Program-made: the position numbers and the translations under genes
IMG/VR virus record: IMGVR_UViG_3300031566_000011
Location: 17,625-81,624 of that record
Source of the DNA: a virus
Lineage: Duplodnaviria > Heunggongvirae > Uroviricota > Caudoviricetes
Length of the DNA: 64,000 nt
Direction: 5' to 3' (one strand)
The notes under the pieces: model-generated
What the model saw: the letters and a program-made list of their open reading frames with translations, nothing else
What the model was told of the DNA's origin: nothing
The model's database searches: none
Part shown: positions 1 to 64,000 of the stretch, piece after piece
Layout: each line of letters begins with the position of its first letter
How positions within the stretch are numbered: position 1 is the stretch's first letter

Positions 1-627
1 TTATTGTTAAATAAAATTACATCTGCACAAAGTGCTACTTATGAAATGATTGACTTAGCTACAAAAATAGATGTTGAATCGTTTATTGAAAGTAATGCAA
101 GAATGGATTTTGCTGCTAAATTGGCGACCATGATAACAACTGGAACTGGTGTTAAAGAGCCTATGGGTATTATGACAGATACACTTGTAAATACAATTAA
201 TTCAATTAAAACTGATGAATTTTCAGTAACTGATATTTCTGCACTTATAGAGCAAATTCAAGCAGCGGGTCCACAATATGATGCTGGTTCAAAATTTATG
301 TTTAATTATAACACTTTACATAAGTTAAGACTTACACAAAATGGTATAGGTGATTATTTATACTTAAATCATCTTTCTGATGCTGTTCCTAGCACATTAA
401 TGGGTTATCAATTTATTACTAATAATAATATGGATAATATTGCCACAGGCAAACATCCAATAATTTTAGGTAATTTTAGTAGATATTTCTTGTTATACAG
501 AAAACCTGCTGTAACTTTAAGTATTGATGAAAATCAGGCTGATGGATATTACACATTCTTTTTTAGAAGCTATGCAGATTCAAGAGTAATTAATGATAAA
601 GCGTTTTATAAATTAAAGATGGCGTAG
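1..627 (+). CDS. major capsid protein, HK97-fold, C-terminal part (5' end lies upstream of window)
   Basis: Open frame runs from nt 1 with no start codon. C-terminal region (…PIILGNFSRYFLLYRKPAVTLSIDENQADGYYTFFFRSYADSRVINDKAFYKLKMA) resembles HK97-type capsid proteins. It is followed by a strong terminator and the head/tail module. Confidence 0.5.
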   Translation, partial: LLLNKITSAQSATYEMIDLATKIDVESFIESNARMDFAAKLATMITTGTGVKEPMGIMTDTLVNTINSIKTDEFSVTDISALIEQIQAAGPQYDAGSKFMFNYNTLHKLRLTQNGIGDYLYLNHLSDAVPSTLMGYQFITNNNMDNIATGKHPIILGNFSRYFLLYRKPAVTLSIDENQADGYYTFFFRSYADSRVINDKAFYKLKMA

Positions 628-640
628 TAATGTTTTTTTT

Positions 641-674
641 GTGTGGATGAAATATTCCACACAAATTTTTAATA
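641..674 (+). terminator. rho-independent terminator after capsid gene
   Basis: Hairpin TGTGTGGA-tgaaatat-TCCACACA followed by AATTTTT. Confidence 0.5.
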
Positions 675-692
675 ATAATAAGGAGATTTGTA

Positions 693-1094
693 ATGTATAA
701 AAATTTATCAAAATATATAGAAGAAGTAATTGGATTAAATGGTGTAGCACTTAGTGCAGATACAACTACTGCTGGGGAAACAATAGATTTGCAAGGATTT
801 AAATCTGTTGCTGTTGTCTTAAAAGTTGATGCTTTTACACTAGGAGATGTGACTTTAATACTAGAAGATAGTGATGAAGCTACAACAGGATTTGTTGCAG
901 TTGATCCTGATTTTCTAACAAGAGCAATCGCAGGAACAAAGATTGTTACCGCAAACACAACAGAAAGAATAAGTTATATAGGGAATAAAAGATATTTTAA
1001 AGTTTCGGTGATAACTGCAAATTCTGCTGATCTATATGTAAGTGCATTGGTTATTAAAGGTGATCCAATATCTATCCCTACACTAGAAGCATAA
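693..1094 (+). CDS. hypothetical virion protein (possible head decoration/Ig-like)
   Basis: 133-aa ORF directly after capsid gene with RBS AAGGAG. Beta-rich composition. No recognisable motif. Confidence 0.3.
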   Translation: MYKNLSKYIEEVIGLNGVALSADTTTAGETIDLQGFKSVAVVLKVDAFTLGDVTLILEDSDEATTGFVAVDPDFLTRAIAGTKIVTANTTERISYIGNKRYFKVSVITANSADLYVSALVIKGDPISIPTLEA

Positions 1095-1427
1095 TTGGAG
1101 TTCAATATGAAAAAATTAAAGATTGAAGGAATAACTATTGATAGACAATTTTGGAGCTGGGGGAATATAAGAAAAGGTGAGACCGTATCCTTGCTTGAAG
1201 ACATTGCTAACTTAGTTGTAAAAAGGGGTCATGCTAAACTAGTGAAAGAAGATCTAGTTATAGAAGAAGCTAAATTGGAAGAAGAGGATGAACTAGAAGT
1301 TAAAGCTAGGCTAAAAAAAGAAGCTAATTTAGAAGAAGAAGCTAATATAGAAAAAGATAAAAAGGAAGATGATAAAGATAAGAAAAATCAATCTCCTAAA
1401 CAAATAAAAAAAGGGAGTAAAAAATAA
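1095..1427 (+). CDS. hypothetical protein with E/K-rich charged tail
   Basis: 110-aa ORF tightly packed in the structural operon. Low-complexity EEEAKLEEE…KDKKEDDKDKK C-terminus. Confidence 0.3.
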   Translation: MEFNMKKLKIEGITIDRQFWSWGNIRKGETVSLLEDIANLVVKRGHAKLVKEDLVIEEAKLEEEDELEVKARLKKEANLEEEANIEKDKKEDDKDKKNQSPKQIKKGSKK

Positions 1428-1699
1428 TGAATAAAATAAAACTAAGTTTATTGTTTATGTTTATTTTTTCTAGTTTTTGTTTTGCTGCAAAAAATGTAGA
1501 TAATTATTTTGAAAAACCAGGCTGGGGTAACAATGATAATGTTCTTTATATTGGTGGGACATTAAAATTTGCAGTTGATTTAGATACTACTTCAGCTCCT
1601 GCTTCTGTTGGAATTATTGGTATTGATAGTTCTTATGATATGTATATTTCTACGGGAATCTTAGCTGGTGATTGGGCTAAAATTGGATTACAAACTTAA
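1427..1699 (+). CDS. hypothetical small protein with N-terminal hydrophobic/signal-like segment
   Basis: 90 aa. N-terminus LSLLFMFIFSSFCFAA. ATGA overlap with the previous gene. Confidence 0.3.
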   Translation: MNKIKLSLLFMFIFSSFCFAAKNVDNYFEKPGWGNNDNVLYIGGTLKFAVDLDTTSAPASVGIIGIDSSYDMYISTGILAGDWAKIGLQT

Positions 1700-1715
1700 T
1701 TATTTCAATATTTTT

Positions 1716-1757
1716 AGGGGTGGGAATTTCCCCATCCCTTTATGTGTTATATTTTTT
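1716..1757 (+). terminator. GC-rich hairpin plus T-run
   Basis: AGGGGTGGGAATTTCCCCATCCCT near-palindrome followed by TTATGTGTTATATTTTTT. Confidence 0.4.
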
Positions 1758-1769
1758 AAAGGTTAAATT

Positions 1770-2606
1770 ATGATAAAAAATTATAAAGTTTTAAATCGCA
1801 CAAAAGAATTACCAATATCTTTAACTGAATTAAAGCAATATTTAGTATTTATTGATGTTGAGGATACTACTGAGGATGCATATCTGACTGATTTGATGAA
1901 TGTTGCGATTAAATTTATAGAAGATTATACAGGTAAAGATTTAACTTTTAAAAAATATTATGCTTATACAAAAACATTTCTTACAGAAGATACTAGATTT
2001 ATATTAGAAGGTATTAAGGTTAAAAAATGTCCTGTTGAAAGTATTGATAAAATTGAATATATAGACAATAGTGGTGTTTTAAATTTAATTGATGATGACA
2101 ATTATTATCTAATACCGAATATGGATTATTATTCATATATAAAATTTTCAGAATATCCAAGTGTTAAAGATATATTTAATAGTATTCAATTAACATTTAA
2201 TGCAGGATTTGGATGGATAATTAATACAATATCAAGATTAGAAGACGTTGTTACTGTTGAAACATTTAATGATAACTTTTTAGAATCTGGACAAAAAATC
2301 TTAGTTAGCAATATTGATAAAGCAATATTTAATGGAATTTTTGAAATTGATACTATTGTAAATAAAACTACTTTTACATACAAAGTTACAGTCCCTGATG
2401 GTGAAGGAGCTGGTTTTACAGAATCTGGAAATGGTGAGTTTATGGTTATTAATGTTATTCCAGAAGTTTTTTTATTAACAATTAAAAGATTAGTTCTTTA
2501 TTTATATGAAAACAAGGGCGATTGTCCTAATTCTGATATTATGGCATATTTAGATAAATTCTTATTTAGTGAGAAGATAATGGGGTTTGGAATCTATGAC
2601 ATGTAA
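1770..2606 (+). CDS. head-tail connector / gp6-like DNA-packaging protein with C-terminal extension
   Basis: N-terminus (LTELKQYLVFIDVEDTTEDAYLTDLMNVAIKFIEDYTGKDL) matches the pattern of phage head-tail connector (gp6/gp15-like) proteins. 278 aa. Confidence 0.35.
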   Translation: MIKNYKVLNRTKELPISLTELKQYLVFIDVEDTTEDAYLTDLMNVAIKFIEDYTGKDLTFKKYYAYTKTFLTEDTRFILEGIKVKKCPVESIDKIEYIDNSGVLNLIDDDNYYLIPNMDYYSYIKFSEYPSVKDIFNSIQLTFNAGFGWIINTISRLEDVVTVETFNDNFLESGQKILVSNIDKAIFNGIFEIDTIVNKTTFTYKVTVPDGEGAGFTESGNGEFMVINVIPEVFLLTIKRLVLYLYENKGDCPNSDIMAYLDKFLFSEKIMGFGIYDM

Positions 2607-2988
2607 CACAAGAATAAAACAAAAAAAAAAAGAATATTGTATAGGAGATTTTAAGCATACATGTAAAGTTTTAAGACAAATTAATAGACAAACTAATAAT
2701 TTAAAAGCTGATAGCATACAATATTTGGATGATATAATTTTCACAACTAAATGTAGATTAGAAACTGCGAAAGGGGTTGTTTATATTGATGGAATTGCGA
2801 CACTTAATGAAAGCACACATAATATTGTAATGAGATATACGGATAAGATAAAACATTCATACTTTATGGAAATTAATAACGAATATTATGAAATAAAAAA
2901 TATTACAAATTTGAATGAAGAAAATAGACTTTTATATTTAAAATGCGTTAAAAAGGGATCTAAAACAATAAAAGGAAATCATAAATAA
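2587..2988 (+). CDS. hypothetical head-tail joining protein
   Basis: 133-aa ORF in the connector/neck gene block. Overlaps neighbours by a few nt. Confidence 0.25.
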   Translation: MESMTCNTRIKQKKKEYCIGDFKHTCKVLRQINRQTNNLKADSIQYLDDIIFTTKCRLETAKGVVYIDGIATLNESTHNIVMRYTDKIKHSYFMEINNEYYEIKNITNLNEENRLLYLKCVKKGSKTIKGNHK

Positions 2989-3446
2989 TGAATTTTGCAT
3001 CATCGGGACTACAACCAGAAACTTTAAAAGATTGGCATGTTATAAATTTACCGATTTTAAATAAAAGAAATGTTCCTTTACGTTTACGTGCAGGTTTGGA
3101 TCAAGCTGCAAATTTTGTTAAACAGGATTTATATAAAAAGTTAAGTAATATTAAAAGAAGAACAGGAAGACGATATGTTATAGATGGAAAGGTTCATATT
3201 GCTTCTAGTGTGGCTGGAAATGAATATCCAGCAGAATTAAAAGGACATTTAAGAAATAGCATTAATATAAAAGTAGAGGGTGTAGATGAATTCCAAGTTT
3301 TTTCAAATTCCAGTGAAGAATATGTAAATAAGTTAGAAAATAGTCAAAGACATTATTTAAAAAGAAATATAGAAGAAAATAGAGATATAATAAGAAAAAG
3401 AATACATGATGCGATAATAAGAGGTATGAAGGATGGTATATTTTAA
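2988..3446 (+). CDS. hypothetical neck/tail-completion protein
   Basis: 152-aa ORF. Its position between connector and sheath genes is typical of neck proteins. Confidence 0.25.
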   Translation: MNFASSGLQPETLKDWHVINLPILNKRNVPLRLRAGLDQAANFVKQDLYKKLSNIKRRTGRRYVIDGKVHIASSVAGNEYPAELKGHLRNSINIKVEGVDEFQVFSNSSEEYVNKLENSQRHYLKRNIEENRDIIRKRIHDAIIRGMKDGIF

Positions 3447-4612
3447 TGTTATCTAGTCAAGTTAGTAATCATTTAAAAGAAATATTACCTAAATATGCAG
3501 ATTTATTCTCAAAAGTTGTTGAGGTTTCTAGCGTTAATTATGTTATTGAAACAGATATCACTACAGTTACTTGTGTAACAGATGAACTTCATTATTTGGA
3601 ACAAGAATATCAAGAATATGGTGATGAATTATCTACAGAAGATAGATATATTTATCTTTCAAATGTCTTAGTTGGTAATAAAATATTATCAATAGAATCT
3701 GTATCAGGTATTGCTACTATAGAATTAGAAAATAGACATAGTTATGCTAATTATTTAACAGATATTTTTTATATACAAATAATAGATTCTGATGAAGAAG
3801 CAGTAAATGGAAGATTTAAGGTTTCAGAAGTTATAGATAATTATAACATAAAAGTTATTTTAGATACTAATTATACAGGAACTCCCACTGGTAATATGTT
3901 TTTTTTAGAAGAAAATAATTCAAAGGGATATGAGGGATATCATAAGGTTACTGAAATAGTAGATGATAAAACATTTAAGTTTGTATTGCCTTTTATTATT
4001 AATGGAGATGCTTTTATTGATAAATTTCGTGGAGATTATATAAAATGCCATGTAAGAATATTTGTTAGCGGATTTTCAAGTTTAAGAAATTTTATAGCTT
4101 GTGTATCTAAAAGTTTAAATGATGAATTTGTTGAAGAGGGAAAATGGAAGTGTGGTGTAATCGTAAATCCACCAATTGCATCAAAAAGTGCATATTCTAA
4201 TTCTGATAGCATGATGGGAACATTGAGGGTTGATGAATATAGGCAAACAATAGTTCAAAATATGAATATTGTAATGATGTGTCCTCTGCGAGATGAAACA
4301 TCTGGTATGTTAATGAATGAAAGATTACAAATATTAAGATCATATGTTTTATTATTAGCAGGAAGAGAGTTGGAAAGACCTTCTTTGTATGAGGGAAATT
4401 CTTTAATCCAACCAGTATATATTGGAGAAAATATTAATGAGGAGAATGATGCTTATTGTATCTATTCTTATAATTTTCAATCAATATATGAATTATTAAA
4501 TAAAGATGTATATTTAGGTAATAGAAATTATTATCCAATTACGGAATTCACAAATAGATATAAAGATAAACTAAATGTGAATATATTAAAAGAAGATAGG
4601 AGTATAATATGA
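3446..4612 (+). CDS. hypothetical structural protein preceding sheath
   Basis: 388-aa ORF. ATGA/ATGAG overlaps with flanking genes. Confidence 0.25.
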   Translation: MLSSQVSNHLKEILPKYADLFSKVVEVSSVNYVIETDITTVTCVTDELHYLEQEYQEYGDELSTEDRYIYLSNVLVGNKILSIESVSGIATIELENRHSYANYLTDIFYIQIIDSDEEAVNGRFKVSEVIDNYNIKVILDTNYTGTPTGNMFFLEENNSKGYEGYHKVTEIVDDKTFKFVLPFIINGDAFIDKFRGDYIKCHVRIFVSGFSSLRNFIACVSKSLNDEFVEEGKWKCGVIVNPPIASKSAYSNSDSMMGTLRVDEYRQTIVQNMNIVMMCPLRDETSGMLMNERLQILRSYVLLLAGRELERPSLYEGNSLIQPVYIGENINEENDAYCIYSYNFQSIYELLNKDVYLGNRNYYPITEFTNRYKDKLNVNILKEDRSII

Positions 4613-6183
4613 GTGGAACACAAATAGCGAGTAATCCAGTAGTTAATTTTGCTAATAACGGGGCATCAGGAGTTACTGCATCCCCTATGGTAAAAGCATT
4701 GATCGTAAATCAAAAGTCGGCATCAGGCACAGCCATTAGTGGTAAGCTTTATTCAAATATTAGTAATGATACTAATATTTATGAAGGATTATTTGGAAAG
4801 AATTCTATAATGAGTGCATGTATTAAATCATTCAAGGCTATTAATAAATATAGTCAACTTGATGTTATTTCATTGGATGACAATGTTGGTGGTGTTCAGG
4901 CAACTGGAAATGTAACATTCACTGGAACAACAGCAGGTGTTGCTGGAACAATTTATGTTACTATTGGTTCTAAAAAAAAGCATAAATATACATTAAATGT
5001 AGCATTTGGAGCTACACCAGATCAAATTGGAGATGCGTTAGCTGCTGCAATATTAGCAGATACTTATGCTCCTTTTACTAGTGTAAATACTAGTGGTGAT
5101 GTTGCTATAACATTTCTACACAAAGGAACAATAGGAAATAATATTTCTGTCCATGTTGAAGGTTCTGTAACTGGAATAACATTAGCGACAACTGCTTTTG
5201 CAGGTGGTGCTACTGACCCAGTTTTAACAACTTTATTCGATAATATAGATAGCATTAAATATAAAGCAATTATATATCCTTGCACTTATGATTTGGATGT
5301 TTTGGAAACATTAGTAGAAAGTAGAGTTGATTATGACAATATAGATTTAGCTGGTGTTGGATTTATTTCAAAAACAGATTCTAAGGCTAATTTAGTAACA
5401 TTGGGAGAGGCATATAATTCAAGAGCTTTAATTATTCATGGAAATGAAGTAAATAACAATACATTATTTAAAGGGTCAACTATTAAAGAATTTGATGATG
5501 TTATTATTACAAATTTTGTTGCTATTGATTTATTAAGATTGACACCAAATGCAGTTATTGGAAGTGGATATATAGCTAGTGTTGAATTAAATGATAATAT
5601 AGGTGGTCCTTCTTTGGCTTCATATCCATATTACAATACACCGTTATTTGATCTACCAGTTATTGAGGATGGTGATGGATTTACAAGAAGTGAAGTTAAA
5701 GAATTAAAAGATGCTGGTGTTTTTGTAATGTCTAATAATGTTGCAGGAACTACTCTTATAACAGATCAAGTAGTTACAACATACAAAACTAATGCTCTTG
5801 GTATTGTAGATGACAGTTTTAAATATTTAAATTATATAAGAACATACAACGAAGCAACAGCATATCAATTTACACGACTTAAAGCTGAATTAAATACAAG
5901 ATTAACACAAGGAACATCTGTTGCTGGGTATTCAGATATAAATGAAGTAGGAATAAAGGCTATAATGAAAGATTCTTATATAGAGCTTAGCGGTGGAACA
6001 TATTACTTATGTCCTAGAGGCATTAGTAGTGAAACTGGAAAAGATATAATTAAAGAATATGAAAATAATTTAAGTATTAATATATCTTACACTACAGGCA
6101 TAATAAGTATTTCACAAATATTGCCAATATTGGTTCAAGCAAGAATAATTAATGTTATATCTAATTTAACATTTAACATTTAG
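4609..6183 (+). CDS. tail sheath protein
   Basis: 524 aa. Position immediately before a small tube-like gene, chaperone and tape measure. Size and Gly/Thr/Val-rich composition typical of sheath proteins. Confidence 0.45.
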   Translation: MSGTQIASNPVVNFANNGASGVTASPMVKALIVNQKSASGTAISGKLYSNISNDTNIYEGLFGKNSIMSACIKSFKAINKYSQLDVISLDDNVGGVQATGNVTFTGTTAGVAGTIYVTIGSKKKHKYTLNVAFGATPDQIGDALAAAILADTYAPFTSVNTSGDVAITFLHKGTIGNNISVHVEGSVTGITLATTAFAGGATDPVLTTLFDNIDSIKYKAIIYPCTYDLDVLETLVESRVDYDNIDLAGVGFISKTDSKANLVTLGEAYNSRALIIHGNEVNNNTLFKGSTIKEFDDVIITNFVAIDLLRLTPNAVIGSGYIASVELNDNIGGPSLASYPYYNTPLFDLPVIEDGDGFTRSEVKELKDAGVFVMSNNVAGTTLITDQVVTTYKTNALGIVDDSFKYLNYIRTYNEATAYQFTRLKAELNTRLTQGTSVAGYSDINEVGIKAIMKDSYIELSGGTYYLCPRGISSETGKDIIKEYENNLSINISYTTGIISISQILPILVQARIINVISNLTFNI

Positions 6184-6215
6184 TTTTAGATTATAGTAAA
6201 TATAGGGAGTAAATA

Positions 6216-6605
6216 ATGTCAGATAAAAAAACAAAAGTCCTGAGGAAACTAGAAGTGAATGGATTGTTGGTTTCCCCAGTTCCTAATAGTTTCAATTACA
6301 CATCAAGTATAGCACCAACAACTGTTAAAAAGTATGCAGCAGGAATTGGAGTAGATGCTATTGTAGAAGAAAGAAATATTGAAGAAGGGGTTGGTGAGTT
6401 AAATTTTAAAGTATTTTCTACTATATCTAATGAAAATACTATTGTTGCAGCACAGAATAATGCCTCAGATAACACTGTCCAAGCTACTTTTGAAACAGGT
6501 GATGTGAAGATTTTTAAAGATGTTGCGATTGAAGGTAAACCATCGTTTGGGGAAGGAACAGAAAATTCTGTTGATATTAGTTGTAGATTTGGAAGCGTAA
6601 ACTAA
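6216..6605 (+). CDS. tail tube protein
   Basis: 129-aa ORF between sheath and chaperone, as in the P2/Mu FI-FII-E-T order. Confidence 0.4.
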   Translation: MSDKKTKVLRKLEVNGLLVSPVPNSFNYTSSIAPTTVKKYAAGIGVDAIVEERNIEEGVGELNFKVFSTISNENTIVAAQNNASDNTVQATFETGDVKIFKDVAIEGKPSFGEGTENSVDISCRFGSVN

Positions 6606-6626
6606 AAAATAAAAGGAAAATAAAAT

Positions 6627-7103
6627 ATGTTTGAATATAATTTAATAAAACCAGTAGAAAATTTAGGAATAGAACAAAAGTCAATATTTATAGTAGAACC
6701 AAATTCTTTAATGGAAGAAGCATTAGATGTATTACAAAGTGTATATGCAAAGGGTGTTTTTTCTGTAAGTAAGGGGTCAAGTAATAATTCTAATGAAAAA
6801 TCTGATCCTGAGAAAGCGTTTAATGACTATCAAGATGAGCAAGAACGTTTAAAAAATATAAGCGATAAACAATTGGAATTTGAAAATAAAGAAAAAATTA
6901 ATGGTTTAAGTTTAATATTTAGTGTCTGTGGAGAACTTAAAAAAGCAAAAGATGCCTTTAAGTCAATATTAACAAATCAGCAATGCACATTTTATGATAG
7001 AAATAAACAACAAAAAATAAACCAAGGGTTTGTATCTGACTTGGCTCCAAAAGACTTCAACAATTTAATGTATGGATATTTTAACTATTTTTTGGAACTA
7101 TAG
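6627..7103 (+). CDS. tail assembly chaperone (gpE/G-like), 0-frame product
   Basis: 158-aa acidic protein immediately upstream of the tape measure. Ends 6 codons after a T_TTT_TTG slippery heptamer. Confidence 0.45.
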   Translation: MFEYNLIKPVENLGIEQKSIFIVEPNSLMEEALDVLQSVYAKGVFSVSKGSSNNSNEKSDPEKAFNDYQDEQERLKNISDKQLEFENKEKINGLSLIFSVCGELKKAKDAFKSILTNQQCTFYDRNKQQKINQGFVSDLAPKDFNNLMYGYFNYFLEL

Positions 7104-7282
7104 AATTATATTTCAAAGTAAAGGATGATTTATTAAATCATAAACTACATTTAATACATAATTTTGAGGGCGGAATTTCATTAGAATATTTAAATAAAAT
7201 ATCTTGGGTAGAATTGTTTGAGTTGTTTGATGTTTCTAGAAATGTTGTAGAAGAGATAAATAGAAAAATAAAAGATAACTAG
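6627..7282 (+). CDS. tail assembly chaperone -1 frameshift extension product (gpE+E'/GT-like)
   Basis: The -1 frame is open from 7085 to the TAG at 7280-7282 (LFFGTIELYFKVKDD…EEINRKIKDN). It begins at the slippery site T_TTT_TTG 7088-7094 and fills the otherwise gene-less 230-nt gap before the tape measure gene. Confidence 0.35.
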
Positions 7283-7335
7283 TAAGAAATAAAAAAATAA
7301 AGCTGGCTTGAAATAATAATTAAAAAGGATTAACA

Positions 7336-9402
7336 ATGATAGGACAAAGTAATTATACAGCTAATTATACATATAAATTGGGCGATCAGTTTAGTAAACA
7401 ATTAGATAAAATTAATAATTCTATTGCTAATCATAAAAATTTATTAAATCAAACTAGTGGTGCAACAAAACAATACAAAAAAAATACTCAACAAATGGCA
7501 CAAGCGTCTAACGAAATAGTCAATTTAAATGGGAGAGTTATATCTTCCATGAACCCTATGACATTAGCAATTACAAGGGCTGGCGAATCAGTTAAGAAGT
7601 TAGGACAAGCAGGAGATGAACTTTTACCAGTTTATAATGAGATTAAGCATGGTTTTATTTTCCCCACCATAGATGGTATGTCAATGTTTAGCGATAAACA
7701 AAAACAATGGACAAAAGAGACAGAACACCAAGTTCAAAGAATGGCTGTTTCTTATATACGTGCTGGAATGGTAGTTGGTAAAATTGGACAAATTTTTACT
7801 ACAGCAGTTACAGCCCCAATAGTTGGTGCAGGTATTATAGGTACTAAATATTTAATGCAGGAGCAAGAGTTTTTAGCAGCATTAGAAATACATTTAAGAG
7901 ATAAGCAAAAAGCTGTAGAGTGGGAAAGAAAAATAGCAATGTTTGCGGCAAAAACAACAGCAACAGCAGGTGAATCTAGGTTAGCTTTCATGCATATTTT
8001 ACCACACATGAAAGATATGGGCATTGAGGGTATGATGAAACAATTTGAATATTTACAAGATATAGCAGCTGGATCAATAGGAGCTAATGTAAAGGATCTT
8101 GCAATTGTAGTGGCAAAAGCAGCTTCGCTAGGAAAAGTAGATCAACTAGTTTTGAAACCATTTAGAACAATGGGTATACCTATTATGAAATATATGGCAG
8201 AAGCATTTAATATTGAAGATATAACAAAAATTCCAGAAGCAATAAAGAAAGGGGAGGTTACGTATAAGGATTTACTAAAAACTTTACAATATATGGGTGA
8301 AAATATTTATAAGGGTGCAGATGAAAGAAAAGCATCAACATTAGCTGGTAGATGGTCTGTTTTTGCAGAAGGAATACAGATGATGACTGGATCAATAGTT
8401 GATACTTTATATAAAACTATTAAATTAGATAGTATTTTCAAGCGAGTATCAGATAAAGTCTATAGTATTGTTGATCAGTTAAAAGATGGAAATAGTTCAA
8501 TAAGTAAATTTTCTTTAGCCTTAATTGGTGCAGCTGCAGGTTTTGGACCATTAATGATGGCATCTGGAACATTGCTAGATATGTTTGGGAATTTAACATT
8601 AATGGCTATGGGTATGAGATTTGCCAAAAAAGGTAGTTTATTGTTTGGTATAAATAAATTTTTAGCAGGATTTGGTGCTATTGTAATGGTTATTGGAAAG
8701 ATTGGATTGTTAAGTGGTGCTTTATGGGGATTGCATTATGTAGTAACAAAAACTATAAATAAACCAAATCAATCTTTTGGTGACTGGTTAATTATTTTTG
8801 GGAGTGCAGCATTATCTATTAAAATAATATCTAAATTAGCAGGTAGTTTGCTAGTCTTAGTTCCTATTTTAAAGAATATATTCTTGTATGGTCAGATTTT
8901 ACAGGGAATGTCTTGGGCAGGCATATTTGCTTCTTTCCCAATAGCAACCATTACTATAATAACAGTTGCTATTCTTGGATTAGTATATGCTTTAATGAAA
9001 TTAGCTAAATGGGTTGAAACTTCTCCAAGTAAAGTTGCACAAGGAACTAGAAGTATGATTGGGAATACTAACATTAAAGATGATTATAAAGATACAAAAA
9101 TTGGTGGAGCTAGTTTTTTGAAAGATGTTAGTAAAGGCATTTTATTTAATCCATTCAAAACTCAATCAATGGGGAATACATTTGAAACACATTCTCCTCA
9201 GATGTTAAGCAAAAAAGAAGAGATTTTAAAAACAGGAATGATGCAAGGTTTTTTAAGGAATGATAATTCTCAAAAAGAAACTATTGTTAAGATAGTAGTA
9301 GAAGATAAAAATGGGAAAATAAAAGAAGTAAAACAAGATGGTAAATCAATAGGGTTTGAAGGTTGGAGCAATAGGGGAGATTATGGTTTTTTACAATCAT
9401 AA
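7336..9402 (+). CDS. tail tape measure protein
   Basis: 688 aa. Coiled-coil N-terminal half and multiple hydrophobic segments (…LIGAAAGFGPLMMASGTLL…, …FLAGFGAIVMVIGKIGLL…) typical of tape measures. Position after the chaperone. Confidence 0.65.
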   Translation: MIGQSNYTANYTYKLGDQFSKQLDKINNSIANHKNLLNQTSGATKQYKKNTQQMAQASNEIVNLNGRVISSMNPMTLAITRAGESVKKLGQAGDELLPVYNEIKHGFIFPTIDGMSMFSDKQKQWTKETEHQVQRMAVSYIRAGMVVGKIGQIFTTAVTAPIVGAGIIGTKYLMQEQEFLAALEIHLRDKQKAVEWERKIAMFAAKTTATAGESRLAFMHILPHMKDMGIEGMMKQFEYLQDIAAGSIGANVKDLAIVVAKAASLGKVDQLVLKPFRTMGIPIMKYMAEAFNIEDITKIPEAIKKGEVTYKDLLKTLQYMGENIYKGADERKASTLAGRWSVFAEGIQMMTGSIVDTLYKTIKLDSIFKRVSDKVYSIVDQLKDGNSSISKFSLALIGAAAGFGPLMMASGTLLDMFGNLTLMAMGMRFAKKGSLLFGINKFLAGFGAIVMVIGKIGLLSGALWGLHYVVTKTINKPNQSFGDWLIIFGSAALSIKIISKLAGSLLVLVPILKNIFLYGQILQGMSWAGIFASFPIATITIITVAILGLVYALMKLAKWVETSPSKVAQGTRSMIGNTNIKDDYKDTKIGGASFLKDVSKGILFNPFKTQSMGNTFETHSPQMLSKKEEILKTGMMQGFLRNDNSQKETIVKIVVEDKNGKIKEVKQDGKSIGFEGWSNRGDYGFLQS

Positions 9403-9423
9403 TCTAAATAATTAGGGGTTTTT

Positions 9424-10740
9424 ATGCCAAATTTAATGCGTAATTTAATATATGATTTACAAACTGCATCATTTAATCGTGTCGAGTTTGCCTTTTCTAC
9501 AATTGAAGAAAAAGGTGGGATGGAAAGGATTATACATTCATTCGTAAATAGCACAAATATTGTTACACAAGATGTTGGCTTAGTTCCTATGGAAATTAAA
9601 ATGAAAATTAATTTTACATATAAAATAAATGGGAGTGGATCTGAAATTTCATATGAACAAAGAAGAGATCAACTGGTTAATGAATTATTAAAAGAAGGAT
9701 CAGGACTGCTAAATCATCCTATATATGGATTATTACCAGCTGTATGTTTACCATATAACCTAAATAATAATATATCAAATATAAATAATCCTGATTTTGA
9801 AGTTACCTTTATAATAATAACTCCCCAAGAAGACTATTTATCTATACCAAAGTATGAGCAGTATAGCAATGAATCTCAAAAACAAAATTTTGCAGAAAAA
9901 TTTGAAGAAAAATATAAAATTAGTAAATTTAAAAAAAATATAGATGTTGCTAAAAGCAAGGTTAATAATGTTTTAAATAACGTAGAAGATTTTACACGTG
10001 GTGTTACAAAAATTAAAAACAACATCAATGAATTTAATAATGATATAAATAATTTTAAAAGCAAAATTGATGCTATTATTGTAACTCCTGCATTATTAGT
10101 TAATAGCTTAACAACTACATTTGATAATATAAAAGATATAGTTGAAAATCCTTTAGATGCTTTTAATGTATATAATAATTTATCTAAAACTTTTTATATT
10201 GTAGATATTGATAAAGAAGTTGAAAATGGAGAAATAAATGTAAGCTTAAACCAAAAATATGCAATAAACAATGAAGAAGCATTGGAACGTATTAATAATG
10301 ATATAGCTTTAAGTGATTTAATAGATGTTTATTGTTTTAATGCAGGACTAGAATCTTTATTGGAATATTCATTTGAAAGTATAGATGAAATTATTGATAT
10401 TAAAAATAAAATAAATGAAAAATTTAATGCTTATTTTTCAAGAACAAATGATACAAGCAAACAAGAATATGGATATACTTATGATAATACATTAGATCCA
10501 AGTATTATTCAATTATTACAAGACTTGTCTATATTTTTTAATAAATATTTCGATATATTATTATTAAATTCAGTAAATATAATAGAAATAGAAGTCCAAA
10601 ACATGAATCTTTATAGTCTTGTTTATTCATTATATGGTAATTTAAATTATAAAGATTTAATTTTAAAGCTAAATCAAAATAATATATCTAATCCTAGATT
10701 CATGGCTGGGACATTTAAGGTTATAAAAGAGTTAGAATAA
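9424..10740 (+). CDS. baseplate-associated protein (Mu gp43 DNA-circulation-like by position/size)
   Basis: 438 aa directly after the tape measure. Assignment by synteny with Mu/phiCD119-like myophages only. Confidence 0.25.
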   Translation: MPNLMRNLIYDLQTASFNRVEFAFSTIEEKGGMERIIHSFVNSTNIVTQDVGLVPMEIKMKINFTYKINGSGSEISYEQRRDQLVNELLKEGSGLLNHPIYGLLPAVCLPYNLNNNISNINNPDFEVTFIIITPQEDYLSIPKYEQYSNESQKQNFAEKFEEKYKISKFKKNIDVAKSKVNNVLNNVEDFTRGVTKIKNNINEFNNDINNFKSKIDAIIVTPALLVNSLTTTFDNIKDIVENPLDAFNVYNNLSKTFYIVDIDKEVENGEINVSLNQKYAINNEEALERINNDIALSDLIDVYCFNAGLESLLEYSFESIDEIIDIKNKINEKFNAYFSRTNDTSKQEYGYTYDNTLDPSIIQLLQDLSIFFNKYFDILLLNSVNIIEIEVQNMNLYSLVYSLYGNLNYKDLILKLNQNNISNPRFMAGTFKVIKELE

Positions 10741-12011
10741 TGTTAAATTTAGTTATAAATAATGGGAAAATTTTAGAATATAAAAGTTTATCAGTAGTAA
10801 AAAGTATTGATAATATTTGTGGTGGATTTGAGGTTATTTTAGATAGTAAAAAACAAATTGGAGCATCATTATGGGAAAGCTCAGGTTGTGCAATCAATAT
10901 AGACGGAATACCAATTTTAGCAGGGTTCATTGACCAATTTATAGGGAAAACAAGTAGAAAGGATGAGGATATTGTATTAAGGGGAAGAGATAAAACTTCA
11001 TTTGTTGTTGACTCTGATTTATCTGTTAAAAATACAACAGCTACTGGAAAAGATAACAAAGTTTACTTGGTTAGTTTTCTTAAAGAAATGTTAAAAAATA
11101 ATGATCTTGATTTTATTGATGTTATAAATAATACATTCCCACAAGAAAACTTAAGTATGAGCAAAGATAGTATAACTGCTGATATTGGGGATAATATTTT
11201 TAATATAATACAAAAGTATTGTTACTTCAATAAGGTTGTTTGCACGTCTGATTTTAATGGTAATATTTCACTAGAAAGAGCTGGAAGATTTAAAACACAA
11301 ACATCATTATTATTATTAGATAAATTAAATAGTAGTAATAATATAATAAATTCTGATGTAAATTTTGATTTAACAAAAAGATATGGTAAATATATAGTAA
11401 TGTGTGAGGGAAGTAGTGGGCTTGATAGCATAATTGATGATGTGAGTAGTGGTGAGCTAGGATGGGAATCAATATCAGGTAAAAATACTTATACAAATGG
11501 ATTTGCTATAGATAAAGAGATTAGCTTAAACAAAAAAAAAGTAATCTTATTAAACAAAGAAGCAACGCCAGAAGAATGTACAGCTATGGCAGTATGGGAA
11601 ATGAATTTAGCTAAAAAACGATCGTTTAGCTATAACTGCGTATTGGCTGGATATAAAGACAATAAAGGGTATCCTTGGCGTCCAAACACATTAGTTGCTG
11701 TTAATGATACTAAATATGGAATAAGTGGTCAAATGTTGATTACAAGCGTAAGATTCATATCTAGTAGAGAAACTGGATATACTACAGAGTTAAGCCTTAC
11801 ATATCCAGAGTCATTTTCTCTTTTATTAAAACCAGAAAAGAAAAAAAGTGGCAAAGGTGATTCTGAGTTTTTTTTAGTTGCAGAAGATAAGGTTTTCTAT
11901 AATGATGGAGATATTCCAGTAAGAAAATATAAAGAAGAGTATTGGGAAGCAACCGTTGGAAAAAGCAATAAAGAGACTATTGCCAAAAGAAACTCAGGAA
12001 GTATAGTTTAA
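10740..12011 (+). CDS. baseplate hub protein (P2 gpD / Mu gpP-like)
   Basis: 423 aa. Position and size match late control D / baseplate hub. ATG overlaps the previous stop. Confidence 0.35.
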   Translation: MLNLVINNGKILEYKSLSVVKSIDNICGGFEVILDSKKQIGASLWESSGCAINIDGIPILAGFIDQFIGKTSRKDEDIVLRGRDKTSFVVDSDLSVKNTTATGKDNKVYLVSFLKEMLKNNDLDFIDVINNTFPQENLSMSKDSITADIGDNIFNIIQKYCYFNKVVCTSDFNGNISLERAGRFKTQTSLLLLDKLNSSNNIINSDVNFDLTKRYGKYIVMCEGSSGLDSIIDDVSSGELGWESISGKNTYTNGFAIDKEISLNKKKVILLNKEATPEECTAMAVWEMNLAKKRSFSYNCVLAGYKDNKGYPWRPNTLVAVNDTKYGISGQMLITSVRFISSRETGYTTELSLTYPESFSLLLKPEKKKSGKGDSEFFLVAEDKVFYNDGDIPVRKYKEEYWEATVGKSNKETIAKRNSGSIV

Positions 12012-12529
12012 TGCTCGAAAATATGATACAGACAATTCGTAAACAAATTACAAAACTTATCTTCATTGTTAGATATGGGAAAATAAATAATGAAAAAGAA
12101 TGTTGGGGAACATATTTATATAATGAAAAAATAGTTAAATATATTACTCCTTATGGATTTTTTTGTAAACCAGAAAATAATGGGGTTGGTATAGGTTTTC
12201 ATGTTAATTCAAATAATGACAAACCTGTAAGTATACCACTAAATATACAATTATTTATGGATATAAAAAGTGGCGAAGTTGCAGTTGGAATCCCAAAGTT
12301 TAATTCTAGATTACATTTCAAGGCAGATGGTAGTATCAATATAGAATCAGACAAAGTAATTAATATTGTAGGTTCAAGTGTCAATATTGGTGGGGAGGGT
12401 GGTGATCCAATAGCCAGAAAAAATGATGCGATAATTGGTCAAGTAACTGTCCCAGCAGGGGCTGGTGGAACATATCCTATAATAAATGGTAAAATAAATA
12501 CAGGAAGTGCTAAAAATAATTGCACATAA
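12011..12529 (+). CDS. baseplate spike (gpV-like)
   Basis: 172 aa with Gly-rich C-terminal segment (…GGEGGDPIARKNDAIIGQVTVPAGAGGTYPI…). Position after the hub. Confidence 0.35.
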   Translation: MLENMIQTIRKQITKLIFIVRYGKINNEKECWGTYLYNEKIVKYITPYGFFCKPENNGVGIGFHVNSNNDKPVSIPLNIQLFMDIKSGEVAVGIPKFNSRLHFKADGSINIESDKVINIVGSSVNIGGEGGDPIARKNDAIIGQVTVPAGAGGTYPIINGKINTGSAKNNCT

Positions 12530-12986
12530 AGGATTTTACATGGAAGAATTTCAAGATATTTATTTAGAAGTAACAGAAGATGGATATTATGATATTGTTA
12601 TAGAAAATGGCGATATTAAACTAGATAGTAGTTTAGATAGCACGGTAATAACAAAAATTGGTACTGATAGTAGGGTGAGTGAAAAAATCATGTCTAATCC
12701 AATGAGTAGAGGTGGATGGATAGGTAATTTATATTTTGATAATACAAATAATGAGTTTACCAGCCAAACATGGGTCGCAATGTTAAAAAGAGATGTAAAA
12801 TCTGAGTTAATTAAAAGTGTAAAAAATTCACTAAATTCTTTAACTATCGATGGATCAATTAAAAATGTAGATATTAATATTATAAATAAAGGGAATGGCG
12901 AATATGAATGCTATGCTTCATATTATATTAACAATATCCCAACAAATAAATCGTTTATAATATGGAGTGAAACAAGATGGCAATAA
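12507..12986 (+). CDS. baseplate wedge protein (gpW/gp25-like)
   Basis: 159 aa. Position between spike and J-like gene. Confidence 0.3.
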   Translation: MLKIIAHKGFYMEEFQDIYLEVTEDGYYDIVIENGDIKLDSSLDSTVITKIGTDSRVSEKIMSNPMSRGGWIGNLYFDNTNNEFTSQTWVAMLKRDVKSELIKSVKNSLNSLTIDGSIKNVDINIINKGNGEYECYASYYINNIPTNKSFIIWSETRWQ

Positions 12987-14299
12987 TTTTCCCTAACAAT
13001 AAACAAGAGATAGACAAATTAAGAGCTAATTTTAAAAATCAATTATCAACAATTAATCCATATAAAGAAGGAACATTTTTAGATGCTATAATTAAATCAT
13101 TAGCTCTTAATTTTAGTTTAACTTATGAATATTTTAAAAATAATATATTTAATAATATTTTACCTTTTAATCCGAAAGGCGAATGGGCTGAATACTGGGC
13201 GGATATATGGGGATTAGATAGAATACAAGCATTAAAATCTTCTGGATATATCAACTTTACTGGTGAAAAAGATATAAATATTCCCATAGGAACAAACGTG
13301 ATAGATAATGATGATAATTTATATACAACATTAGAAGATGCAACTATTGCACAACAATTCATCAACATAACATCATTAACACAAATTGGTGGCGTGGCTA
13401 CAGCTGTTACTTCAAGTGATCATAATTTATCTACTGGAATGGTTGTTACAATAGCATATGTAAATGAATATGAATATATAGGTATAAAAACTATCACAGT
13501 TACTAAAAGTGATGAATTTACTTATAATGTTATATCTACTGCCACAACTCCTGCAACTATACAACCTACATATGCAAGTATACAGTTATATTTAAATGTA
13601 TCAAGAATTGCGGCTGAATCTGTTGAAGTTGGAATAGATAAGAATTTAGTAGCATTTACAAAATTAACATTATTTCCTACAATTTTAGATGTTGCCGAAA
13701 ATGCTTATGTTGATGGAGGTGGTTTTTCTGGTGGTAGAGATTTAGAGACTGATGATGAGCTAAACTTAAGAACAAATCAAATTTGGGGTAAGCCGATTCC
13801 TGCTTTTAGCGAAGGATATATAAATAATATTATCCAAAATGAATTTGGTGCTAGTCGTGTTTGGACACAACCAGTTACTCCGAGTGTAGGACATTTTACT
13901 ACATATTTTATTTATACATATAATGATAATAAATTTTTGCCAACATCTAATGATCTAGTTGAATCAAAAGATTTACTAATATCAAAAAAGCCTGCAATAT
14001 TACCAAGTGTAAATATACATGTAGCAGCTCCAACACCTATTGATGTTGATTATACTTTTACAAGTTTAACACCAAATACTCCAGAAATGCAAAAAGCCAT
14101 AACTGATAATTTAAAAAAGTTTCATTATGATTATGTTAATGTAGGTGAAAATATCACACGAAAAGCGTATGAAGTGGCTATACAGAATACTTTAGATGTT
14201 AATGGTCAAAGCATTACTGAATTTACATTATCTTTACCTTCTGGTGATATAACTATAAATGATGATGAAATTGGAAAGCTAGGAACTATAACTTTTTAA
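12977..14299 (+). CDS. baseplate J-like protein
   Basis: 440 aa. Order V-W-J typical of P2/Mu-like baseplates. Confidence 0.35.
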   Translation: MAIIFPNNKQEIDKLRANFKNQLSTINPYKEGTFLDAIIKSLALNFSLTYEYFKNNIFNNILPFNPKGEWAEYWADIWGLDRIQALKSSGYINFTGEKDINIPIGTNVIDNDDNLYTTLEDATIAQQFINITSLTQIGGVATAVTSSDHNLSTGMVVTIAYVNEYEYIGIKTITVTKSDEFTYNVISTATTPATIQPTYASIQLYLNVSRIAAESVEVGIDKNLVAFTKLTLFPTILDVAENAYVDGGGFSGGRDLETDDELNLRTNQIWGKPIPAFSEGYINNIIQNEFGASRVWTQPVTPSVGHFTTYFIYTYNDNKFLPTSNDLVESKDLLISKKPAILPSVNIHVAAPTPIDVDYTFTSLTPNTPEMQKAITDNLKKFHYDYVNVGENITRKAYEVAIQNTLDVNGQSITEFTLSLPSGDITINDDEIGKLGTITF

Positions 14300-14315
14300 A
14301 AAAAAAGGAATTTTA

Positions 14316-15809
14316 ATGCAAGAATTAGAAACTAGAAGGATAGATAAATATACTTATTATGGAGGAATTAACACAGGAAGTTCTTCTTCACAGATTGTTT
14401 ATAATGAAAAATTAAATAGAATATATATCCCTAATTCAAGTCTAAAGAGAATAGATGTTTGGAATAAAGATGGTGTTTTTTTATTTCATTTTGGTTCTTT
14501 TACAGGTTCATCTTTATATTGTGATAAAGATGATAATGGAAATATTTATATTACTGATTCATATTTTTCTTCTCCTGACTATTATCATTACATTAGAGTT
14601 TATGATGAAGATGGAAATCATATTGCAGATTGGGGTGGTATAGAAGGTAGTGGTGATTCTAAGTTTTGGGGTTTTCAAGGATTATCAGTATATGAAAATA
14701 ATTTATATGTTATGTGCTACCAAACTGCTGTTTCTATAAGTGCATTACAAATAAAAGTTTATGATTTAAGTTTTGTTTTTAATAGAAAGTTTAATTTAAC
14801 TTATTCAGGTGGTAGTGGTTTTGGTTTACAAAATTTAGCGATATATAATGATTATTTTTATTCGGTTGATAGATTCGCATATAAGGTTTACAAAATTGAT
14901 AGCTTAGGTGTGGAAGTAAAAAATATTGGTTCTATGGGTGATGGAATTGCGGAGTTTAATTTTCCAAATACGTTAAAATTTGATAGCAAAAACAGGTTAT
15001 TTGTTACTGATTTAAATAATGAACGTTTGCAAATATTTGATGAAAACTTAAATTATTTAGACCAAATAAGCGAAACAAGTTTAAATGTGAATTTTCAATT
15101 AAAAGTTCCAAGAGCATTTAATATGTTTATAGATCAAGATGATAGTTTATATGTTATGCGAGATGCTTCTGCGGTTGGCGAACCAGATCTTAATATATTT
15201 TTATATTCTTTTGAATATAATATAAATGATTATATTTCAAGTTTAGCAAGTTTATTCCCTAACGGATTTGCTTGGATACAAAAAAAAATAATAAATTCTA
15301 GTTTTTATAAATTATTAAAAGCTATTTCTTTTTCATTTTTTGATTTAGATAAAAATATTACAAATATTTTAAATGAAATAGATATTAGTAAAACTGAAAT
15401 ATTTTTAACAGATTGGGAGAAAAAACTTCAACTTCCTAGTGAATATATAGATATCGCAGATACAAAGGCACAAAGAAGACAAAATATTTTAGCTATATTG
15501 AGAAGTCATATTGTATATACAGAACAAGACTGGATAGATATTGCTAAAATATTAGGTTTTGATATTATTGTAAATGATTTATATGAAATTTCTTCATTTC
15601 CATGGACGTTCCCTTTTATATTTGGTGGTACAGATGAAGAAAACGCATTTACGATTGTTGTTACATTTCTGAATATTGGAGAAAGTAATTTGGGTGCTTT
15701 TCCATGGACATTCCCACATACATTTTATGATGATACAACTAAATATGTAAGAGGTATTTTTGATATGATAAAGCCTGCTTATATAAACATTCTTTATAGA
15801 TACGAATAA
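14316..15809 (+). CDS. baseplate/tail-fibre-associated protein (gpI-like position) with NHL/beta-propeller-like repeats
   Basis: 497 aa. Repeated YxxD/beta-strand segments in the N-terminal half. Confidence 0.3.
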   Translation: MQELETRRIDKYTYYGGINTGSSSSQIVYNEKLNRIYIPNSSLKRIDVWNKDGVFLFHFGSFTGSSLYCDKDDNGNIYITDSYFSSPDYYHYIRVYDEDGNHIADWGGIEGSGDSKFWGFQGLSVYENNLYVMCYQTAVSISALQIKVYDLSFVFNRKFNLTYSGGSGFGLQNLAIYNDYFYSVDRFAYKVYKIDSLGVEVKNIGSMGDGIAEFNFPNTLKFDSKNRLFVTDLNNERLQIFDENLNYLDQISETSLNVNFQLKVPRAFNMFIDQDDSLYVMRDASAVGEPDLNIFLYSFEYNINDYISSLASLFPNGFAWIQKKIINSSFYKLLKAISFSFFDLDKNITNILNEIDISKTEIFLTDWEKKLQLPSEYIDIADTKAQRRQNILAILRSHIVYTEQDWIDIAKILGFDIIVNDLYEISSFPWTFPFIFGGTDEENAFTIVVTFLNIGESNLGAFPWTFPHTFYDDTTKYVRGIFDMIKPAYINILYRYE

Positions 15810-15835
15810 AGATTTAAATAAATATTGGAGGAAAA

Positions 15836-17290
15836 ATGAAACAAATAGCGACAATGGCAGTAGGAAGTGTATTACCTGCTAATCCAGAGTTTAATGGATT
15901 CGTTAGCGAAACACAAAATGCAATAATTTCTGGCGGTATTTCGCTTGACGAATCAGACGTAACACAACTAGGAAAATCAATGGCTAACTATGTTGGTAAT
16001 GCTGATTATTATGCTTGCACTGGAACTGCGAATACTTATACATTAAGTAGAATTGGACCATTCAAGAACTCTACTACTTATTTTACTGGTATGAAGATAA
16101 GATTTAGACCAAACATAAATAATACAGGGGCATCAACTGTTAATGTTGTAGGAATAGGTATTAAAAATTTAAAGAAAACAGATGGAATTACTGATTTTGT
16201 AAATGGTGAAATATCTACTTTATATGATTATGAATTTGTATATGATGGCACAAGTTTTAGTTTAAAAAGTAATGGATTCTTAGAAGGAAATTTTGTTTCT
16301 CCTGATTTGTTCAAAACTAATTTATTTGATAATGGTGGTATGCAAATTTATCAAAGAGCATCTCCACATACATTAGTAAAAGATGTATATGGATTTGGTG
16401 TTGATAGATGGGCTGGAATGGTAACTGGAACAGCTGTAAATGCTGGAACATTGAGGCAAGCTACTGCATCAACATTAAACAATAGTGGCTATTCTGCTCT
16501 ATTTCAAGATGTAACTTTAACAGGAACGGGAGTAGTATATTTTAGACAAAGAAGAGCTAGTCAAACAGCAGTAATGCTAAAAAATCAAAATGTATCTATA
16601 CAATTTAATGTTTATCACGATGTTGGTTCACCTGTTAATTATACTATATATGTTCGTAAAGCGAATGCTTTAAATAATTTCACAACTACAACAAATATTG
16701 CAAATAGTGGAGCAATTTCTATTAATACTGCTACAGATACTAAGATAGAGTATAAAAATGTGGCATTAGGAGATTGTTCTAATGGACTAGAAATAGAAGT
16801 TAAGATTGAATGTGGAGCGATAACTACAAAGAATTTTGAATTTGCAAACGCAAAATTAGAAATAGGGACAAGTGCTAGTAATTTTATAAACAAAGATTAT
16901 AATGAAGAATTGTTAAATTGCAAATTTTATTATAAAGAATTAGTAATTGGTATGGGAGGAACTCCTATTGATGGATCTGCTGGTGGATATGGATATGGAA
17001 CAACACTTGTAGAAGATATAGCTATAAATATGGCAAAAGCTCCTATTGTCGTTGATGGATTATCAGGTTCAGTTGGAACTGCTACTGTTTATTTGAGTGG
17101 AGGAACTCCTCCAATAACAACTCTTATCTTGCCACATAATGCTGGTGGAAATGATATTGCAAACATAACCGTGGATACAACAATAAGTTATATAACTATT
17201 TCTTATTACTTAGGTGATGCATACAGAACATCAGCAATTGTTTATGGTATGAGATTTAATGGATTAGTTAAATTAAATTCAGAATTATAA
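15836..17290 (+). CDS. tail fibre protein
   Basis: 484 aa. Gly/Thr/Asn-rich beta composition. Position after the baseplate genes. Confidence 0.35.
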   Translation: MKQIATMAVGSVLPANPEFNGFVSETQNAIISGGISLDESDVTQLGKSMANYVGNADYYACTGTANTYTLSRIGPFKNSTTYFTGMKIRFRPNINNTGASTVNVVGIGIKNLKKTDGITDFVNGEISTLYDYEFVYDGTSFSLKSNGFLEGNFVSPDLFKTNLFDNGGMQIYQRASPHTLVKDVYGFGVDRWAGMVTGTAVNAGTLRQATASTLNNSGYSALFQDVTLTGTGVVYFRQRRASQTAVMLKNQNVSIQFNVYHDVGSPVNYTIYVRKANALNNFTTTTNIANSGAISINTATDTKIEYKNVALGDCSNGLEIEVKIECGAITTKNFEFANAKLEIGTSASNFINKDYNEELLNCKFYYKELVIGMGGTPIDGSAGGYGYGTTLVEDIAINMAKAPIVVDGLSGSVGTATVYLSGGTPPITTLILPHNAGGNDIANITVDTTISYITISYYLGDAYRTSAIVYGMRFNGLVKLNSEL

Positions 17291-17306
17291 TAAAAAGGAG
17301 TAAAAA

Positions 17307-17801
17307 ATGATTTATTTATATAATTACGATAAATATACTTTAAAATATATAAGGACAATTGAACTTGAACAAATGCCAGATAATTATGAATTTTGCACGT
17401 TGACATCCCCTATGTTTCCTGATCCATATTTACCTAATGAGGTTTCTTTTTTGTATAGACCAGCGACGGATGATTGGGAGAATATCCCAGCTCCACCTCC
17501 TCCAAATCCTACAGTAGAATTGGAAAGATTAAAACCTTTTAAAAAACAAGAAATTTATTGTAGTATGATTGATATTATGAATGCATCTTATGGTGAACAT
17601 TTTTCTTTAGCTGTGGTTTTGATTTTATATGAAGCATCACACCTATTTATGGATAATACAAGATATACTTCTTCTGATAAAGCAATAATGATATCTTTTT
17701 TAGATAGCACGGTTGATAAATATAAATTATTTTGTGCAGAAATTGACGCTTTAACTACATTAGAAGAATTACAAAATTATACTTATGATTTTAATTCTTA
17801 A
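17307..17801 (+). CDS. hypothetical protein (possible tail-fibre assembly/chaperone)
   Basis: 164 aa immediately after the fibre gene. Confidence 0.2.
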   Translation: MIYLYNYDKYTLKYIRTIELEQMPDNYEFCTLTSPMFPDPYLPNEVSFLYRPATDDWENIPAPPPPNPTVELERLKPFKKQEIYCSMIDIMNASYGEHFSLAVVLILYEASHLFMDNTRYTSSDKAIMISFLDSTVDKYKLFCAEIDALTTLEELQNYTYDFNS

Positions 17802-17873
17802 ATAAATAAATTATTAAGCATTTGACGATAGCAAGCAATTTAAACGATTTAAAATAATTATAGGAGTAAATGT

Positions 17874-18224
17874 ATGTCAAACAGAACAACAACAACCATA
17901 GTATTGAATAATGTAACCACAGAGTATATTATAAAGTTAGATAGCAGCCAAAGAAGCACTAAAGAGCTGATGATATATAATGGTTCAAATTTTGATGGTG
18001 TAGTATTGAAATTAGGAAGAAGGATGAAATCGTTAATGGAAGATGGTGTAACTCCACTAGCATTTACAGATGTGGTTGCTGCTGGAACAGAAACACCTCA
18101 AGAATGGACTGTTTCGGGGGCTGGATATTTGATTAGTGAATTATATAGAAGTGGAGAATTAAAACTTTATCTTTCAGGAGCACCGACCGCTAGCACAGAT
18201 GTAATAATAGGATTATCTTATTAA
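17874..18224 (+). CDS. hypothetical protein
   Basis: 116-aa ORF with RBS (TATAGGAGTAAAT). Confidence 0.25.
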   Translation: MSNRTTTTIVLNNVTTEYIIKLDSSQRSTKELMIYNGSNFDGVVLKLGRRMKSLMEDGVTPLAFTDVVAAGTETPQEWTVSGAGYLISELYRSGELKLYLSGAPTASTDVIIGLSY

Positions 18225-18430
18225 TATAAAAAGGATTAACAAATGATAGTAAAAATTTTAAGCGGGTATGTGAGTCAGTATAGTTCACAATGGATGATGT
18301 CTTTCAGCACAATGCTACCACCAATTATCACTCAATGGATTTTAGCTTTCGGTTTTTGGAATGATGGGGGGAAATGGGTAGATAGTCAATCTTGGAATGA
18401 TTAGCATAAATACAACAAGGGAGAAATAAA

Positions 18431-18940
18431 ATGCCAAGGAATCAAACTGGTATATCTAATGGGGAATCTGGTTTAAGTGTAAGAAACAAACTGAATTCTA
18501 CTAATAATTATATATCCACCTATATATATGGGGAAAATGACTATTGTTATTATAATGGAAATTTTTATACTTCATTACAAGATAATAACATAGGACATCC
18601 ATTAAACGATGCTGCTTGGTGGTATTATAATGTAGATAATAAAATATCAACAACATTTGGGATAGAAACAAAAATACTAGATAGTTTTGATAAGGCAATA
18701 GGAGATGGTGTTTTTTATGAATATAAAATTAAGGATATTAGTGGTAATGTTAGAGCAGGTAATATTACATTAGCTTGGGACGTTGGGGTTGGAAGTATAC
18801 AACCAAATCATGTATCTGCACAGGTAGGAGACACAAGTGCTGCTGTATTTCAGTATGAGATAGTTGGTAATGATGTTATATTAAGAGTAGTTTCATCATC
18901 TGCAAATTGGACATTTACTGCTTTAAGGAGGATTGTGTAA
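18431..18940 (+). CDS. hypothetical protein
   Basis: 169-aa ORF with RBS (AAGGGAGAAATAAA). Confidence 0.25.
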   Translation: MPRNQTGISNGESGLSVRNKLNSTNNYISTYIYGENDYCYYNGNFYTSLQDNNIGHPLNDAAWWYYNVDNKISTTFGIETKILDSFDKAIGDGVFYEYKIKDISGNVRAGNITLAWDVGVGSIQPNHVSAQVGDTSAAVFQYEIVGNDVILRVVSSSANWTFTALRRIV

Positions 18941-20586
18941 TGAAAAAAATATTATTATTGAGTTTAATATTTTTATGTTTTATTGTTACTTTAAATGCAG
19001 GACAAGATTGGGAAGATAAAGAATTTTTAGGAACAACTACTTTTCAAAAACAAATGACTGTAAATGGAGATATAGTTTCATCTGGAACGATTACTGGTAC
19101 AACTATTCTTGGAGATGGTTCAGGTCTTACTGGTGTGATTCATACAGAGATAGATCCAAAAGTTGGTGCGAATACATTAAATTACCTCTCCAGATGGAAT
19201 GGTAGTGCTTTGATTGCAAGTGGACTCATTGAGGTCGGTGGAAATTTTGGAATAGGGTTATCAAATCCTACAGGATCAAAACTTTTCGTGCAGGGGAACA
19301 GGATTGCTTTAAGGAATACATCTGCAGGGGGTCTTGTATCATACAGAGTTGAGAATCCTGGAACTAGTGGAATTACAGGAATACAGTTCGTGAAAGAAAC
19401 TGATTATGATTATCAAGTTCTTGGTAGAAGTGCAGACTTTAGAATCAGAGATGTGTTCTATTCTAAGGATATTGTAACAATTGAAAAAAATTCATTTGCG
19501 AATATGTTATACATAAATTCAGCTGGTAATCTAGGTATAGGAACAACCACTCCTAGTTCTAAGTTACATGTTTTGGGGGACATAAAAGCAGAATATGGAG
19601 TAATTGCAACTACTGGGACTTTTTCAGATACTATAATTGCAACTGGCACGCTTTACAGCGGTTCAGATTTAGACATTTCTGGTGCAGGCACAAGGCTAAT
19701 TTGGTATCCAAAAAAAGCTGCATTTAGGGCTGGTAGAGTTAGTGATGACAGATGGGATGAGGTAAATATTGGGACAGACACTATCTCAATGGGTTATAAT
19801 TCAAAAGCAACAGGTGAATATGCAGTTGCCCTTGGAATGTATGCATATGCAACTGGTAGAAAATCTCTTGCTTTTGAAGAAGCTACTGCAAGTGGAATTT
19901 CTTCTATTGCGATAGGTGATGAATGTGAGGCTAGCGGAAGTCGTGCAATTACTTTTGGCGGATCAGATAACACCGCAAGTGGAATCCAAAGTATGACAAT
20001 TAATGGAACAAATAACGACGCGAGTGGAATTAGTGCTACAATTATTAACGCAGAAAATAGTATAGCAGAAGCTAATTATTCAACTATTTTCGGTAAATAT
20101 ATGTATCTGACCGATACTTCTACAAATACTTTTGTTTATGGTTTTGCATCTAGCACCCAAGCAATAACATCTCCAAATTCTTTTTTACTATTTCCATATG
20201 GTGAAACGGGGAAAGTTGGAATAGGATTAAAAGACCCTGGTGCAACATTACATCTAAATGGCACATATGCCGACACTGCTTCTGCAACACAAATATTATA
20301 TTCAACAGACACAATATCAGTAGATAGTAGCTATGTAAATGTTGTCTCTACTGGCGGAGCGGTTGCGGTTGTAGGAATATCTACCACAACAGTCGTGGGC
20401 GGTCAAATAATTGAAATTTGGGGCACTAATGACACAGACACAATCCAAATAGACAGCTCCGCAACAGTCGCTTTAAATTCTGGGGTTTCGTATGTTCTTA
20501 AAAAAGGATACAACATTTCTTTTCGGTATATTGAATCGATCGGAAAATGGTGCGAAAGAAGCAACAGGAATGACAATGTTATTTAA
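18907..20586 (+). CDS. fibre/receptor-binding-like protein with N-terminal signal-like hydrophobic segment
   Basis: 559 aa. N-terminus MKKILLLSLIFLCFIVTLNAGQ. Gly/Thr/Ser-rich repetitive beta composition. Confidence 0.3.
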   Translation: MDIYCFKEDCVMKKILLLSLIFLCFIVTLNAGQDWEDKEFLGTTTFQKQMTVNGDIVSSGTITGTTILGDGSGLTGVIHTEIDPKVGANTLNYLSRWNGSALIASGLIEVGGNFGIGLSNPTGSKLFVQGNRIALRNTSAGGLVSYRVENPGTSGITGIQFVKETDYDYQVLGRSADFRIRDVFYSKDIVTIEKNSFANMLYINSAGNLGIGTTTPSSKLHVLGDIKAEYGVIATTGTFSDTIIATGTLYSGSDLDISGAGTRLIWYPKKAAFRAGRVSDDRWDEVNIGTDTISMGYNSKATGEYAVALGMYAYATGRKSLAFEEATASGISSIAIGDECEASGSRAITFGGSDNTASGIQSMTINGTNNDASGISATIINAENSIAEANYSTIFGKYMYLTDTSTNTFVYGFASSTQAITSPNSFLLFPYGETGKVGIGLKDPGATLHLNGTYADTASATQILYSTDTISVDSSYVNVVSTGGAVAVVGISTTTVVGGQIIEIWGTNDTDTIQIDSSATVALNSGVSYVLKKGYNISFRYIESIGKWCERSNRNDNVI

Positions 20587-20600
20587 GGAGGCAATTTAAA

Positions 20601-22007
20601 ATGAAAAAATATTTATTAAGTTTACTTTTTATAGTTTTACTTTTCTCAAATTTATTGGCGGTTCAAGATGGAACAGGAAACGATGTTGTAGACATAACTA
20701 AATATAGTGGCACACCTGTTAATTATATTAGGAATAACGGTGGATTTTTGGAAAGTCTATTTAATGGCACTTACCGCAATATAGGAATGCAACCGCCAAA
20801 TTTAGTTTATGTTTTTGATAATTCAGATCTTCCTGAAGCTATTGGAGGTGTAATAGACTTGGTTGATAATATTAGGTATATTTTTCCACGAGGTGAGCAA
20901 ATTACAATTACTGATAAGTTAAAATTAGGGGAAGGAACATATATTGAGCACGCCTCAATTTCAACTAATTCATCAATTGAATTTGCAAATGGAACTTTGT
21001 CATTATTAACTCAAATTCAAGATTCTAGTTTGATTTATACAGGCACAGGTAGTTTTCTGTCAACTGCCGATACAGGTGCTCAAATTATCCGTCTATTAAG
21101 ATCTAGGATAACATGCACAAACGGAGTAATATTTGATTTATCTACTACGATTCCAAGCGGAATATTCATATTTGATCAATCATCAATATTGGCTGCTGAG
21201 GATATTGGCACAATTGAAGGAATGGGGTTTGTTAGTTCTATATCAAGATTTATCAATTTTGGAGATGGTCTAAAATTAGTAAATAATTATCAAGGAATAG
21301 ACATAAACACCTTACAAATGCAACAAGGTTTAAATAATTCAATTAAGCATATAGATATTTCTGGAACATGTCAGCAATTAAGCATTCGAAATTTTTTAGG
21401 CAAACCGAAATCTAATGAAAAAATATTTTATTTGAATCCTAATTTAGCTTATGAAGGTATCGTTGTTGCAAATTGCCCTATTGATTTAAGTGAAAGTGGC
21501 GTTGATAATACAAATATTTTTGATACTGGAAGTTTAGACAATACTAGCATAGGAGTTAAATTTACTGGAAATGTTAATATTCCTGATTCTAAAAAGTTTG
21601 TATCAATGTATTATGTTGGGTTATCTAGCGTTACAACTTCTAACCCTACGCCTCAAAATTTTGTTACAACGTGGCAGGAAAACAACCTAGAGAGATTTAC
21701 TTCTGTGTCTACTGGGACAGTTACATATATCGGCGTTGAAAATATTAATGTTATTGTTAGTTTAGACTTGACGATTTCTGTTGCAGCTGCATCTTCTTGG
21801 AGTTTTTATCTTTATAAAAATGGTGTTCAGATTTCTAATTTTCCTTATAATTTTGATATTACAATTCAATTAGCAGGTAATAAAATTCATGTTTTCCCAA
21901 AGGCAAATGTTAATTTAAAAACTGGAGATTATTTAGAAATAAGAGTAAGTGGAAACAACAGCACATTAACAACATACGATGGTCAGGGCTATATCTGGCA
22001 GTTATAG
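20601..22007 (+). CDS. fibre/depolymerase-like protein with N-terminal signal-like hydrophobic segment
   Basis: 468 aa. N-terminus MKKYLLSLLFIVLLFSNLLAVQDG, paralogous to the previous gene's N-terminus. Beta-rich. Confidence 0.3.
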   Translation: MKKYLLSLLFIVLLFSNLLAVQDGTGNDVVDITKYSGTPVNYIRNNGGFLESLFNGTYRNIGMQPPNLVYVFDNSDLPEAIGGVIDLVDNIRYIFPRGEQITITDKLKLGEGTYIEHASISTNSSIEFANGTLSLLTQIQDSSLIYTGTGSFLSTADTGAQIIRLLRSRITCTNGVIFDLSTTIPSGIFIFDQSSILAAEDIGTIEGMGFVSSISRFINFGDGLKLVNNYQGIDINTLQMQQGLNNSIKHIDISGTCQQLSIRNFLGKPKSNEKIFYLNPNLAYEGIVVANCPIDLSESGVDNTNIFDTGSLDNTSIGVKFTGNVNIPDSKKFVSMYYVGLSSVTTSNPTPQNFVTTWQENNLERFTSVSTGTVTYIGVENINVIVSLDLTISVAAASSWSFYLYKNGVQISNFPYNFDITIQLAGNKIHVFPKANVNLKTGDYLEIRVSGNNSTLTTYDGQGYIWQL

Positions 22008-22091
22008 ATATAAATATTGGTTGTGGGTTTTGAGGTGTTTATAATTTAATGTTAAATTTAGTAAAATAATAAAAGGATGGTATTTTAGTAT

Positions 22092-22520
22092 ATGGTTAAT
22101 TTTCCAGACGTTGTCAATTTATTTTTATATAGAGAAGTATTTACTGCAAAAAGCACAATAGGTAAATTATATCTAAATGGAAAAGCATTTTGTTATACTT
22201 TGGAAGATGTTGTAAGAGCAGATGGAATAAAGATACAGGATGAGACAGCTATTCCAGAAGGTGTATATAAAGTAATTCTAAGCATGTCTAATAGATTTAA
22301 AAGAATAATGCCTTTATTATTAAATGTGCCTAATTTTAATGGTGTTAGAATGCATGGAGGAAATAAATCAGAAAATACCTCAGGTTGCCCTCTTCTTGCC
22401 TTTAAAAAGCTAGATAATTATACAATATATAATTCAGCTGAGAGTTTGTTAACTGAGTGTTTGCAACGACAAGATAAAAAATTAGATATATTATTGACAA
22501 TTCAAAATAAAAAATTATAA
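22092..22520 (+). CDS. hypothetical protein, possible cell-wall hydrolase (endolysin candidate)
   Basis: 142 aa. Motifs YTLEDV…IPEGVYKV…NVPNFNGVRMHGGN…TSGCPLL recall a small phage-associated peptidase-like family. Lies just upstream of a holin-like gene. Confidence 0.25.
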   Translation: MVNFPDVVNLFLYREVFTAKSTIGKLYLNGKAFCYTLEDVVRADGIKIQDETAIPEGVYKVILSMSNRFKRIMPLLLNVPNFNGVRMHGGNKSENTSGCPLLAFKKLDNYTIYNSAESLLTECLQRQDKKLDILLTIQNKKL

Positions 22521-22542
22521 TAAATATATTAAAGGAATTAAA

Positions 22543-22848
22543 ATGAAAAAAAATCTTGAAAATACTAGTATAAAAATAGGATTAAAACCAACTTTATATG
22601 TTGCATCTCTTATTTCTATAGGTATATTTTGGTTGCTTATCTTTATTGGCAAAGGATACTCACAAAGATTAGTAACAGCTGAAAACTTAGGAATAAAAAA
22701 TCAAAGATTGGTAACAGAGAGTAGAATAGAAAGAGCAATTTTAGGAGAAAAAATTGACACTCTTGTTAGAGGTCAGGAAGATATGGGAGAAAATTTAGAA
22801 AAAATTGTTGGATATTTAATGGAAAATAATAAAAAAACGGAGAAATAA
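22543..22848 (+). CDS. holin-like small membrane protein
   Basis: 101 aa. One strong TM segment (LYVASLISIGIFWLLIFIG) and a charged C-terminus. Confidence 0.3.
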   Translation: MKKNLENTSIKIGLKPTLYVASLISIGIFWLLIFIGKGYSQRLVTAENLGIKNQRLVTESRIERAILGEKIDTLVRGQEDMGENLEKIVGYLMENNKKTEK

Positions 22849-22851
22849 ATA

Positions 22852-23250
22852 ATGAGTTGGTTTCTAAAAGAAAAAGAAAAATATAAATATAAAGTTTTGG
22901 AAGACATATATTATGTTTCTAAAAGATATAGCAAAACAGTAAAAGTAGAAAAAGGATTTAAGTCAGATGGTGCTACTGGTGCTAGGGATATTTTTGGAGA
23001 CGTTACAGTAAAGATAATTGGAACAAAAAACACACGGCTTGTATCAAAAGCATTTTTAATACATGATAAACTTTGCGATACAGGAAAATTTTATGATGGC
23101 ACGTTATGTCCTAATTGGAAAGCATCACAAATATTATCTGATATTTTATTAGCAGAGGGACATAAATACAGAGCTAAATATTGGTTCTGGTCTACTTATT
23201 TATTTGGTGGTGGATTGGCTAGAAAAAATGGTATGATAAACTTAAAATAA
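22852..23250 (+). CDS. DUF1353-like phage protein
   Basis: Motifs GFKSDGATGA…AFLIHDKLCD resemble the conserved DUF1353 pattern (TDGAS…HD). Confidence 0.3.
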   Translation: MSWFLKEKEKYKYKVLEDIYYVSKRYSKTVKVEKGFKSDGATGARDIFGDVTVKIIGTKNTRLVSKAFLIHDKLCDTGKFYDGTLCPNWKASQILSDILLAEGHKYRAKYWFWSTYLFGGGLARKNGMINLK

Positions 23251-23275
23251 TTTAATCAACAAAATAAAACCGTTA

Positions 23276-23926
23276 CTAATTTTTTAATATTTTTATAGAT
23301 GATGGATAATTAACTAATTGATATAATTCGTTACACAAAGATCCATTGTATATAACAGTATTTTTATATTTAACAGGTTCAGGCTTATCTTGGTGAATAT
23401 GCCCACAAATAATATATTTAGGTGCTATTTCATCCTCGTCAAGCATCTTTTTTAATATTTCACAACCAACTTCTTCTCCTTTAGAAGTTTTATCTAAAAT
23501 TTGATAAGGTGGTGCATGTGTTATTAAAACATCTACATCTTTTGGAATATTATTAAATTTCTTCTCACGTCTTTTTTCGTCTGCCATAAAAGCCCAATTA
23601 TTAAATGGCTTGCTCCAAGGCGTTCCGTAAAACTTAACTCCATCAATAACTACTTCCATATCTTCTAAATATACAATATCATCTTCTAATAAAATCATTT
23701 TTGTTATTGCTAATTCTTGAAAACAAACATCATGATTTCCTGCTACAACTATTATATTTTTATATTTATATTTTATTTTGTTTAATTCATTTAAAACTAT
23801 ATAGAATTCACCAAAAGATCCACTCTTTAATATATCACCAGCGATTATAAGCACGTCTCCTGAGGGTAAATTTAGTTCGTGCAATGGTTTAATCATATGT
23901 GTATCTGAAATAGCTATTATTTTCAT
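23276..23926 (-). CDS. calcineurin-like metallophosphoesterase
   Basis: MKIIAISDTHM…GDILKSG…VAGNHDVCF…GHIHQD: canonical MPE motifs I-VI. Confidence 0.6.
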   Translation of the reverse strand: MKIIAISDTHMIKPLHELNLPSGDVLIIAGDILKSGSFGEFYIVLNELNKIKYKYKNIIVVAGNHDVCFQELAITKMILLEDDIVYLEDMEVVIDGVKFYGTPWSKPFNNWAFMADEKRREKKFNNIPKDVDVLITHAPPYQILDKTSKGEEVGCEILKKMLDEDEIAPKYIICGHIHQDKPEPVKYKNTVIYNGSLCNELYQLVNYPSSIKILKN

Positions 23927-23929
23927 ACT

Positions 23930-24142
23930 TTATTGATTCCTTTTGTCGATAGATACTTGTATTAAATGTTTATAATCTTCTAAATTTTCACATTTATAAA
24001 TATCTTCAAGTTTTAAATATATTCCTAATTTTTCTTTATCTTCAAAATATTTAAGTCTTTCCTTCTGCATATATATAAAATTCGTAATAAAAATATTACT
24101 TTTCTTAAAGTTATACAAAATATTGTTAAACATTTCATCCAT
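23930..24142 (-). CDS. hypothetical protein
   Basis: 70-aa ORF, 4-nt gap to the downstream MPE gene. Confidence 0.25.
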   Translation of the reverse strand: MDEMFNNILYNFKKSNIFITNFIYMQKERLKYFEDKEKLGIYLKLEDIYKCENLEDYKHLIQVSIDKRNQ

Positions 24143-24309
24143 AATAATTTCTCCTTTAATTAAAAAAGTATATGGCAGTCTTTTAAATTTTGACTTTTAA
24201 ACCCTTAACGATACCAATTCCAGAACAAGGACGAACCTTGAACCTATCGCATCCATGTTAAGCTGAATGTGGGAATGCCTTACGACTATACTTTAAGTAT
24301 TTTAATAAA

Positions 24310-26298
24310 CTAAAATTCATCCTTAATATCTTCTAGTTTATATGTTTTTTCGTTATATTTCAGATTAACAACTACACCATCCGTAGCCTTGCCTAATGAT
24401 TTATTTTTTAATTTATTTACAAGCATTTGTGTTATTTTTGATAATGGTGCAATGCCTTTATCAATAACCTCCCTTTCCCGATGAATACATATACCATAAT
24501 CGGCTTTTGACCACCAAGCATGGCTTCCGCTAGCATCTTTTATGTGAGGAATTTTTAGTATTTCCTTATTTTCGTTATCAACCTTTATTTGTGCATTTGG
24601 CATCTTTGAAGGATGAACCACAATCGCCACAAAAATATTATGTTTCTTTGCAAAGTTCCTAAGTTCAGTTAGCATATTTTCTATATGTTTATGCTCTTTA
24701 TCTGTTGGAGTTTCTAACATATTATAAGGATCTATAACTAGATTATTAATACCATATTTTTTTATTTGTATTTCTGCCTTTTCTAGTATCTCTGTAACTG
24801 ACCAAGTTTTCTCAGTGTCTAACATATATATATAATCATTAAAATAATCAATAGATTTTAAAACATCATCTTTTGTCATGGAGTTTTCACAAACTTTTTT
24901 AAGATAATTAAATATCCCAACTTTTCTACCAATGAATTCATTACTTATATTAAAATCACAAAGATTCTTTATTAGCATAAACTTTTCTGTTATAACACAA
25001 TTTTTATTGATATAACCATCATCAAACAAAGAAAAATAAAGATTATCATTATCCTTTAAAGATATATCTTTTATTTTAAGTCTACTTATACATGGTGCGA
25101 ATTTTTTTTCTTTATACATTTCTGCAAAAGAAGAAAAATGATGCTTACTTGTAGTTTCAAAGCTACATATTAAACTTTTATGCCCATGTTGTTTTATTAA
25201 ATTAAATAAAAGGTTATCCATAAAGAATGATTTACCTCTTGAAGGATGCCCTGTCAAAACCATAACATATTGTGGTTTTATTGTTAACCATTTATCTACC
25301 GAATCCCATCCAGTCAAAAACCCTTCACCATAACCAGATTCATAATAATCCATAATACTATCTTTTATTTCAGACATAGTGACTATTCCATCTGTTGGAA
25401 GAAATTTTGAACTTTCGTGTAATTCTTTTAAAGCCTTCCCTGTTTCATCATAACATAAAAGTTCATTGGCATCTTTATATTTATCAGGAGATGTTAAATA
25501 ATCAATAAATCCCCAATCGACTACTTTACATTTTGTCTTGCCCTGAGGTAAACGTAATAATAAATTATTTTTTATTTTTCTGCCAATTTCATCATTATCG
25601 GTAGCTATAATAAACTTATCAAATTGTTCTAACCATTCCCAGCAATTTTCAATACATTCTAATTTTGTTTCAACACCACCAATAGGGATAGACACAGCTG
25701 GGATACCAATCTGTGCATAAGACAATGGCTCTATTTCTCCTTCGGTAATTGTTAACTCTCTTGTCCCTACTGGTATTTGATCCATTCCATAAAATATTTT
25801 TTTTGAATTTGGAGATATTCTATATTTTGATTTTCCATCCTTTGTAGGTTTTTTATATTTTATGCTTACTATCTCGTTATTCCAATAATAAGGAAATAAA
25901 ATTTCTTTATTACTATTGCATTCTATTTTATATTTATCCACAACAGATCTTGATATTTTTCTTTTTTCAAAATATTTATATAAAATTTCCTTTTTATCGA
26001 TAGGTGTAATGTCTGTATCTTTTAAGGTAGGTTTTATGTATTCTTTTTTATAATCATTATAATGTTGTTTAACTACATTTGTATCATAAAAAACTTTTCC
26101 TTTGAATATGCCACAATGATGACATTTATATACTACACCATCAGAAACAAATGTTACAGATAAACAAGGAGTTTTTTTATTTGAATCAGATCTTGTATGT
26201 GAACAATTTGGACAAATATACACACCATTTTGTTTTATTAAATTACCATGTCTATCTTTAATATTTAGTTCTAATAATTCATTTTCCCATTTCACCAC
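24310..26298 (-). CDS. bifunctional DNA primase-helicase (DnaB/T7 gp4-like)
   Basis: N-terminal Zn-finger CPNCSH…CHHCG. Central TOPRIM-like segment. C-terminal Walker A LTGHPSRGKSFF with DnaB-like helicase motifs. 662 aa. Confidence 0.65.
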   Translation of the reverse strand: MVKWENELLELNIKDRHGNLIKQNGVYICPNCSHTRSDSNKKTPCLSVTFVSDGVVYKCHHCGIFKGKVFYDTNVVKQHYNDYKKEYIKPTLKDTDITPIDKKEILYKYFEKRKISRSVVDKYKIECNSNKEILFPYYWNNEIVSIKYKKPTKDGKSKYRISPNSKKIFYGMDQIPVGTRELTITEGEIEPLSYAQIGIPAVSIPIGGVETKLECIENCWEWLEQFDKFIIATDNDEIGRKIKNNLLLRLPQGKTKCKVVDWGFIDYLTSPDKYKDANELLCYDETGKALKELHESSKFLPTDGIVTMSEIKDSIMDYYESGYGEGFLTGWDSVDKWLTIKPQYVMVLTGHPSRGKSFFMDNLLFNLIKQHGHKSLICSFETTSKHHFSSFAEMYKEKKFAPCISRLKIKDISLKDNDNLYFSLFDDGYINKNCVITEKFMLIKNLCDFNISNEFIGRKVGIFNYLKKVCENSMTKDDVLKSIDYFNDYIYMLDTEKTWSVTEILEKAEIQIKKYGINNLVIDPYNMLETPTDKEHKHIENMLTELRNFAKKHNIFVAIVVHPSKMPNAQIKVDNENKEILKIPHIKDASGSHAWWSKADYGICIHREREVIDKGIAPLSKITQMLVNKLKNKSLGKATDGVVVNLKYNEKTYKLEDIKDEF

Positions 26299-26335
26299 GT
26301 TGCACCTCTTTTTAAATCATTTTTTAATACATTGT

Positions 26336-27454
26336 TTAACTAATCCTCATTGGTGATACAATATTTAAATAATTATTATTTTCAATATTTTGTGTTAACA
26401 TAAAAGGATTGATAGACCCATTATAGTTTAATATAATTTCATTTGAAACTGAATTTTTTAAAAAATCTAAAATATATTCAATTTGATAAGATATTTTTAA
26501 TTCATCACCATTATAATTTACATCCATTTCTTCATTGAAACATAGGTTTGACATAGAAAGTGATCTGCTTTCAAATATAACCTTATTATCTTTAAATGTT
26601 GCTATCATTTGACCTATTTGTGTTTGTTCTTTTACTATTAAACTTCTTCTATGAATAGATTCAAATACTTGTTTGTTTATAATTATTTTTTCATTAAATT
26701 TCTTTGGAATCATGCTTGTAATATCTGGGAATTTCCCATCTATTGTTTTTGTAATAAATATCGTTTCTTCTATATTAAATATAATATTATTATTTTTTTT
26801 AATAATAGATAAATCACCTTTAGTTTTCGATAAAAGTTTCAATAAACTCAAACAGCTATTTGTTCCAATAATAAAAACTTCATTTTCACCATTATAATTA
26901 ATGTTGTTTTTAATTAAAGATATCACTCTACCATTCGTCGCACATGTTTTGATTATGTTTTTATTTATATCAAAATTAATACCCATTAAATTATATCTTG
27001 ATTGATCGACAGATACAGCATAAAGGGTTTTTCGTATCATATCTGATAGCATATCTACATTCATTTCAATCTTATTTGAATTATCGTCATGTTGAATAAT
27101 TGTATAAGTAAATTCTTCTGCACTACTTCCCTTTAATGAAAACTTTGATTTTTTATCACTTATTTTTAAATTATATTCATTGTCACTTTTTACAATAATG
27201 CTATCATTAGAAAACGAATTTATTATTTCAAAAAGCTTATTTGCTGGTATACACATATCTAAAGGTTCTTCTATAATTGCATTACAATATGTAACTAATG
27301 AATCTATCGGATTGCTTGCAGTTATTTTTATCCTATTTTTCAAGCACTCAATTAACACATTTTGTGACATAATTGCTTCGTTTTTGCTTAACGCTATAGG
27401 TATTATTTTTTCTAATTCCTTTAAAAATTCTTTTTTATTTAATGTTATTTTCAT
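26336..27454 (-). CDS. DNA polymerase sliding clamp (DnaN-like)
   Basis: 372 aa. N-terminus MKITLNKKEFLKELEKIIPIALSKNEAIMSQNVLIE follows the DnaN pattern (MKFTIEREHLLKPLQ…). Size matches a three-domain clamp. Confidence 0.45.
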   Translation of the reverse strand: MKITLNKKEFLKELEKIIPIALSKNEAIMSQNVLIECLKNRIKITASNPIDSLVTYCNAIIEEPLDMCIPANKLFEIINSFSNDSIIVKSDNEYNLKISDKKSKFSLKGSSAEEFTYTIIQHDDNSNKIEMNVDMLSDMIRKTLYAVSVDQSRYNLMGINFDINKNIIKTCATNGRVISLIKNNINYNGENEVFIIGTNSCLSLLKLLSKTKGDLSIIKKNNNIIFNIEETIFITKTIDGKFPDITSMIPKKFNEKIIINKQVFESIHRRSLIVKEQTQIGQMIATFKDNKVIFESRSLSMSNLCFNEEMDVNYNGDELKISYQIEYILDFLKNSVSNEIILNYNGSINPFMLTQNIENNNYLNIVSPMRIS

Positions 27455-27469
27455 ATATTCTCCTATATT

Positions 27470-28138
27470 TTAATTATTTTTTAAAAAACATAATCTATCC
27501 AATCCAATAGAAATTTCAAAATTATTTATATTATTTTCAAAGTCATTCCTTAAAGACATACTACACACTTCTAAACCATTTATTATAATATCAGTAGTTT
27601 CAAGTGAATATTTAGGTAATCTGTCTGATAATTCCATTTCTACTTTATATTTACTAAATTCATTTTCATAAAAACTAAATATAAACTCTTTTAATATGTT
27701 TGGATAATCCGCTTTTGTTGTATTAGAGTATAATAATTGAAATTCTAATTGATAAAATTCTTTTAATCTTATGTTTTTAAAAGTTTTATCTTGTTCGTTT
27801 CTGAAAGATTTTCCAGATTGCCAAACACATAATGGAAGTTTAGCTTCATAATGTTTTAATAAATATTTCGCAATATTATAGCTCCCCTTTGTTGTTTCTG
27901 GTCTTAAACAAAAATCCTCATTAGTTTCAAATATATAATTTTTTTCTAAAAAATATTCATTATCTATACTTTCCTTATCTTGCAATAATGACGTTTCTAT
28001 TTGCCTAAAGTCAATTGCTTTATTTAATCTAAATAATTTATTTTTCAATTCAATTGATATATTTTTTATAAGATATTCTCTATTGAAAATATCTTTTTCA
28101 TCATAAAAAACAAATCCATTATTATTTATATTTTGCAT
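27470..28138 (-). CDS. class II aminoacyl-tRNA synthetase-like mini-protein (GlyRS-like catalytic core fragment)
   Basis: CLRPETTKG…KLPLCVWQSGKSFRNEQDKTFKNIRLKEFYQLEFQ matches GlyRS (alpha2-type) motif 2 (LRPETAQG…KLPF…IGNSFRNE…IRVREFTMAEIE). ISIGLDRL resembles motif 3. Only 222 aa and no anticodon-binding domain. Confidence 0.45.
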   Translation of the reverse strand: MQNINNNGFVFYDEKDIFNREYLIKNISIELKNKLFRLNKAIDFRQIETSLLQDKESIDNEYFLEKNYIFETNEDFCLRPETTKGSYNIAKYLLKHYEAKLPLCVWQSGKSFRNEQDKTFKNIRLKEFYQLEFQLLYSNTTKADYPNILKEFIFSFYENEFSKYKVEMELSDRLPKYSLETTDIIINGLEVCSMSLRNDFENNINNFEISIGLDRLCFLKNN

Positions 28139-28158
28139 ACATTACCTCTTTATTTTTT

Positions 28159-31100
28159 TTATTGATAATACTCTATTCCTTCAACATCCCCAGAATTACA
28201 ATTTTCACAGTAATCTATCAATCCTTTTACCATAGTGCCACATTTAGAACACACACTAAATTCTGGTGATATAACAATTTGAGCAGTATTTGTATTATCC
28301 CATGTTTTTTTAACTAAATTATATATTGATTCTTTTGAAGGAAGATTTTCCCCAACAAAAGCATGTATAATTGCACCTGCTGCAATTAATGAGTGAAATT
28401 TACTTTGTTTTTCTATTCTTTCTGTTATCGGCATATCAATTGATGCATTAAAATGTATACTGTTGGTGTAATAATATGTATCAAGATCATCCCCCTTTAT
28501 ATAATTTTTACTTATTGGATATTCTTTTAAATCAACCTTAGCAAGTCTCCTAGATGTAGATTCTGCTGGCGATTCTTCTATTACACATTTTAAGCCAAAC
28601 TTTTCTGTAAATTTTTTTGTCTTTAAAAACATATTTGTAATAATTTTAATTCCAATTTTAAATGTTTCATCATCTTCATGTAATTCTTTTTCAGTTAAGA
28701 ACTGGACACATTCATTTAATCCTATTACACCAAATATGTAAGATGCAGAATTAAGATCAATATATGGAAACCCATCGCATGATGGTTGTCCTACATTATA
28801 CATAGGTGATCCTTTTGTGTCAAACATTTTTTGAATAAATTTTCTTTTTTGTATATGTGCATTCATTGCAATATCCATAGAAATTAAAATATCATCTATT
28901 GCTTCTTGTATATTTCCTTTTCCTGCTCTATATGCAGCCTGTGCAAGATTTATTGTTACATTTTGAAACCCACAATATCTCATATGTTCTGGATTTGAAA
29001 TCATAAGCATATCTTGTTTATTCTTCTCATCTAATGTCGTGCGGAGTCTACAGCAGGAAGATAATGTAATAGCATCTCTATCAAAAATAAAATATATAGA
29101 ACCATTTTTACTAGTAACTTCACAAGCAAAATTTAATAATTCTTTTTCATTTTCACGTTCAAAACTATTTTTTGTTATATGTAGGTCTATTTTTGGAAAT
29201 TCGAACAATCTTCCATTTTTATCACCAATCATTACTACTTCCATAATAGCTTTTGCGAACATTTGCGATTCTTTTTCATATTCAAAATATGTTTTCCCAG
29301 TGTATTCTCCTCCTTGTCCAATAGCCTGAACACAGCTCAAACTTTCGGGAATACCAGTATGTAGATTAAAATCAGTGAATAATGTATTATGTGCAAATAA
29401 TCCACACCCTAATAAAAAATTTTCATGTTCCCTAACAGAAATATCATAAACATATTCATCCTGTTCAGTGCTTTTATTTATACTAATTACTTCTAACGGT
29501 AATAATTTAATAGATTTTTCTATGTTGGTTATTAGTGTCTCCATTAAATTAATTTGGTTTTTTATTATTGTTTTTGCCATTTCAAATACTTTATCATTTT
29601 CTATATCTCTCATACAAAAGTTTCTATTAAATGTGTTTTGTAATGTATTTTTTGAAATATTATCAAATAAGTATAAATCCTCAAATACTTCCTTAATATT
29701 CTGTTTATTTATTTTAGTTGAATAAGATAAATATTCTTTAATAGCTTTTTTTGTTTTATCATATATTTCGTTTAATCTATTTTCTTTTATTTTATAACAT
29801 TTTAATGATATTTTACTTTTATAAACATTTTTTATATCTATTTTTAAATGATTATAATTATATTTTAATTGATTATAATTTTTTGTATTATTTATTTTAT
29901 GAGAATTAAAATTATTTAATAATTCATTTTTTTTATCATTATGCCTTTTTAGTAAAAAATCTATTTTATCAAAATTATCTATTCCTATAGTTAATCTATA
30001 TTGTTTTTTACTCTTTTTTACTAATTTATTATTTATAAATATATTTTTTTTAGGATAAATAATATCTTGCCTAACATTACATCCTATTTTTGAAAATGCT
30101 AAATGTAAATGCTTGGCTAAAATATTAGATACAGTAGAGCAACCAATCCTATTTTTACAAACCCATCCATCCCCTGATAAATATCCAGAAATAAAACTTT
30201 TAACAATATGTTTATTATTAAATAATATACAAGATGGGATTTGTTTTTCATAAACTATATTTCCAAACAAATTACAAAACAATATTCTTGCAAGTTTGTT
30301 TGATAATGTAACTTTATTTTTTTTTATAGATGCTTTTTTACCGAAAACATTGAAGAATAAATTTGAGATTATGGTTTTCATCTTTATACCTTCGAATATG
30401 TGTATTTCTATTGAATTGTCACATTCCCCACCATCTGCAACATACATGCCAGCCAATAATGCAAAATCATCATCAATATCTATAAACCTTTTTATTATAC
30501 CAATTTTATGTTTTTTATACCAAATATGAGTATTTGTATATTCAATTTCATCAATATCTTCTTTTGGAACATAATTCAATAAATCTATTTTTGGTATTTT
30601 TTTATTAATATCAAAATTAATATGACTTAAAAAATGTTCAGGCATAGAATTTGGATTGGTTTCATTTATTTTGCTATTTTTATCAATACTAAATAAACTG
30701 TGGTCTTCAGTAACACTTGTCTTTATTCCATTAGCACAAGTAATGTCTACTAATTTATTTTTTCTTTCATGTTTAACTGCCCCATAAATATCAGATAAAA
30801 CACATTCACCAGTTTCTTTGTTTAGACTAATCGCTTTATACTTATTTATATCATTCTTATTATCAAATTTATTATAAAATTCTTCTATGGTTGGAATTTC
30901 TATTTTTTGCGTAATTGTATTGTAAACATAAATAGTTTCACATCCTTTAATTGATTGCCCACCTCTAGAAAAGGCATTCTGTGACAAACTAAATACTAAA
31001 TATTGTGCTTCTTTTAACATTTCTTCATATGTCATACCAACTAAATATGGGGCATAAGATATGTTCACATATGATAACCCTAGTGCTCCTGCATAATATG

Positions 31101-33036
31101 CCTGCATAGATGCCAAGAATGTGTTTATATGACCTGTTAACGTATGTGCATGTTTTGCAGGTGAGGATTTTGTAGAAATATTATGTAAATCTAATCCATA
31201 TTTTTTTATATACTCAATAGAGTGAGCTCCACAATTATGTAATAACAACCCATTACTAGCAAACAATCCAGTTTCTGTTGTTATGTCATAAACAAAGTCT
31301 CTTTTATAATCAACTTCTTTAATATTTCTAACTAAATATGTGTCATGAAAAACTTTATTATCACAGAAAATAAAACTATTATTATCTATATGTTTTGATA
31401 TTTTATAAGACTTAGAAAATAGATGTTTTTTATCTTCTGATATATTAAAAGTTAATCTATATAAAGGATAATTAGCTTTAATTTTTGAATTTTTATAAAA
31501 CCCAACATAATTCAAGTTTGATTTTATTCCATTGTTTGTTAATATTTCTTGCATTTGTGATAATAAAACTTTTGAAGTTAATCTAATATTAATATTTGTA
31601 GAACTATTTTTTATAGTATTGCCTTTAAAGTTTTTAAGAGTTCCTTCTGCATCTATAACTCCATTAATTAAAGCAAATTGTTCATTTAATGATAACTCAA
31701 AAACATTGTTTGGAAATTGTCTTTGATATTGATAATATCCTAATGTTAATGTTTTTAATAAAAAATCTCTAAAACTTTTTTCATATATTCTAAAATATTT
31801 TTTCTCTTCATTATATCCAAATGAAATTTCTTTATCTATAAAGTATTGTTTAATGTTTTTTATATTTTCAATCCCAGTAACTGTTATATCATTATGGTTA
31901 AAACTTCCATCTCCTATAAACATTCCTAAAAAATAGCAAAAATCTTCGTCAAATTTTATTGTTTTGCCTTTAATTAAAACTTCTTTTTGTGTTTTAAAGT
32001 TATTTGTGTTAAAATTTTGCTCTATTAAAAAGTTATTTATTTTTACATCTTTTGCTTTTAATTCTATTATATTCGTATCAAATGTTTCAAGTTGGCTTTT
32101 AAATTGTCTATTGCAGTCTTTACATTTATAAGCCCTAGTATTTTTTATAATATTTTTATTACCATTTCTGATAACATTATTTGATTTACAATATTTACAT
32201 TCTGGCATATTAAAAGTATTTTTTTTAACTAACATAGAATGGTTTTCTGTCAATGTAACACTTTTTCCATTTAATGTTTGAATACTTAACATTCTTTTAT
32301 TGTTGTTTTTTATTTTTGTTACAAAATTAAGTGGTATAAATTTATTTTTCTCATAAATTTGGTATCCAATAGTTTTTTTTCTAAATATTCCTTCCTCAAC
32401 TTCTAACTCTTCTTTATCAATAGAATCGTATAAATTTTCCATAGAATATGATTTTATATTATTATTAATATCTTTTATAATAACGTGTTCATTATCTGGA
32501 AAACAATAAATTTTTTGGGGTGTTCCTAAATCATGTAAATGTATTCTACCTTTCAAATGTGCTTCTTTAACTTCTTTTGAAAATACATTATTTAAACCAT
32601 ATTGTTTTAATATTGTTTCTGATATTGCCATATTTACAGCTTCTGGATTATTCGCTACTATATTGCTATTTTCGTTGCTTTTATTAAACATTAAGTCTTC
32701 TATGGAATGTTTAGGCATCAAGTATGAGTCTTGTTGTTCTAACTGCTTTAAAAGTCCCATATCTAACAATTCATTATTAACAAGTTCTCTTATTAAACTT
32801 GTAGATAATGTTTTTATTCCAGAATTTATAATTTTCTCCTGTACTTTATGAGAAATTTCTATTGCAATATCTTTTTTTATATTGCTTTCTTCTCTTAAAA
32901 CTTCGACTATTTTATTGCTATCAAAACCTGTTAATTCATAATCAACTTCATCTTCTACTAATAAAACATTATCCGTACTATCTGCTTTATTATTTTTTTT
33001 CTTTTTTACTTTAATTTCTTTTATTTTATCTTCCAT
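28159..33036 (-). CDS. nrdD: anaerobic ribonucleoside-triphosphate reductase NrdD interrupted by two inteins
   Basis: N-terminal ATP-cone. NrdD signature HLKGRIHLHDLG. C-terminal Zn-ribbon CSKC…CENC. Extein sum is about 682 aa. Two insertions begin with Cys and end with HN followed by C/T. Confidence 0.85.
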   Translation of the reverse strand: MEDKIKEIKVKKKKNNKADSTDNVLLVEDEVDYELTGFDSNKIVEVLREESNIKKDIAIEISHKVQEKIINSGIKTLSTSLIRELVNNELLDMGLLKQLEQQDSYLMPKHSIEDLMFNKSNENSNIVANNPEAVNMAISETILKQYGLNNVFSKEVKEAHLKGRIHLHDLGTPQKIYCFPDNEHVIIKDINNNIKSYSMENLYDSIDKEELEVEEGIFRKKTIGYQIYEKNKFIPLNFVTKIKNNNKRMLSIQTLNGKSVTLTENHSMLVKKNTFNMPECKYCKSNNVIRNGNKNIIKNTRAYKCKDCNRQFKSQLETFDTNIIELKAKDVKINNFLIEQNFNTNNFKTQKEVLIKGKTIKFDEDFCYFLGMFIGDGSFNHNDITVTGIENIKNIKQYFIDKEISFGYNEEKKYFRIYEKSFRDFLLKTLTLGYYQYQRQFPNNVFELSLNEQFALINGVIDAEGTLKNFKGNTIKNSSTNINIRLTSKVLLSQMQEILTNNGIKSNLNYVGFYKNSKIKANYPLYRLTFNISEDKKHLFSKSYKISKHIDNNSFIFCDNKVFHDTYLVRNIKEVDYKRDFVYDITTETGLFASNGLLLHNCGAHSIEYIKKYGLDLHNISTKSSPAKHAHTLTGHINTFLASMQAYYAGALGLSYVNISYAPYLVGMTYEEMLKEAQYLVFSLSQNAFSRGGQSIKGCETIYVYNTITQKIEIPTIEEFYNKFDNKNDINKYKAISLNKETGECVLSDIYGAVKHERKNKLVDITCANGIKTSVTEDHSLFSIDKNSKINETNPNSMPEHFLSHINFDINKKIPKIDLLNYVPKEDIDEIEYTNTHIWYKKHKIGIIKRFIDIDDDFALLAGMYVADGGECDNSIEIHIFEGIKMKTIISNLFFNVFGKKASIKKNKVTLSNKLARILFCNLFGNIVYEKQIPSCILFNNKHIVKSFISGYLSGDGWVCKNRIGCSTVSNILAKHLHLAFSKIGCNVRQDIIYPKKNIFINNKLVKKSKKQYRLTIGIDNFDKIDFLLKRHNDKKNELLNNFNSHKINNTKNYNQLKYNYNHLKIDIKNVYKSKISLKCYKIKENRLNEIYDKTKKAIKEYLSYSTKINKQNIKEVFEDLYLFDNISKNTLQNTFNRNFCMRDIENDKVFEMAKTIIKNQINLMETLITNIEKSIKLLPLEVISINKSTEQDEYVYDISVREHENFLLGCGLFAHNTLFTDFNLHTGIPESLSCVQAIGQGGEYTGKTYFEYEKESQMFAKAIMEVVMIGDKNGRLFEFPKIDLHITKNSFERENEKELLNFACEVTSKNGSIYFIFDRDAITLSSCCRLRTTLDEKNKQDMLMISNPEHMRYCGFQNVTINLAQAAYRAGKGNIQEAIDDILISMDIAMNAHIQKRKFIQKMFDTKGSPMYNVGQPSCDGFPYIDLNSASYIFGVIGLNECVQFLTEKELHEDDETFKIGIKIITNMFLKTKKFTEKFGLKCVIEESPAESTSRRLAKVDLKEYPISKNYIKGDDLDTYYYTNSIHFNASIDMPITERIEKQSKFHSLIAAGAIIHAFVGENLPSKESIYNLVKKTWDNTNTAQIVISPEFSVCSKCGTMVKGLIDYCENCNSGDVEGIEYYQ
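29386..30942 (-). mobile_element. intein 2 in NrdD (519 aa) with LAGLIDADG homing endonuclease
   Basis: Begins …GGQSIKG|CETIYVY and ends …GLFAHN|TLFTDF. LAGLIDADG motifs FALLAGMYVADGGE and KSFISGYLSGDGWV. Confidence 0.7.
31234..32505 (-). mobile_element. intein 1 in NrdD (424 aa) with LAGLIDADG homing endonuclease and C2C2 zinc finger
   Basis: Begins HDLGTPQKIY|CFPDNEHV and ends …GLLLHN|CGAHS. Internal LAGLIDADG motifs FCYFLGMFIGDGSF and FALINGVIDAEGTL. Zn finger CKYCKS…CKDCNRQF. Confidence 0.7.
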
Positions 33037-33055
33037 TTTACCCCACCATCTTTAT

Positions 33056-33826
33056 TTATTTTTTAAAAAATTCTACAAACTTTTCGTTTCCATATTGATT
33101 TTGTGTTAAATCAATAATTTCTTGTATTGAATAATCTTGTTTCTTTACTTTGTTTGATTTTATGAAATCCTTGCATCCAAACCCACACGCACCTGTAATA
33201 GTTCTATACATTTTTATCATTTCTTCAAATGTTACAATTGTATCTAAATTCATGTCTTTATATTCGCTTGTATCACGATTAGATACTTTATATATCCAGT
33301 CTTCTTTTGCTTGTTTTAATGTTTCTCCGTGCGAGTATATTCCATCTTTTTTTATACAAACACCATCTTCAAAATAATATATTTCTATATCTTTTTGTTT
33401 TCGTTGTTTGATTACTTTTTTTCTAACACCATCAAAAAAACTTAAATATTCGTCTTTATATAAATAAATATCACCATGAAGTTTTTCAATATGATCAAAA
33501 TTATTAGGAATATTTATTATTTGGTTATTACTACAATAAAAACCATAACCAATTTCTTGTGGGCATCCTTCAAAACTTGTTAATTGGTTATTGCCACAAT
33601 TAAACCCACCACCAATTTTTTTAGGGCATCCTTCAAAACTTTTAATTTTGTTATTACTACAATCAAACCAACCACTAATTTTTTGTGGGCATCCTTTAAA
33701 ACTTGTTACTGGGTTATTCCTGCAATTAATATTTCCGTGATAAATCTTGCCTTGTATATCTTCATTCCCTTCAATTACATGCCACCAGTAACCAAATTCG
33801 CCTTCTTTATATTTGTTATTTTCCAT
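33056..33826 (-). CDS. Cys-containing LRR-like 22-aa tandem-repeat protein with conserved C-terminal domain
   Basis: Four repeats of CxNNxLTSFEGCPxxIxGxFx (CRNNPVTSFKGCPQKISGWFD / CSNNKIKSFEGCPKKIGGGFN / CGNNQLTSFEGCPQEIGYGFY / CSNNQIINIPNNF). The C-terminal domain is paralogous to the partial gene at 63851-64000. Confidence 0.4.
   Translation of the reverse strand: MENNKYKEGEFGYWWHVIEGNEDIQGKIYHGNINCRNNPVTSFKGCPQKISGWFDCSNNKIKSFEGCPKKIGGGFNCGNNQLTSFEGCPQEIGYGFYCSNNQIINIPNNFDHIEKLHGDIYLYKDEYLSFFDGVRKKVIKQRKQKDIEIYYFEDGVCIKKDGIYSHGETLKQAKEDWIYKVSNRDTSEYKDMNLDTIVTFEEMIKMYRTITGACGFGCKDFIKSNKVKKQDYSIQEIIDLTQNQYGNEKFVEFFKK
33466..33721. repeat. approximately 66-bp coding tandem repeats (4 copies)
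   Basis: DNA-level periodicity visible (…aaacccaccaccaattttttt agggcatccttcaaaact…). Mirrored as a spurious repetitive + strand ORF 33584-33865. Confidence 0.55.
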
Positions 33827-33940
33827 TATTATTTAATCCTTATTTTTTTATTTTATATATCTTAAAATTTGGATAGTTTATTTGCAAATTAAAATCATCA
33901 ACATTATTACTTGCAATAATATCTAAAGCAATAAATTTCA

Positions 33941-34450
33941 TTAAATATAAATTTCTTTAACCATATTATCTATTCCAACAACATCAAAACAACAATTTAT
34001 ATGATTTTCACTACAATATTCTCCATTATGCAAATGTCCGTGGATATTTATAGTAGCTTGACGACCATTACTCCTTAATTGATCTGGATTAATAGTATTA
34101 AAATGTAAAGGTTCATGGCTAAAATAATATTTACCAATAGATAAACCACCTAAACATTTAAAGTATTTCACATAAATATCTTTTATTTTTTTTGATGTAT
34201 CATGATTGCCTAAAATAAGAGTTATATTACCGTTTAGTCTACTAATAATATTTTCTATTTTTTCATAATCACTACCATAAGCAAAATCCCCTAAATGTAT
34301 CACCTTATCATTTGGTTTTATTTTTTCATTCCATTTTTTGATTATTGCCTCGTTCATTTCCTCAATAGACTTATATTGAGATCTATGAAAAGTAAGTATT
34401 TTATTGTGATAAAAATGAGTATCACTAACTATTTTTAATATTTTATTCAT
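33941..34450 (-). CDS. calcineurin-like metallophosphoesterase
   Basis: VSDTHFYH…HLGDFAYGSD…LGNHD…HGHLH motifs. 169 aa. Confidence 0.55.
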   Translation of the reverse strand: MNKILKIVSDTHFYHNKILTFHRSQYKSIEEMNEAIIKKWNEKIKPNDKVIHLGDFAYGSDYEKIENIISRLNGNITLILGNHDTSKKIKDIYVKYFKCLGGLSIGKYYFSHEPLHFNTINPDQLRSNGRQATINIHGHLHNGEYCSENHINCCFDVVGIDNMVKEIYI

Positions 34451-34683
34451 TTAGTTTCTTTAACATAATCAGTATTTCGCAATAATAACTTAATTTGATT
34501 AATTATTTCATCATTTGTCAAGTTGCCTTGTTTTGGTAAATTGGCAACATCACAAAATTTACATGAATGAGTGCATCCTTTCAGAGTGCTTACGGTCAAT
34601 AACCACTTATCTTTATAATCTACTAAATGATTCCAAATTATACGTGGATATTCTGTTTCCATGATTTCTTTATTTATCTTCAT
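34447..34683 (-). CDS. nrdG: NrdG-like radical-SAM activase, N-terminal half only (78 aa)
   Basis: CTHSCKFC = CxxxCxxC radical-SAM cluster motif. Aligns with the first ~75 residues of T4 NrdG. The Gly-rich SAM-binding half is absent. Stop overlaps the MPE start. Confidence 0.45.
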   Translation of the reverse strand: MKINKEIMETEYPRIIWNHLVDYKDKWLLTVSTLKGCTHSCKFCDVANLPKQGNLTNDEIINQIKLLLRNTDYVKETK

Positions 34684-34698
34684 ATATCACAACCTTTT

Positions 34699-35229
34699 TC
34701 ATTTTTTTTTGCATAGAAAATTTACATAATCAATTTCATCATTTAACATTTTTTTCAGTGAAGTATAAATTGGAGGAGTATATATAAATTCAGAATCTGC
34801 TTTATTAAACTCTATATTTATTGCTGCATCTAAATCACAGATAATTGTATTATATATTTTTTTGTTTACAACATTATGTTCCAAAACATCTAAAATCAAA
34901 TTTTTAAGATTAATTTTTTTAAGACTTAACCTTACAATCCTTAAAAATATAGGAAGTTTTTTTGATCTTAAAAGTGCTATATACATATTTTCTTCTTGGT
35001 TATCTTTATTGTCCATTTTAATATTATATTTTTTTATACATTTCATGCCAAATAATTTATTTATATTTTTTATTTTATGATTTAAAATTAATATAAATTC
35101 ATTATATATCTGCGAATCTTCTCGTGTTGTAAACAGATCACACTCATCCTTTTTAAAAAATATTAAATCTTTTACTTGCATTATAATATCACCACATATT
35201 TGTTCTTTAATTTTCTCTATTCTTGACAA
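34699..35229 (-). CDS. hypothetical protein
   Basis: 176-aa ORF in the minus-strand early/replication block. Confidence 0.25.
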   Translation of the reverse strand: MSRIEKIKEQICGDIIMQVKDLIFFKKDECDLFTTREDSQIYNEFILILNHKIKNINKLFGMKCIKKYNIKMDNKDNQEENMYIALLRSKKLPIFLRIVRLSLKKINLKNLILDVLEHNVVNKKIYNTIICDLDAAINIEFNKADSEFIYTPPIYTSLKKMLNDEIDYVNFLCKKK

Positions 35230-35339
35230 CTTTCAAACATTTCAAAATTAACCACTTTTCCACATTTTACGCAAATATCGCAAATATATGTTCTATTTTT
35301 AGGCTTTTTCAAAATAGTTTCTATCATAGCCCCATTCAT
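35217..35339 (-). CDS. small zinc-ribbon protein (40 aa)
   Basis: MNGAMIETILKKPKNRTYICDICVKCGKVVNFEMFESCQE with RBS AAAGGTAAAG. Two CxxC pairs. Not in the ORF track because it is below the 60-aa cutoff. Confidence 0.25.
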   Translation of the reverse strand: MNGAMIETILKKPKNRTYICDICVKCGKVVNFEMFESCQE

Positions 35340-35508
35340 TTTACTTTACCTTTGAATGCTAGTTTTATGTCTTCTAAGCATGTATATTATGTATTATATC
35401 TTGGTTCAAACTTATGATTATTTTTCGAACATAATTGAAAAAACATAATTTCAAATCTCCTTTTAACCATTATTTATTTTAATTTATTTTTCAGGGTTTG
35501 TCAAATTT

Positions 35509-36057
35509 TTATTTAGAAAAGTTTATTTGGCAGTATTTTCCTATCATAATAGCATCATAAAATTCAATATCCTTTTTAAAACCACCTCTTTTTTTCCTTT
35601 GACAATAATTTTCTAATAAATATTCTTTATCCATGATAACGAATGATTTATCTTGAACTATAATCTTCTTTAATGATTTGAGCTGAGCATTATTTTTATC
35701 TAAATAATCTGATTTTTTAATAATACAATCAAAATGTTCTTTCCAATGCTGTGGCGTTACCATGCTATAATCAATATTTAATGTTTTAAAAATACTTTCT
35801 ACCCATCCAGCACTATACCCAAACTTAAACGAACTTACAGCCCCATTGTTAGGCATAGAGTGGACTTTTTCTATACAAGCATAAATATTACTATAATCCG
35901 AAATAAACCCTAACAACTCGCCACAAAACTCTTTAATGCTATCTAATTTTCTAAAGTCTATGTAATGTCTTGGATTCTTTTCTTTATCATAAAAAAAAGA
36001 ACATCCACCTTTATCGCCAATATCAACGCCAATATATAAAGTTTTATTATTCATAAC
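35509..36057 (-). CDS. RuvC-like / RNase H-fold nuclease (Holliday junction resolvase candidate)
   Basis: From the internal Met the protein starts MNNKTLYIGVDIGDKGGCSFF, resembling the RuvC/YqgF N-terminus (GIDPG…). Track ORF starts 22 codons earlier (35509-36123). Confidence 0.35.
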   Translation of the reverse strand, partial: VMNNKTLYIGVDIGDKGGCSFFYDKEKNPRHYIDFRKLDSIKEFCGELLGFISDYSNIYACIEKVHSMPNNGAVSSFKFGYSAGWVESIFKTLNIDYSMVTPQHWKEHFDCIIKKSDYLDKNNAQLKSLKKIIVQDKSFVIMDKEYLLENYCQRKKRGGFKKDIEFYDAIMIGKYCQINFSK

Positions 36058-36240
36058 AATAAACTCCTTATATTTAAAATATGCAATACAAAAATACTTA
36101 ACGAGAAAAACAATACTCCACATATTATTTTTTCATTTTTTGTGCTTGGATATTTCTTTAATTCATAAGCAAATGATATAGAAAATAAAGTATACAAAAT
36201 TAGAAATATTATTTTAAATATCATTATAATCGTATCCTTA

Positions 36241-36681
36241 TTATTTCTTTTTATTAATTTTGATTTTAATACTTTTCAATAAAGACAAAGCTTCATTTTG
36301 ATTTTCCATCATTTTATTAATATTTTCAGCATTAAGTTGTGTTAAAAATTTATCTGGAACATAATCAGGAGAATAAAAATTAATATAACATACTTCACTA
36401 TTTGGTTTTTTATCTATAAGTATATTTACTTTAATATCATCACCTATTTTATAATATTTTGAAAATTCTGTTTCAAATCCTTCTACCCAACCTTCCCATT
36501 TATCCAACCATTCTGTCCATCCTTCCCATCCATTATTTTTTTCAAGATCTAATTGCTGTATATAATCTTTTATTTTGTCTATTTTAATTTCTAAAATTTT
36601 ACTTTTTTTCTTTTTCCCAGATGTTTTTTTTTGAATAATATCTAATACTTTCCCCTCAAAATGCTTAATAAATTTATACAT
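36241..36681 (-). CDS. hypothetical protein (Trp/Glu-rich)
   Basis: 146-aa ORF. WEGWTEWLDKWEGWVEGFETEF repeats. Confidence 0.25.
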   Translation of the reverse strand: MYKFIKHFEGKVLDIIQKKTSGKKKKSKILEIKIDKIKDYIQQLDLEKNNGWEGWTEWLDKWEGWVEGFETEFSKYYKIGDDIKVNILIDKKPNSEVCYINFYSPDYVPDKFLTQLNAENINKMMENQNEALSLLKSIKIKINKKK

Positions 36682-36730
36682 TGTTTTTCCTTTTGTTTTT
36701 ATTGTTAATTATTATATTAAAATATAATTA

Positions 36731-36982
36731 TTATATATATATAAGTTTTTTTATTTTTTTTACATCTCTATTAATGCAAGATTCGTTATCATATATTAGG
36801 GTTAGAGAACATTTATTTTTGAAATTAAAAACTAAATGAAACATTTGTAAATCAAATTTTTTTTTAGATAACTCATCATTGCTTATTTTTTCTTTATAAA
36901 AATAAACTATTTCATCAGTTCTTATATGTTTGTCTCCTATAGCAATAAATTCTTCTTTACATTTTGGTTCTGGTATCCTCAA
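36731..36982 (-). CDS. hypothetical protein
   Basis: 83-aa ORF. Confidence 0.2.
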   Translation of the reverse strand: MRIPEPKCKEEFIAIGDKHIRTDEIVYFYKEKISNDELSKKKFDLQMFHLVFNFKNKCSLTLIYDNESCINRDVKKIKKLIYI

Positions 36983-36994
36983 TTTAAAGCTCCT

Positions 36995-37339
36995 TTATTT
37001 TTTTACAACACTATAATCTTTAATATCTTTTATAATATCATTTTTATATGTTTTTAAAATATTAATAATTTCATCCTTGCCTTTATTGAGGTTAATTTTA
37101 ATATCTTTTATTTGAGTAACACTGTCGTCTTCTATTTTTAACTGTAATACTTTACTAAAAGCATCATCTAATGTTCCATAATATCCTTCTGTTTTATATT
37201 CCTGTTCTAGGCTTTCATCTTTTACCTTTTTTACTATACATAATTTTTGTATTCTAAATCCATGCCTATCTAGTCTTTCTATTATATAGTTTTTTAATTC
37301 AATCTTAAGCATCTCTTTTTTTAACTTTTCTGTTGACAT
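36995..37339 (-). CDS. hypothetical protein
   Basis: 114-aa ORF. Confidence 0.2.
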   Translation of the reverse strand: MSTEKLKKEMLKIELKNYIIERLDRHGFRIQKLCIVKKVKDESLEQEYKTEGYYGTLDDAFSKVLQLKIEDDSVTQIKDIKINLNKGKDEIINILKTYKNDIIKDIKDYSVVKK

Positions 37340-37450
37340 AAAAACTCCTTATTTTTTAAAATAGCATACCCTGTAAAAACTATTGTTGATAAAAGGAGGT
37401 GCTCAAAAACCAACATAATTCTTACAGGGGATTTATTGCTAAATTAATTT

Positions 37451-37732
37451 CTATTTTATAAATAATACACTATCTTGATTTACTATTACATACTCTTCAT
37501 TTTCAATCTTGATACTTTTTTCTGAATATTTTTCAAATATTACTATATCTCCAATTTTAACTTGCATATCAATTGGTTCTCCATTAGAATCTGTTTTCCC
37601 AGTGCCAACTAATATAACTTCACCTTCGTGAGGTTTTTCTTTGCTTGAATCTGGAAGAAATATTCCATTTACTTTTTCTTCTACTTCTTTTACTTTTATT
37701 AAAATATTATCATTTAACATTGTCCCTTTCAC
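37451..37732 (-). CDS. groES: co-chaperonin GroES/Hsp10 (or T4 gp31-like)
   Basis: MLNDNILIKVKEVEEKVNGIFLPDSSKEKPHEGEVILVGTG…GDIVIFEKYS…VIVNQDSVLFI matches the GroES pattern along its whole length. Confidence 0.7.
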   Translation of the reverse strand: MKGTMLNDNILIKVKEVEEKVNGIFLPDSSKEKPHEGEVILVGTGKTDSNGEPIDMQVKIGDIVIFEKYSEKSIKIENEEYVIVNQDSVLFIK

Positions 37733-37745
37733 ATAATGCTCCTTA

Positions 37746-38039
37746 TTATTTTACTTCATAATTCCCTTTTTGTCTATCTTTTAATTCACCTTTTTTTGAT
37801 TTATTCCAATTTAATATTTTACTAAAATATCCTACTATTCTAGTTATACCTTCCATAACTATAGGCTCTCTTCCGTTTAGGACAGCCACAATATCAGCTT
37901 GACTTTTATATTTAAGTTTATTTTTATGTATTTTATACTTACATTGTGTGTTTTTGTTTAATACTTTTATAATATTATCTTTTTCTTTTGTTATTTCAAT
38001 ATAATCCAAATTTCTTAAGAAATCTACATTCATTACCAT
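37746..38039 (-). CDS. hypothetical protein
   Basis: 97-aa ORF. Confidence 0.2.
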   Translation of the reverse strand: MVMNVDFLRNLDYIEITKEKDNIIKVLNKNTQCKYKIHKNKLKYKSQADIVAVLNGREPIVMEGITRIVGYFSKILNWNKSKKGELKDRQKGNYEVK

Positions 38040-38056
38040 TTCATATCTCCTTTTAA

Positions 38057-38734
38057 TTATACAATATTAAACTTATTTCTTCTCCACATAGTATTTGTTA
38101 ATACCAATGGATAATTTACATTTACTGAATGTTCACAAGCAGCTTTAACCGCTGAACAACATTTTTCTTCTATAAGCATATCTATATATCTTGTGGCATA
38201 TAAACTACCATAAGCAAAATGACTTCCATCCCCTATAGCTATATATTCATCTATTTCGGTTACAGCCCCACCGCAACCAATTTGAAATAATTGATTTTTA
38301 TATGCAATTAATAATTCTGACTGCATATTTTTTGCACCATCGCAATATATTAACCTATCATTCTCATCTAATATTGAAAATATTCTTGGTCTTATGTGAT
38401 TAACAACAAAATCATAATCAAATTTATAAATATTTTTTTCCAACATTATCGTATTTGATAATTCTTTTTTTATATTAATTTTATCTTTAAAACCAATCTC
38501 ATCTACCTCATCTAACTTATCTGTTGGGATAATATCATAAATTGATTTTAAAATTGAATGGTCAGTCCAATTACCTACCATTCCTATTAATAAATGTTTA
38601 TTTTGTTTGCTTCTAAATATTTTATAGTTATTTTTATTTCCTATTAAGTTTGTTTTTAATCCTCCATAAGTTAACTGAGAATCACATGCCATCCAAACAC
38701 TATTTGAACTTTTAACTGCCACTACTACAGACAT
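38057..38734 (-). CDS. HslV/proteasome-beta-like Ntn-hydrolase peptidase
   Basis: From the internal Met: MSVVVAVKSSNSVWMACDSQLTYGG…LIGMVGN… and …IAIGDGSHFAYGSL resemble HslV (TTIVSVRRNG.VVIAGDGQ…IAIGSGGPYA). The N-terminal nucleophile is Ser, not Thr. Confidence 0.4.
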   Translation of the reverse strand: MSVVVAVKSSNSVWMACDSQLTYGGLKTNLIGNKNNYKIFRSKQNKHLLIGMVGNWTDHSILKSIYDIIPTDKLDEVDEIGFKDKINIKKELSNTIMLEKNIYKFDYDFVVNHIRPRIFSILDENDRLIYCDGAKNMQSELLIAYKNQLFQIGCGGAVTEIDEYIAIGDGSHFAYGSLYATRYIDMLIEEKCCSAVKAACEHSVNVNYPLVLTNTMWRRNKFNIV

Positions 38735-38932
38735 CTTTTCTCCTTTACATTTATTATTATTATTTAAAAAATAAAACAATAGCATAATTTTTAAAAAATA
38801 TTCCATAAAAACCTAATTTATTACTATTACGATGAAAATCTTTTGATATTTTAAACTTAAAACCAATATCAAATGAATTATTATAAATTTTAATACTAAT
38901 TTTATTAAATTTTACAATCATTTTTTATACTT

Positions 38933-39376
38933 TTAAAATGGTATATCTTGATCTTCTGCCTCGTCCGCAATATTCCATTTATCTTTTTTTGTTTCTTGTT
39001 TGGAATTAATATCATTTAGTACAGGTTCATTCTTTATTAAGTTTTGAATTCTATAAACAATTATTTCAGTGAATGTTCTTTCTGTATCTGTTTTATCAAT
39101 ATATTTTCTTGTTTGTATCTTCCCTTCCAAAAATACAGGGTTTCCTTTTTTAAGTTTATCTGTTAAATTTTCAGCCTGTTTTCCATTTAATGTAAAGTTT
39201 AGAAAATGTGTTCTATCAACCCACTCTCCTGTTGTTTGATTTTTATAGTTATCATTGACAGCTATACATCCATTTAAAACACTTCCTCCATTACTAAATG
39301 TTTTCAACTCACAATCTTTTATTAACCTTCCTGTTAATTGAACACTATTAATGTTCGGCAATCTAATCTCACTCAT
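38933..39376 (-). CDS. ssb: single-stranded DNA-binding protein
   Basis: OB-fold-like core and acidic C-terminal tail …EDQDIPF (SSB signature D-D-D-I-P-F). Start taken at internal MSEIRLPN. Confidence 0.7.
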   Translation of the reverse strand: MSEIRLPNINSVQLTGRLIKDCELKTFSNGGSVLNGCIAVNDNYKNQTTGEWVDRTHFLNFTLNGKQAENLTDKLKKGNPVFLEGKIQTRKYIDKTDTERTFTEIIVYRIQNLIKNEPVLNDINSKQETKKDKWNIADEAEDQDIPF

Positions 39377-39392
39377 TTTATTTCTCCTTTTT

Positions 39393-39668
39393 TTATACCA
39401 TATTAGGCATTGAATTACCATCACAACCATTTTTATCTGATTTAACATTTTCTGGATTTATACCATCTCCAATAACTTCTATCCTACCATCATCAAACCA
39501 CATCACTTCAAGTAGCTTTCCATCATCGCCAAGCCCAGGGTTAATTGCATATTGAGCACATCCATATAAATGATAACATTTACCAGTAATTATTCCTGTA
39601 TACCCAGTAATTTTATCTCTACATTTTTTGCCTAATAACTTTAAATGTTTTTCTAGTCTTTCTCTCAT
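39393..39668 (-). CDS. hypothetical protein
   Basis: 91-aa ORF. Confidence 0.2.
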   Translation of the reverse strand: MRERLEKHLKLLGKKCRDKITGYTGIITGKCYHLYGCAQYAINPGLGDDGKLLEVMWFDDGRIEVIGDGINPENVKSDKNGCDGNSMPNMV

Positions 39669-39696
39669 TAAATTTCTCCTTTTTTTTTAAAATTTA

Positions 39697-40065
39697 TTAT
39701 TTCTTCTTATTGCTTCCTTCAAATTCTTGATCTTTTGGTTTAAATATATCCCAAAAAAATACCTTAGTTTCTTTTGCTTGATTTAATTTAGAATATGCCT
39801 CACACTTCAAGCATCTAACTTTTGTGTAAATATATCCACCATTTTGAGCTTTATTTATTTCGAATCTAAACATTCTCTCATCTTCATTCCTACAAACATT
39901 ACATCTATTAGGAATGTTTGCTTTTAAAAATGGTGCTAATTTTATAAAAATTTCATTAATATCTTCTCCTCTGTCATCAGCAGAAACTTGAAAAGTATTT
40001 CCAGCTATATTTGATTGAATTTTAATTTCCATACATATCTCCTTTTTTATATTTATTTTTATCAC
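39697..40065 (-). CDS. hypothetical zinc-ribbon protein
   Basis: CNVCRN…CLKCE motif. 122 aa. Confidence 0.25.
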   Translation of the reverse strand: MIKINIKKEICMEIKIQSNIAGNTFQVSADDRGEDINEIFIKLAPFLKANIPNRCNVCRNEDERMFRFEINKAQNGGYIYTKVRCLKCEAYSKLNQAKETKVFFWDIFKPKDQEFEGSNKKK

Positions 40066-40144
40066 CTTTTTTCACATTATTATTTTTAGTATTTACAAAT
40101 ATTATAATTCAATAAAATACAAATGTCAAGCATTTTCTTTATGA

Positions 40145-40900
40145 CTAATTAAATCCATAATGACTAGTCATATTATTATTTTGTTTTTTGTTTTTTTCAC
40201 ACAAACATTGATTTACATACTCTTCACATTTTGTTTTATTGAACAAAGTAATAGGTCTTATATATATATCCCATTCTGTGCCTTTCCATTTTTCATACTT
40301 GAATTTTATCATATCAAGTATTTCTTGTTCTGTGAATTCTTTTAACCTTGATAAAATATTAGCAATGTTTTGTCCTTGAAATCTATACTTAGTGCCTTTT
40401 AGTTCATTAATATAATCCAATATATTTTTAGCACTTTCTAATGTTTCGTTCTTAACATCACTATATATATTATTTTTAGTATTTTGTAATTCAATGTTTT
40501 GTTTATTAGTATTTAATTGGGTCTGATCATCCATCGGTGGAACATCCATAGGTGGATGATCCATAGGTGGAAAACCACCCTCTGGACAATTAGCCTCTTT
40601 ATCCTTAAGGATTGGCTTTTCGTATATGTTATAAGTATATTCAAAAACACCCTTTATTCCTTGTTTGCGAATAATTTGTAAATACCCATATTTTTTTAAT
40701 TCTTTCAATGTATTTTTTAGTGAAGTTTCATTTTCTTTCATAATTGACACTAACCCATTTATTGAGTAATCCCAATCTTCAGGAAGACTTAACATAACTG
40801 AAAGCAACCCCTTTGATTTTAAAGATATGTTTTTATCTTTTAAATGATAATTTGACATAACCGTAAAATTGTTCGTTTTGTTTACCTTAAATACTGCCAT
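40145..40900 (-). CDS. replication initiation / replisome-organizer protein (DnaD-like winged-HTH)
   Basis: N-terminus NNFTVMSNYHLKDKNISLKSKGLLSVMLSLPEDWDYSINGL and C-terminal …YIRPITLF…KCEEY match the phage replisome organizer/DnaD-like pattern. Pro-rich PPMDHPPMDVPPMD linker. Confidence 0.45.
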   Translation of the reverse strand: MAVFKVNKTNNFTVMSNYHLKDKNISLKSKGLLSVMLSLPEDWDYSINGLVSIMKENETSLKNTLKELKKYGYLQIIRKQGIKGVFEYTYNIYEKPILKDKEANCPEGGFPPMDHPPMDVPPMDDQTQLNTNKQNIELQNTKNNIYSDVKNETLESAKNILDYINELKGTKYRFQGQNIANILSRLKEFTEQEILDMIKFKYEKWKGTEWDIYIRPITLFNKTKCEEYVNQCLCEKNKKQNNNMTSHYGFN

Positions 40901-41005
40901 AATAGCTCCTTTTTTACTTATTTATTATTTTTTAATATTTTTATAGAATATATATTATTTATTTTATTTCAAAAAGTCAACAAAAATACCTTTATTAAAA
41001 AACAC

Positions 41006-41034
41006 TTGACATTTTATAAAAATAGTATTATCAT
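41006..41034 (+). promoter_or_regulatory. sigma70-like promoter for rightward accessory operon
   Basis: TTGACA - 17 nt - TATCAT in the divergent intergenic region. Confidence 0.35.
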
Positions 41035-41065
41035 GTATAAAAATAAGATTATAAAAAGGAAAATT

Positions 41066-41554
41066 ATGCAACCAAAAGAATTACAAGTTTTATATAATGG
41101 TTTAAAAGATAACGGTATAAAGTTTTCAGTATTTTTTGATAAAAGTAAAGATAACATTTTCATGTTAGTTCAAGAAAGTTTTAATTATTGGATTTTATTT
41201 AATATTAATAAAAAGATAAAAAACAAAGTAAATATATCAAAAATATTTTATGAAAAAGGAAGGCTTTTTTTAGAGATTAACGAAGATTCAAAGGTATTCA
41301 TAAATATAGATAAAGAGTTTTTAAAAGAAATAATTTCAGAATATTCAACAAAAAAGGATATATATCTTATATCAAAATTCTTAAACAGAACTGTTTTTGA
41401 TGTAATATTAATGATAATTAGTGGATTAAATTATACAATAGAAAATGATACTATTTTTATAGAATTAGAAGATATTTATAATTTTATAGATATAAAAACT
41501 GAAGAAAAATCTTTTCGTAAGGAATTCACTTGGGAACAATTAATAAAAAAATAA
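41066..41554 (+). CDS. hypothetical protein
   Basis: Start moved to ATG 41066, preceded by AAAGGAAAA. The track ORF begins with TTG inside the promoter. Confidence 0.3.
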   Translation: MQPKELQVLYNGLKDNGIKFSVFFDKSKDNIFMLVQESFNYWILFNINKKIKNKVNISKIFYEKGRLFLEINEDSKVFINIDKEFLKEIISEYSTKKDIYLISKFLNRTVFDVILMIISGLNYTIENDTIFIELEDIYNFIDIKTEEKSFRKEFTWEQLIKK

Positions 41555-41799
41555 TCATTGTTGATATAAATCAACTTTATAGTATATTTAGTATGTTTTC
41601 ACAAACTCTAGATCAAAGTAATATCTTTTTAATTCAGTATAATGATTTTATTTCTATGGTAGTTTGTGGTGCATTTGACAGATTCTTTACTTTTGACTAT
41701 TTTTTCATGAAAGATAATTTACTATATTTGTGTGATTGTGAAATAATTGATGATAAATTTAAAAAAATAAAATGTTTTAAAATTAAGGACAATGAATGA
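41530..41799 (+). CDS. hypothetical protein
   Basis: 89-aa ORF. Confidence 0.2.
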   Translation: MGTINKKIIIVDINQLYSIFSMFSQTLDQSNIFLIQYNDFISMVVCGAFDRFFTFDYFFMKDNLLYLCDCEIIDDKFKKIKCFKIKDNE

Positions 41800-42212
41800 G
41801 CAAAGAAGAACTAGAAAGTAGATACATTAAATTACATAATGAAATAAAAAGCAAAGAACAAGAATTATTTAAACTAGAAAAACAAATAAGAATATTGTAT
41901 AATAATGGTATTAAATTTAAAAGAATAGAATGCTTTAAACAATGTTTCTATTATTTCAATATAGAACAATTAATGCCTAATATTCAGGAAATATATCCTA
42001 AAACTAAGTTTTATAAAAAAGAATTAGATAAAAAAGCAGTTAAGAAATATATATCTAAAAATAAAAATAAATATTCTTTTTTGTATAATAAAAAATTAAA
42101 ACAGTATTTAGAGATAAGAAAGTTTTTATGTGTTTCTGATAAGGAAGTATTAGATTCTATCACAACTAAAAGAGAAAATTCTTTTAAAATAAAAATAAAG
42201 GATCATCAATGA
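41796..42212 (+). CDS. hypothetical protein
   Basis: 138-aa ORF, ATGA overlaps. Confidence 0.25.
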   Translation: MSKEELESRYIKLHNEIKSKEQELFKLEKQIRILYNNGIKFKRIECFKQCFYYFNIEQLMPNIQEIYPKTKFYKKELDKKAVKKYISKNKNKYSFLYNKKLKQYLEIRKFLCVSDKEVLDSITTKRENSFKIKIKDHQ

Positions 42213-43165
42213 AAATAACAGAATCAAAATTAAAGGATGTTATACTTTTTAGGTTAAATCATACCGAACAAGAAACTTTAGAGTTTTTTAGTATAAAATC
42301 TGAATCTTTAAATAGATATATAAGAGAAGCTAAATCTAGGGATATTGTAACAAAAAAACAGATACAATCACTTGACTTATGTAATAAATTAAGTGAGAAA
42401 GAGTTGTATTTAATGCTAAAGAATAAGCATATAGATCAAGTATATAAAACAATAGATATAGTTGGTTCAAAAGATAAATATGTTAAATTTGCTGCCATGT
42501 CTGACACTCATTTTGGATCAAACCATACAGATCCAAGCTATTTTTTAAGTTGTGTTAAGTTTATAGAAGAGCAGGGATGTAGTTTTTTAACTATTGCAGG
42601 AGATGTAACTGAGGGGATGTCTGCTAGACAAGGTCATTGTTATGAAGTCACACACTTAGGATACGAGGCACAAAAAAGGCATTCAAGGGATATGTTGTCA
42701 AATATAAAAATTCCTACCTATATTATTGATGGAAATCATGATAGATGGTTTTTAAAAGCAATTGGAGCTAACATTGTTAAAGATATATCAGAAACTTTAA
42801 GTAATGTTGAATATTTAGGATCTGATGAAGGTGATATAAATATTGATAATATCAAAATAAAAATGTGGCATGGTGGTGATGCAAGCAGTGCTGCATATAG
42901 TTGGAGATTGCAAAAATTAGCATGTAATGCTTTTGAGAATGGGACAATAAAACCTAACATACTATTAGCTGGGCATGTTCATAAGATGGGATATATTTAC
43001 GAAAAAAATATACATTGTGTATCTACAGGAAGCATACAGAAGCAATCTAGCTGGATGAAAGGAAAAGTCTTGACAGCTCATACAGGATTTTTTATAATTG
43101 AGTTTAGATATAATGATAAAGGCATTGTATCTTTTAAACCAGAATGGTTTCCATATTATAAATAA
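42209..43165 (+). CDS. metallophosphoesterase (possibly Mre11/SbcD-like)
   Basis: AAMSDTHFGSNH…IAGDVTEG…DGNHDRW…GHVHK motifs. 318 aa. Confidence 0.5.
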   Translation: MKITESKLKDVILFRLNHTEQETLEFFSIKSESLNRYIREAKSRDIVTKKQIQSLDLCNKLSEKELYLMLKNKHIDQVYKTIDIVGSKDKYVKFAAMSDTHFGSNHTDPSYFLSCVKFIEEQGCSFLTIAGDVTEGMSARQGHCYEVTHLGYEAQKRHSRDMLSNIKIPTYIIDGNHDRWFLKAIGANIVKDISETLSNVEYLGSDEGDINIDNIKIKMWHGGDASSAAYSWRLQKLACNAFENGTIKPNILLAGHVHKMGYIYEKNIHCVSTGSIQKQSSWMKGKVLTAHTGFFIIEFRYNDKGIVSFKPEWFPYYK

Positions 43166-43220
43166 TAAAATTATAGAAGACATTGAATGTAAACTAGAAA
43201 ATAGTTAAGGAGTTTTTAAA

Positions 43221-43283
43221 ATGTCAAATATTAAATTGATACAAGGAAATTGCTTGAACAAGATGAAGGATTATTTAATATGA
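43221..43283 (+). pseudogene. N-terminal remnant of a native N6/N4 DNA methyltransferase
   Basis: MSNIKLIQGNCLNKMKDYLI* parallels the MTase N-terminal pattern (ITLWQGDCLEEMKR in the next gene) but stops after 20 codons. Confidence 0.4.
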
Positions 43284-44095
43284 CAGACAAAGGAGATTTG
43301 GGTTTGCCAACACCTCAGATTACTCTATGGCAAGGCGATTGTTTAGAGGAAATGAAACGTATCCCTGATAGATCAGTGGATATGGTGTTGACAGACCCTC
43401 CATAGCTATATGGAACTACGGCTTGTAAATGGGATTCTATAATATCACTTAAGCCTATGTGGGAACATTTAAATCGCTTGATTAAACCTAGTGGTGCTAT
43501 CGTTATGACAGCTAGTCAGCCATTTACTACCACAATGATAGCGTCTAATATGAAAATGTTTAAGTATTGTTGGTATTGGGAAAAAGAAAGAATTACAAAT
43601 CCTTTACAATGTAAAAGACGTGCTGGTAAAACAATAGAGGAATGTGTTGTTTTTTATAAGAAGCAACCAACATACAATCCTATACGCAGAATACATAAAG
43701 GTAATTTAGTAAAAAATACACCAAAGGGCACACACACTAAAACAAGTGCTTTAAACAAATTAAAAGTTACACCATATATCGACAATGGAACAAGGTATCC
43801 TACACAGATTATTAAATTTAACAGGGATTTAAACAAACTCCATCCTACTCAAAAACCAGTAGCACTAATGGAATACCTAATAAAAACATACACTAATTCT
43901 GGTGAAACAATCTTAGACTTTGCAATGGGGAGCTCCACTACGGCAATCGCTTGTCTCAACACTAAGCGAAGTTTTGTAGGTATTGAAAAAGATGAGCATT
44001 ATTTTCAAGTTGGAAAAGACAGATTAGAAAAACATTTATTAACACTTGACTACACACCCAAAATAAGCTATAATCAAGTAAATAAAAAATTATAA
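43281..44095 (+). pseudogene. DNA methyltransferase (N4/N6 beta-class, PF01555-like) with in-frame TAG replacing the Tyr of DPPY
   Basis: MTDKGDLGLPTPQITLWQGDCLEEMKRIPDRSVDMVLTDPP-TAG-LYGTT…HPTQKP…LDFAMGSSTT…. Single open frame except TAG at 43405-43407. GC-richer than surrounding DNA. Confidence 0.5.
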
Positions 44096-44274
44096 GAGGT
44101 AATATGCTTGAAATAGAAGTATTAAATTTAATATATAAGGTATTTTGGTTTTACAATATTATATATACATTTAAATACTGGGAAGGAATTGAGCATAAAT
44201 TATTTAATTTATTTGTTCCTTACGCTTCAGTTTATGACTTGATTATGAAACTTGGAAAATTTTAAATAAATATC

Positions 44275-44302
44275 TTGACAAATAAATTATAATATATATA
44301 AT
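44275..44302 (+). promoter_or_regulatory. sigma70-like promoter upstream of tRNA-like RNA cluster
   Basis: TTGACA (44275-80) - 16 nt - TATAAT (44297-302). Confidence 0.4.
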
Positions 44303-44358
44303 TGTATATAGATGTTGTTTTATATATTTTCCAAATCATTGGCGTATAATAGAGATAC

Positions 44359-44407
44359 TTCGTCTGATAAACGACAGGTCGTAGGTTCAAATCCTACTAG
44401 ACCACCA
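44359..44407 (+). tRNA. tRNA-Ile(GAU)-like 3' half (positions 27-76)
   Basis: TTCGT-CTGATAA-ACGAC anticodon arm (loop CUGAUAA, anticodon GAU), variable AGGTC, T arm GTAGG-TTCAAAT-CCTAC, TAGACCA + CCA. Confidence 0.5.
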
Positions 44408-44434
44408 AAGTCTATAGCTCAGGTTGGTAGAGCG
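44408..44434 (+). tRNA. tRNA-Ile-like 5' half (positions 1-26)
   Basis: AAGTCTA-TA-GCTC-AGGTTGGTA-GAGC-G. D arm almost identical to the bacterial tRNA-Ile D arm. GTCTA pairs with the TAGAC of the preceding piece. Confidence 0.45.
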
Positions 44435-44530
44435 GTAAAGAGTTCTCTATTATATTGCTATATGGGTTGGAATTTTTTAAAATTAAAAGATAGATAGTGT
44501 ATAATACAAACACTTTAAAAATAAATATAT

Positions 44531-44685
44531 TGTGCAGTGGAGAAATTAGTAGCCTCTTATTGATTCGGTGTTAAGTTGCAACTAACTTGCAAGATAGAGT
44601 AACCTCTGGAACGATGAAGCTGAATACCTCTATGCCGAAGGTAAGATTCAAAGTCAGCGAGTGGGTGCAATTCCCACCTGCACAT
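44531..44685 (+). ncRNA. tRNA-like RNA A (about 155 nt) with about 90-nt insert in the anticodon region
   Basis: 7-bp closing stem TGTGCAG/CTGCACA, D-arm-like GAGA-AATTAGTAG-CCTC, T arm GTGGG-TGCAATT-CCCAC. No contiguous anticodon hairpin. Internal hairpin TTGCAA-CTAAC-TTGCAA. Confidence 0.35.
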
Positions 44686-44712
44686 AATATTTATAATAAC
44701 TCGCCAAGAAAA

Positions 44713-46070
44713 CCGCATGTTCTTTAGACGTGCGGATGAATTGGCGTATTTCTTTCAATTTTTGATGTATTTAAGCACTTAAAAACATTTTTTGCATAAA
44801 ATAACAAAACAACAAGGAAGTCAAGATGTTTGTTAGGTATAATTACCGATTAAAACCAACGCCAGAGCAAGACCAACTGCTACGTCAAGTGGCAGGTAGT
44901 CAACGTTGGCTTTGGAATCACTTTCTTGCACAAGAAATAAAGCAATATAAAAAAGATAAATCGTTTAATTTCTACAATAAAAATGCAGCATCTTTACCAA
45001 GTCTTAAAAAGGATTATGAATGGTTAAAAGATGGACCATCTCAATCCTTACAGCAGACTTTGAAGGATTTGAATAATGCATTGAGTAATTCATTCAAAAA
45101 ACCAGAGCGTGGCTTCCCTAAATTTAAGAAGAAGAAAGAATTTAATGAGACCTTTCGTGTTGTTCAAACCCCTGAGAAATGGAAAGGCAAATACGGACAT
45201 ATCTATATAGATATACCTAAAATTGGTAAAGTGAAATGGAACTACCATCGTTCTTTACCAAATACCTTTAGTACTGCTACTGTATTGCTTGATGGAGATA
45301 AGTGGTATATTAGCATAGTTATAGATGTAGAAACAAAACAGCCTGTTGATATAAAAAATATAAATCAAGTAGTAGGAATTGATTTAAATAGCAAAATGTT
45401 GGTTGTTACATCAGATGGAGAACTAATAGATAACCCTAAGTTCTTCAAACAACAAAAACAACGCATTGCCAAAAAGCAACGCCAAATAAGCAAGAAAACA
45501 AAAGGTTCAAATAGATACAAAAGAAAACAAAAAGAGCTATATAATGCTCATAAAAACGCAAGACATCAAAGAACCAATCATTTACATCAAGTCTCAAATC
45601 AGATAACCAATGATTATGATTTGATTTGCACAGAAGACCTAAACGTAAAAGGAATTCAACAATTTAATGGCACTATAGTTAATGATGCAGGATGGTCCAG
45701 ACTGTTAGAAATGATAAAATATAAATCTTTGTTGAAGGGTAAGCATATGGTACAAATACACCGTTTTGCACCCTCAAGTAAGACTTGCAATCATTGTGGA
45801 ACAATGAAAACCATTAAGTTATCAGAAAGAACATATAGTTGTGAAAATTGTGGAACTACTTTAGATAGGGATATAAATGCCGCACTAAATATACGTGATT
45901 GGGGTTTGTTTGATTTTAATACTCCTGGGACGGGAGAAATTTACGGACGTGGAGATACCTCTGTTGGGGTAGATAAGTCAGGACACTTACCTACTAGATA
46001 CGTATCATTGAATCGTCAAAAGTTCCAAAGCAATATGTCTTTGGAAGCCAAGTGATCTTTAGTCGCTTGG
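44713..46070 (+). mobile_element. IS200/IS605-family tnpB-only element (IS1341-like)
   Basis: LE hairpin CCGCATG-TTCTTTAGA-CGTGCGG (44713-35) and RE hairpin CCAAGTGA-TCTTTAG-TCGCTTGG (46048-70) share the loop motif TCTTTAG. They enclose tnpB. Confidence 0.45.
44826..46055 (+). CDS. tnpB: TnpB (OrfB) RNA-guided nuclease family protein
   Basis: MFVRYNYRLKPTPEQ… N-terminus. RuvC-like core. C-terminal Zn finger CNHCG…CENCG. 409 aa, typical IS605 OrfB. Confidence 0.8.
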   Translation: MFVRYNYRLKPTPEQDQLLRQVAGSQRWLWNHFLAQEIKQYKKDKSFNFYNKNAASLPSLKKDYEWLKDGPSQSLQQTLKDLNNALSNSFKKPERGFPKFKKKKEFNETFRVVQTPEKWKGKYGHIYIDIPKIGKVKWNYHRSLPNTFSTATVLLDGDKWYISIVIDVETKQPVDIKNINQVVGIDLNSKMLVVTSDGELIDNPKFFKQQKQRIAKKQRQISKKTKGSNRYKRKQKELYNAHKNARHQRTNHLHQVSNQITNDYDLICTEDLNVKGIQQFNGTIVNDAGWSRLLEMIKYKSLLKGKHMVQIHRFAPSSKTCNHCGTMKTIKLSERTYSCENCGTTLDRDINAALNIRDWGLFDFNTPGTGEIYGRGDTSVGVDKSGHLPTRYVSLNRQKFQSNMSLEAK

Positions 46071-46108
46071 TAGTTCACATGCACTTGAAATATAACTAAA
46101 GGAATATT

Positions 46109-46369
46109 ATGAAAAAAAATAAAAAAGAAATATTAAAAAAAATAACAAAAACAGAAGTATTTGAAAATATCAAGAAGGCTATTTTTCTTGGTGTTATTAT
46201 TAGCTATATTTTATATTATACAGGAAATAAGAATTCATTAGATATAAAGAGTATTATTAAATTACAGGCATTTATTTATTGTTTAGATGTATTTATAGAA
46301 TATAATATAAAATATATCATTGCGATATATTCAACAATAAAAGAAAGTTTATATATTGATAAAGAATAG
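46109..46369 (+). CDS. hypothetical small membrane protein
   Basis: 86 aa with TM segment AIFLGVIISYILYYTG. Confidence 0.25.
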   Translation: MKKNKKEILKKITKTEVFENIKKAIFLGVIISYILYYTGNKNSLDIKSIIKLQAFIYCLDVFIEYNIKYIIAIYSTIKESLYIDKE

Positions 46370-46409
46370 GATTGTAGCTCAATGGTAGAGCATTACACTG
46401 TTAATGTGG
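46368..46409 (+). tRNA. tRNA-Asn(GUU) 5' fragment (acceptor-5', D arm, anticodon arm; no T arm or 3' end)
   Basis: AGGATTG-TA-GCTC-AATGGTA-GAGC-A-TTACA-CTGTTAA-TGTGG. Canonical through the anticodon arm, then runs into the methylase fragment ORF. Confidence 0.4.
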
Positions 46410-46742
46410 TGGTTGAAAACTAACAAAGATGGTTCTCCCTTCTTTGGAATAGGATATTATGCCAAGTCAAACCAAGAAGTTTGTTTATTAGCCGTAAAAG
46501 GGAAGGGGCATTCTTTAGTCAAATCAAATAGCGTGTCAAGTTTTGTTAGTACAAACAGAACTAAACATAGCGAAAAGCCACAAATATTCAGGGATAAAAT
46601 TGTTGAGCTGTTCGGTGATTTACCACGAATAGAACTTTTTGCCAGACAAAAGACAGAAGGTTGGGATGCATTAGGATTTGATATTGATGGAAAAGACATA
46701 AAAGAAAGCATACAACTACTTGCACAAAATAAATCTTTGTGA
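46404..46742 (+). pseudogene. MT-A70-family adenine methyltransferase, C-terminal fragment
   Basis: …GIGYYAKSNQEVCLLAVKGKG…KHSEKPQIFRDKIVELFGDLPRIELFARQKTEGWDALG matches the MT-A70 C-terminal pattern. The DPPW catalytic N-terminal half is absent. Confidence 0.45.
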
Positions 46743-46794
46743 TATATTGAGTGTGTTATATGGAAACCAACAATCACAAGGAGCTTGGGATGAT

Positions 46795-46899
46795 ATGAAG
46801 AAAATATTATACGATTTAAAAGAAATCTTAATAATATCGGTAATTTTAGCTTTAGCAATCGTCTATTGTTATTTAAAAATTAAAGGATTAAAATTATGA
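46795..46899 (+). CDS. small hydrophobic peptide (34 aa)
   Basis: MKKILYDLKEILIISVILALAIVYCYLKIKGLKL with RBS AAGGAG. Confidence 0.2.
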   Translation: MKKILYDLKEILIISVILALAIVYCYLKIKGLKL

Positions 46900-47023
46900 A
46901 AAAGATTTAGGATTTATCAAATATTTAATAAAGGAGAAAAATAGTATCTTAGTTTTCTAAAAAAAGGAGGTTTTAACTGCTTATGAAAATCCAACAAAAT
47001 CAAAAGAAATCGGTTGAAATCGC

Positions 47024-47224
47024 TTGCTTTTTAACCAGAAATGTAGTATATTTAAGGAGTGGAATATGAAAGTCATAAAGGTAACGAAAGAGTATTTCCA
47101 GACGGAAGACGAGAAAGTTTACTTCTTCGAGCCTTTGGAAAATGAAATATCCGTTGAGGATATGCAGAAGATTGTTGATGCAAACGAAAAGCTAGTTAAG
47201 GATTTGAAAGATGGAAGTAAATAA
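47024..47224 (+). CDS. hypothetical small protein
   Basis: 66-aa ORF with RBS AAGGAG. Overlaps the start of the following methylase gene. Confidence 0.25.
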   Translation: MLFNQKCSIFKEWNMKVIKVTKEYFQTEDEKVYFFEPLENEISVEDMQKIVDANEKLVKDLKDGSK

Positions 47225-47972
47225 AATCTACTGTGAAAACTGCATTGATACTATGTCAAAAATGCCAGATGGTTTTGTTGATGTAATAGTAACAAGTCCA
47301 CCTTATGACGGATTACGAACCTATAATGGATATTCATTTCCATTTAAGGATATTGCAAAAGAATTATTTAGGGTAACAAAAGATGGCGGCGTGGTTGTTT
47401 GGATTGTTAGCGATGCAACTGTAAAAGGTAGTGAAAGTGGAACAAGTTTTAGACAAGCATTATACTTTAAAGAGATTGGATTTAATTTGCACGATACAAT
47501 GATGTATAAAAAGATAAACTATATTCCATTAACACATAATAGGTATGAGCAGGAGTTTGAATATATGTTCGTTTTTAGCAAAGGGAAGCCTAAAACCTTT
47601 AAACCTATAATGGTTGAGTGTAAAACAAAAGGAAGGAAAACAAATGGTAGAACATTTTATCAAACAAATAGCCAAAATACGCCAACAAAAGGACATAAAA
47701 ACGATGCAGTAAAAAAATATAAGCAAAAGGGAAATGTTTGGGAAGTACCTACTAATGCAGGGACAAAAGGACATCCTGCACAATTTCCAGAACAATTAGC
47801 AAACGACCATATCCTTTCTTGGAGCAATTATGGAGATTTAGTTTATGACCCATTTATGGGCAGTGGAACAACTGCAAAGATGGCTATCCTAAACAAACGA
47901 AATTATATCGGTAGCGAAATATCAAAAGAATACTGTGAAATTGCAGAGAAGAGAATAAATGAAAATATATAA
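47211..47972 (+). CDS. DNA methyltransferase (N6-adenine/N4-cytosine, beta class)
   Basis: SPPY (…VDVIVTSPPYDG…), HPAQFP, DPFMGSGTT motifs in beta-class order. 253 aa. Confidence 0.7.
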   Translation: MEVNKIYCENCIDTMSKMPDGFVDVIVTSPPYDGLRTYNGYSFPFKDIAKELFRVTKDGGVVVWIVSDATVKGSESGTSFRQALYFKEIGFNLHDTMMYKKINYIPLTHNRYEQEFEYMFVFSKGKPKTFKPIMVECKTKGRKTNGRTFYQTNSQNTPTKGHKNDAVKKYKQKGNVWEVPTNAGTKGHPAQFPEQLANDHILSWSNYGDLVYDPFMGSGTTAKMAILNKRNYIGSEISKEYCEIAEKRINENI

Positions 47973-48576
47973 AATCACAGAAGCAAGCGAATATTTGGGA
48001 GTGTCAATCAATACACTAAAGACACTTGCCAACAACGGAAAGATAAAGTCTTTCAAGACTACTGGAGAGCATAGGCGTTTTCGTAAAGATGATTTAGACG
48101 CTTATATGGGTGTCTAGAGAGAGAAGCAAGAAAAGTTGACTGTGATTTATGCCAGATGTTCTACAGCCAAGCAGAAAGAAAATCTTGAACGCCAGAAAGA
48201 TAGACTAAGAAAGTATGCTGAAAATAAAGGATATAAATTTATCCTGATTGATGAGATTGCGAGTGGGATAAACGAGAAACGAAAAGGCATACACAAACTT
48301 ATTAAGTTATGTTTTGATGGTAAAGTTGAACGCATCCTGATTGAGTATAAAGATAGACTTGCAAGATTTGGATATGAATATCTTGATGCTATTTTCAAGA
48401 ATTTGGAAATCACGGTTGAAGTCGTTGAGACAAAAGAAAAGAGATATGAAGAAGAATTAGCAGAGGATATTATGAAAATTCTTACCTGTTATTCCGCTCG
48501 TTTTTACGGAAGAAGGGGCGGTAGAAAGAAGAAAAATACGGTTGAAAATGAGCCCGACGAATCTAATGGAATTTAA
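47959..48576 (+). pseudogene. IS607-like TnpA serine recombinase (MerR-type HTH + resolvase catalytic domain) with in-frame TAG in linker
   Basis: MKIYKITEASEYLGVSINTLKTLANNGKIKSFKTTGEHRRFRKDDLDAYMGV-TAG-REKQEKLTVIYARCSTAKQ…. One frame, TAG at 48116-18. GC-richer patch. Confidence 0.5.
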
Positions 48577-48591
48577 AAAGGAGGTTTAGTT

Positions 48592-48771
48592 ATGGCATAT
48601 TTAATTATGTTAGCAGTTTTTGTATTAGTAATTTATTTTGGATATAAAAAAATAAACTATATGAAGGAGGATGTGCTTATTGATAAAACGGTGAAAGATT
48701 ATGATACTAGTAAAAGACAACAAAAAAAATTAAAAAAAATCATTAAAAAAACAAAAAAACAAGGAGATTAA
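48592..48771 (+). CDS. small membrane protein (possible NfeD-like partner)
   Basis: MAYLIMLAVFVLVIYFGY… single TM segment, Lys-rich tail. Immediately upstream of the SPFH gene. Confidence 0.25.
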   Translation: MAYLIMLAVFVLVIYFGYKKINYMKEDVLIDKTVKDYDTSKRQQKKLKKIIKKTKKQGD

Positions 48772-48775
48772 ATAA

Positions 48776-49966
48776 ATGCTCAATTCAACAAAAGTAAAAA
48801 TAATAGTTGTAGTTACGGCTATTTTTCTAGCTATTTTTGCAGGCAAAATTTTCGAAACAAATAATTCAGGTTACTATCTAATCAAACAAGCAGCTTTAAC
48901 TGGAAAGGTATCTGCTATCAATAGGACAGGAGTAATTTTACAGGCATTTGGTAGTATTTTCAAATATCAGTTATCAGGGATGTATCATTTTTCATCAAGC
49001 AATCTAGATGGTGGAAGCGGACAAGAATCAGACCCAATTACTGTGAGATTTAATGATGGTGGAACAGCTGATGTTTCAGGGTCTATTAAATTTAAGTTGT
49101 CATCAAATAATGATAATCAAAAAGAATTACATGAAGATTTTAAAAGTTTTAGGGCTGTTCGTGTTGATTTAATTAGACAAGTAGTTGCTGAAGCATTAAT
49201 GCAAACTGCTTCTATAATGAAAGCAGAAGAATCGTATAGTTCAAGACGTGCTGAATTTACGGCATTAGTTGAAGACCAAATTAAATATGGTATTTATGAT
49301 ACTGAATTAATAGAAAAAATTACAAAGGATGCGGAAGGTAATGATTTCATTAAAAGAAGTGTAAAAATAATATATGACAAAACTGGAAAGCCTATTATTA
49401 GAAAACCTTCACCATTTCTTAGATATAAAATTGAAATTCTTCAATTTGTAATAAAAAATCTAGACTTTGATGCTACTATAGATAACTTGATTGCTAAAAA
49501 GAAAGAATCTGAACAACAAAGAGTTGTAGCAAGAGCAAATGCGGAAAAAGCAAAACAAGATGCTATCACAGCTAAAGAAGAAGGAAATGCTGCGATTGCG
49601 GTTGCAAAAGCAAAGAAAGAAGTAGAGAAAATTGAAGCGGTTACAAATGCTATGAAAGAATATGAGGTTGCTAAATATAACACATTAAAAGCTAAAGAAG
49701 AAGCGAATGCAAGATTGGTTAAACAAAGAGCAGAAGCAACAGCTAATAGACTTCTTGTGCAAGCAGGATTAACCCCTAAAGAGAGAGCGGAGTTTGCAAG
49801 GGATACTGCTATAGGTGTTGCAAAAGCAACAGCATCTTTCCAACCAGCACCAAATGCACAAATTGTTGTATTAGGTGGAAATGGTAAGGGCGGAGCTATT
49901 AGTCCATTCGAAATGCTAAACTTAAAAGCTATGAATGATATGCTTAAAAGTAAAAAGGTTTCATAA
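48776..49966 (+). CDS. SPFH/band-7 (flotillin-like) membrane protein
   Basis: N-terminal TM segment, SPFH core (…RAVRVDLIRQVVAEALMQTA…), Ala/Lys/Glu coiled-coil repeats. 396 aa. Higher-GC codon usage. Confidence 0.55.
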   Translation: MLNSTKVKIIVVVTAIFLAIFAGKIFETNNSGYYLIKQAALTGKVSAINRTGVILQAFGSIFKYQLSGMYHFSSSNLDGGSGQESDPITVRFNDGGTADVSGSIKFKLSSNNDNQKELHEDFKSFRAVRVDLIRQVVAEALMQTASIMKAEESYSSRRAEFTALVEDQIKYGIYDTELIEKITKDAEGNDFIKRSVKIIYDKTGKPIIRKPSPFLRYKIEILQFVIKNLDFDATIDNLIAKKKESEQQRVVARANAEKAKQDAITAKEEGNAAIAVAKAKKEVEKIEAVTNAMKEYEVAKYNTLKAKEEANARLVKQRAEATANRLLVQAGLTPKERAEFARDTAIGVAKATASFQPAPNAQIVVLGGNGKGGAISPFEMLNLKAMNDMLKSKKVS

Positions 49967-49980
49967 TTAATATATTATTT

Positions 49981-50140
49981 GGATATGTGGCGAAATAGGT
50001 AGACGCTAGTTGCGGTAAGATAGAACGTCTGGAAGTGTTGAATCCGAGAGCTGTTTCATGCGAAACTTTCTAACATGTTAAAATCCAGTATCTGGATACG
50101 AATCGACTATCATGCAAGGTGCAAATCCTTGCCATATCCA
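49981..50140 (+). ncRNA. tRNA-like RNA B (about 160 nt) with about 92-nt insert in the anticodon region
   Basis: Acceptor GGATATG/CATATCC+A. D arm GCG-AAATAGGTAGA-CGC (tRNA-Leu/Tyr-like). T arm CAAGG-TGCAAAT-CCTTG. Split anticodon stem AGTTG…CGACT. Insert shares AAGATAGA…CTGGAA…TGAA motifs with RNA A. Confidence 0.35.
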
Positions 50141-50166
50141 TTATTTAATAAAAAAGGAGAAATAAA

Positions 50167-50536
50167 TATGAATATAAGTTTGATGATTTATTTAGTAGGT
50201 GCAATGCATGGAATATGTGGTATTTTTACAGTTTTAAGTCTCTTGTTCTTTATAGGATTAATTATAGGAGCTGTATGTATTGACGATAGGGAGGAACTTA
50301 ATTGGATAAATAGCTTTCATTGGTATAAAAAAATCATTATTGGATTTTTATGTTTTTTTACTATAGCCTTCATGTTGCCAAGTTCTAAAACTTTATCTGC
50401 TATGTATTTAATACCTAAAATTACATCAAATGAGCAACTTAATAAAATACCTGAAAAAGCAGTGCATATTTTAAATTTAAAATTCAATCAATGGATTGAC
50501 GAGTTAAGTCCTAATGGTGACAATAAAGATGAATAA
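50167..50536 (+). CDS. hypothetical membrane protein
   Basis: From the internal Met: MNISLMIYLVGAMHGICGIFTVLSLLFFIGLIIGAV… with two or three TM segments. Track ORF 50075-50536. Confidence 0.3.
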
Positions 50537-50670
50537 TTTTATATTGTAAAAAATATGTGTAGTTAAATGAGTAAGTTAAAAATAAAAAACAAATAAAACA
50601 ATAATTTCAATATCTAATGATACTAAAAAGATATTTGAATATATTATAAATAAATTAGAAGGGGGATAAA

Positions 50671-51120
50671 ATGTCTACCAATAACACAAAAAAAGATTCA
50701 TTAAATACACAAATTGGGGGAAACCATTATTTAAAACTTAAAATGCAACCAATAGACTTTATTGTTAAAAATAATATTCCATTCATAGAAGCAAATATAA
50801 TTAAATATATAAGTAGATATGGTAATAAAAACGGCATAGAAGACCTTAAAAAAATAAAACATTATATTGAATTATCCAAACAACTCTCAATAAAAGATTA
50901 TTCGAAGTTTGTTATTTTAGATGAAATTAGAAAAGAATCTATAAAGCATCTTATAAACAATGCAACTGAGTATTGCGATATTAATAAATTTAGTGAAAAA
51001 CAAAAATTTATTATTTTGAAAACATGTTTATCAATATTAGATATTGAAAATAAATTTATTTTATATAAGTCAATAGATATTGTTGTTAATAATTTAATAG
51101 AAGAATACAAGGAGAAGTAA
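50671..51120 (+). CDS. hypothetical protein
   Basis: 149-aa ORF with RBS GGGGGATAAA. Confidence 0.25.
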   Translation: MSTNNTKKDSLNTQIGGNHYLKLKMQPIDFIVKNNIPFIEANIIKYISRYGNKNGIEDLKKIKHYIELSKQLSIKDYSKFVILDEIRKESIKHLINNATEYCDINKFSEKQKFIILKTCLSILDIENKFILYKSIDIVVNNLIEEYKEK

Positions 51121-51123
51121 TTT

Positions 51124-51309
51124 ATGGAAAATAATATATTTATTCATCAATTTCTAGATAAATGTAAGTGTAAAAAATATTTTAAAAAAAAACTTTCAAA
51201 ATTTATAGACATTATGTTCCAAAGTGAAGATTTTAATCCATTACTGATAGAATGTATAGAATTTTTACTGAAATACTTCAACTTATCATATAAATTAGTT
51301 AAAAAATAA
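51124..51309 (+). CDS. hypothetical protein
   Basis: 61-aa ORF. Confidence 0.2.
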   Translation: MENNIFIHQFLDKCKCKKYFKKKLSKFIDIMFQSEDFNPLLIECIEFLLKYFNLSYKLVKK

Positions 51310-51311
51310 AC

Positions 51312-51662
51312 GTGAAAAATAATTATAATTTTGAAGCAGATTATATATTAAAATCACCAACAGATAATTGTTATTTAGTATATAAATATAAAAAAAAATT
51401 CATACATGGTATTTGTTTCTACAAGGAAGAGTCTCAGGAATACTATATAATAATACTAAATGACATCTTTAATCATGCTTCTTTGTCTTCAATATCAATC
51501 CCAATATCTTCATTGAATAAAAAGTATTATATAATGTTTGGCGATAAATATATACAAGACTTTTATCCAAAAATATATAATAAATTACAAAAAAAGAAAA
51601 AATTAGTATATTATAGAGATAACCAAGAGGAACAAATCTATGAAGAATATAGGAAATTTTAA
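51312..51662 (+). CDS. hypothetical protein
   Basis: 116-aa ORF. Confidence 0.2.
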   Translation: MKNNYNFEADYILKSPTDNCYLVYKYKKKFIHGICFYKEESQEYYIIILNDIFNHASLSSISIPISSLNKKYYIMFGDKYIQDFYPKIYNKLQKKKKLVYYRDNQEEQIYEEYRKF

Positions 51663-52023
51663 ATCAAAAAAAATATATTATTGTAGGCTTTGTGGTATAA
51701 AGTTTTTTAAAACAGATGTTAGTAAGAATAAAGGAAATTATTGTAGCTTAAAATGTTATTATAAATCTCATGTTGAAAAAAATCATTGTATTATATGTGG
51801 TGAGAATATAACAAATAAAATACATAATTATATTGATAAGAATTGGGATAATATAATAAAATGGGATTGGAAGAAATTTAATTATGTTGTTAATATTTTA
51901 ATGATTAAACATTTTTATTTATGTGATAATTGTTTATATAATGCAAGCATGATCGGGATACATACATCCGCTATGCGTAGACGAAGAATAAAATATTATA
52001 ATAAAAACTTGACAGAAAGTTAA
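51640..52023 (+). CDS. hypothetical Cys-rich zinc-finger protein
   Basis: CRLCG…CSLKC…CIICG…CDNC. 127 aa. Confidence 0.25.
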   Translation: MKNIGNFKSKKIYYCRLCGIKFFKTDVSKNKGNYCSLKCYYKSHVEKNHCIICGENITNKIHNYIDKNWDNIIKWDWKKFNYVVNILMIKHFYLCDNCLYNASMIGIHTSAMRRRRIKYYNKNLTES

Positions 52024-52067
52024 TATAATTATATATTCAATATAAATAAATATTTAAAGGATAATAT

Positions 52068-52805
52068 ATGAGCAAAAATGAATGTATAAAAATAAACCAT
52101 ATATATAATGATGATTGTGTTAATATAATTAAAAATATTAAAGATAATGATGTAGATTTAATAGTAACAGATCCACCTTATGGCGTAGAATATGATAATA
52201 ATAAACTTTATAATGATAGCAAAAATCATGTGTTTTCTAAAGACCATATAAATTTATGGTTAAGCGAAATGTGTAGGGTTTTAAAACAAGGTAGCCATAT
52301 TTATATCTTTATTCCTACCTTAGAGGTTGATAAGTGGGTATATAATGTTAAAAAATATTTTGAATTTAAAAATATTATCACTACACAGACATATACATCT
52401 AATAGATATTTAAAAAATAACTTCAGTTTCATTTCTCAATTTGTAATTTTTGCATCAAAAGGAAAGTCAAAACCATTAAATAAGATAGACTTTATAAAAA
52501 CATCAAACTCATGGTTGAAAGATAAGCGAAATAATAATCCCAAAGAATACACATATCAATATCCTAATTTTATACAGGATATTAGAGCAAATATTAAACC
52601 AAATAGGCAATTAAAATTACAGCATCCTAACTCAAAATCAATAGATTTATGTGAAAAATTCATATTGCTTTCTTCTAATGAAAATGATATAGTATTAGAC
52701 CCTTTTGCTGGAAGTGGGAATATATTAAAAGCTGCAAAAAATGTTAATAGGAATTATGTTGGCATAGAACAGAGTAAAGAAATATTTGATAAAATAAAAA
52801 TTTAA
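52068..52805 (+). CDS. DNA methyltransferase (beta class N6A/N4C)
   Basis: DPPYG (…VDLIVTDPPYGVEY…), HPNSKS, DPFAGSGN motifs. 245 aa. Confidence 0.65.
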   Translation: MSKNECIKINHIYNDDCVNIIKNIKDNDVDLIVTDPPYGVEYDNNKLYNDSKNHVFSKDHINLWLSEMCRVLKQGSHIYIFIPTLEVDKWVYNVKKYFEFKNIITTQTYTSNRYLKNNFSFISQFVIFASKGKSKPLNKIDFIKTSNSWLKDKRNNNPKEYTYQYPNFIQDIRANIKPNRQLKLQHPNSKSIDLCEKFILLSSNENDIVLDPFAGSGNILKAAKNVNRNYVGIEQSKEIFDKIKI

Positions 52806-52867
52806 AATAGGATATTATTAATGTTTGGAGATTTTGTAAATTTAATCCTGAAAATAAGGAGTAAAAG

Positions 52868-53056
52868 ATGGGATTAATAATGTTAATTATTATATCTGTA
52901 ATAATATTTATAGCAATAATGCTATGGTTAGATTTTATTGTTAATCCATATCATCTAAGGTTGAGGGTAAATGGTAATTCTTGTGTTGGATGGATTGGTG
53001 GTGGCTGGTTGTTTGGAAAACGATGGGCAAAAACAAATAAAAGAGTTCGGTGCTAA
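52868..53056 (+). CDS. small membrane protein
   Basis: MGLIMLIIISVIIFIAIMLWLDFIV… single TM segment. 62 aa. Confidence 0.25.
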   Translation: MGLIMLIIISVIIFIAIMLWLDFIVNPYHLRLRVNGNSCVGWIGGGWLFGKRWAKTNKRVRC

Positions 53057-53449
53057 ATTTTTGCAGGCAGACTGTGATGGTGTAAATATTGAAATTATAG
53101 AAATATGAGGTGTCTTTATGCATATGGGAAATAAAAAAACTGATTTACATTCAATCCTCAAGTTAGGATTCACAAATATAAATTCAGATACAGAAATTAG
53201 AGAAATGATAATTTGTGGAAAGAAAGATTATAAATATTCAAAAGATTTATTTTTCCAATGCGAAAAATGAATAATTTTCAATTACAATTTTTGGTTATTA
53301 TTGCATTGAAATTGACAAATAGAATTTTCAAGAGGATCTTCCCCCGTATTAAAATTCATTTAAATTTTAGCATAATTAAAATATACTATAAAAATATCTG
53401 ATATATTAAAAATTATTACAATAAACTAAAATTATATAGGGAGTAAAAT

Positions 53450-55573
53450 ATGAGTTTTGATCTTATGGGAACATTAAGCAATACTTCTCTAAATAAAAAT
53501 GAATATATTACTATTTTTGAATTATTATCTAATAGTATAGAGTCTTTTCATTTAAGAAAAAACGTTGACGAAAAAATAAATCAGTTATTTATAAATATCA
53601 CTTTATCAGAAGGAGATTTTAAAAGACATAATGATGCTCTTTTTTCTATAGAATTTCAGGATAATGGTATCGGATTTAACAAAAAAGAATGGGCAGCTTT
53701 TTGTACTCCAAATACAACGAATAAACGGTTGTTTCATTGTAAAGGAATAGGAAGAATTCAATTTTGGCATTATTTTGAAAATGTTAAAATAGACAGTAAT
53801 TATGAAGAAGAGAAAAAAAAATTAAACTTAAAAACTAACATTTTAGATAATTATACAAATGTAGATAATCTAAGCCAAATAAAAGAAATTGATCAGTCCG
53901 AAAATTTAAGCACAACAATTATTCTTTTAAACCCTAAAATTTATATCAAATATGCTGAATTTTTTCAAAATTTAAAAGGGATGATTCTTTCTATGTTTTT
54001 AGTTAAATTAGTTAGATTAAAAGATTCTAATATTGATTTTTGTATAAACATTAATAATGAAATAACCATTAAGCCTGAAGATGTTCCCATAGTTTTTAAA
54101 AATAAAGCTATTGAAGTTTTTTATAGAGATATTTATACAACAGATAGGATTGCTAAGAAAGAAAATTTTAATGTTGATATTTATAAAATTGGAAAGGATA
54201 AACTTAAATTAAGCTCAAAATATGCTAAAGGACATAGTGTTTTTTTATGTGTAAAAGATATTGCCGTAAAAAACATAATAAATGAATTTGTTAATAAAAA
54301 TGTTGTAACAGCAGATATTGATGGATTTTATTTTTTAATATTTGTTAGTGATATCCTAATAAATGAAAAAAATGGTTTTTTAGAATCAAAATTAGATGTT
54401 ACTCGATATTCTTTTAATATAAAAAAATCAATTGACGATGTTGAAAATGAGTTTGGCTTTGAAGAAGGGAGTAATGAAGTTATCGTTGAAAACGATATTG
54501 TTGAAAGTTTAGAAAAATTATTTGAAAAAGAAGAAATTTTTATATTTGATAAAAAACAAAAAGAAGAAATAATGAGAGAATTAAAAGAAAATTTTTGTAT
54601 AAATTCAGATGTTATTAAAAATTCTAATATTAGAATAAAATATGGGGAAGACCCAAAAACTGTTGCAAGTAGAATTTATAAACATTTCGCAGATAATTTA
54701 GTTAATACGTTTGATAGTGTAGTAAATATAAAAGAAGAAATAGAAAAAATAGATGTTAATCCTTTAAATGAAAATTGGCGTGAAGAAATAGAAAATAAAG
54801 CGCAAAATTTAGCGAGATTAAATAATAAAGAATATAATTTATTAACTATTTCAGAGCTAATGGAGCGTTTGTGTAAGGAAAAGCTTTTAGAAAAAGCAAT
54901 AAAAGGTGAATTAGCCTATGAAAAAAATGATAACAATAAAGATGAAAGTATAATTCACAATTTATTTTTTAAACAAAAATCTAATAGTTTAATAGAAAAA
55001 AAACATGATTTATGGATGTTCAACGAAGAATTTAATTATTTCAACTATATTTCTTCAGATAAAAACTTAAGGTCTATCGTTGACCCAGATACAAAGGACA
55101 AAATTTTTGATTTTAATGATGAAAAATATCGTAAAGTATTTAATGAGTTGGGATTATCTGAAACTTACGGGGAAAAACATCGTCCAGATATAGCACTTTT
55201 CCATGAAGGGGATTCAATTGTTTTAATTGAATTTAAAGCTCCCGAAATAAAACTTCAATATCATACAAGCCAATTAATAAATTATGCAAGAATAATGGCA
55301 AATTTTATGGCTGATAAATATAAATTAATTTATAAAAAATATTATTTATATCTTATTGGTGGAGATTATGGATTATTAGACGATAGATTTAAAATAAATA
55401 AATTAATTGATGGTAGATATTTTGATAATGGAGAAATTTTAGATTTTAATTCAAACTCTAAGATTGCATCATATTATATCGAGTTAATGAAATATGACAA
55501 TCTTGAAAGATTGGTGAAAGTTAAAAATGACTTTTTTAGAAAAAAATTATTAGGGGAAGATGAGGTAAATTAA
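53450..55573 (+). CDS. GHKL-family ATPase fused to C-terminal PD-(D/E)XK nuclease-like domain (MORC/DUF3883-like)
   Basis: N-box FELLSNSIESF and G1 box FQDNGIGF near the N-terminus. C-terminal HRPDIALFHEGDSIVLIEFKAPE is a PD…(D/E)XK motif. 707 aa. Confidence 0.55.
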   Translation: MSFDLMGTLSNTSLNKNEYITIFELLSNSIESFHLRKNVDEKINQLFINITLSEGDFKRHNDALFSIEFQDNGIGFNKKEWAAFCTPNTTNKRLFHCKGIGRIQFWHYFENVKIDSNYEEEKKKLNLKTNILDNYTNVDNLSQIKEIDQSENLSTTIILLNPKIYIKYAEFFQNLKGMILSMFLVKLVRLKDSNIDFCININNEITIKPEDVPIVFKNKAIEVFYRDIYTTDRIAKKENFNVDIYKIGKDKLKLSSKYAKGHSVFLCVKDIAVKNIINEFVNKNVVTADIDGFYFLIFVSDILINEKNGFLESKLDVTRYSFNIKKSIDDVENEFGFEEGSNEVIVENDIVESLEKLFEKEEIFIFDKKQKEEIMRELKENFCINSDVIKNSNIRIKYGEDPKTVASRIYKHFADNLVNTFDSVVNIKEEIEKIDVNPLNENWREEIENKAQNLARLNNKEYNLLTISELMERLCKEKLLEKAIKGELAYEKNDNNKDESIIHNLFFKQKSNSLIEKKHDLWMFNEEFNYFNYISSDKNLRSIVDPDTKDKIFDFNDEKYRKVFNELGLSETYGEKHRPDIALFHEGDSIVLIEFKAPEIKLQYHTSQLINYARIMANFMADKYKLIYKKYYLYLIGGDYGLLDDRFKINKLIDGRYFDNGEILDFNSNSKIASYYIELMKYDNLERLVKVKNDFFRKKLLGEDEVN

Positions 55574-55596
55574 ACTCATCATTAAAAACAAAAACT

Positions 55597-56998
55597 ATGA
55601 ACAATAAATTAAACCTAACCGATAACGAAAAACGAGACATTATAAAATATTTAGAACAAGGTAAACCTTTGCCTGAAAAATATCGTTTTTTACTTTTTGA
55701 TAGTGACCGAGAAGTTGAGCTTTTATGGAACGGCAAAACTGATGAGGTAGAAAATACAGTTCTGCCTTTTCAAACTATCGAACATATTGACGAACCACGA
55801 AGCGAAGAAAAAATCACTAATCAATTTGAACTTTTCGACTCTTCAGGAAGACAGATAAAAGGTTGGACGAATAATTCAGTCATCCTCAAAAGATGGTGAT
55901 CTTATAGCTGATTTCTTTTGTGGTTCAGGCACAACATTAGCAGTGGCGGAAAAGTTAGGCAGAAAATGGATTGGCACAGATTTAGGTAGATTTTCTATTC
56001 ACACCACAAGAAAAAGAATGATCGGAGTCCAAAGAGAACTCAAAAATAATAGTAAAAATTTTAGAGCATTTGAAATTTTAAATATTGGTAAATATGAACG
56101 AGAAAAATTTTTGACTGTGAATGAAAATCTTAGAGAAGAAGAAAAAAGAAAGCAAAGAGAAAACAAAGAAAAAGAATTTATAAAACTTATTTTATCAGCC
56201 TATAAAGCAGAGCCGATAAATTCATTTAATAATTTTGTTGGAAAAAAAAGAGATAGATTAGTGGCTGTTGGACAAATAGATACTCCTATTACAAATAATT
56301 TTTTGCAAGAAATAGTTAGTGAGTGTATGGATAAGAAAATATCAAAAGCGGATGTCTTGGGTTTTGATTATGAAATGGGGATAGATTTTGAATCAGCAAA
56401 AAAGATGGGTATAGATGTGCAGTTCAAAGTTATCCCAAGAGAAGTTTTTGATAAAAAAGCAGTAGAGAAAGGGCAAGTGAAATTTTATGATGTTGCATAT
56501 ATCGAGGTCAAGCCAATTATTCGTGGACAAGTCAATGCAAAGGAAATCGCAATTGAGCTTGTTGATTTTTCGGTTTTTTATAATCAAGACAATACAGGAG
56601 AAGTAGAACAAAAATTGAAAGCTGGCGGCAGTAAAATCATTATTGAAAATGGACAAGTTATTAAAATTTCTAAAGATAAACAAACTGATATAATTTCTAA
56701 AGAAATTTTAACAAAAAAATGGACAGATTGGATTGATTATTGGTCAGTGGATTTTAATTTTGAAAGCAAAAAAGAAATTATCCGTGTTATTGACGAAAAA
56801 ACTGGAGAAGAAAAAGAAGAATGGACGGGTAGTTATATTTTTGAAAACGAATGGCAATCGTTTAGAACAAAAAAAGATCGAACATTAGAACTTATTTCAT
56901 CTTTTAAAGAAGTTTCAAAAGGAAAGAGAAAAATTGCAATTAAAGTAATAGATATTTTTGGAAATGATACAACCAAAATAATAGAGGTTAATATATAG
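55597..56998 (+). pseudogene. Type III Mod-like adenine methyltransferase with internal out-of-frame deletion (DPPY region lost)
   Basis: ORF1 (55597-55899) has the Mod-like N-terminus …ELLWNGKTD…LPFQTIEHIDEP…KGWTNN. The other frame resumes …KDGDLIADFFCGSGTTLAVAEKLGRKWIGTDL (motif I) and a long C-terminal tail ending …IDIFGNDTTKIIEVNI. The catalytic motif IV is absent and the frames abut at about 55880-55895. Confidence 0.5.
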
Positions 56999-57017
56999 TG
57001 GTTAAAGGATTATATTT

Positions 57018-57191
57018 ATGGCACTACACAAAGACTTTCCAAAAAATAAATTTCAAATATTAGATCCATCAATTAGATGGTTTCCTGCTGATGAAGATTT
57101 AAGAAAAGAAAAAGGTTACGAAAAACTTTTGCCTCCTTTCGTGCCAGAATTACGAAAACAAGTGGCTGATTGGCGAAAACGGAAAAATTAG
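57018..57191 (+). pseudogene. short N-terminal fragment of a helicase/restriction-subunit-like gene (remnant)
   Basis: MALHKDFPKNKFQILDPSIRWFPADEDLRKEKGYEKLLPPFVPELRKQVADWRKRKN*. Resembles, from memory only, the N-termini of helicase subunits encoded after such Mod genes. The ORF ends after 57 aa. Confidence 0.2.
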
Positions 57192-57269
57192 CCTAAAATG
57201 TAATTATAAAGATGGAAAATTAGTTTGAAAATTGGATAATAATTATAAAACCTATTAATACAAAAAATC

Positions 57270-57773
57270 ATGATGGAGAAAAAAATGTCTTTAATACTTT
57301 ATACCTTTTTATTATTTTGTGGCTTACAAAGCTCTTTAATGCTTCCTAATTGGCACATTACGCCTGAGCAAGACACGCAACTTGAATGTAATGTTGATGT
57401 TTTTGATTGGGAGCTTTTATTAGATGCTTTACAAGATAAGGAATCTGATAATATTCCTAATGCAATTAATGTTATAGAAGATGCTGTGGGAATATTACAA
57501 ATAAGACCAATATATTTAAAAGATATAAATAGGATTATAGGATATAAAAGATATACATTAAAAGATAGATATGATATAATAAAATCAAGAGAGATGGTAA
57601 GGATATTTTTTTCATATTATGTAGATGATGAAAATATAAATGAAATTATTGCTATGCACTGTTCTGGACCAAAAGGAAAAGAAAAGTTAAAATATAATAA
57701 GCTCGTGATGCATTATGTTGATGATGTTTTAAAGATAAGAAATAAATTAATTATGGAGAATAAAAATAAATGA
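57270..57773 (+). CDS. hypothetical secreted protein (weak lytic-transglycosylase-like motif)
   Basis: Signal-like N-terminus MSLILYTFLLFCGLQSSLM. …IEDAVGILQIRPIY… loosely resembles the SLT E-S/GLMQ motif. Confidence 0.25.
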   Translation: MMEKKMSLILYTFLLFCGLQSSLMLPNWHITPEQDTQLECNVDVFDWELLLDALQDKESDNIPNAINVIEDAVGILQIRPIYLKDINRIIGYKRYTLKDRYDIIKSREMVRIFFSYYVDDENINEIIAMHCSGPKGKEKLKYNKLVMHYVDDVLKIRNKLIMENKNK

Positions 57774-58828
57774 TAAAATTAATTCATGGTGATTGTTTAA
57801 ATGTTTTAAAAAAGATTGAGAGTGAAAGCATAAACTGTGTAATAACTTCACCACCTTATTGGAATTTAAGAGATTACCAAACAGATTTATGGGAAGGTGG
57901 AAATATAGACTGCGATCATAAAATACCAATTAACGAAGTTGATCCTAAAAATCCGCAAGGCACAAGCCATAATGTAAGATTTATCAAAGAAAATTGTTAT
58001 AAGTGTGGTGCTAAAAGAATAGATAAACAAATTGGATTAGAGTCTGATTTTAGAACATATATTATAAATTTATGTGATATTTTTGATGAGATTAAAAGAA
58101 TATTAAAAAAAGATGGGACATGTTTTGTTAATTTAGGTGATACTTACATGAATAATAGTAGTTATTCAAACAGTGGCAGGCAAGGTTATGGTAACGATAA
58201 AATAGGAATGATTTATAAAAAAGACAATAAGGTATCCGAAAAATCTTTATGCTGTATCCCAGATAGATTTAAAATTGAGATGGTAGATAGAGGATGGATT
58301 TGTCGTAATGAAATTATTTGGAAAAAACCTAATTCTATGCCAAGTTCCGTAAAAGATAGATTTACATGTGACTTTGAGAAAATTTTCTTCTTTACAAAAA
58401 GTAAAAAGTATTGGTTCAAACAACAATTAGAACCATATGTAAAACAAATTAATAGATGGGGTGGAAATAAATTAAAATCAAATGGAAAAAGTGATTGGGA
58501 TAACGGAACTGGACAAAATACTTATAGATATAGAAATTTAAGAACAAATGATAATGGTAGAAATAAACGATGTGTATGGAGTATCCCAACACGTCCTTTT
58601 AAAGGTCAACATTTTGCAACTTTTCCAGAATTACTTATTGATCCAATATTGAAAGCTGGATGCCCAGAAGATGGAATAGTTTTAGATTGTTTTTTTGGTG
58701 CAGGCACAACAGGTGTAGTAGCTAAAAAACAAAACAAAAGGTGTATAGGAATAGAATTAAATAAAGAATATATTAAAATTGCCAAGAAAAGAATTAAAAA
58801 TACACAGGTTCAAGAAGAATTATTTTAA
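57770..58828 (+). CDS. DNA methyltransferase (beta class N4C/N6A)
   Basis: SPPYW (…INCVITSPPYWNLRDY…), HFATFPELL, DCFFGAGTT motifs. 352 aa. ATGA overlap with the previous gene. Confidence 0.7.
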   Translation: MIKLIHGDCLNVLKKIESESINCVITSPPYWNLRDYQTDLWEGGNIDCDHKIPINEVDPKNPQGTSHNVRFIKENCYKCGAKRIDKQIGLESDFRTYIINLCDIFDEIKRILKKDGTCFVNLGDTYMNNSSYSNSGRQGYGNDKIGMIYKKDNKVSEKSLCCIPDRFKIEMVDRGWICRNEIIWKKPNSMPSSVKDRFTCDFEKIFFFTKSKKYWFKQQLEPYVKQINRWGGNKLKSNGKSDWDNGTGQNTYRYRNLRTNDNGRNKRCVWSIPTRPFKGQHFATFPELLIDPILKAGCPEDGIVLDCFFGAGTTGVVAKKQNKRCIGIELNKEYIKIAKKRIKNTQVQEELF

Positions 58829-59094
58829 TGGCTAAAACAACATATGCAAATCTTAAAAAGCTATATACTAGATATAAAATAGCTTTAATATTGCAAAATA
58901 TGCGAGAAAAAAATGGTGCTGAGATAAAAGATGTATCACGATTATTGAAAGTTCCAATTGGAATATTAAGGAATACAGAAGATGGTAACATATATATCAC
59001 TTATGATATAATAAAAAAATATTGTGATTTATTTAATATAGAAATAAAAAGTCATAGATTCTTATCAAAATTTAATGAAAATTTAAAAATATAA
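58828..59094 (+). CDS. XRE-family HTH regulator (possible controller protein)
   Basis: …ALILQNMREKNGAEIKDVSRLLKVPIGILRNTEDGN… HTH_3-like pattern. Start overlaps the methylase stop. Confidence 0.4.
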   Translation: MAKTTYANLKKLYTRYKIALILQNMREKNGAEIKDVSRLLKVPIGILRNTEDGNIYITYDIIKKYCDLFNIEIKSHRFLSKFNENLKI

Positions 59095-59108
59095 AGGAGA
59101 TTAATAAC

Positions 59109-59279
59109 ATGGTAAAAGAAATATTCTTTTTCAGTGATGATTTACAAGAAAGATTAGTTGAAGATCAGATTGATGAGCAAAATTTGGAAGACTTTAAGCA
59201 ATGGCTGATATTAAAAGGCTTTAAAAACGAAATAAAAACAAGCCATTTAAGTAAATATTTAGATGAGGTTTTTAGTTAA
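59109..59279 (+). CDS. hypothetical small acidic protein
   Basis: 56-aa ORF with RBS AAAGGAGATTAAT. Confidence 0.2.
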   Translation: MVKEIFFFSDDLQERLVEDQIDEQNLEDFKQWLILKGFKNEIKTSHLSKYLDEVFS

Positions 59280-59497
59280 TATTTTATTTCTCCTTATGTA
59301 TTTATACTTGAAAGGTATATTTTAATATCTCGCAAGTATAAATATTTTAACATAATTATTAATTATCTTTTTTATATTTTTTTAATATTAATACCTATAT
59401 AATTTAAAACTTTCCTTATTACAAGGCACTAATTTTTTTTAATTTTTGTTTTGTTAGCATTACAACTCCTTTTTGTTTTTTTATTTATTAAAAATAG

Positions 59498-59779
59498 CTA
59501 TCCAGTTAATTCTACTGACAATTCTTCCTTTATATCATTTTGTAATTTTTTGGATAATTCTATAAATTTAATTTCTTTACTTTTAGTATTGTTTTTATTC
59601 CATATTCTTATAGAATTAATTTTTAATGACTCAGGATCTACTCTTGAGCCATCTATTTCTGGATCTTCATCCCATGTATATAAATCTTCATAAGAATAAT
59701 TATTTTCATGGCATATCTGACAATCCCTTTCTCTTTTAAAATCTTTGCTAAATAATGTTAAATCTGTAAATGTTTTCAT
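59498..59779 (-). CDS. hypothetical protein downstream of helicase-nuclease
   Basis: 93-aa ORF, 12-nt gap to the helicase gene. Contains C..C..H motif (CQICHEN). Confidence 0.3.
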   Translation of the reverse strand: MKTFTDLTLFSKDFKRERDCQICHENNYSYEDLYTWDEDPEIDGSRVDPESLKINSIRIWNKNNTKSKEIKFIELSKKLQNDIKEELSVELTG

Positions 59780-59791
59780 TTTTTATTCCTT

Positions 59792-62700
59792 TTATTTTAT
59801 TTTATTCAATATTTTATTTATTTCTTCGTCTTTATTTATATACCAATCTCTCGGATGAATATTTATAATATTCCAACCATTTGATGTGAAAAACATTGAT
59901 TTATAATAATATTGTTCTAGTATACTATTATTTTTATTAGTATTCAAGCAAAAATCTATTCCTAAAACATATTCTTGTTTCTGTTTATCGTATATCGCTA
60001 AATCAATTTCACTTTTAGAAGATCCCAACCCTGAAAATATGCAATATTTATCTTTATCTAAATGATTTAATATATCTTCACTCATTGTTTTTACAATATC
60101 ATCTTTTTTAACATCAACAATATCAAATCCAGATATATCATTTAAAATCACATTAGATAATTTAGTATCATTGTTTGAAATTGCAAAACAATATTGTAAA
60201 TATTTTTTCAATAACCTAGGTGCTAAGTTTTCATTTTTTATTTGTAATTGATTAGGATAGATAGAAGTCACAATATAAATCTTTTGTTTAGCTCTTGTGA
60301 TTGCTACATTTAATCTATTTATTCCACCATCTTGATTAAATGTCCCAAATCTATTATACATCATTCCTTCTCCATCTGGTGCATATCCTACTGAAAATAT
60401 AATAATATCCCTTTCGTCGCCTTGGACATTTTCAATGTTTTTTATAAAAATACTTTTATCTTCATTGTCTTTAATTTTAATTAATTCTTTTTCATAGAGC
60501 TTTTTAAATCCAATATCAACCAATGCCATATCTTCTAATTTATCTATAACTAAATCTCTTTGTGAAGAATTAAATGTTATAATACCTAATGTTTCATCAT
60601 TTTCTCGTTCTTTAAGTATCTTATAAACCAAATCAGCAATTCTTTCGGCTTCTGCCTCGTTTTGCCTTTTTATCCATTTACCATCTATCTTTATCACTTC
60701 TATAGGAGCATGATTTATTTTTAAACTAGGACAAACTTCTAATTTGCAATCATAAAAAGAATGGTTAGAAAAATCTATAAGTTCATTATATTTTGATCTA
60801 TAATGATAATTTAAATGTATGCTAGGATAATTTATTTTTGCAATATCTAGTAAACTTTCTTGTTCAACTGAGGCAATCATTTCTTCTTCATCATCAATTT
60901 CTTCTTTAATTTTGCCAACCTTGTTAGGCTGTAATTGCTTGTCATCACCAGCAATTATTATTACTTTACCTCTGTATATGCTAGGTATAGCTTCCTCAAT
61001 AAACATTTGTGAGGCTTCGTCAAACACAATAACATCAAACAAGTTTTCTTCTAGTGGGAATATATTGGATACATTCTCTTGATTTAATAACCAACAAGGG
61101 AATCTGTTAAAAACTTCATCTTTGAAATTTGTAATAAAATCTCTAATACTCCATAATTGTCTTTGTTTTCCTGCTTGATAAGTAAAATTTTTACTATATT
61201 CATTATTATTTTCAGCACCTAATATGAAGTTAGTTGTTAATCTATTCTTTTTATCTTTAAGCATTTTTAAATCTTGGATAATAAAATTTGTTTGTTCACC
61301 ATTGGATACTTTATATTTTCTTTCTATTGCTTCTATATGATGATTTAAGAATATGTCAATAAAATTATCAACATTAAATTCAAACTCATCCACATCACAT
61401 TTATAACAAATTTCTAAAATATGTTTTATATCATCCTCTACAACACCAGCATCCCAATCAAATAAAGATTTAAATTTTTTGTATGCTTCGTGCATATTAC
61501 CAGCATGTTCCATTGTTTTAAATATATTAAAAACTTCTTTATCCATACCATCCATACATACCTCTAAAGAATATTTATTATCAAATATTGTGTTATAAAT
61601 ATTTACAACATCTGTTAAGTTTTTATAGTTATTTTTGTATGTATTATAATCTTTTTTACAATTAATAACTGCTTTTAATATAAAATTTAACAACTTATAC
61701 CACTTAATACCTTTTAAGCTACCCTTTAAAAGCCCATAGTAAGCTCTGGTGAAGATTATTTTCATTCTATGCTTATTATCCTTCAAATTATAATAAACAT
61801 CCTTAAAGCCTTCATATGACTTTGTATTTGAATATGTAGTTAATTCTACATTTGAGCTATTTAAAGTATTTAAGATTTTGTCTTTATTGTTTATAAATTC
61901 ATTTTTTTTAATTAAATTGAAATCATCCTTTATATATTCGAAGCACGGATTATCTATTAAATTTTTCTTATATTGTAAATAAGGAAATAAATATTTGTTT
62001 TTTATATTTTTTATATTATTCTTTAATGTCTCAAAATTTTTATTTTTATATAAATTTAATATTGAGTCATAATGTGTATCCCCAGCCCTGTCTTGTATAA
62101 ACTCTTTATAAAATCTAAATCTTGGATCTTTTACATTTTCAATTCTATCTGTAATTAAATATATTTCTTTTAAATACAAATCCAATATCATCTCATTGTT
62201 AATGCAAGATAGAGCATTTTCTAATTCTTTTTCATTTTTTTGAATTTCAATTTCTAGTGCATCTATTTCTTGTGACGCTTGATAATTTACTTTATTTCTA
62301 ATATTTAAAACCTTTTGATAAAACTCTTTTTTTCCTTTAAATATATCCGTTATATAGCAAATCTTATCTTGAATAACATTTAATCTATTATATACCACGT
62401 CTAAAGCTGATTTTTTTTGTGAGACCATTAGCACTCTTTTCCCCTTAGCTATATGAGAAGCTATTATATTCACTATAACTTGAGACTTCCCAGTTCCAGC
62501 TGCACCATATATTACTAAGTTGTTTTGCTTATGCGTTTCCTCAACTACTTTATTTTGACTATAATCTAACTCGTTTAAATATAATGGTTTTTTATACAAA
62601 GTATTACATTCCTGTTTTTCATCAGTTGTTACTATTAATTTTCTAAGAGCATCGCTTGTTAAATTTTCTTTATTTTCTAATTCTTCGTAGTCTTCATAAA

Positions 62701-63475
62701 TAGAATTAGAAATTGGGAATTGCCCTAAAACACAATGATTCTTAAAAATAAGTTCATTATTTTTATAAACAGGAGTTTCTTTTTTTGTGTAAGGAATAAA
62801 AGTTTCTATATCATCTCTAACACCAGTATCTTGTATATCTATTCCTAGTTCTTTGTAATAATCTAAAACATTCTTTATAATATCACCATTGAAGTCTAAT
62901 AGATTATCAAAAGATCCTCCATTGATATTTAATTTTATTCCATTATAATGCTCATATCCCTTTATAAATACTTTATTGTGAAGAATATTTTGTGATGAGT
63001 TTATATTTTTTAAATTCCAATCAAAACCGCTCTTTATAATCTCTACTGGGAATAAGAATAAAGGACATCTAATAAATGTTCCATCTCCTAAACACCCCTC
63101 AACAAAAGGATAGCCAACATATAAATTATAAATACCTGTTTCTTTAAGTTTATTATCAACTTCTCGTTTTAAAGATTTTATATTATTATCTAATGCTTTT
63201 ATGGTTTCATCTTCTTTATTTTTAGAGTTAAATAAATGTATGATACTATCTTGCCTATTTATAATTTTTGGTAATATATTTTGTATTTCAGAATTTTTAT
63301 GATACAATAAACTTAAATCAAATGCTTTTGTATTTATAATACGATTTGACTTTAAGCTACGATTTCTACCATCAATACTAATTAATCTTTTTTTATATTT
63401 TTCAAGTATTCCTTTCATTATACACCCACTATTTTTTTTATATTTATTCATTATTCCCACTTTAAATTTTAGCAA
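59792..63475 (-). CDS. SF1 (Upf1/DNA2-like) helicase with C-terminal PD-(D/E)XK / DUF559-like nuclease domain
   Basis: Walker A VIYGAAGTGKSQVIVN. Motif VI-like NRLNVAITRAKQKIYIVTS. C-terminal …SEIDLAIYDKQKQEYVLGIDF…GWNIINIHPRDWYINKDEEINKILNKI endonuclease-like tail. 1227 aa. Confidence 0.6.
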   Translation of the reverse strand: MLKFKVGIMNKYKKNSGCIMKGILEKYKKRLISIDGRNRSLKSNRIINTKAFDLSLLYHKNSEIQNILPKIINRQDSIIHLFNSKNKEDETIKALDNNIKSLKREVDNKLKETGIYNLYVGYPFVEGCLGDGTFIRCPLFLFPVEIIKSGFDWNLKNINSSQNILHNKVFIKGYEHYNGIKLNINGGSFDNLLDFNGDIIKNVLDYYKELGIDIQDTGVRDDIETFIPYTKKETPVYKNNELIFKNHCVLGQFPISNSIYEDYEELENKENLTSDALRKLIVTTDEKQECNTLYKKPLYLNELDYSQNKVVEETHKQNNLVIYGAAGTGKSQVIVNIIASHIAKGKRVLMVSQKKSALDVVYNRLNVIQDKICYITDIFKGKKEFYQKVLNIRNKVNYQASQEIDALEIEIQKNEKELENALSCINNEMILDLYLKEIYLITDRIENVKDPRFRFYKEFIQDRAGDTHYDSILNLYKNKNFETLKNNIKNIKNKYLFPYLQYKKNLIDNPCFEYIKDDFNLIKKNEFINNKDKILNTLNSSNVELTTYSNTKSYEGFKDVYYNLKDNKHRMKIIFTRAYYGLLKGSLKGIKWYKLLNFILKAVINCKKDYNTYKNNYKNLTDVVNIYNTIFDNKYSLEVCMDGMDKEVFNIFKTMEHAGNMHEAYKKFKSLFDWDAGVVEDDIKHILEICYKCDVDEFEFNVDNFIDIFLNHHIEAIERKYKVSNGEQTNFIIQDLKMLKDKKNRLTTNFILGAENNNEYSKNFTYQAGKQRQLWSIRDFITNFKDEVFNRFPCWLLNQENVSNIFPLEENLFDVIVFDEASQMFIEEAIPSIYRGKVIIIAGDDKQLQPNKVGKIKEEIDDEEEMIASVEQESLLDIAKINYPSIHLNYHYRSKYNELIDFSNHSFYDCKLEVCPSLKINHAPIEVIKIDGKWIKRQNEAEAERIADLVYKILKERENDETLGIITFNSSQRDLVIDKLEDMALVDIGFKKLYEKELIKIKDNEDKSIFIKNIENVQGDERDIIIFSVGYAPDGEGMMYNRFGTFNQDGGINRLNVAITRAKQKIYIVTSIYPNQLQIKNENLAPRLLKKYLQYCFAISNNDTKLSNVILNDISGFDIVDVKKDDIVKTMSEDILNHLDKDKYCIFSGLGSSKSEIDLAIYDKQKQEYVLGIDFCLNTNKNNSILEQYYYKSMFFTSNGWNIINIHPRDWYINKDEEINKILNKIK

Positions 63476-63541
63476 TTTTTTTAGCTTCGTCGCTAGAAGA
63501 AGTTGTTATTAAAATTATGCAGTAAATTGAATTCATTTTTT

Positions 63542-63676
63542 CTTATTTGAACCAGCATCATTATTGTTTTGTTTTATTGGTTTAAGATGATCTGTTGGTT
63601 TAATTGTTTTTGATTTTAGATTTTCAGCATATTCAATAACATCTGAATGTTTTTTGTTTTTTTTGTTTGGCATAAC
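63542..63676 (-). CDS. small Lys-rich basic protein (paralogue 1)
   Basis: MPNKKNKKHSDVIEYAENLKSKTIKPTDHLKPIKQNNNDAGSNKK. Shares a K.P..HL.PI motif with the next ORF. Confidence 0.3.
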
Positions 63677-63687
63677 TACATCCTTTA

Positions 63688-63820
63688 TTTTTTTTTATTT
63701 GAGCTATTAGTAGATCGTATTGGATTTAAATGACTAACTGGTTTTTTAGTTGTTGGATTTGTATTTACTCCATTTTTAATAACTGATTCTGATATTACCA
63801 ACTTTTTTTTATTATTCATC
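63688..63820 (-). CDS. small Lys-rich basic protein (paralogue 2)
   Basis: MNNKKKLVISESVIKNGVNTNPTTKKPVSHLNPIRSTNSSNKKK after strong RBS GAGGAGGAAACAG. Track ORF 63685-63885 starts earlier. Confidence 0.3.
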
Positions 63821-63850
63821 TGTTTCCTCCTCATTTTTTTTATATTTTTA

Positions 63851-64000
63851 TTTCTTAAAAAACTCTTTAAATGTATTACTTCCATACTGGTTTTGTGTTA
63901 AATCAATAATTTCTTTTATTGAATACTTTCGTTTTTCCACATTATTTGTTTTTATAAAATCTCTACATCCAAACCCACAAGCCCCAGTTATTGTTCTATA
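63851..64000 (-). CDS. paralogue of LRR-like repeat protein (C-terminal part; continues beyond window)
   Basis: Encodes …TITGACGFGCRDFIKTNNVEKRKYSIKEIIDLTQNQYGSNTFKEFFKK*. About 80% identical to the C-terminus of the 33056-33826 protein, and the DNA is alignable. Confidence 0.4.

Follow-up and report, generated by a model that had tools for sequence, protein, structure and literature searches.

A permuted tRNA-like locus in a phage genome as a probable YrlA-family tRNA mimic

A phage locus in which the 3' part of a tRNA-Ile-like sequence precedes its 5' part, read in an earlier note as a circularly permuted tRNA-Ile(GAU) gene, encodes a YrlA-type, Y RNA-like non-coding RNA (44336-44471, plus strand) that is very probably a tRNA mimic and not a tRNA precursor. 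The membership of this RNA in the YrlA family, its secondary structure, its promoter and the lack of a Ro60 gene in the phage sequence were established in this work. The window, that is, the whole 64-kb stretch of DNA that was analysed, belongs to a tailed phage or prophage, as indicated by genes for a tail sheath, a Mu-like baseplate, a tape measure and replication. The circularly permuted tRNA topology proposed for the unit, with 3'-side modules followed by 5'-side modules and with paired ends, was confirmed. This permuted-tRNA-like architecture is already known as a defining feature of YrlA RNAs and is not, as had been supposed, absent from bacteria and phages, since YrlA RNAs adjoin Ro60 genes in 254 bacteria and 22 phages (Chen et al. 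2014, PMC4201824). In that study the defining elements are given as a 5' motif and a YUAY element, then a variable V stem-loop, the T arm, an acceptor-like stem-loop that is not conserved, the D arm and, from the pairing of both ends, a long stem. The structure of the YrlA tRNA-like domain has been solved, and YrlA RNAs were described as resembling circularly permuted tRNAs whose acceptor stems are closed (Wang et al. 2018, bioRxiv 10.1101/312249).

Results

Organization of the locus

Read from the sequence, the elements of the unit all sit where the earlier note had placed them. The sigma70-like promoter reported upstream proved to be a perfect match, with TTGACA (44275-44280), a 16-nt spacer and TATAAT (44297-44302) on the plus strand agreeing with the sigma-70 consensus at 12 of 12 positions. 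Transcription is predicted to start at about 44309-44312 on the same strand, and the promoter is identical in related contigs lacking the TnpB element described below. The 5' strand of the closing helix (44340-44355, plus strand) consists of UGGCG (44340-44344), whose GGCG is the homologue of the proposed Ro60-contact motif, followed by UAUAAUAGAGA (44345-44355). Next come a UAC (YUAY-like) element and a small V hairpin (44356-44375, plus strand), both delimited from the family alignment and covariation. The UAC lies within AUAC at 44355-44358 and is invariant across the family in a 52-sequence alignment; the hairpin (44359-44375) reads UUCGU-CUGAUAA-ACGAC, with the loop CUGAUAA at 44364-44370.

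The remaining tRNA-like elements, all on the plus strand, were also found as had been described. A variable-loop mimic, AGGUC (44376-44380), leads into a T arm, GUAGG-UUCAAAU-CCUAC (44381-44397), and then into a closed acceptor-like (AS) hairpin, UAGAC-CACCAAA-GUCUA (44398-44414), which is supported by covariation and in which TAGAC (44398-44402) pairs with GTCTA (44410-44414) across the loop CACCAAA. A U8-A9 mimic (44415-44416) and a D arm, GCUC-AGGUUGGUA-GAGC (44417-44433), complete this part of the unit (44415-44433), with the D stem and UAGCUCAG being invariant in 52 of 52 aligned sequences. The 3' side of the RNA (44434-44460, plus strand) contains G44435, U44436, a linker AAAGAGU, UCUCUAUUAUA (44444-44454), a bulged U44455 and UGCUA (44456-44460), the latter pairing with UGGCG at 44340-44344. 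The inverted repeat formed by TATAATAGAGA (44345-44355) and TCTCTATTATA (44444-44454) is 100% complementary over its 11 nt, as had been reported, and the closing helix amounts to these 11 perfect base pairs plus five more pairs and one bulged U. A likely factor-independent 3' end (44467-44478, plus strand) may be placed from the sequence, with UUGGAA (44467-44472) able to pair with UUCCAA (44329-44334) and a six-T run following at 44473-44478. This 3' end was not called by a simple terminator scan, for which the loop of the helix is too large.

Assignment to the YrlA family

The Rfam model for YrlA (RF02553) aligned over its full length (model positions 1-114) to 44339-44464 with 39.5 bits and E = 7e-7 under permissive thresholds, and was the sole structured Rfam match across the whole unit. 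This score lies below the gathering score of the model (69 bits). Phage members located next to Ro60 genes (L143, L166 and L184) reached only 38.9-52.7 bits on the same model, so that a sub-threshold score is typical of this clade and not a sign of non-membership. An Rfam tRNA match at 44340-44405 (30.6 bits) was rejected as an artefact of the T arm, being a partial alignment without the D arm.

Relatives were collected by two degenerate pattern scans of IMG/VR, each yielding at least 120 matches. Among the matches listed, the first scan contained ordinary tandem tRNAs mixed with YrlA-like units, and the second, anchored on a UACUUC...GGUC...T-loop block, consisted nearly entirely of YrlA-like units. 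With the window sequence left out, 51 phage sequences (47 of them Ro60-adjacent) served to build a covariance model, R2. The model matched 44336-44471 from model position 1 to 134 with 85.6 bits and E ~1e-21, a score in the middle of the range spanned by the family matches (55-118 bits, more than 120 matches). In the 52-sequence MAFFT alignment, the window RNA was in register with its relatives throughout. A megablast search of the locus against GenBank phages gave no match, and scanning GTDB genomes with the RNA pattern recovered five YrlA arrays in alphaproteobacterial metagenome-assembled genomes and no prophage copy.

The flanking repeat, taken up in the earlier note as an argument for function, has to be read in two parts. 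The repeat does pair in the minimum free energy fold of 44336-44466 (-40.6 kcal/mol, z = -3.9), in which the enclosing helix forms, and its duplex has z = -7.4 compared with a median of -2.5 in relatives (among the matches listed). The 11-bp inverted repeat by itself is within chance at 27% G+C, as the window holds 25 inverted pairs of 11-mers at most 120 nt apart, a number for which random sequences from a first-order Markov model give 18.7 +/- 5.2. The whole unit, in contrast, is far beyond chance, judged by its score against the independent family model.

Covariation across relatives

In a plain MAFFT alignment including the window, 82.6% of the cells of the proposed structure were paired, against 61.2% in shuffles, and the covariation score was 0.59, compared with 0.18 in shuffles and at most 0.15 in slid controls having the partners shifted by 1-3 columns. 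The AS helix was 95.9% paired, with covariation at seven of the seven modelled pairs; the T stem was 98.8% paired in the family, with three covarying pairs; and the inner closing stem covaried at six of six positions. A further helix, of two pairs, is formed between the dinucleotide preceding the AGGUC variable loop and the second and third bases beyond the D stem (A44374-U44436 and C44375-G44435 in the window), and was 99% paired with four pair types per position. The outer two pairs of the anticodon stem drawn in the earlier note, with which this helix competes, display no two-sided change because their 5' partners are an invariant U. The small hairpin supported by the family is therefore one of three pairs (C44361-G44373, G44362-C44372 and U44363-A44371), and the anticodon arm can no longer be called perfect, the outermost pair being a U.C mismatch that leaves 4 bp, of which the inner three alone are supported in relatives.

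That the unit merely juxtaposes two tRNA remnants, i.e. the 3' part of one tRNA and the 5' part of the next, left without function by a deletion in a tandem tRNA array, is most improbable in light of this conservation. A descent of YrlA RNAs from dimeric tRNA transcripts has been proposed, and the family probably did arise in this way; some relatives do lie inside phage tRNA arrays, such as the RNA at 746-893 of L170, flanked by tRNAs ending at 743 and starting at 895, and the window has another tRNA fragment at 46368-46415. However, the family model matches along its whole length, taking in the 5' motif and the closing helix, the latter foreign to tRNAs, and the AS hairpin, the closing stem and the two-pair helix are all maintained by covariation among more than 50 diverged sequences. 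The unit also has its own perfect-consensus promoter, and the RNA is conserved in all related contigs. The earlier view of a functional, promoter-driven unit in preference to two remnants is upheld by the model match, the covariation, the predicted promoter and the conservation.

Absence of the hallmarks of a permuted tRNA gene

A genuine circularly permuted tRNA-Ile(GAU) gene would require the enclosing helix to be cut, the ends to be ligated into a circle and the acceptor loop to be opened by RNase P and RNase Z, yielding a working tRNA. Although the order of the modules and the 26/27 break point are indeed those of a permuted tRNA, ARAGORN, one of the programs named in the earlier note, called no tRNA or tmRNA anywhere in the window. 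The acceptor obtained on rejoining has just 5 bp and two mismatches, a defect that had been conceded at the outset, compared with 7 bp in a canonical tRNA, and the 4-bp anticodon stem with its U.C mismatch likewise departs from the canonical 5 bp and has outer pairs that do not covary, the rival helix to the flank of the D stem being the one that is almost always paired. CUGAUAA is a perfect tRNA-Ile anticodon loop whose sole polymorphism (C/U at the first loop position) is compatible with a tRNA, but the anticodon is not conserved in relatives: among the matches listed, the V loop has 7 nt in 81 of 123 relatives and ranges from 0 to 17 nt, and 26 different middle triplets occur among the 7-nt loops, the commonest loop of the 123 being CUGUUAA. 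The acceptor-like hairpins of the relatives are closed, variable in length and in loop, the latter often of tetraloop size, and without a conserved CCA, which occurs in the loop of 11 of the 123 (again among the matches listed). The loop triplets, the CCA counts and the covariation are at odds with a gene for one tRNA species, and the designation as a tRNA-Ile gene was abandoned.

The minimum free energy fold has a continuous enclosing helix with single-nucleotide bulges and no bulge-helix-bulge motif, and neither a splicing endonuclease nor an RNA ligase, which had been suggested as a co-encoded function to look for, was found among the window ORFs scanned. Most relatives, among the matches listed, lie beside Ro60 and not in translation-related contexts. 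The literature allows processing of some YrlA RNAs towards tRNAs, with the M. smegmatis YrlA being cut by RNase P; at the window locus there is no sign of processing to a tRNA. Permuted tRNA genes, known from Cyanidioschyzon merolae and other algae and from Thermofilum pendens, share with the locus the placement of 3' modules upstream of 5' modules. The locus differs from them in that a bulge-helix-bulge and a canonical acceptor of 7 bp are lacking, the ORFs scanned include no splicing endonuclease, and the anticodon is not conserved in relatives. A permuted tRNA-Ile gene is accordingly a highly unlikely reading of the locus, and maturation of the window RNA into a usable tRNA is much less likely than the Ro60-independent decoy role discussed below.

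Linkage to Ro60

Binding to Ro60 (Rsr) and tRNA-like modification by TruB and DusA are criteria by which a YrlA RNA is recognized. In each of the 76 relatives whose fetched flank contains a Ro60 ORF, this ORF and the RNA share a strand, with a median gap of 153 bp (among the matches listed), and these ORFs carry the TROVE and vWA_Ro60 domains of Pfam. Ro60 was located within 3 kb in 29 of the 35 strong matches with at least 3 kb on both sides (among the matches listed); L070, L089 and L195, all AT-rich and with good flanks and simple closing stems, are among the exceptions. In the 64-kb window, no Ro60 or TROVE protein was detected by Pfam searches of all ORFs of at least 300 aa and many smaller ones, by our own Ro60 HMM applied to all ORFs of at least 120 aa, by hhalign of Ro60 against two large unannotated ORFs or by a PHROGs search. 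The neighbours shared among Ro60-less loci were limited to GIY-YIG homing endonucleases and a metallophosphatase at variable distance, with no consistent partner.

The two strands of the stem linked to Ro60 in relatives score differently in the window RNA. Scored with position weight matrices, its 5' block falls at the 44th percentile of Ro60-linked relatives, whereas its 3' block falls at the 6th percentile and is devoid of the conserved UCGCYUGUUCC. Where relatives have an internal loop between the 5' and 3' blocks, the window RNA has a helix with a single bulged U. In loci that clearly lack Ro60, both blocks score low. The 5' motif of the window RNA reads GGCGUAU and the phage-clade consensus GGCGUAG, both differing from the published motif GNCGAAN0-1G. 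The strand bearing the 5' motif is the one mainly contacted by Ro60 (Chen et al. 2014, PMC4201824).

Genomic context

Six nearly identical contigs were recovered by exact protein look-up, and in these the RNA is present and nearly invariant whether or not TnpB is there. The RNA varies at one position only, 44364 in the loop of the hairpin, with T replacing C in L124, L126 and L127. The TnpB element (IS200/IS605-type, about 44700-46078 in the window) is absent from four of the six contigs. A second tRNA-like RNA, at 44511-44700 and 40 nt downstream of the first, is kept in all related contigs. Given that both RNAs are retained in contigs lacking TnpB, both belong to the phage backbone. The second RNA matched neither Rfam nor the family model and had no homologue in sequence at the fetched loci; the 16-mer of its T arm retrieved nothing but tRNAs and two-piece tmRNAs from other phages. 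Its layout is nearer to that of Deinococcus radiodurans Yrn1.

A gene for an SPFH/Band-7 protein (48776-49966) lies 1.1-4.3 kb downstream of the RNA. Band-7-associated tRNA-like RNA (b7a-tRNA) systems were described by Burroughs and Aravind (2016), as cited in bioRxiv 10.1101/312249. The window resembles these systems in its downstream Band-7 gene, YrlA being reported as occasionally located beside Band-7 proteins, and differs from them in that no RtcB or other RNA ligase is found near the window RNA. A tblastn-type retrieval of Band-7 relatives in IMG/VR returned none. Band-7 was examined as a conserved partner and rejected, three homologues from the protein database (55-60% identical) having neither a YrlA-like RNA nor a tRNA within 6 kb.

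Discussion

The window RNA has the element order of the YrlA RNAs of S. Typhimurium, M. smegmatis and mycobacteriophage, namely a 5' stem strand, a YUAY-like element, a V hairpin, an AGGUC-type variable loop, a T arm, an AS hairpin, UA, a D arm and a 3' strand. It also shares with them the conserved T-loop, D-loop, U8 and C48 positions needed for a tRNA elbow, the occurrence in phages and the full-length covariance-model match. It departs from them in the lack of a Ro60 gene within 4 kb or anywhere in the 64 kb, in its divergent 5' motif, in its missing 3' strand motif with an almost continuous closing helix, and in a short acceptor-like stem (5 bp). Deinococcus radiodurans Yrn1 and the metazoan Y RNAs are likewise modular, with a long stem of the two ends carrying the Ro60 site, and Yrn1 also has a T-arm-like hairpin; however, Yrn1 is an incomplete tRNA mimic with a normal D-then-T order, unlike the main RNA of the window with its permuted order.

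We propose that the locus gives rise to a stable non-coding RNA of about 135-170 nt belonging to the YrlA subfamily of bacterial and phage Y RNAs, which would be transcribed from its own consensus sigma-70 promoter. The RNA is predicted to fold into a tRNA-shaped module made up of the T arm, the closed AS hairpin, the U-A and a D arm whose loop could dock on the T loop, together with the two-pair helix acting as the top of an anticodon stem, the small side hairpin and the long helix of the two ends. Cutting and rejoining into a tRNA would not take part in this scheme, and because the acceptor-like stem stays closed the RNA could not be aminoacylated. Its working surface may instead be the tRNA elbow, which in characterized YrlA RNAs is recognized by tRNA-binding enzymes. 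In most relatives, the closing helix would tether the ring protein Ro60 (Rsr) encoded next door, with the elbow binding an effector that recognizes tRNA.

Lacking a Ro60 gene, the phage would either exploit the Rsr of its host through the retained 5' GGCG strand or use the RNA without Ro60, and we regard the two as close to even, with host Rsr slightly favoured. The retained 5' strand lends slight support to host Rsr, while the lost 3' motif and the absent gene support a Ro60-independent role. In the latter reading, which we entertain tentatively, a YrlA-derived RNA would now act in free form, its tRNA-like shape serving as a decoy or sponge for some tRNA-binding factor of the host (a modification enzyme, say, or a nuclease that targets tRNAs), perhaps in conjunction with the second RNA. 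Besides the missing gene, the loss of the 3' motif and the closed internal loop are compatible with this proposal, and so are the AT-rich loci L070, L089 and L195, likewise without Ro60 and with simple closing stems; in addition, the conserved elbow is expected to bind a tRNA-binding effector (Wang et al., bioRxiv 10.1101/312249). The 5' GGCG strand kept at a typical score speaks against independence from Ro60, as do the lack of a candidate partner consistently encoded nearby and the failure of the Band-7 neighbour to co-occur with such RNAs at three homologous loci. Slightly less likely is that the window RNA belongs, with L070, L089 and L195, to a minority of orphan phage mimics derived from YrlA that have lost Ro60, and that it acts alone, or perhaps alongside the RNA at 44511-44700, to divert a host factor recognizing tRNA, for example a tRNA-targeting defence nuclease, in the manner of a decoy or sponge.

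With the locus assigned very probably to the YrlA-type tRNA mimics, the main value of this analysis is one of correction: it is not the first permuted tRNA gene of a bacterium or phage. What remains unusual is its Ro60-less context, the missing 3' motif and the second tRNA-like RNA next door. The YrlA-like family is abundant in phages, judging by the size of both IMG/VR scans, and the gathering threshold of Rfam misses this clade. The strongly covarying two-pair helix clarifies how the V hairpin branches in those family members that bear one. The minority of phage copies without Ro60, the window RNA included, are natural test cases for a tRNA-like domain acting alone.

A second candidate structured RNA in the window

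A second structured RNA candidate lies at 44511-44700 on the plus strand, starting 40 nt 3' of the YrlA-like RNA and preceded by a promoter-like element (TTAAAA-17 nt-TATAAT) with its last base at 44505. Its 5' and 3' ends pair perfectly as a 7-bp acceptor-like stem (UGUGCAG/CUGCACA), the 5' strand of which is followed by a D-like arm, by a branched insertion, roughly 100 nt long, in place of the anticodon arm and, 3' of the insertion, by a true T arm (GUGGG-UGCAAUU-CCCAC). The folding energy was -49.9 kcal/mol (z = -3.5). The candidate matched neither Rfam nor ARAGORN models, and a search for a homologue among the fetched loci returned none. This arrangement recalls either Yrn1-type Y RNAs or a tRNA domain like that of tmRNA. 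The unusual T-arm 16-mer GGGUGCAAUUCCCACC is common to the candidate and to five AT-rich IMG/VR phage contigs (L245, L263, L264, L275 and L280), all of which carry tmRNA genes of the two-piece (permuted) type, labelled tmRNA* in the ARAGORN output.

Immediately 3' of the candidate is inserted a TnpB-only IS200/IS605-type element (44700-46078, plus strand), with a left-end hairpin CCGCATG...CGTGCGG at about 44712-44735 and an ORF at 44826-46055 encoding a 409-aa protein with HTH_OrfB_IS605, OrfB_IS605 and Cas12f1-like TNB domains. Four near-identical relatives of the window contig (L121, L124, L126 and L127) are devoid of this element and have a different 40-bp stretch at the insertion site; the RNA candidate is present in these relatives.

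Other tRNA-related sequences and genes

Further downstream, a fragment at 46368-46445 (plus strand; Rfam tRNA, 30.1 bits) resembles the 5' two-thirds of tRNA-Asn(GUU), with the acceptor 5' strand, a D arm (GCUC-AAUGGUA-GAGC) and an anticodon arm with loop CUGUUAA, and lacks a proper T arm. An MT-A70 methylase ORF (46404-46742) begins within this fragment, and its Pfam domain was matched in the C-terminal part only.

The minus strand encodes a 222-aa protein (27470-28138) whose matches to tRNA-synt_2b and tRNA-synt_2d are confined to the class II aminoacyl-tRNA synthetase catalytic core; it is a stand-alone aminoacyl-tRNA synthetase-like paralogue. The phage that carries it has tRNA mimics and no tRNA genes. 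Also on this strand, intein and LAGLIDADG sequences break up the 1625-aa ORF of an anaerobic ribonucleotide reductase (NrdD; 28159-33036). Five genes or gene fragments for DNA methyltransferases also occur in the window, together with three metallophosphatases.

Genomic settings of YrlA-like RNAs

In contig L078, the YrlA-like RNA (7002-7135) lies 50 nt 3' of a plus-strand gene (5558-6949) for a DUF2828 + DUF7788 protein, with no recognisable Ro60 in its place; this protein may be a divergent Ro60-like partner. Five loci from Alphaproteobacteria MAGs (L239-L243) carry YrlA-like RNAs in tandem arrays of two to five copies, with graded scores against the phage-derived covariance model.

Dense tRNA gene arrays enclose a YrlA-like RNA in some phages, such as L170 (22-1760) and L198 (147-2913). 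The L170 RNA (746-893) is flanked by a tRNA ending at 743 and another beginning at 895, and tRNA-processing enzymes would cut both of its ends. The location of a YrlA-like RNA within a tRNA array is in keeping with an origin from dimeric tRNA transcripts.

Follow-up and report, generated by a model that had tools for sequence, protein, structure and literature searches.

RNA A is encoded by a genuine phage gene; it has the shape of a tRNA but is unable to read codons. It lies in a 64-kb stretch of phage DNA (the window, 64,000 nt, numbered from its first letter), which also holds a second RNA of the same design, RNA B. Judged by sequence, RNA A is a divergent relative, restricted to a single phage, of a large phage RNA family in which RNA B is a typical member. 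Its identity as a non-decoding, tRNA-Leu-like scaffold RNA is well supported, and its function we infer. The specifically tRNA-Leu-like scaffold, the existence of a large family and the outlying place of RNA A within it are points beyond the first, sequence-only reading of this DNA, which had offered three explanations: a tRNA-scaffolded non-coding RNA, an intron-containing tRNA and a tRNA disabled by a miniature insertion. The first is supported as to identity; the other two were not supported.

Structure of RNA A

The tRNA parts described in the sequence-only reading were all present: a perfect 7-bp acceptor helix, a D-arm-like element, and a perfect T arm with a non-canonical loop having G in place of U55 (Table 1). 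All 15 core pairs were Watson-Crick (7/7 acceptor, 3/3 D and 5/5 T), in tRNA order and spacing and with U8-G9 present, and this arrangement exceeds chance. Inspection bore out the absence of a contiguous 5-7-5 anticodon hairpin. A structured insert of about 90 nt had been described in its place; the insert is there, but from D stem to T stem it is somewhat longer, at 104 nt. The two helices named within it, the TTGCAA-CTAAC-TTGCAA hairpin and the helix formed with CTCTAT, were both located. ARAGORN found 0 tRNA genes anywhere in the window. Rfam 15, the covariance-model check suggested at the outset, was silent over RNAs A and B even at E<=10, with no match of the canonical tRNA model RF00005 to either.

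Folding of the 155 nt predicted the tRNA-like shape to be energetically competitive. With the cloverleaf core enforced, RNA A reached -41.6 kcal/mol against an unconstrained minimum of -44.1 kcal/mol, and the same calculation for RNA B gave -38.5 against -39.9 kcal/mol. Structure in the insert of RNA A (folding z = -2.2) is supported by thermodynamics alone, because RNA A is a singleton and its insert offers no covariation. Antisense targets of the A and B inserts were absent within the window, where the longest complementarity was 11-12 nt, equal to that of shuffled sequences.

Table 1. Positions in the window of RNA A, its parts and neighbours, and RNA B
Feature	Position	Strand	Evidence
Promoter of the upstream permuted tRNA, 12/12 consensus	44275-44302		Consensus match
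YrlA-like match on the permuted tRNA neighbour, 67 nt upstream of RNA A	44339-44464		39.5 bits (gathering score 69)
Promoter-like site for RNA A, sigma-70-type, TTTAAA/TTAAAA, 17-18 nt spacer, TATAAT; ends 25 nt 5' of RNA A	44476..44505	+	10/12 consensus matches only
RNA A, complete tRNA-like RNA, acceptor 5' strand to discriminator U	44531..44685	+	Model R1, 31.2 bits with exact ends; folding; identical in 8 strain contigs
RNA A acceptor 5' strand UGUGCAG (TGTGCAG), 7/7 pairs with 44678-44684	44531..44537	+	Sequence
RNA A U8-G9	44538-44539	+	Sequence
RNA A D arm GAG-AAAUUAGUAGC-CUC (DNA GAG-AAATTAGTAGC-CTC), 3-bp stem, 11-nt loop, type II / tRNA-Leu type, A18 G19	44540..44556	+	Sequence, model R1
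RNA A 104-nt domain in place of anticodon arm and variable region	44557..44660	+	Thermodynamic prediction only
RNA A candidate insert helix UUGAUU/AGUCAG	44560-44565 with 44652-44657	+	Thermodynamic prediction only
RNA A candidate insert helix UUCGG/CCGAA	44564-44568 with 44635-44639	+	Thermodynamic prediction only
RNA A-specific hairpin UUGCAA-CUAAC-UUGCAA	44576..44592	+	Sequence, folding
RNA A motif AAGAUAGAGUAACCUCUGGAA, common to RNA B (50017-50034); contains 5' strand of AUAGAG/CUCUAU	44591..44611	+	3/500 shuffles reach score
RNA A helix AUAGAG/CUCUAU (ATAGAG/CTCTAT)	44594-44599 with 44628-44633	+	Read from sequence; RNA B counterpart UAGAA/UUCUA
RNA A T arm GUGGG-UGCAAUU-CCCAC (GTGGG-TGCAATT-CCCAC), 5 bp, G at position 55	44661..44677	+	Sequence, model R1
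RNA A acceptor 3' strand CUGCACA (CTGCACA, 44678-44684) and discriminator U; CCA not encoded	44678..44685	+	Sequence
TnpB-only insertion sequence, starts 9 nt downstream of RNA A	44694-46078		Bounds from strains with empty site
RNA B, canonical phage-family member	49981..50140	+	Model R1, 67.4 bits, exact ends
Minimal class II aaRS-like core, 222 aa	27470-28138	-	

RNA B and its likeness to RNA A

RNA B consists of a 7-bp acceptor, the D arm GCG-AAAUAGGUAGA-CGC, a 107-nt insert, a 6-bp T stem (GCAAGG/CCUUGC) with the loop UGCAAAU, and discriminator A. It lies 14 nt past the stop codon of an SPFH gene and 28 nt ahead of the start codon of the gene that follows, stopping short of that gene's ribosome-binding site. 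Alignment of the two RNAs, which the sequence-only reading had proposed, was productive: the scaffold, the G55 T loop and an insert motif of ~20 nt (AAGATAG..AAC.TCTGGAA) are common to both. The motif gave a local score of 22, compared with 14.4+-2.3 for shuffled sequences (reached in 3/500 shuffles, p about 0.006). Both T loops, UGCAAUU in RNA A and UGCAAAU in RNA B, have G at position 55 and lack U54-U55-C56 (T-Psi-C). The D arm of RNA B equals the family consensus, and that of RNA A has the consensus lengths and matches at 8/11 loop positions. The 6-bp T stem was found in RNA B but not in RNA A, whose 5-bp stem is preceded by CGA and was aligned by the model with one pair deleted. The insert motif did not serve as a family signature, as the pattern AAGATAGA..TCTGGAA..TGAAT retrieved 23 loci from IMG/VR, all of them chance matches in coding DNA.

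A phage-specific RNA family

The family was defined here by pattern scans of IMG/VR and by covariance model R1, which was made from 52 homologues from other phages with RNAs A and B omitted. The scans returned about 70 distinct sequences of the same architecture. When the conserved core was searched by blastn, matches were obtained in 134 GenBank phage records, of which the top-ranked hold the whole element and most others one arm only; the listed records with a complete element are phages of Firmicutes. Records examined in full were those of Bacillus phages of phi3T type (SPbeta-like) and SBSphiJ, Enterococcus phage EFDG1, Listeria phage B054 and Leuconostoc phage Ln-9. None of the GenBank matches inspected carried an RNA annotation. 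Only 4 hits were found across 185,579 bacterial and archaeal species, one genome each, and the family is therefore phage-specific.

Members share a 7-bp acceptor, UG, a 3-4-bp D stem with an 11-nt loop (GCG-AAAUAGGUAGA-CGC) and, beyond the insert, (C)AUG leading into a 6-bp T stem that carries the loop UGCAAAU. The first pair of this stem uses the G of (C)AUG, giving a 13-bp acceptor/T stack. The T loop takes the form UGCRAAU or UGCAAUU with G55, which was kept also in 11 copies found by the model and not by the pattern. The scaffold is extremely conserved in its D loop, T loop UGCAAAU, G7-C66 and 6-bp T stem; the inserts are hypervariable and 40-180 nt long, and the shortest members measure 93-100 nt overall. 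Across the core helices 97.0% of cells were paired, compared with 70.3% after shuffling and 36-48% when partners were slid. Changes on both sides occurred at 13/16 core pairs, including the sixth T-stem pair (GC 46, GU 3, AU 2, CG 2). The discriminator was A in 25, U in 17, G in 5 and C in 2 members, and CCA was not encoded.

The 66 family inserts yielded only 6 small alignable groups, within which insert helices were preserved by compensatory changes (SBSphiJ2/phi3T and Listeria pairs). No motif common to all inserts was found, and a second, nested T arm occurred in 1/56, no more than in shuffles. A candidate motif of UAAG plus a closing helix was rejected: UAAG was present in 30 members compared with 25+-4 in shuffled sequences and hence not enriched, and UAAG with the helix, found in 10 members against 4.2+-2.0, is at most a sub-clade feature.

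Scanned over the window, model R1 recovered RNA B (E about 6e-17) and RNA A (E about 1.5e-6) with exact ends, and nothing else in the 64 kb. Core members score 51-73 bits and ordinary tRNA-Leu genes 22-41 bits; RNA A, at 31.2 bits, falls in the tRNA-Leu range and is therefore filed as a divergent relative and not as a core member. For the same reason, its kinship with the family of RNA B beyond being tRNA-Leu-like rests on its G55 loop, on its lack of an anticodon arm and on a single modest motif shared with RNA B. Its outlier features are the 5-bp instead of 6-bp T stem, A18 and the loop UGCAAUU. In the smallest IMG/VR relatives ARAGORN calls tRNA-Leu(GAG) and the loop UGCAAAU is present, which points to a probable tRNA-Leu origin of the family. 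The loop UGCAAUU is also carried by at least one sequence that, judged by eye, looks like an ordinary phage tRNA, and G55 by itself is therefore no proof of exclusion from translation.

Family members stand in tandem or within tRNA arrays, with a tRNA or tmRNA a few nt away, and their orientation matches that of the flanking genes (39/41 upstream, 35/43 downstream). Nine contigs each carry two or three members with unrelated inserts. Clustering of the ORFs found up to 4 kb from 51 members brought out no conserved partner protein; no cluster covered more than 4 loci, the largest being those of a homing endonuclease and a terminase. The family is absent from Rfam 15 and no description of it was found by full-text literature searching, although it could be among the 10,006 candidate phage RNAs catalogued in 2023 (PMC10690425). 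Rfam rliG matched directly upstream of the Listeria phage member, with the member itself outside the match. Three very abundant unannotated RNAs have been described in Listeria phage CKA15/P100 (PMC12282133); a tie to these was not established, the portion of P100 covered here holding structural genes and the Listeria records listed for the family being siphoviruses and none P100-like.

Genomic context of RNA A

RNA A was correctly placed by the sequence-only reading between a promoter-driven permuted tRNA and an insertion sequence: upstream were a promoter with 12/12 consensus positions and a YrlA-like match, and downstream a TnpB-only element. RNA A was unchanged in strains with and without this element. 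No terminator was found 3' of RNA A or RNA B and no promoter 5' of RNA B, and the 3' ends must therefore come from processing. Just downstream of RNA A are truncated forms of a tRNA-Asn and a methylase, and the neighbours vary among strains. A PF09414-family RNA ligase is encoded in strain variants of the phage, and a minimal class II aaRS-like core in the window itself (Table 1). Among the genes of the window, none was identified as Ro60/Rsr.

Close relatives of the phage were absent from INPHARED (megablast) and from IMG/VR (searched through the SPFH protein). Exact-protein look-ups retrieved near-identical strains only, and RNA A therefore gives no covariation. Outside its own phage, RNA A was absent from IMG/VR and JGI metagenomes, and a metagenome scan for RNAs of its type, defined by a D arm and the G55 loop UGCAAUU, brought back no contig but that of the phage itself.

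Comparison with known tRNA-like RNAs

With type II tRNA-Leu, bacterial and phage, the family shares the 7-bp acceptor, U8-G9, 3-bp D stem, 11-nt loop containing a GG dinucleotide (AAAUAGGUAGA in RNA B), and T arm with U54, C56 and A58. However, the family has no anticodon arm or anticodon, G55 replaces U55, the T stem has 6 bp, for a 13-bp acceptor/T stack, where RNA A has 5 bp, and the discriminator is not fixed as A.

RNAs of this general kind are already known (T4 stable RNAs, YrlA), and the family itself appears to be new. TRNA-like "stable RNAs" such as T4 species 1 and 2 have been known in phage tRNA clusters since the 1970s; we know of no function assigned to these two. Their genes, rnaC and rnaD, lie where a phage tRNA cluster ends, and the products are stable and 119-139 nt long. 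In rnaC the T arm CCGGG-UUCGAAU-CCCGG is followed by a strand that pairs imperfectly with the 5' end, forming an acceptor/T frame around roughly 95 nt. They differ from the family in their canonical T loop (UUCGAAU), in having no evident tRNA-Leu-type D arm, and in their proteobacterial host. Homology was not detectable, the family model matching only the T hairpin at 6 bits.

YrlA (RF02553) likewise has a non-tRNA domain where the anticodon stem would be, attached to a tRNA-like module made up of T arm, acceptor-like helix and D arm, and such bacterial Y RNA-like RNAs occur in phages too (PMC4201824). However, YrlA is circularly permuted, ends in a Ro-binding stem, and has a loop-closed acceptor and a canonical T loop, whereas RNA A is unpermuted with open acceptor ends. 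Neither RNA A nor RNA B had an Rfam YrlA match. A weak YrlA match was seen in the same tRNA array as the EFDG1 family member.

With tmRNA the family shares a tRNA-like acceptor/T frame around a structured domain, and a pseudoknot is suspected in some family inserts. It differs in having a full D arm, no tag reading frame and no G3-U70 pair for alanine identity, and in its length (100-230 nt against 260-400 nt). RNAs A and B were negative in ARAGORN and Rfam tmRNA searches, and at position 3-70 RNA A has U-A and RNA B has A-U. By the coordinates of the two models, the EFDG1 member begins at or beside the last base of the phage tmRNA gene.

Altered universal nucleotides of the D and T loops are also found in B. 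cereus tRNA-Other and staphylococcal cell-wall tRNA-Gly, which are tRNA-shaped RNAs acting outside translation (PMC3399842, PMC4574755). Those, however, are aminoacylated products of cellular genes with a normal anticodon arm, and they change G18/G19 too, whereas the phage family keeps G18, G19 and C56 and alters position 55 only.

Proposed function and alternative explanations

We think it probable, on balance, that RNA A is a non-decoding structured RNA from a type II tRNA-Leu-like tRNA, with the top half kept and a ~100-nt folded domain in place of the anticodon arm, that it is excised by tRNA-processing enzymes, and that the variable domain is its working part. Transcription would start from its own promoter in RNA A, and from an operon or tRNA array in RNA B and most other members. 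The tRNA top half (acceptor helix, T arm and D arm forming the elbow) would direct an RNase P cut at the 5' end, and RNase Z or exonucleases would make the 3' end, giving an excised RNA of tRNA-like stability. Having no anticodon loop, it presumably could not decode. Contact with EF-Tu and the ribosome may also be prevented, in canonical members, by the 13-bp acceptor/T stack and possibly by the G55 T loop; in S. aureus, tRNA-Gly species outside translation are without G18, G19, U55 and C56 (PMC4574755). The variable structured domain would then offer a binding surface for a phage or host partner. If that domain is the working part, phages could be expected to place unrelated inserts on the same conserved handle in several copies, as they do, and it is from this modularity that we infer an effector role for the insert. 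A further-reading form of the proposal is rather unlikely as it stands: the tRNA-Leu top half would be a handle for processing, stability and delivery, and the hypervariable, partly pseudoknotted domain a cargo swapped to suit each host or phage target. The targets neutralised might be, for example, defence nucleases, RNA-binding proteins or factors associated with the ribosome, with cargos gathered like anti-defence proteins; in one variant the minimal class II synthetase-like protein of the phage would charge the handle.

The extreme conservation of the scaffold beside nearly unrelated inserts could also mean that the scaffold is the active part. As a decoy, the top half would titrate or misdirect a host factor that reads the acceptor end or the elbow, and the insert would be a tolerated spacer that removes decoding. 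Such a factor could be a toxin or defence nuclease aimed at tRNAs, RNase P/Z, a modification enzyme or the enzyme that adds CCA. The restriction of the family to phages, with complete elements in phages of Firmicutes, and the lack of target complementarity within the window agree with this. However, where orthologous inserts can be compared they are structured, with helices kept by compensatory change, which is unexpected of a neutral spacer. Several divergent copies per phage are hard to explain through dosage alone, and the discriminator and 3' end, which acceptor-end toxins read, are not conserved. We regard the decoy as rather unlikely.

Transfer RNAs punctuate transcripts in mitochondria, where they separate mRNAs, and the fold might similarly act in cis as an RNase P/RNase Z signal that separates or stabilises the flanking operon mRNAs, the excised RNA being a by-product. 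This would suit the position of RNA B, tightly placed between the SPFH gene and the next start codon with neither promoter nor terminator, the co-orientation of members with both neighbours, and the Listeria and Leuconostoc members at operon ends or starts. It is nevertheless improbable: RNA A has its own promoter-like site, many members stand in pure tRNA arrays or in mutual tandem with no mRNA to separate, and an ordinary tRNA would suffice, leaving the G55 loop, the 6-bp T stem and the structured inserts of 40-180 nt unexplained.

A decaying tRNA-Leu pseudogene or recombination scar, functionless and with its anticodon region destroyed, might be expected at a recombination hotspot such as this one, with the TnpB element 9 nt away, the truncated tRNA-Asn and methylase downstream and strain-variable neighbours. 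RNA A is moreover unique to its phage and scores as a generic tRNA-Leu. We give this explanation little credence, since all 15 core pairs of RNA A are perfect, a promoter-like site precedes it, its unusual G55 loop is that of a family under clear selection, and a second copy of the design, RNA B, is kept in the same genome. Disablement by a miniature insertion was not supported: no other copy of the insert, whether as a MITE or an insertion-sequence fragment, was found in the window or in 160 fetched loci, the core helices are perfect, RNA A is the same with or without TnpB, and the architecture recurs in about 70 phage sequences.

Bacterial group I introns classically reside in tRNA-Leu, and strain variants of the phage encode the PF09414 RNA ligase. 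An intron of ~80-100 nt that splices itself out, or is removed through an RNA-ligase route of the phage, to leave a working tRNA is nevertheless very improbable in our view. No group I/II intron (Intron_gpI included) or ribozyme model matched at E<=10. A group I intron, with its P3-P8 core and G-binding site, takes about 200 nt or more, and the family inserts are shorter, mutually unrelated and without conserved sequence. No pair of flanks in RNA A or RNA B joins into a 5-bp stem and 7-nt loop with U33, and the tRNA-sized members of 93-100 nt leave no room for an intron and still have no anticodon arm.

It is scarcely credible that RNA A is a non-ribosomal carrier, given CCA and charged by host LeuRS or by the 222-aa class II synthetase-like protein so as to donate or sequester an amino acid: bacterial LeuRS does not read the anticodon, the D arm is of tRNA-Leu type and the window holds that minimal aaRS-like core, but the discriminator is not conserved and is U in RNA A, LeuRS needs A73, the aaRS-like protein is missing from the flanks of all other members, and small siphoviruses have the RNA without any such enzyme. 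Deviation at U55 does mark non-translational tRNAs in staphylococci (PMC4574755), a further point on the side of a carrier.

Significance

RNA A leads to a far larger family with the design of the T4 stable RNAs, one that is sharply defined and strongly covarying, with its core in 134 GenBank phage records. The family occurs in model phages, is unannotated in the matches inspected and is absent from Rfam 15, and the old stable-RNA question is therefore open to direct test in the tractable phage systems from which the fully read records come. Should the variable domain turn out to be an exchangeable effector, these RNAs would form a new class of phage-host interaction RNA and would parallel in nature the engineered "tRNA scaffold" that serves for RNA expression. 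Family loci are currently missed in annotation or overlapped by spurious ORFs, as with gp75 of Listeria phage B054.

Identity of RNA A and RNA B

RNA A, the tRNA-like RNA that lacks an anticodon arm, is very probably a non-decoding scaffold RNA of tRNA-Leu origin, kin to a family of phage RNAs defined here, in which a variable insert lies between the D stem and the T stem. It reads UGUGCAG-UG-GAG-AAAUUAGUAGC-CUC-U-(103 nt)-GUGGG-UGCAAUU-CCCAC-CUGCACA-U, and its helices were all perfect Watson-Crick (acceptor 7/7, D stem 3/3, T stem 5/5) in the order and spacing of a tRNA. The sequence-only reading had described a non-canonical T loop with G in place of the expected U55, two insert hairpins and no place for a 5-7-5 anticodon hairpin; all three descriptions held. 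ARAGORN detected no tRNA and no tmRNA across the 64-kb window, against three tRNA-like RNAs present, and Rfam 15 gave no match over RNA A or RNA B even at E<=10. The predicted minimum free energy of RNA A was -44.1 kcal/mol (z = -2.2), and the cloverleaf-core fold lay within 2.5 kcal/mol of the minimum for RNA A and within 1.4 kcal/mol for RNA B; folding by itself is only mildly informative.

A covariance model was built from 52 members with RNA A and RNA B left out and the insert treated as insertion. With filters off, it matched only RNA B (67.4 bits, E about 6e-17) and RNA A (31.2 bits, E about 1.5e-6) in the window, with exactly the ends first read by eye. On the fetched loci, the same model gave 51-73 bits for members versus 22-41 bits for ordinary tRNA-Leu genes, indicating that RNA B is a canonical member. 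The RNA A score was no better than that of a generic tRNA-Leu; its deviations were a 5-bp T stem, CGA for AUG, A18 and the loop UGCAAUU. Three features tie it to the family beyond being tRNA-Leu-like: the G55 loop, the lost anticodon arm and an insert motif in common with RNA B (AAGAUAG..AAC.UCUGGAA; local score 22 against 14.4±2.3, reached by 3 of 500 shuffles). One helix has its 5' strand in this motif and shows compensatory differences between the two RNAs (RNA A, AUAGAG/CUCUAU; RNA B, UAGAA/UUCUA). A search of JGI metagenomes for A-type RNAs turned up the window phage alone. Given the generic score, the three ties and the restriction to this phage, RNA A was filed as a putative divergent, lineage-specific relative of the family.

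Recovery and structure of the family

When IMG/VR was scanned with a D-loop and T-loop pattern (GAAATWRGTAG..gap..GGTGCAAWTCC, three gap ranges), more than 100 loci with about 70 distinct sequences were recovered. Nearly all were built alike: a closing helix of 7 bp with no fixed sequence, then UG, GCG(G)-AAAUAGGUAGA-CGC, an insert ranging from about 40 to 180 nt, (C)AUG, a 6-bp stem in which the G of AUG forms the first pair, the loop UGCAAAU and the 3' acceptor strand. Discriminator identity was not conserved (A 25, U 17, G 5, C 2), and CCA was not encoded. In the core alignment (54 distinct members, inserts removed), standard pairs occupied 97.0% of pair cells, compared with 70.3% in column shuffles and 36-48% when 3' partners were slid by 1-3 columns. 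Changes on both sides were seen in 13 of the 16 pairs, and the covariation score was 0.708 versus 0.168. Because the search pattern dictated the two innermost T-stem pairs and both loops, these count for nothing in the comparison; the pattern left the acceptor helix, D stem and four outer T-stem pairs unconstrained. The extra sixth T-stem pair covaried (G-C, G-U, A-U, C-G), giving a 7+6 = 13-bp acceptor/T stack rather than the usual 12 bp.

The 66 inserts fell into only six small alignable groups, showing that the insert domain is hypervariable. No motif was common to all inserts, a UAAG-plus-helix motif was a sub-clade feature at best, and nested T arms were no commoner than chance. Where orthologue pairs existed, insert helices were kept by compensatory change. 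Pairings in the Bacillus SBSphiJ2/phi3T pair (CUAGG..AUGGN..CCUAG..NCCAU) and the Listeria pair (CAGGA..GAACUAAU..UCCUG..AUUAGUUC) suggest an H-type pseudoknot. A 197-nt relative (45.5 bits) carried, besides the usual insert, an apparent extra insertion of about 90 nt that separates GGAAUAG from GUAGACGC in the D loop; more than one site in the scaffold may accept insertions.

The family D arm is that of a type II tRNA-Leu. Relatives of only 86-87 nt, the shortest, retained an anticodon-like arm and a variable arm, were called tRNA-Leu(GAG) or undetermined tRNA by ARAGORN, and already had UGCAAUU-type loops (UGCAAAU). The consensus fold of one orthologue group (four members) kept the type II outline, with an elongated arm, itself showing compensatory changes, in the place of the anticodon arm and a short arm beside AU-G, where the variable arm would be. 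The family thus looks like a derivative of a phage tRNA-Leu.

Only 4 hits were found among 185,579 bacterial and archaeal species (one genome each), indicating that the element is essentially phage-borne. Blastn of the conserved core matched 134 GenBank phage records, of which only the first-ranked match both arms and most match one arm over 20-30 nt with weak E-values. By first word of the organism name these were Bacillus 31, Enterococcus 26, Lactobacillus 24, Listeria 20 and Leuconostoc 13, with fewer from Weissella, Paenibacillus, Brochothrix and others, and a few low-ranking one-arm matches in phages of Bacteroides, Xanthomonas and Ralstonia. Nearly every listed row had no feature under the match (exceptions were protein-coding genes and one tRNA-Leu), and none was annotated as this family's RNA. 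Whole members were read in phages Leuconostoc Ln-9, Enterococcus EFDG1, Listeria vB_LmoS_188 and B054, Bacillus SBSphiJ2 and a phi3T-SPbeta hybrid. Nine contigs each held two or three members with unrelated inserts, a pattern that RNA A and RNA B fit; some were tandem neighbors separated by 10-60 nt, or had a tRNA about 5 nt away. Members were co-oriented with neighboring genes, and no protein was consistently adjacent.

By two models' coordinates, the EFDG1 member begins on the final base of a phage tmRNA gene or immediately beside it; both are unannotated and lie within an annotated tRNA array, with a weak YrlA match (28 bits) 1.4 kb further on. The vB_LmoS_188 member starts, by the model's coordinates, 5 nt past a match to the sRNA rliG (Rfam 97 bits) in this A118-like phage; rliG is expressed in lysogens, and a related prophage can produce virions without it (PMC7397523). 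The B054 annotation includes an ORF, gp75, that runs over the RNA 3' end and is probably spurious. A ROOL RNA (Rfam 271 bits) was found about 450 nt downstream of another member, beside phage tRNAs; large ornate RNAs and family RNAs have neighborhoods in common.

tRNA-like non-coding RNAs of phages and bacteria are a known kind (T4 rnaC/rnaD, YrlA, tmRNA, pseudo-tRNAs). T4 rnaC and rnaD adjoin T4 tRNA genes; in rnaC a T arm is combined with an imperfect acceptor frame. The present family has its own signature of Leu-type D arm, G55 loop, 7+6 stack and hypervariable insert. It is not in Rfam 15, and full-text literature searches turned up no description, though it could be among the unnamed candidates in a large catalogue of phage RNAs from 2023 (PMC10690425). 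Much of the interest comes from its presence in model phages, which opens the old "phage stable RNA" question to experiment.

Alternative identities and proposed function

Of the identities first offered for RNA A, a tRNA-scaffolded non-coding RNA is the one that found support. An antisense RNA was ruled out for targets within the 64-kb window. An intron-containing tRNA, also offered, is disfavored: no intron model matched, the inserts are too short and diverse, and even tRNA-sized members lack an anticodon arm. Nor did a tRNA disabled by a miniature insertion hold up, since the insert of RNA A has no second copy in the window or the 160 fetched loci and the RNA reads the same whether or not a strain carries the neighboring IS. 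RNA A is not a YrlA (not permuted, no YrlA match) or a tmRNA (no tag frame, no G3-U70, full D arm).

The intact top half, the tRNA-array or tandem layout, the absence of terminators and, for RNA B, of its own promoter suggest that the RNAs would be excised by RNase P and RNase Z or exonucleases and then gain tRNA-like stability. Lacking an anticodon loop, they could not decode. The 13-bp stack and G55 may further bar them from EF-Tu and the ribosome; in staphylococci, tRNA-Gly species excluded from translation are also missing the universal nucleotides at 18/19/55/56 (PMC4574755). This step is weak, however, since reading by eye showed a UGCAAUU loop in one phage tRNA that looks ordinary. The insert would be the effector and the tRNA part its handle, a model that best explains an invariant handle with many structured and selected but unrelated inserts, several per genome. 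The main alternative is a decoy, in which the handle itself baits a factor recognizing the elbow or acceptor end of tRNAs. The effector-and-handle proposal, taken with all its steps, is held only tentatively.

Genomic setting

The window is AT-rich tailed-phage DNA (GC about 27%) with genes for a tape-measure protein, baseplate, NrdD, DnaB-primase, sliding clamp and several DNA methylases. No close relative was found among GenBank phages or in IMG/VR; near-identical strains were recovered from soil or sediment metagenomes via exact-protein look-ups. RNA A had the same sequence in 8 of 8 strain contigs, and RNA B had one C-to-A change at 50085 in some. No terminator followed RNA A. RNA B sits 14 nt past the stop of an SPFH-domain gene and 28 nt ahead of the next start codon, with neither promoter nor terminator found.

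Locations of features in the window and in other loci
Feature	Location	Strand	Details
RNA A	44531-44685	+	
RNA A insert hairpins	44576-44592; 44594-44599 with 44628-44633	+	
RNA B	49981-50140	+	
Consensus promoter	44275-44302	+	12/12 (TTGACA, 16-nt spacer, TATAAT); upstream of RNA A; would drive the permuted RNA
Circularly permuted tRNA-like RNA	44275-44464 (with promoter)	+	T arm, closed acceptor-like helix, D arm
Promoter-like site	ends 25 nt 5' of RNA A	+	10/12 consensus match
TnpB-only IS605-family element	44694-46078	+	TnpB 44826-46055
tRNA-Asn(GTT), 5' two-thirds	46369-46413	+	acceptor strand, D arm, anticodon arm; stops at T-arm start
Truncated MT-A70 methylase	46404-46742		112 aa
N6_N4_Mtase genes	43457-44095; 47211-47972; 52068-52805; 57770-58828		
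Strain-variable gene	53450-55573		707 aa; downstream of methylase
aaRS-like protein	27470-28138	-	222 aa; between NrdD and sliding-clamp genes
NrdD-like ORF	28159-33036	-	1625 aa
RNA ligase, PF09414	L150 5856-6725; L152 5243-6112		strains of window phage
tmRNA, then family member	L142 1976-2530		EFDG1, NC_029009; tmRNA Rfam 140.6 bits; member 205 nt
YrlA match	L142 3899-3999		EFDG1
rliG match	L144 1249-1396		vB_LmoS_188
ROOL RNA	L035 2663-3235	-	family member at 3692-3791
197-nt relative	L036 3735-3931	+	

The permuted RNA gave a Rfam YrlA (Y RNA-like) match of 39.5 bits (E 4e-6; gathering score 69), and no Ro60/TROVE domain was found among the window ORFs scanned. Comparison with two near-identical strains with empty sites and no TnpB gene (L154 and L157) placed the IS start 9 nt past RNA A, which falls outside it. 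More than a simple insertion took place, since 46 nt present in the empty-site allele are missing from the occupied one. The tRNA-Asn fragment runs into the truncated MT-A70 ORF; in L157 the fragment instead leads into other DNA and an MT-A70 gene that is intact (186 aa). The junction looks like a recombination scar at the tRNA T arm. Methyltransferase genes were unusually dense, with all five within 15 kb near the RNA genes and content differing by strain. Other genes replace the 707-aa gene in some strains, including the RNA ligase, a hint that RNA repair may be a theme of this variable region.

The 222-aa protein is a class II aminoacyl-tRNA-synthetase-like catalytic core alone (Pfam tRNA-synt_2b, 6e-9; nearest solved structures PylRS and GlyRS cores, about 1e-6), and the flanks of the other members of the RNA family held no homologue. 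The NrdD-like anaerobic ribonucleotide reductase ORF is roughly double the normal size, with the match to its protein family confined to the C-terminal ~370 residues; inteins or a domain fusion may be present.

Follow-up and report, generated by a model that had tools for sequence, protein, structure and literature searches.

RNA B, a 160-nt element in the window (the whole 64-kb stretch of phage DNA analyzed here), is very probably a member of a widespread family of phage tRNA mimics, and not a tRNA that carries an intron. It keeps the acceptor stem, a tRNA-Leu-type D arm, the D and T loops that form the elbow, and the T arm, with the acceptor and T stems making a stack of 13 bp. The anticodon arm is wholly replaced by a linker of ~10 nt and a long lineage-specific arm, which departs from the core at the site of the long variable arm in class II tRNAs. 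Joined to the mechanism considered below, this identity makes up our best explanation of the locus, and as a whole we hold it to be probably right. The parts are given in Table 1.

Table 1. Coordinates of RNA B, its parts, and RNA A in the window
Feature	Coordinates	Strand	Evidence or remark
RNA B, full tRNA-Leu-like scaffold RNA (acceptor 5' strand to discriminator A)	49981..50140	+	sequence; all family hallmarks present
RNA B acceptor 5' strand GGAUAUG	49981..49987	+	pairs with 50133-50139, 7/7 Watson-Crick
RNA B U8 G9 and D arm GCG-AAAUAGGUAGA-CGC, 3-bp stem, tRNA-Leu type	49988..50006	+	near-invariant or invariant alignment columns; by direct sequence reading GCG 49990-49992, loop AAATAGGTAGA 49993-50003, CGC 50004-50006
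RNA B linker UAGUUGCGGUAA, holds AGUUG	50007..50018	+	stands where the 5' side of the anticodon arm would be
RNA B variable domain	50019..50111	+	closed by GAUAG (50019-50023)/CUAUC (50107-50111); abuts AUG
RNA B A-U-G, T stem CAAGG, T loop UGCAAAU, CCUUG, extra C	50112..50132	+	CAAGG 50115-50119, TGCAAAT 50120-50126, CCTTG 50127-50131
RNA B acceptor 3' strand CAUAUCC and discriminator A	50133..50140	+	CATATCC 50133-50139, A 50140; UUA follows, no encoded CCA
RNA A, related but atypical tRNA-like RNA	44531..44685	+	GAG/CUC D stem, UGCAAUU T loop

An earlier note on this DNA, made from the sequence alone, had called the locus tRNA-like with a perfect acceptor, and that stands, with all seven pairs formed and an A as discriminator. 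The tRNA-like arms enclose ~105 nt with no anticodon loop. Absent from that note is the extra C50132, which separates the T stem from the acceptor strand; G50114-C50132 is a potential sixth T-stem pair. The note had also suggested searching related phages for the UGCAAAU T loop with an insert. Exact matches to the T arm number 122 in phage contigs. In 110 of these, a fitting D arm and an acceptor strand able to pair lie upstream, which, together with the family so defined, places the structure of RNA B beyond chance. At least 209 GenBank phage records (123 in another search) contain the same scaffold, the carriers being phages of Listeria, Enterococcus, Lactobacillus, Leuconostoc, Bacillus, and Brochothrix, and so do more than 119 IMG/VR contigs; metagenome contigs gave 34 pattern matches, ~25 of them scaffold members. 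In the records listed, these loci are almost always without annotation. Rfam 15 has no curated entry for the family, and no description of such a tRNA-Leu-like family was found in the literature, which is a weak negative as few subscription journals were covered.

Membership is defined by an explicit pattern and pairing rules. No covariance model was built, because a centre of 9 to 233 nt treated as an insert would incur ruinous penalties. We parsed 97 distinct members, and some counts are taken on 85 distinct centres or members or on 62 scaffolds. RNA B is a typical member. Its D loop AAAUAGGUAGA fits RAAUAGGUAGA and is the second commonest D loop of the family (11 members), and its T arm CAAGG-UGCAAAU-CCUUG fits YRRGG-UGCAAAU-CCYYR as the commonest variant (61/97). 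It also has the UG right before the T stem, the extra C, and a centre that lacks an anticodon arm and is closed by a helix abutting AUG. Several of these features were not used for selection: the U and G before the T stem occur in 84 of 85 distinct members, an extra nucleotide after the T stem in 95/97 (C in 93/97), and the extra G-C pair, which extends the acceptor/T stack to 13 bp, forms in 59 of 62 scaffolds. Of the 97 members, 62 have A as discriminator and only 3 encode CCA, and in one genome (L272) the canonical tRNAs encode CCA and the family member does not, so the CCA end is perhaps not needed.

The scaffold covaries as a folded RNA would. The 97 members have 56 different acceptor sequences, all of them complementary, with two-sided changes at 7/7 acceptor pairs and at 13 of the 16 scaffold pairs overall. 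The D stem occurs as GCG/CGC, GUG/CAC, GAG/CUC, and ACG/CGU, and the T-stem pairs covary too. The covariation score is 0.685, against 0.166 when shuffled and at most 0.135 with slid partners; the 100% pairing in this set is partly an effect of the selection criteria. The G-U pairs in the scaffold would be A-C mismatches on the opposite strand, so the fold is specific to the strand of RNA B. Across many phage genera and environmental contigs, ~45 scaffold positions vary little or not at all.

These patterns bear on two readings in which the RNA has no function. One would make the conserved arms DNA sites for recombination, attachment, or packaging that flank exchangeable cassettes, the RNA fold being incidental. 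The ultra-conserved arms of 20 to 25 nt around unrelated centres, with up to six such centres found behind one acceptor sequence, look much like this, and in temperate Firmicutes phages the element adjoins HNH/terS. DNA sites do not account for 56 acceptor variants that are always complementary, nor for the G-U pairs, and the element also occurs in tRNA arrays far from packaging genes and, in the window, in the gap between SPFH and a membrane-protein gene; we find this reading scarcely credible. The other would make RNA B a decayed tRNA-Leu pseudogene with a junk middle. Its centre has no detectable tRNA features and is not unusually stable, and degenerate copies do exist, such as the one in Listeria phage LP-048 that has lost G18/G19 and C56. 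Decayed copies would not keep ~45 near-invariant positions across genera while pairs in the acceptor, D, and T stems change in a compensatory way, nor would they retain the non-tRNA hallmarks, UG and extra C, in more than 95% of members, and we consider a functionless pseudogene very unlikely.

The reading that the family most directly affects is that RNA B is a real Leu/Tyr-like tRNA gene, with an intron or small ribozyme of ~92 nt in the anticodon stem, spliced to give a decoding tRNA. The earlier note had described a split anticodon stem, AGTTG (50008-50012) and CGACT (50104-50108), around an insert. These strands can pair, with one G-U, around 91 nt, but the survey of helices among members does not support them; it supports GAUAG/CUAUC abutting the conserved AUG. 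The scaffold is tRNA-Leu-like, as an intron-bearing gene would require, and ARAGORN with introns allowed (-i) calls RNA A as tRNA-Arg(tcg) with a 60-nt intron. That call is an artefact and carries no meaning, since 73% of sequences made of the A scaffold and a shuffled centre are called as well. RNA B is not called with introns of 0 to 200 nt, which makes an intron of the archaeal (bulge-helix-bulge) type unlikely, and the B scaffold with shuffled centres is called in 2 of 300 sequences. Excision would leave no anticodon loop: the candidate loop CGGUAAG lacks U33, and RNA B has no loop of the U33 type.

Nor does any intron or ribozyme class fit. Group I intron and ribozyme families of Rfam give no match to RNA B at E up to 10, so neither the ribozyme core imagined for the insert nor a known intron class with ordinary tRNA exons is borne out; the rest of Rfam has no matching family either. 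Group I introns have a P3-P7 core and the smallest known have ~200 nt; the centre here is ~91 to 105 nt. A canonical tRNA is excluded too, with no 5-bp anticodon stem, no 7-nt loop with U33, and tRNA finders silent on RNA B: ARAGORN reports no tRNA or tmRNA gene in the window, and the Rfam tRNA model RF00005 misses RNA B both at its gathering score and with E relaxed to 10. The family argues against an intron too, as the centres are mutually unrelated (~70 types) and run down to 9 nt in one member, and as the extra C builds a 13-bp stack that canonical tRNAs lack. An intron-bearing tRNA is thus already largely refuted, and we regard it as highly improbable.

What stands in place of the anticodon arm differs from member to member. 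The 85 distinct centres, 9 to 233 nt long, fall into 70 clusters, behind linkers that are mostly ~10 nt and purine-rich. Among the 79 members with a closing helix of at least 5 bp, the helix lies directly against AUG (offset 0) in 66. Its mean length is 6.2 bp against 5.0 bp in shuffles, so the sequence support for the AUG-abutting helix as a family feature is moderate. Centres are on average more stable than shuffles (mean z -0.77). The minimal scaffold is 61 nt, and most members carry long centres. Within subgroups the centres are conserved with compensatory changes (L160 vs L236). Rfam scans of 37 family loci find no known motif inside the variable centres. A group-I-like P3/P7 pseudoknot, considered for A and B, was rejected as a general feature, with linker-interior pairing of 5.36 bp against 5.47 bp in shuffles; in the Listeria subgroup, a linker-interior pseudoknot is possible from one compensatory change between L160 and L236.

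The centre of RNA B contains the blocks CUGGAA and UGAAU, and GUUUC/GAAAC and AUCCAG/CUGGAU are candidate hairpins in it. Thermodynamic folding gives three competing folds within 2.6 kcal/mol, and a z-score of ~0 makes the centre no more stable than its shuffles. Identical copies are found in four contigs (L123-L126) and a copy with one uncompensated SNP in a fifth (L269), so this centre offers no covariation data, and nothing is gained through SPFH synteny as the near-identical contigs share an identical RNA B. Diverged homologues of this type of centre, in A or in B, were not found.

RNA A had been taken together with RNA B as a small local family. A family does exist and the two have a motif in common, but it is a very large phage family and not a local pair, and RNA A is an outlier, alike to RNA B in scaffold type and in a short motif. 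It has CGA before the T stem, and so lacks the UG, and it has no extra nucleotide after the T stem. The UGCAAAU loop ascribed to both holds for B only, and the D and T loops of A are the ones found in a genuine tRNA-Ser(GCU) of another phage contig (L280). A promoter match of 10/12 lies near RNA A at 44476-44505, and 67 nt upstream of RNA A is a YrlA-like RNA (44339-44464; Rfam RF02553, 39.5 bits, E = 2.8e-7). That B is the second locus of its type within 6 kb is correct for the distance, the starts being 5.45 kb apart, but not quite for the type, as A is atypical; ~2.98 kb of that distance consists of two insertions absent in the sister contig L269.

The blocks said to be shared by the two inserts are there. 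In the 64-kb window, A and B alone contain AAGATAGA-N(2-12)-CTGGAA, with 0.01 expected by chance, and these two are also the only places where GGTGCAAWTCC occurs exactly. Whether the inserts are homologous, as had been claimed, is a matter of degree. Their local alignment scores 22, beyond most dinucleotide shuffles but reached by 31 of 2000, so on the sequence the similarity is real but modest. Part of the shared AAGAUAGA block is also the linker/helix junction that recurs in the family (a linker end AA, then GAU...). Scanning IMG/VR with AAGATAGA-N(2-12)-CTGGAA returned 120 chance matches and was uninformative; the strict pattern of D arm plus motif had no match in IMG/VR and, in GTDB genomes, two chance matches only, inside a Flavobacterium ferredoxin-type gene. 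An antisense search inside the window with the A and B centres gave nothing beyond chance.

Among known systems, class II tRNA-Leu is the closest in form. It shares with the family the 7-bp acceptor, U8, the 3-bp D stem, the loop GGAAUAGGUAGAC, G18 G19, a candidate A15-U48 pair, and mostly A73. That the D arm is close to tRNA-Leu, as first noted, is confirmed by annotated tRNA-Leu genes that match the 5' 20 nt of RNA B in unrelated phages (mycobacteriophage, Stenotrophomonas phage, cyanophage, and crAss-like genomes). Unlike tRNA-Leu, the family lacks an anticodon arm, has the T loop UGCAAAU with G at 55 in place of UUCRANY, adds the G-C pair of the stack, and does not encode CCA. One member (L212) just reaches the Rfam tRNA gathering score, at 29.8 bits.

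In tmRNA, as known from tmRNA-SmpB structures, a large domain sits on a long helix at the site of the class II variable arm. Its tRNA-like domain, as generally described, resembles RNA B in having an acceptor stem, a T arm, and a D-loop region and no anticodon arm. RNA B differs by a true D stem and by A3-U70 instead of G3-U70. Neither a tag reading frame nor conserved pseudoknots could be detected in RNA B, and with no ARAGORN or Rfam (RF00023) call, and no G3-U70, we reject it as a tmRNA. YrlA, the bacterial Y RNA (RF02553), is likewise a tRNA mimic of phages and bacteria with D-arm and T-arm modules. In the Rfam alignment of YrlA the T arm precedes an acceptor-like helix and the D arm, both inside an outer stem, whereas RNA B has the normal order, its acceptor lying at the two ends. 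The outer stem of YrlA binds Ro60; none of the scanned ORFs was recognized as a Ro60 gene. RNA B is not a YrlA, with no match in 49900-50220.

The Listeria sRNA RliG (RF02415) touches the family more directly, as the rliG model reaches 41 to 45 nt into the element, across the acceptor 5' strand and the D arm (L165, L210). Its Rfam entry is a plain Listeria sRNA outside the tRNA clan, and the model is mostly upstream leader. The RNA has been detected by RNA-seq, with expression in lysogeny (PMC7397523), and by northern blot (PMC1807966), and is dispensable for lytic growth (PMC7397523, PMC1807966); neither paper describes a tRNA-like nature. Through its overlap with the element, this transcript is indirect evidence that the family is made as a discrete, processed RNA. 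The variable part does not align between members, and RNA B itself has no match to the rliG covariance model, which has only the 5' part of the scaffold in common with the Listeria members.

The T4 species 1 and 2 RNAs (rnaC, rnaD) recall the family as small stable RNAs encoded where a phage tRNA array ends, and rnaC ends in a canonical T-arm hairpin. They have no sequence similarity to the family and no tRNA-Leu D arm, and acceptor pairing was not found, so the likeness is an analogy, not homology. For the T loop there is a further precedent in staphylococcal cell-wall tRNA-Gly, reportedly described by Roberts in the 1970s, which has U-G-C for T-psi-C and does not serve the ribosome. This is the change seen in UGCAAAU, but these are said to be complete tRNAs with anticodons. 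Some ordinary-looking phage tRNAs, namely Phe in L281 and Ser in L280, have a UGCAAAU or UGCAAUU loop as well, so the loop alone is no mark of a non-decoding RNA.

RNA B begins 14 nt past the SPFH stop and ends 27 nt before the next start codon, and no promoter or terminator was found around it. The position after SPFH in a GC-richer patch had been remarked before and is accurate, with G+C of 42% for RNA B and 44% for RNA A against 27% for the window. An ORF start at 50075 had been called across RNA B. SPFH relatives were not found in IMG/VR, and one SPFH homologue (L127, 60% identical) has no RNA after it. The same phage encodes a class II aminoacyl-tRNA-synthetase core of 221 aa that lacks an anticodon-binding domain (27470-28138), with homologues in jumbo phages of Caulobacter, Brevundimonas, Xanthomonas, and Sinorhizobium; the flanks fetched for these homologues contain no family member. 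Elsewhere, family members lie in or beside tRNA arrays, tmRNA, and ROOL RNA, one of them 4 nt past a phage tmRNA gene. The lytic Herelleviridae have the element inside tRNA arrays, like a separate gene. In Listeria phages its place is the leader of the late operon, with rliG/rli62 on one side and the mcrA RNA/HNH/terS on the other.

From this setting, and from the sequence, a mechanism can be proposed tentatively, and we think it plausible though rather doubtful. RNA B is probably transcribed within the SPFH operon, given the close flanking genes and the lack of a promoter or terminator of its own. Host tRNA-maturation enzymes would then excise it, RNase P at the 5' end and RNase Z after the discriminator, with CCA addition possible; the cuts would break the flanking mRNA in two as well. 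What results would be a stable RNA of tRNA shape that does not decode. Its conserved elbow may engage a conserved host tRNA-binding factor, and the variable arm would carry a lineage-specific activity. No partner protein was found. Cleavage by RNase P or RNase Z might suffer from the 13-bp stack and from G55 in the T loop, and if the Listeria RliG RNA consists of the leader plus the tRNA-like part, 5' cleavage there is at best partial.

The main competitor to such a trans-acting product is a signal that acts only in cis, a tRNA-like mark of punctuation or stability in a polycistronic mRNA. Such a signal would recruit RNase P and RNase Z to separate the cistrons, or shield the 3' end of the upstream RNA from exonucleases, and the RNA, once excised, would do nothing further. 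The tight fit of RNA B between its neighbors suits this, as do the leader position in Listeria phages and the rliG model running into the element. For punctuation, however, the minimal scaffold would do, and it does not explain long centres that are on average more stable than shuffles and are conserved within subgroups by compensatory changes. Nor does it suit the separate-gene placement in the lytic Herelleviridae or the promoter-like site of RNA A. We judge a purely cis-acting element unlikely, though worth weighing.

Returning to a trans-acting product, the family may be a natural tRNA scaffold, in which a tRNA-Leu frame matured by host tRNA enzymes presents an exchangeable cargo arm; this is speculation and improbable as it stands. 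The cargo arm could be a decoy, sponge, or guide against host tRNA-targeting defences or rival phages, and such a role would explain why it evolves fast. The frame may even be leucylated. Bacterial LeuRS ignores the anticodon, which makes leucylation conceivable given that A73, G18 G19, and the candidate A15-U48 pair are kept. A and B would then be two cargo carriers in one phage, which also encodes the mini-synthetase.

If the family is real, it concerns at least 209 sequenced phages, among them well-studied phages of Listeria, Enterococcus, Lactobacillus, and Bacillus. Annotation should no longer place ORFs across the element, as with gp64 and gp75 of Listeria phages B025 and B054 or the 50075 start here, and tRNA finders in intron mode are not trustworthy on this scaffold. 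The Listeria sRNA RliG gains a structural explanation. The family can be tested in tractable systems such as Listeria phi10403S/A118 and the Enterococcus phages. A near-invariant tRNA-Leu frame with a centre that is almost wholly different between close relatives is a pattern typical of an arms race or of a modular carrier. Other phage RNAs that await explanation (ROOL, YrlA, phage tmRNA, and the T4-type stable RNAs) occur alongside the family, and solving the family could explain a whole class of RNAs of the phage tRNA islands.

RNA B, the tRNA-like locus under study, belongs with a very large set of phage RNAs that have a tRNA-Leu-like scaffold with a variable center in place of the anticodon arm, and it has all the hallmarks seen in the parsed members. 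The arms, acceptor and sequence blocks listed for it in the earlier note are all present on reading the sequence. ARAGORN calls no tRNA or tmRNA in the entire window, and Rfam has no match to RNA B, neither at gathering scores nor with E allowed up to 10. As described before, the RNA lies right after an SPFH/Band 7 gene (48776-49966, stop 14 nt 5' of RNA B) in a GC-richer patch, with 42% G+C versus 27% for the window. A 122-aa ORF with RBS AAAGGAG has its likely start at 50168, 27 nt 3' of RNA B; a longer ORF reading from 50075 is mere read-through of the RNA. No promoter-like or terminator-like site was found between RNA B and its neighbor genes. The window phage is of a low-GC myovirus type, with tail sheath, baseplate, primase/helicase, and NrdD.

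Parts of RNA B and positions of other features in the window
Feature	Position	Strand	Detail
RNA B, entire	49981-50140	+	read from sequence
RNA B acceptor, 5' strand			GGAUAUG, then UG
RNA B D arm			GCG-AAAUAGGUAGA-CGC
RNA B linker	3' of D arm		12 nt, UAGUUGCGGUAA
RNA B center			93 nt; GAUAG at start, CUAUC at end; AUG next
RNA B T arm			CAAGG-UGCAAAU-CCUUG, then one extra C
RNA B acceptor, 3' strand			CAUAUCC, then discriminator A
RNA A	44531-44685	+	scaffold type and motif in common with RNA B
YrlA (bacterial Y RNA-like) candidate	44339-44464	+	5' of RNA A; 39.5 bits, E 2.8e-7; Rfam gathering score 69 not reached
TnpB-only IS200/IS605-type element	44700-46078		14 nt downstream of RNA A; absent in L269, otherwise 99.7% identical
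Second insertion versus L269	46971-48574		DNA methylase and serine recombinase
Class II aminoacyl-tRNA-synthetase catalytic core	27470-28138	-	221 aa; Pfam tRNA-synt_2b 36.6 bits
NrdD (anaerobic ribonucleotide reductase)	28159-33036	-	1625 aa

The search of other phages that the earlier note had proposed was productive. Sensitive blastn with RNA B matched 123 GenBank phage records, through 30 nt at each end, 5' and 3', at a spacing of 80-195 nt, and RNA annotation was absent at these sites among the matches listed. With only the scaffold as query, 209 records matched, among them Listeria 70, Enterococcus 37, Lactobacillus 18, Bacillus 13, Leuconostoc 13, and Brochothrix 6; annotated tRNA-Leu genes of unrelated phages, including the 19 Synechococcus-phage records, are matched as well, by just the 5' half. 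The exact 18-nt T-arm pattern occurs at more than 119 IMG/VR loci among the matches listed. In metagenomes, a pattern that asked only for the A/B-type D loop and, at a distance of 98-128 nt, the T loop matched 34 contigs; about 25 are scaffold members, and some T and D stems show compensatory differences from those of RNA B. Under explicit rules, with T loop UGCAAWU, a T stem of 5 bp, a D stem of 3 bp, and 7/7 acceptor pairs, 97 distinct members were parsed, and under looser rules 110 of 122 T-arm matches have a D arm and complementary acceptor upstream.

Because pairing was a selection rule, the figure of 99.8% paired is not independent; pair-type diversity, unlike that percentage, is informative. 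Across 62 distinct scaffolds, 13 of the 16 pairs have two-sided changes, and the covariation score is 0.685 versus 0.166 shuffled and at most 0.135 with slid partners. The family has 56 acceptor sequences, more than 12 kinds of T stem, and D stems GCG/CGC, GUG/CAC, GAG/CUC, and ACG/CGU. Since G-U pairs are present, the fold is specific to the given strand. Two features fall outside the selection rules, a U and G directly 5' of the T stem (84 of 85 distinct members) and one extra nucleotide 3' of it, which is C in 93/97. That G and the extra C are able to pair in 59 of 62 scaffolds, which lengthens the T stem to 6 bp and the acceptor/T stack to 13 bp. Bacterial tRNA-Leu has a Levitt-type A15-U48 pair, with which the conserved U before the T stem would be compatible.

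The center had been taken for an insert in a split anticodon stem. Among the 97 members it ranges from 9 to 233 nt, and one member, L145 (L-numbers are other phage, IMG/VR, or metagenome contigs), is 61 nt in total, too short for an anticodon arm. The 85 distinct centers form 70 clusters. With introns allowed, ARAGORN does not call RNA B; it calls RNA A, the second tRNA-like locus of the window, as tRNA-Arg(tcg) with a 60-nt intron, a call that is uninformative because 220 of 300 constructs with the A scaffold and a shuffled center are also called. On these lengths, the short L145, the 70 clusters, and the uninformative calls, we rejected an intron-bearing tRNA; nor does a known intron or ribozyme class appear, as no Rfam family was found in the centers of 37 family loci scanned. 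Acceptors carry up to six unrelated centers (GTCACTG 5, ATACTCG 6, GATGTGG 6) and a few center types are found on two different acceptors, so the center has the behavior of an exchangeable cassette. L155 (IMG/VR contig 2619618821_000002, ~4900-5110, minus strand) has a complete tRNA-Lys(UUU) nested in its center by ARAGORN, and canonical T-arm hairpins of GGUUCGAAUCC type are found in those of L151, L191, L244, L263, L286, and L293.

A helix is flush with the AUG in 66 of the 79 members having at least 5 bp, with a mean length of 6.2 bp versus 5.0 in shuffles. Its 5' strand starts most often about 10 nt past the D stem, frequently at a GAU directly after AA (GAUAG/CUAUC in RNA B), which explains part of the AAGAUAGA block common to A and B. 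Folding stability of the center exceeds that of shuffles in the family average (mean z -0.77) but not in RNA B (z about 0). The composite motif shared by A and B is indeed found at only these two loci within the window; of the proposed homology of their inserts, local similarity stands, but it is modest, with a score that 31 of 2000 shuffles attain.

RNA A was credited with the UGCAAAU T loop of RNA B but has UGCAAUU. It has no extra C, and directly 5' of its T stem CGA replaces the AUG of B. A genuine tRNA-Ser(GCU) on metagenome contig L280 has the same D loop (AAAUUAGUAGC) and the same T loop as RNA A. Given the missing hallmarks and tRNA-Ser-type loops, RNA A is not a typical member but a relative that stands nearer to ordinary class II tRNAs. 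UGCAAUU in Ser(GCU) tRNA (L280/L288) and UGCAAAU in Phe(GAA) tRNA (L281) occur in otherwise ordinary phage tRNAs with CCA encoded, so G55 alone is no mark of a non-decoding RNA.

A 10/12 promoter match lies upstream of RNA A, and a perfect sigma-70 consensus (TTGACA-16-TATAAT, 44275-44302) upstream of the YrlA-like RNA, which accounts for a weak tRNA match at 44340-44405 and an apparent "tRNA 5' half" at 44410. The window ORFs scanned include no Ro60/TROVE gene. The sister contig L269 is more than 99.6% identical and lacks two insertions, neither of which includes RNA A or RNA B. One holds a TnpB ORF (44826-46055) with OrfB_IS605 and Cas12f1-like TNB domains, the other an N6/N4 DNA methylase (47211-47972) and a small serine recombinase (48136-48576), with four more methylase genes or fragments around it. 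A degenerate tRNA-Asn(GUU)-like sequence at 46368-46445 (+; Rfam tRNA 30.1 bits, 13-nt T loop) overlaps two coding sequences, a small ORF at its end and an N-terminally incomplete MT-A70 methylase fragment at its start.

The synthetase core has motif 2 (FRNE) and motif 3 (IGLDRL) and no anticodon-binding domain; among solved structures it is closest to N. equitans NEQ417, the PylRS catalytic domain, and GlyRS. Jumbo phages of Caulobacter, Brevundimonas, Xanthomonas, and Sinorhizobium have homologs, as do 635-kb uncultured phages; in one of these uncultured phages the gene is directly 3' of a 6-tRNA array. The homolog flanks examined showed no connection to the RNA family. NrdD owes its length to an intein that carries a LAGLIDADG endonuclease domain. 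The family RNAs may be aminoacylated, but with discriminator A in 62/97 about a third lack A73, and the L272 member has no CCA (encoded in 3/97 members) although the same phage's tRNAs encode it.

Temperate Listeria phages have the gene order ArpU-type late regulator, rliG or rli62, element, mcrA RNA motif, HNH, terS, and in those of Brochothrix and Enterococcus the element is 3' of a transcription/ArpU-family regulator and upstream of or adjoining the terminase region. At a minority of loci, Pfam finds DUF722 and sigma-70 region 4 in ORFs on the upstream side, and HNH and terminase on the downstream side. In lytic Herelleviridae the element is within tRNA arrays, in one Enterococcus Schiekvirus directly 3' of the phage tmRNA (starting 4 nt past it in L129), and a canonical tRNA is close by at about a third of 60 loci. 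ROOL RNA (RF03087, 260-275 bits) adjoins members in L150 (667-1248) and L275 (640-1206), in L275 with a tRNA between. The Rfam rliG model covers the element's first 41-45 nt in L165 and L210; the rliG transcript was detected by northern blot (PMC1807966), and phi10403S expresses rliG during lysogeny but does not need it to produce virions (PMC7397523). Listeria phage LP-048 (L299) has a degenerate copy (3388-3528) directly 5' of tRNA-Asn, with a gene for an annotated "RNA-binding protein" ~3.3 kb further downstream; in P100-like Listeria phages this copy has a D loop without GG and the T loop UGAAAAU. In the transcriptome of the related phage CKA15, three extremely abundant unexplained RNAs lie at most 2 kb upstream of CKA15_055, a proposed Rsr (Ro60) homolog (PMC12282133).

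The family RNA has a tRNA-like core that is conserved, strand-specific, and unable to decode, joined to a hypervariable arm. Its frame comes from class II tRNA-Leu and its core-plus-arm topology is that of the tmRNA tRNA-like domain; YrlA is among the nearest known systems to RNA B, the Listeria sRNA RliG partly contains a family member, and T4 species 1/2 RNAs offer an analogy. Canonical tRNA, intron-bearing tRNA, tmRNA, YrlA, and rliG all failed their defining tests as the identity of RNA B, and we file it among the tRNA mimics, a known kind, as a form that is new relative to the literature searched. RNA B would be transcribed together with its neighbor genes and released through RNase P and RNase Z; U-rich sequence follows its discriminator with no encoded CCA, as is usual where RNase Z acts in Firmicutes. 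The element may act in trans or be only an mRNA punctuation or stability signal. The conserved elbow would be the contact for a host tRNA-binding factor, and the variable arm would supply a lineage-specific activity.
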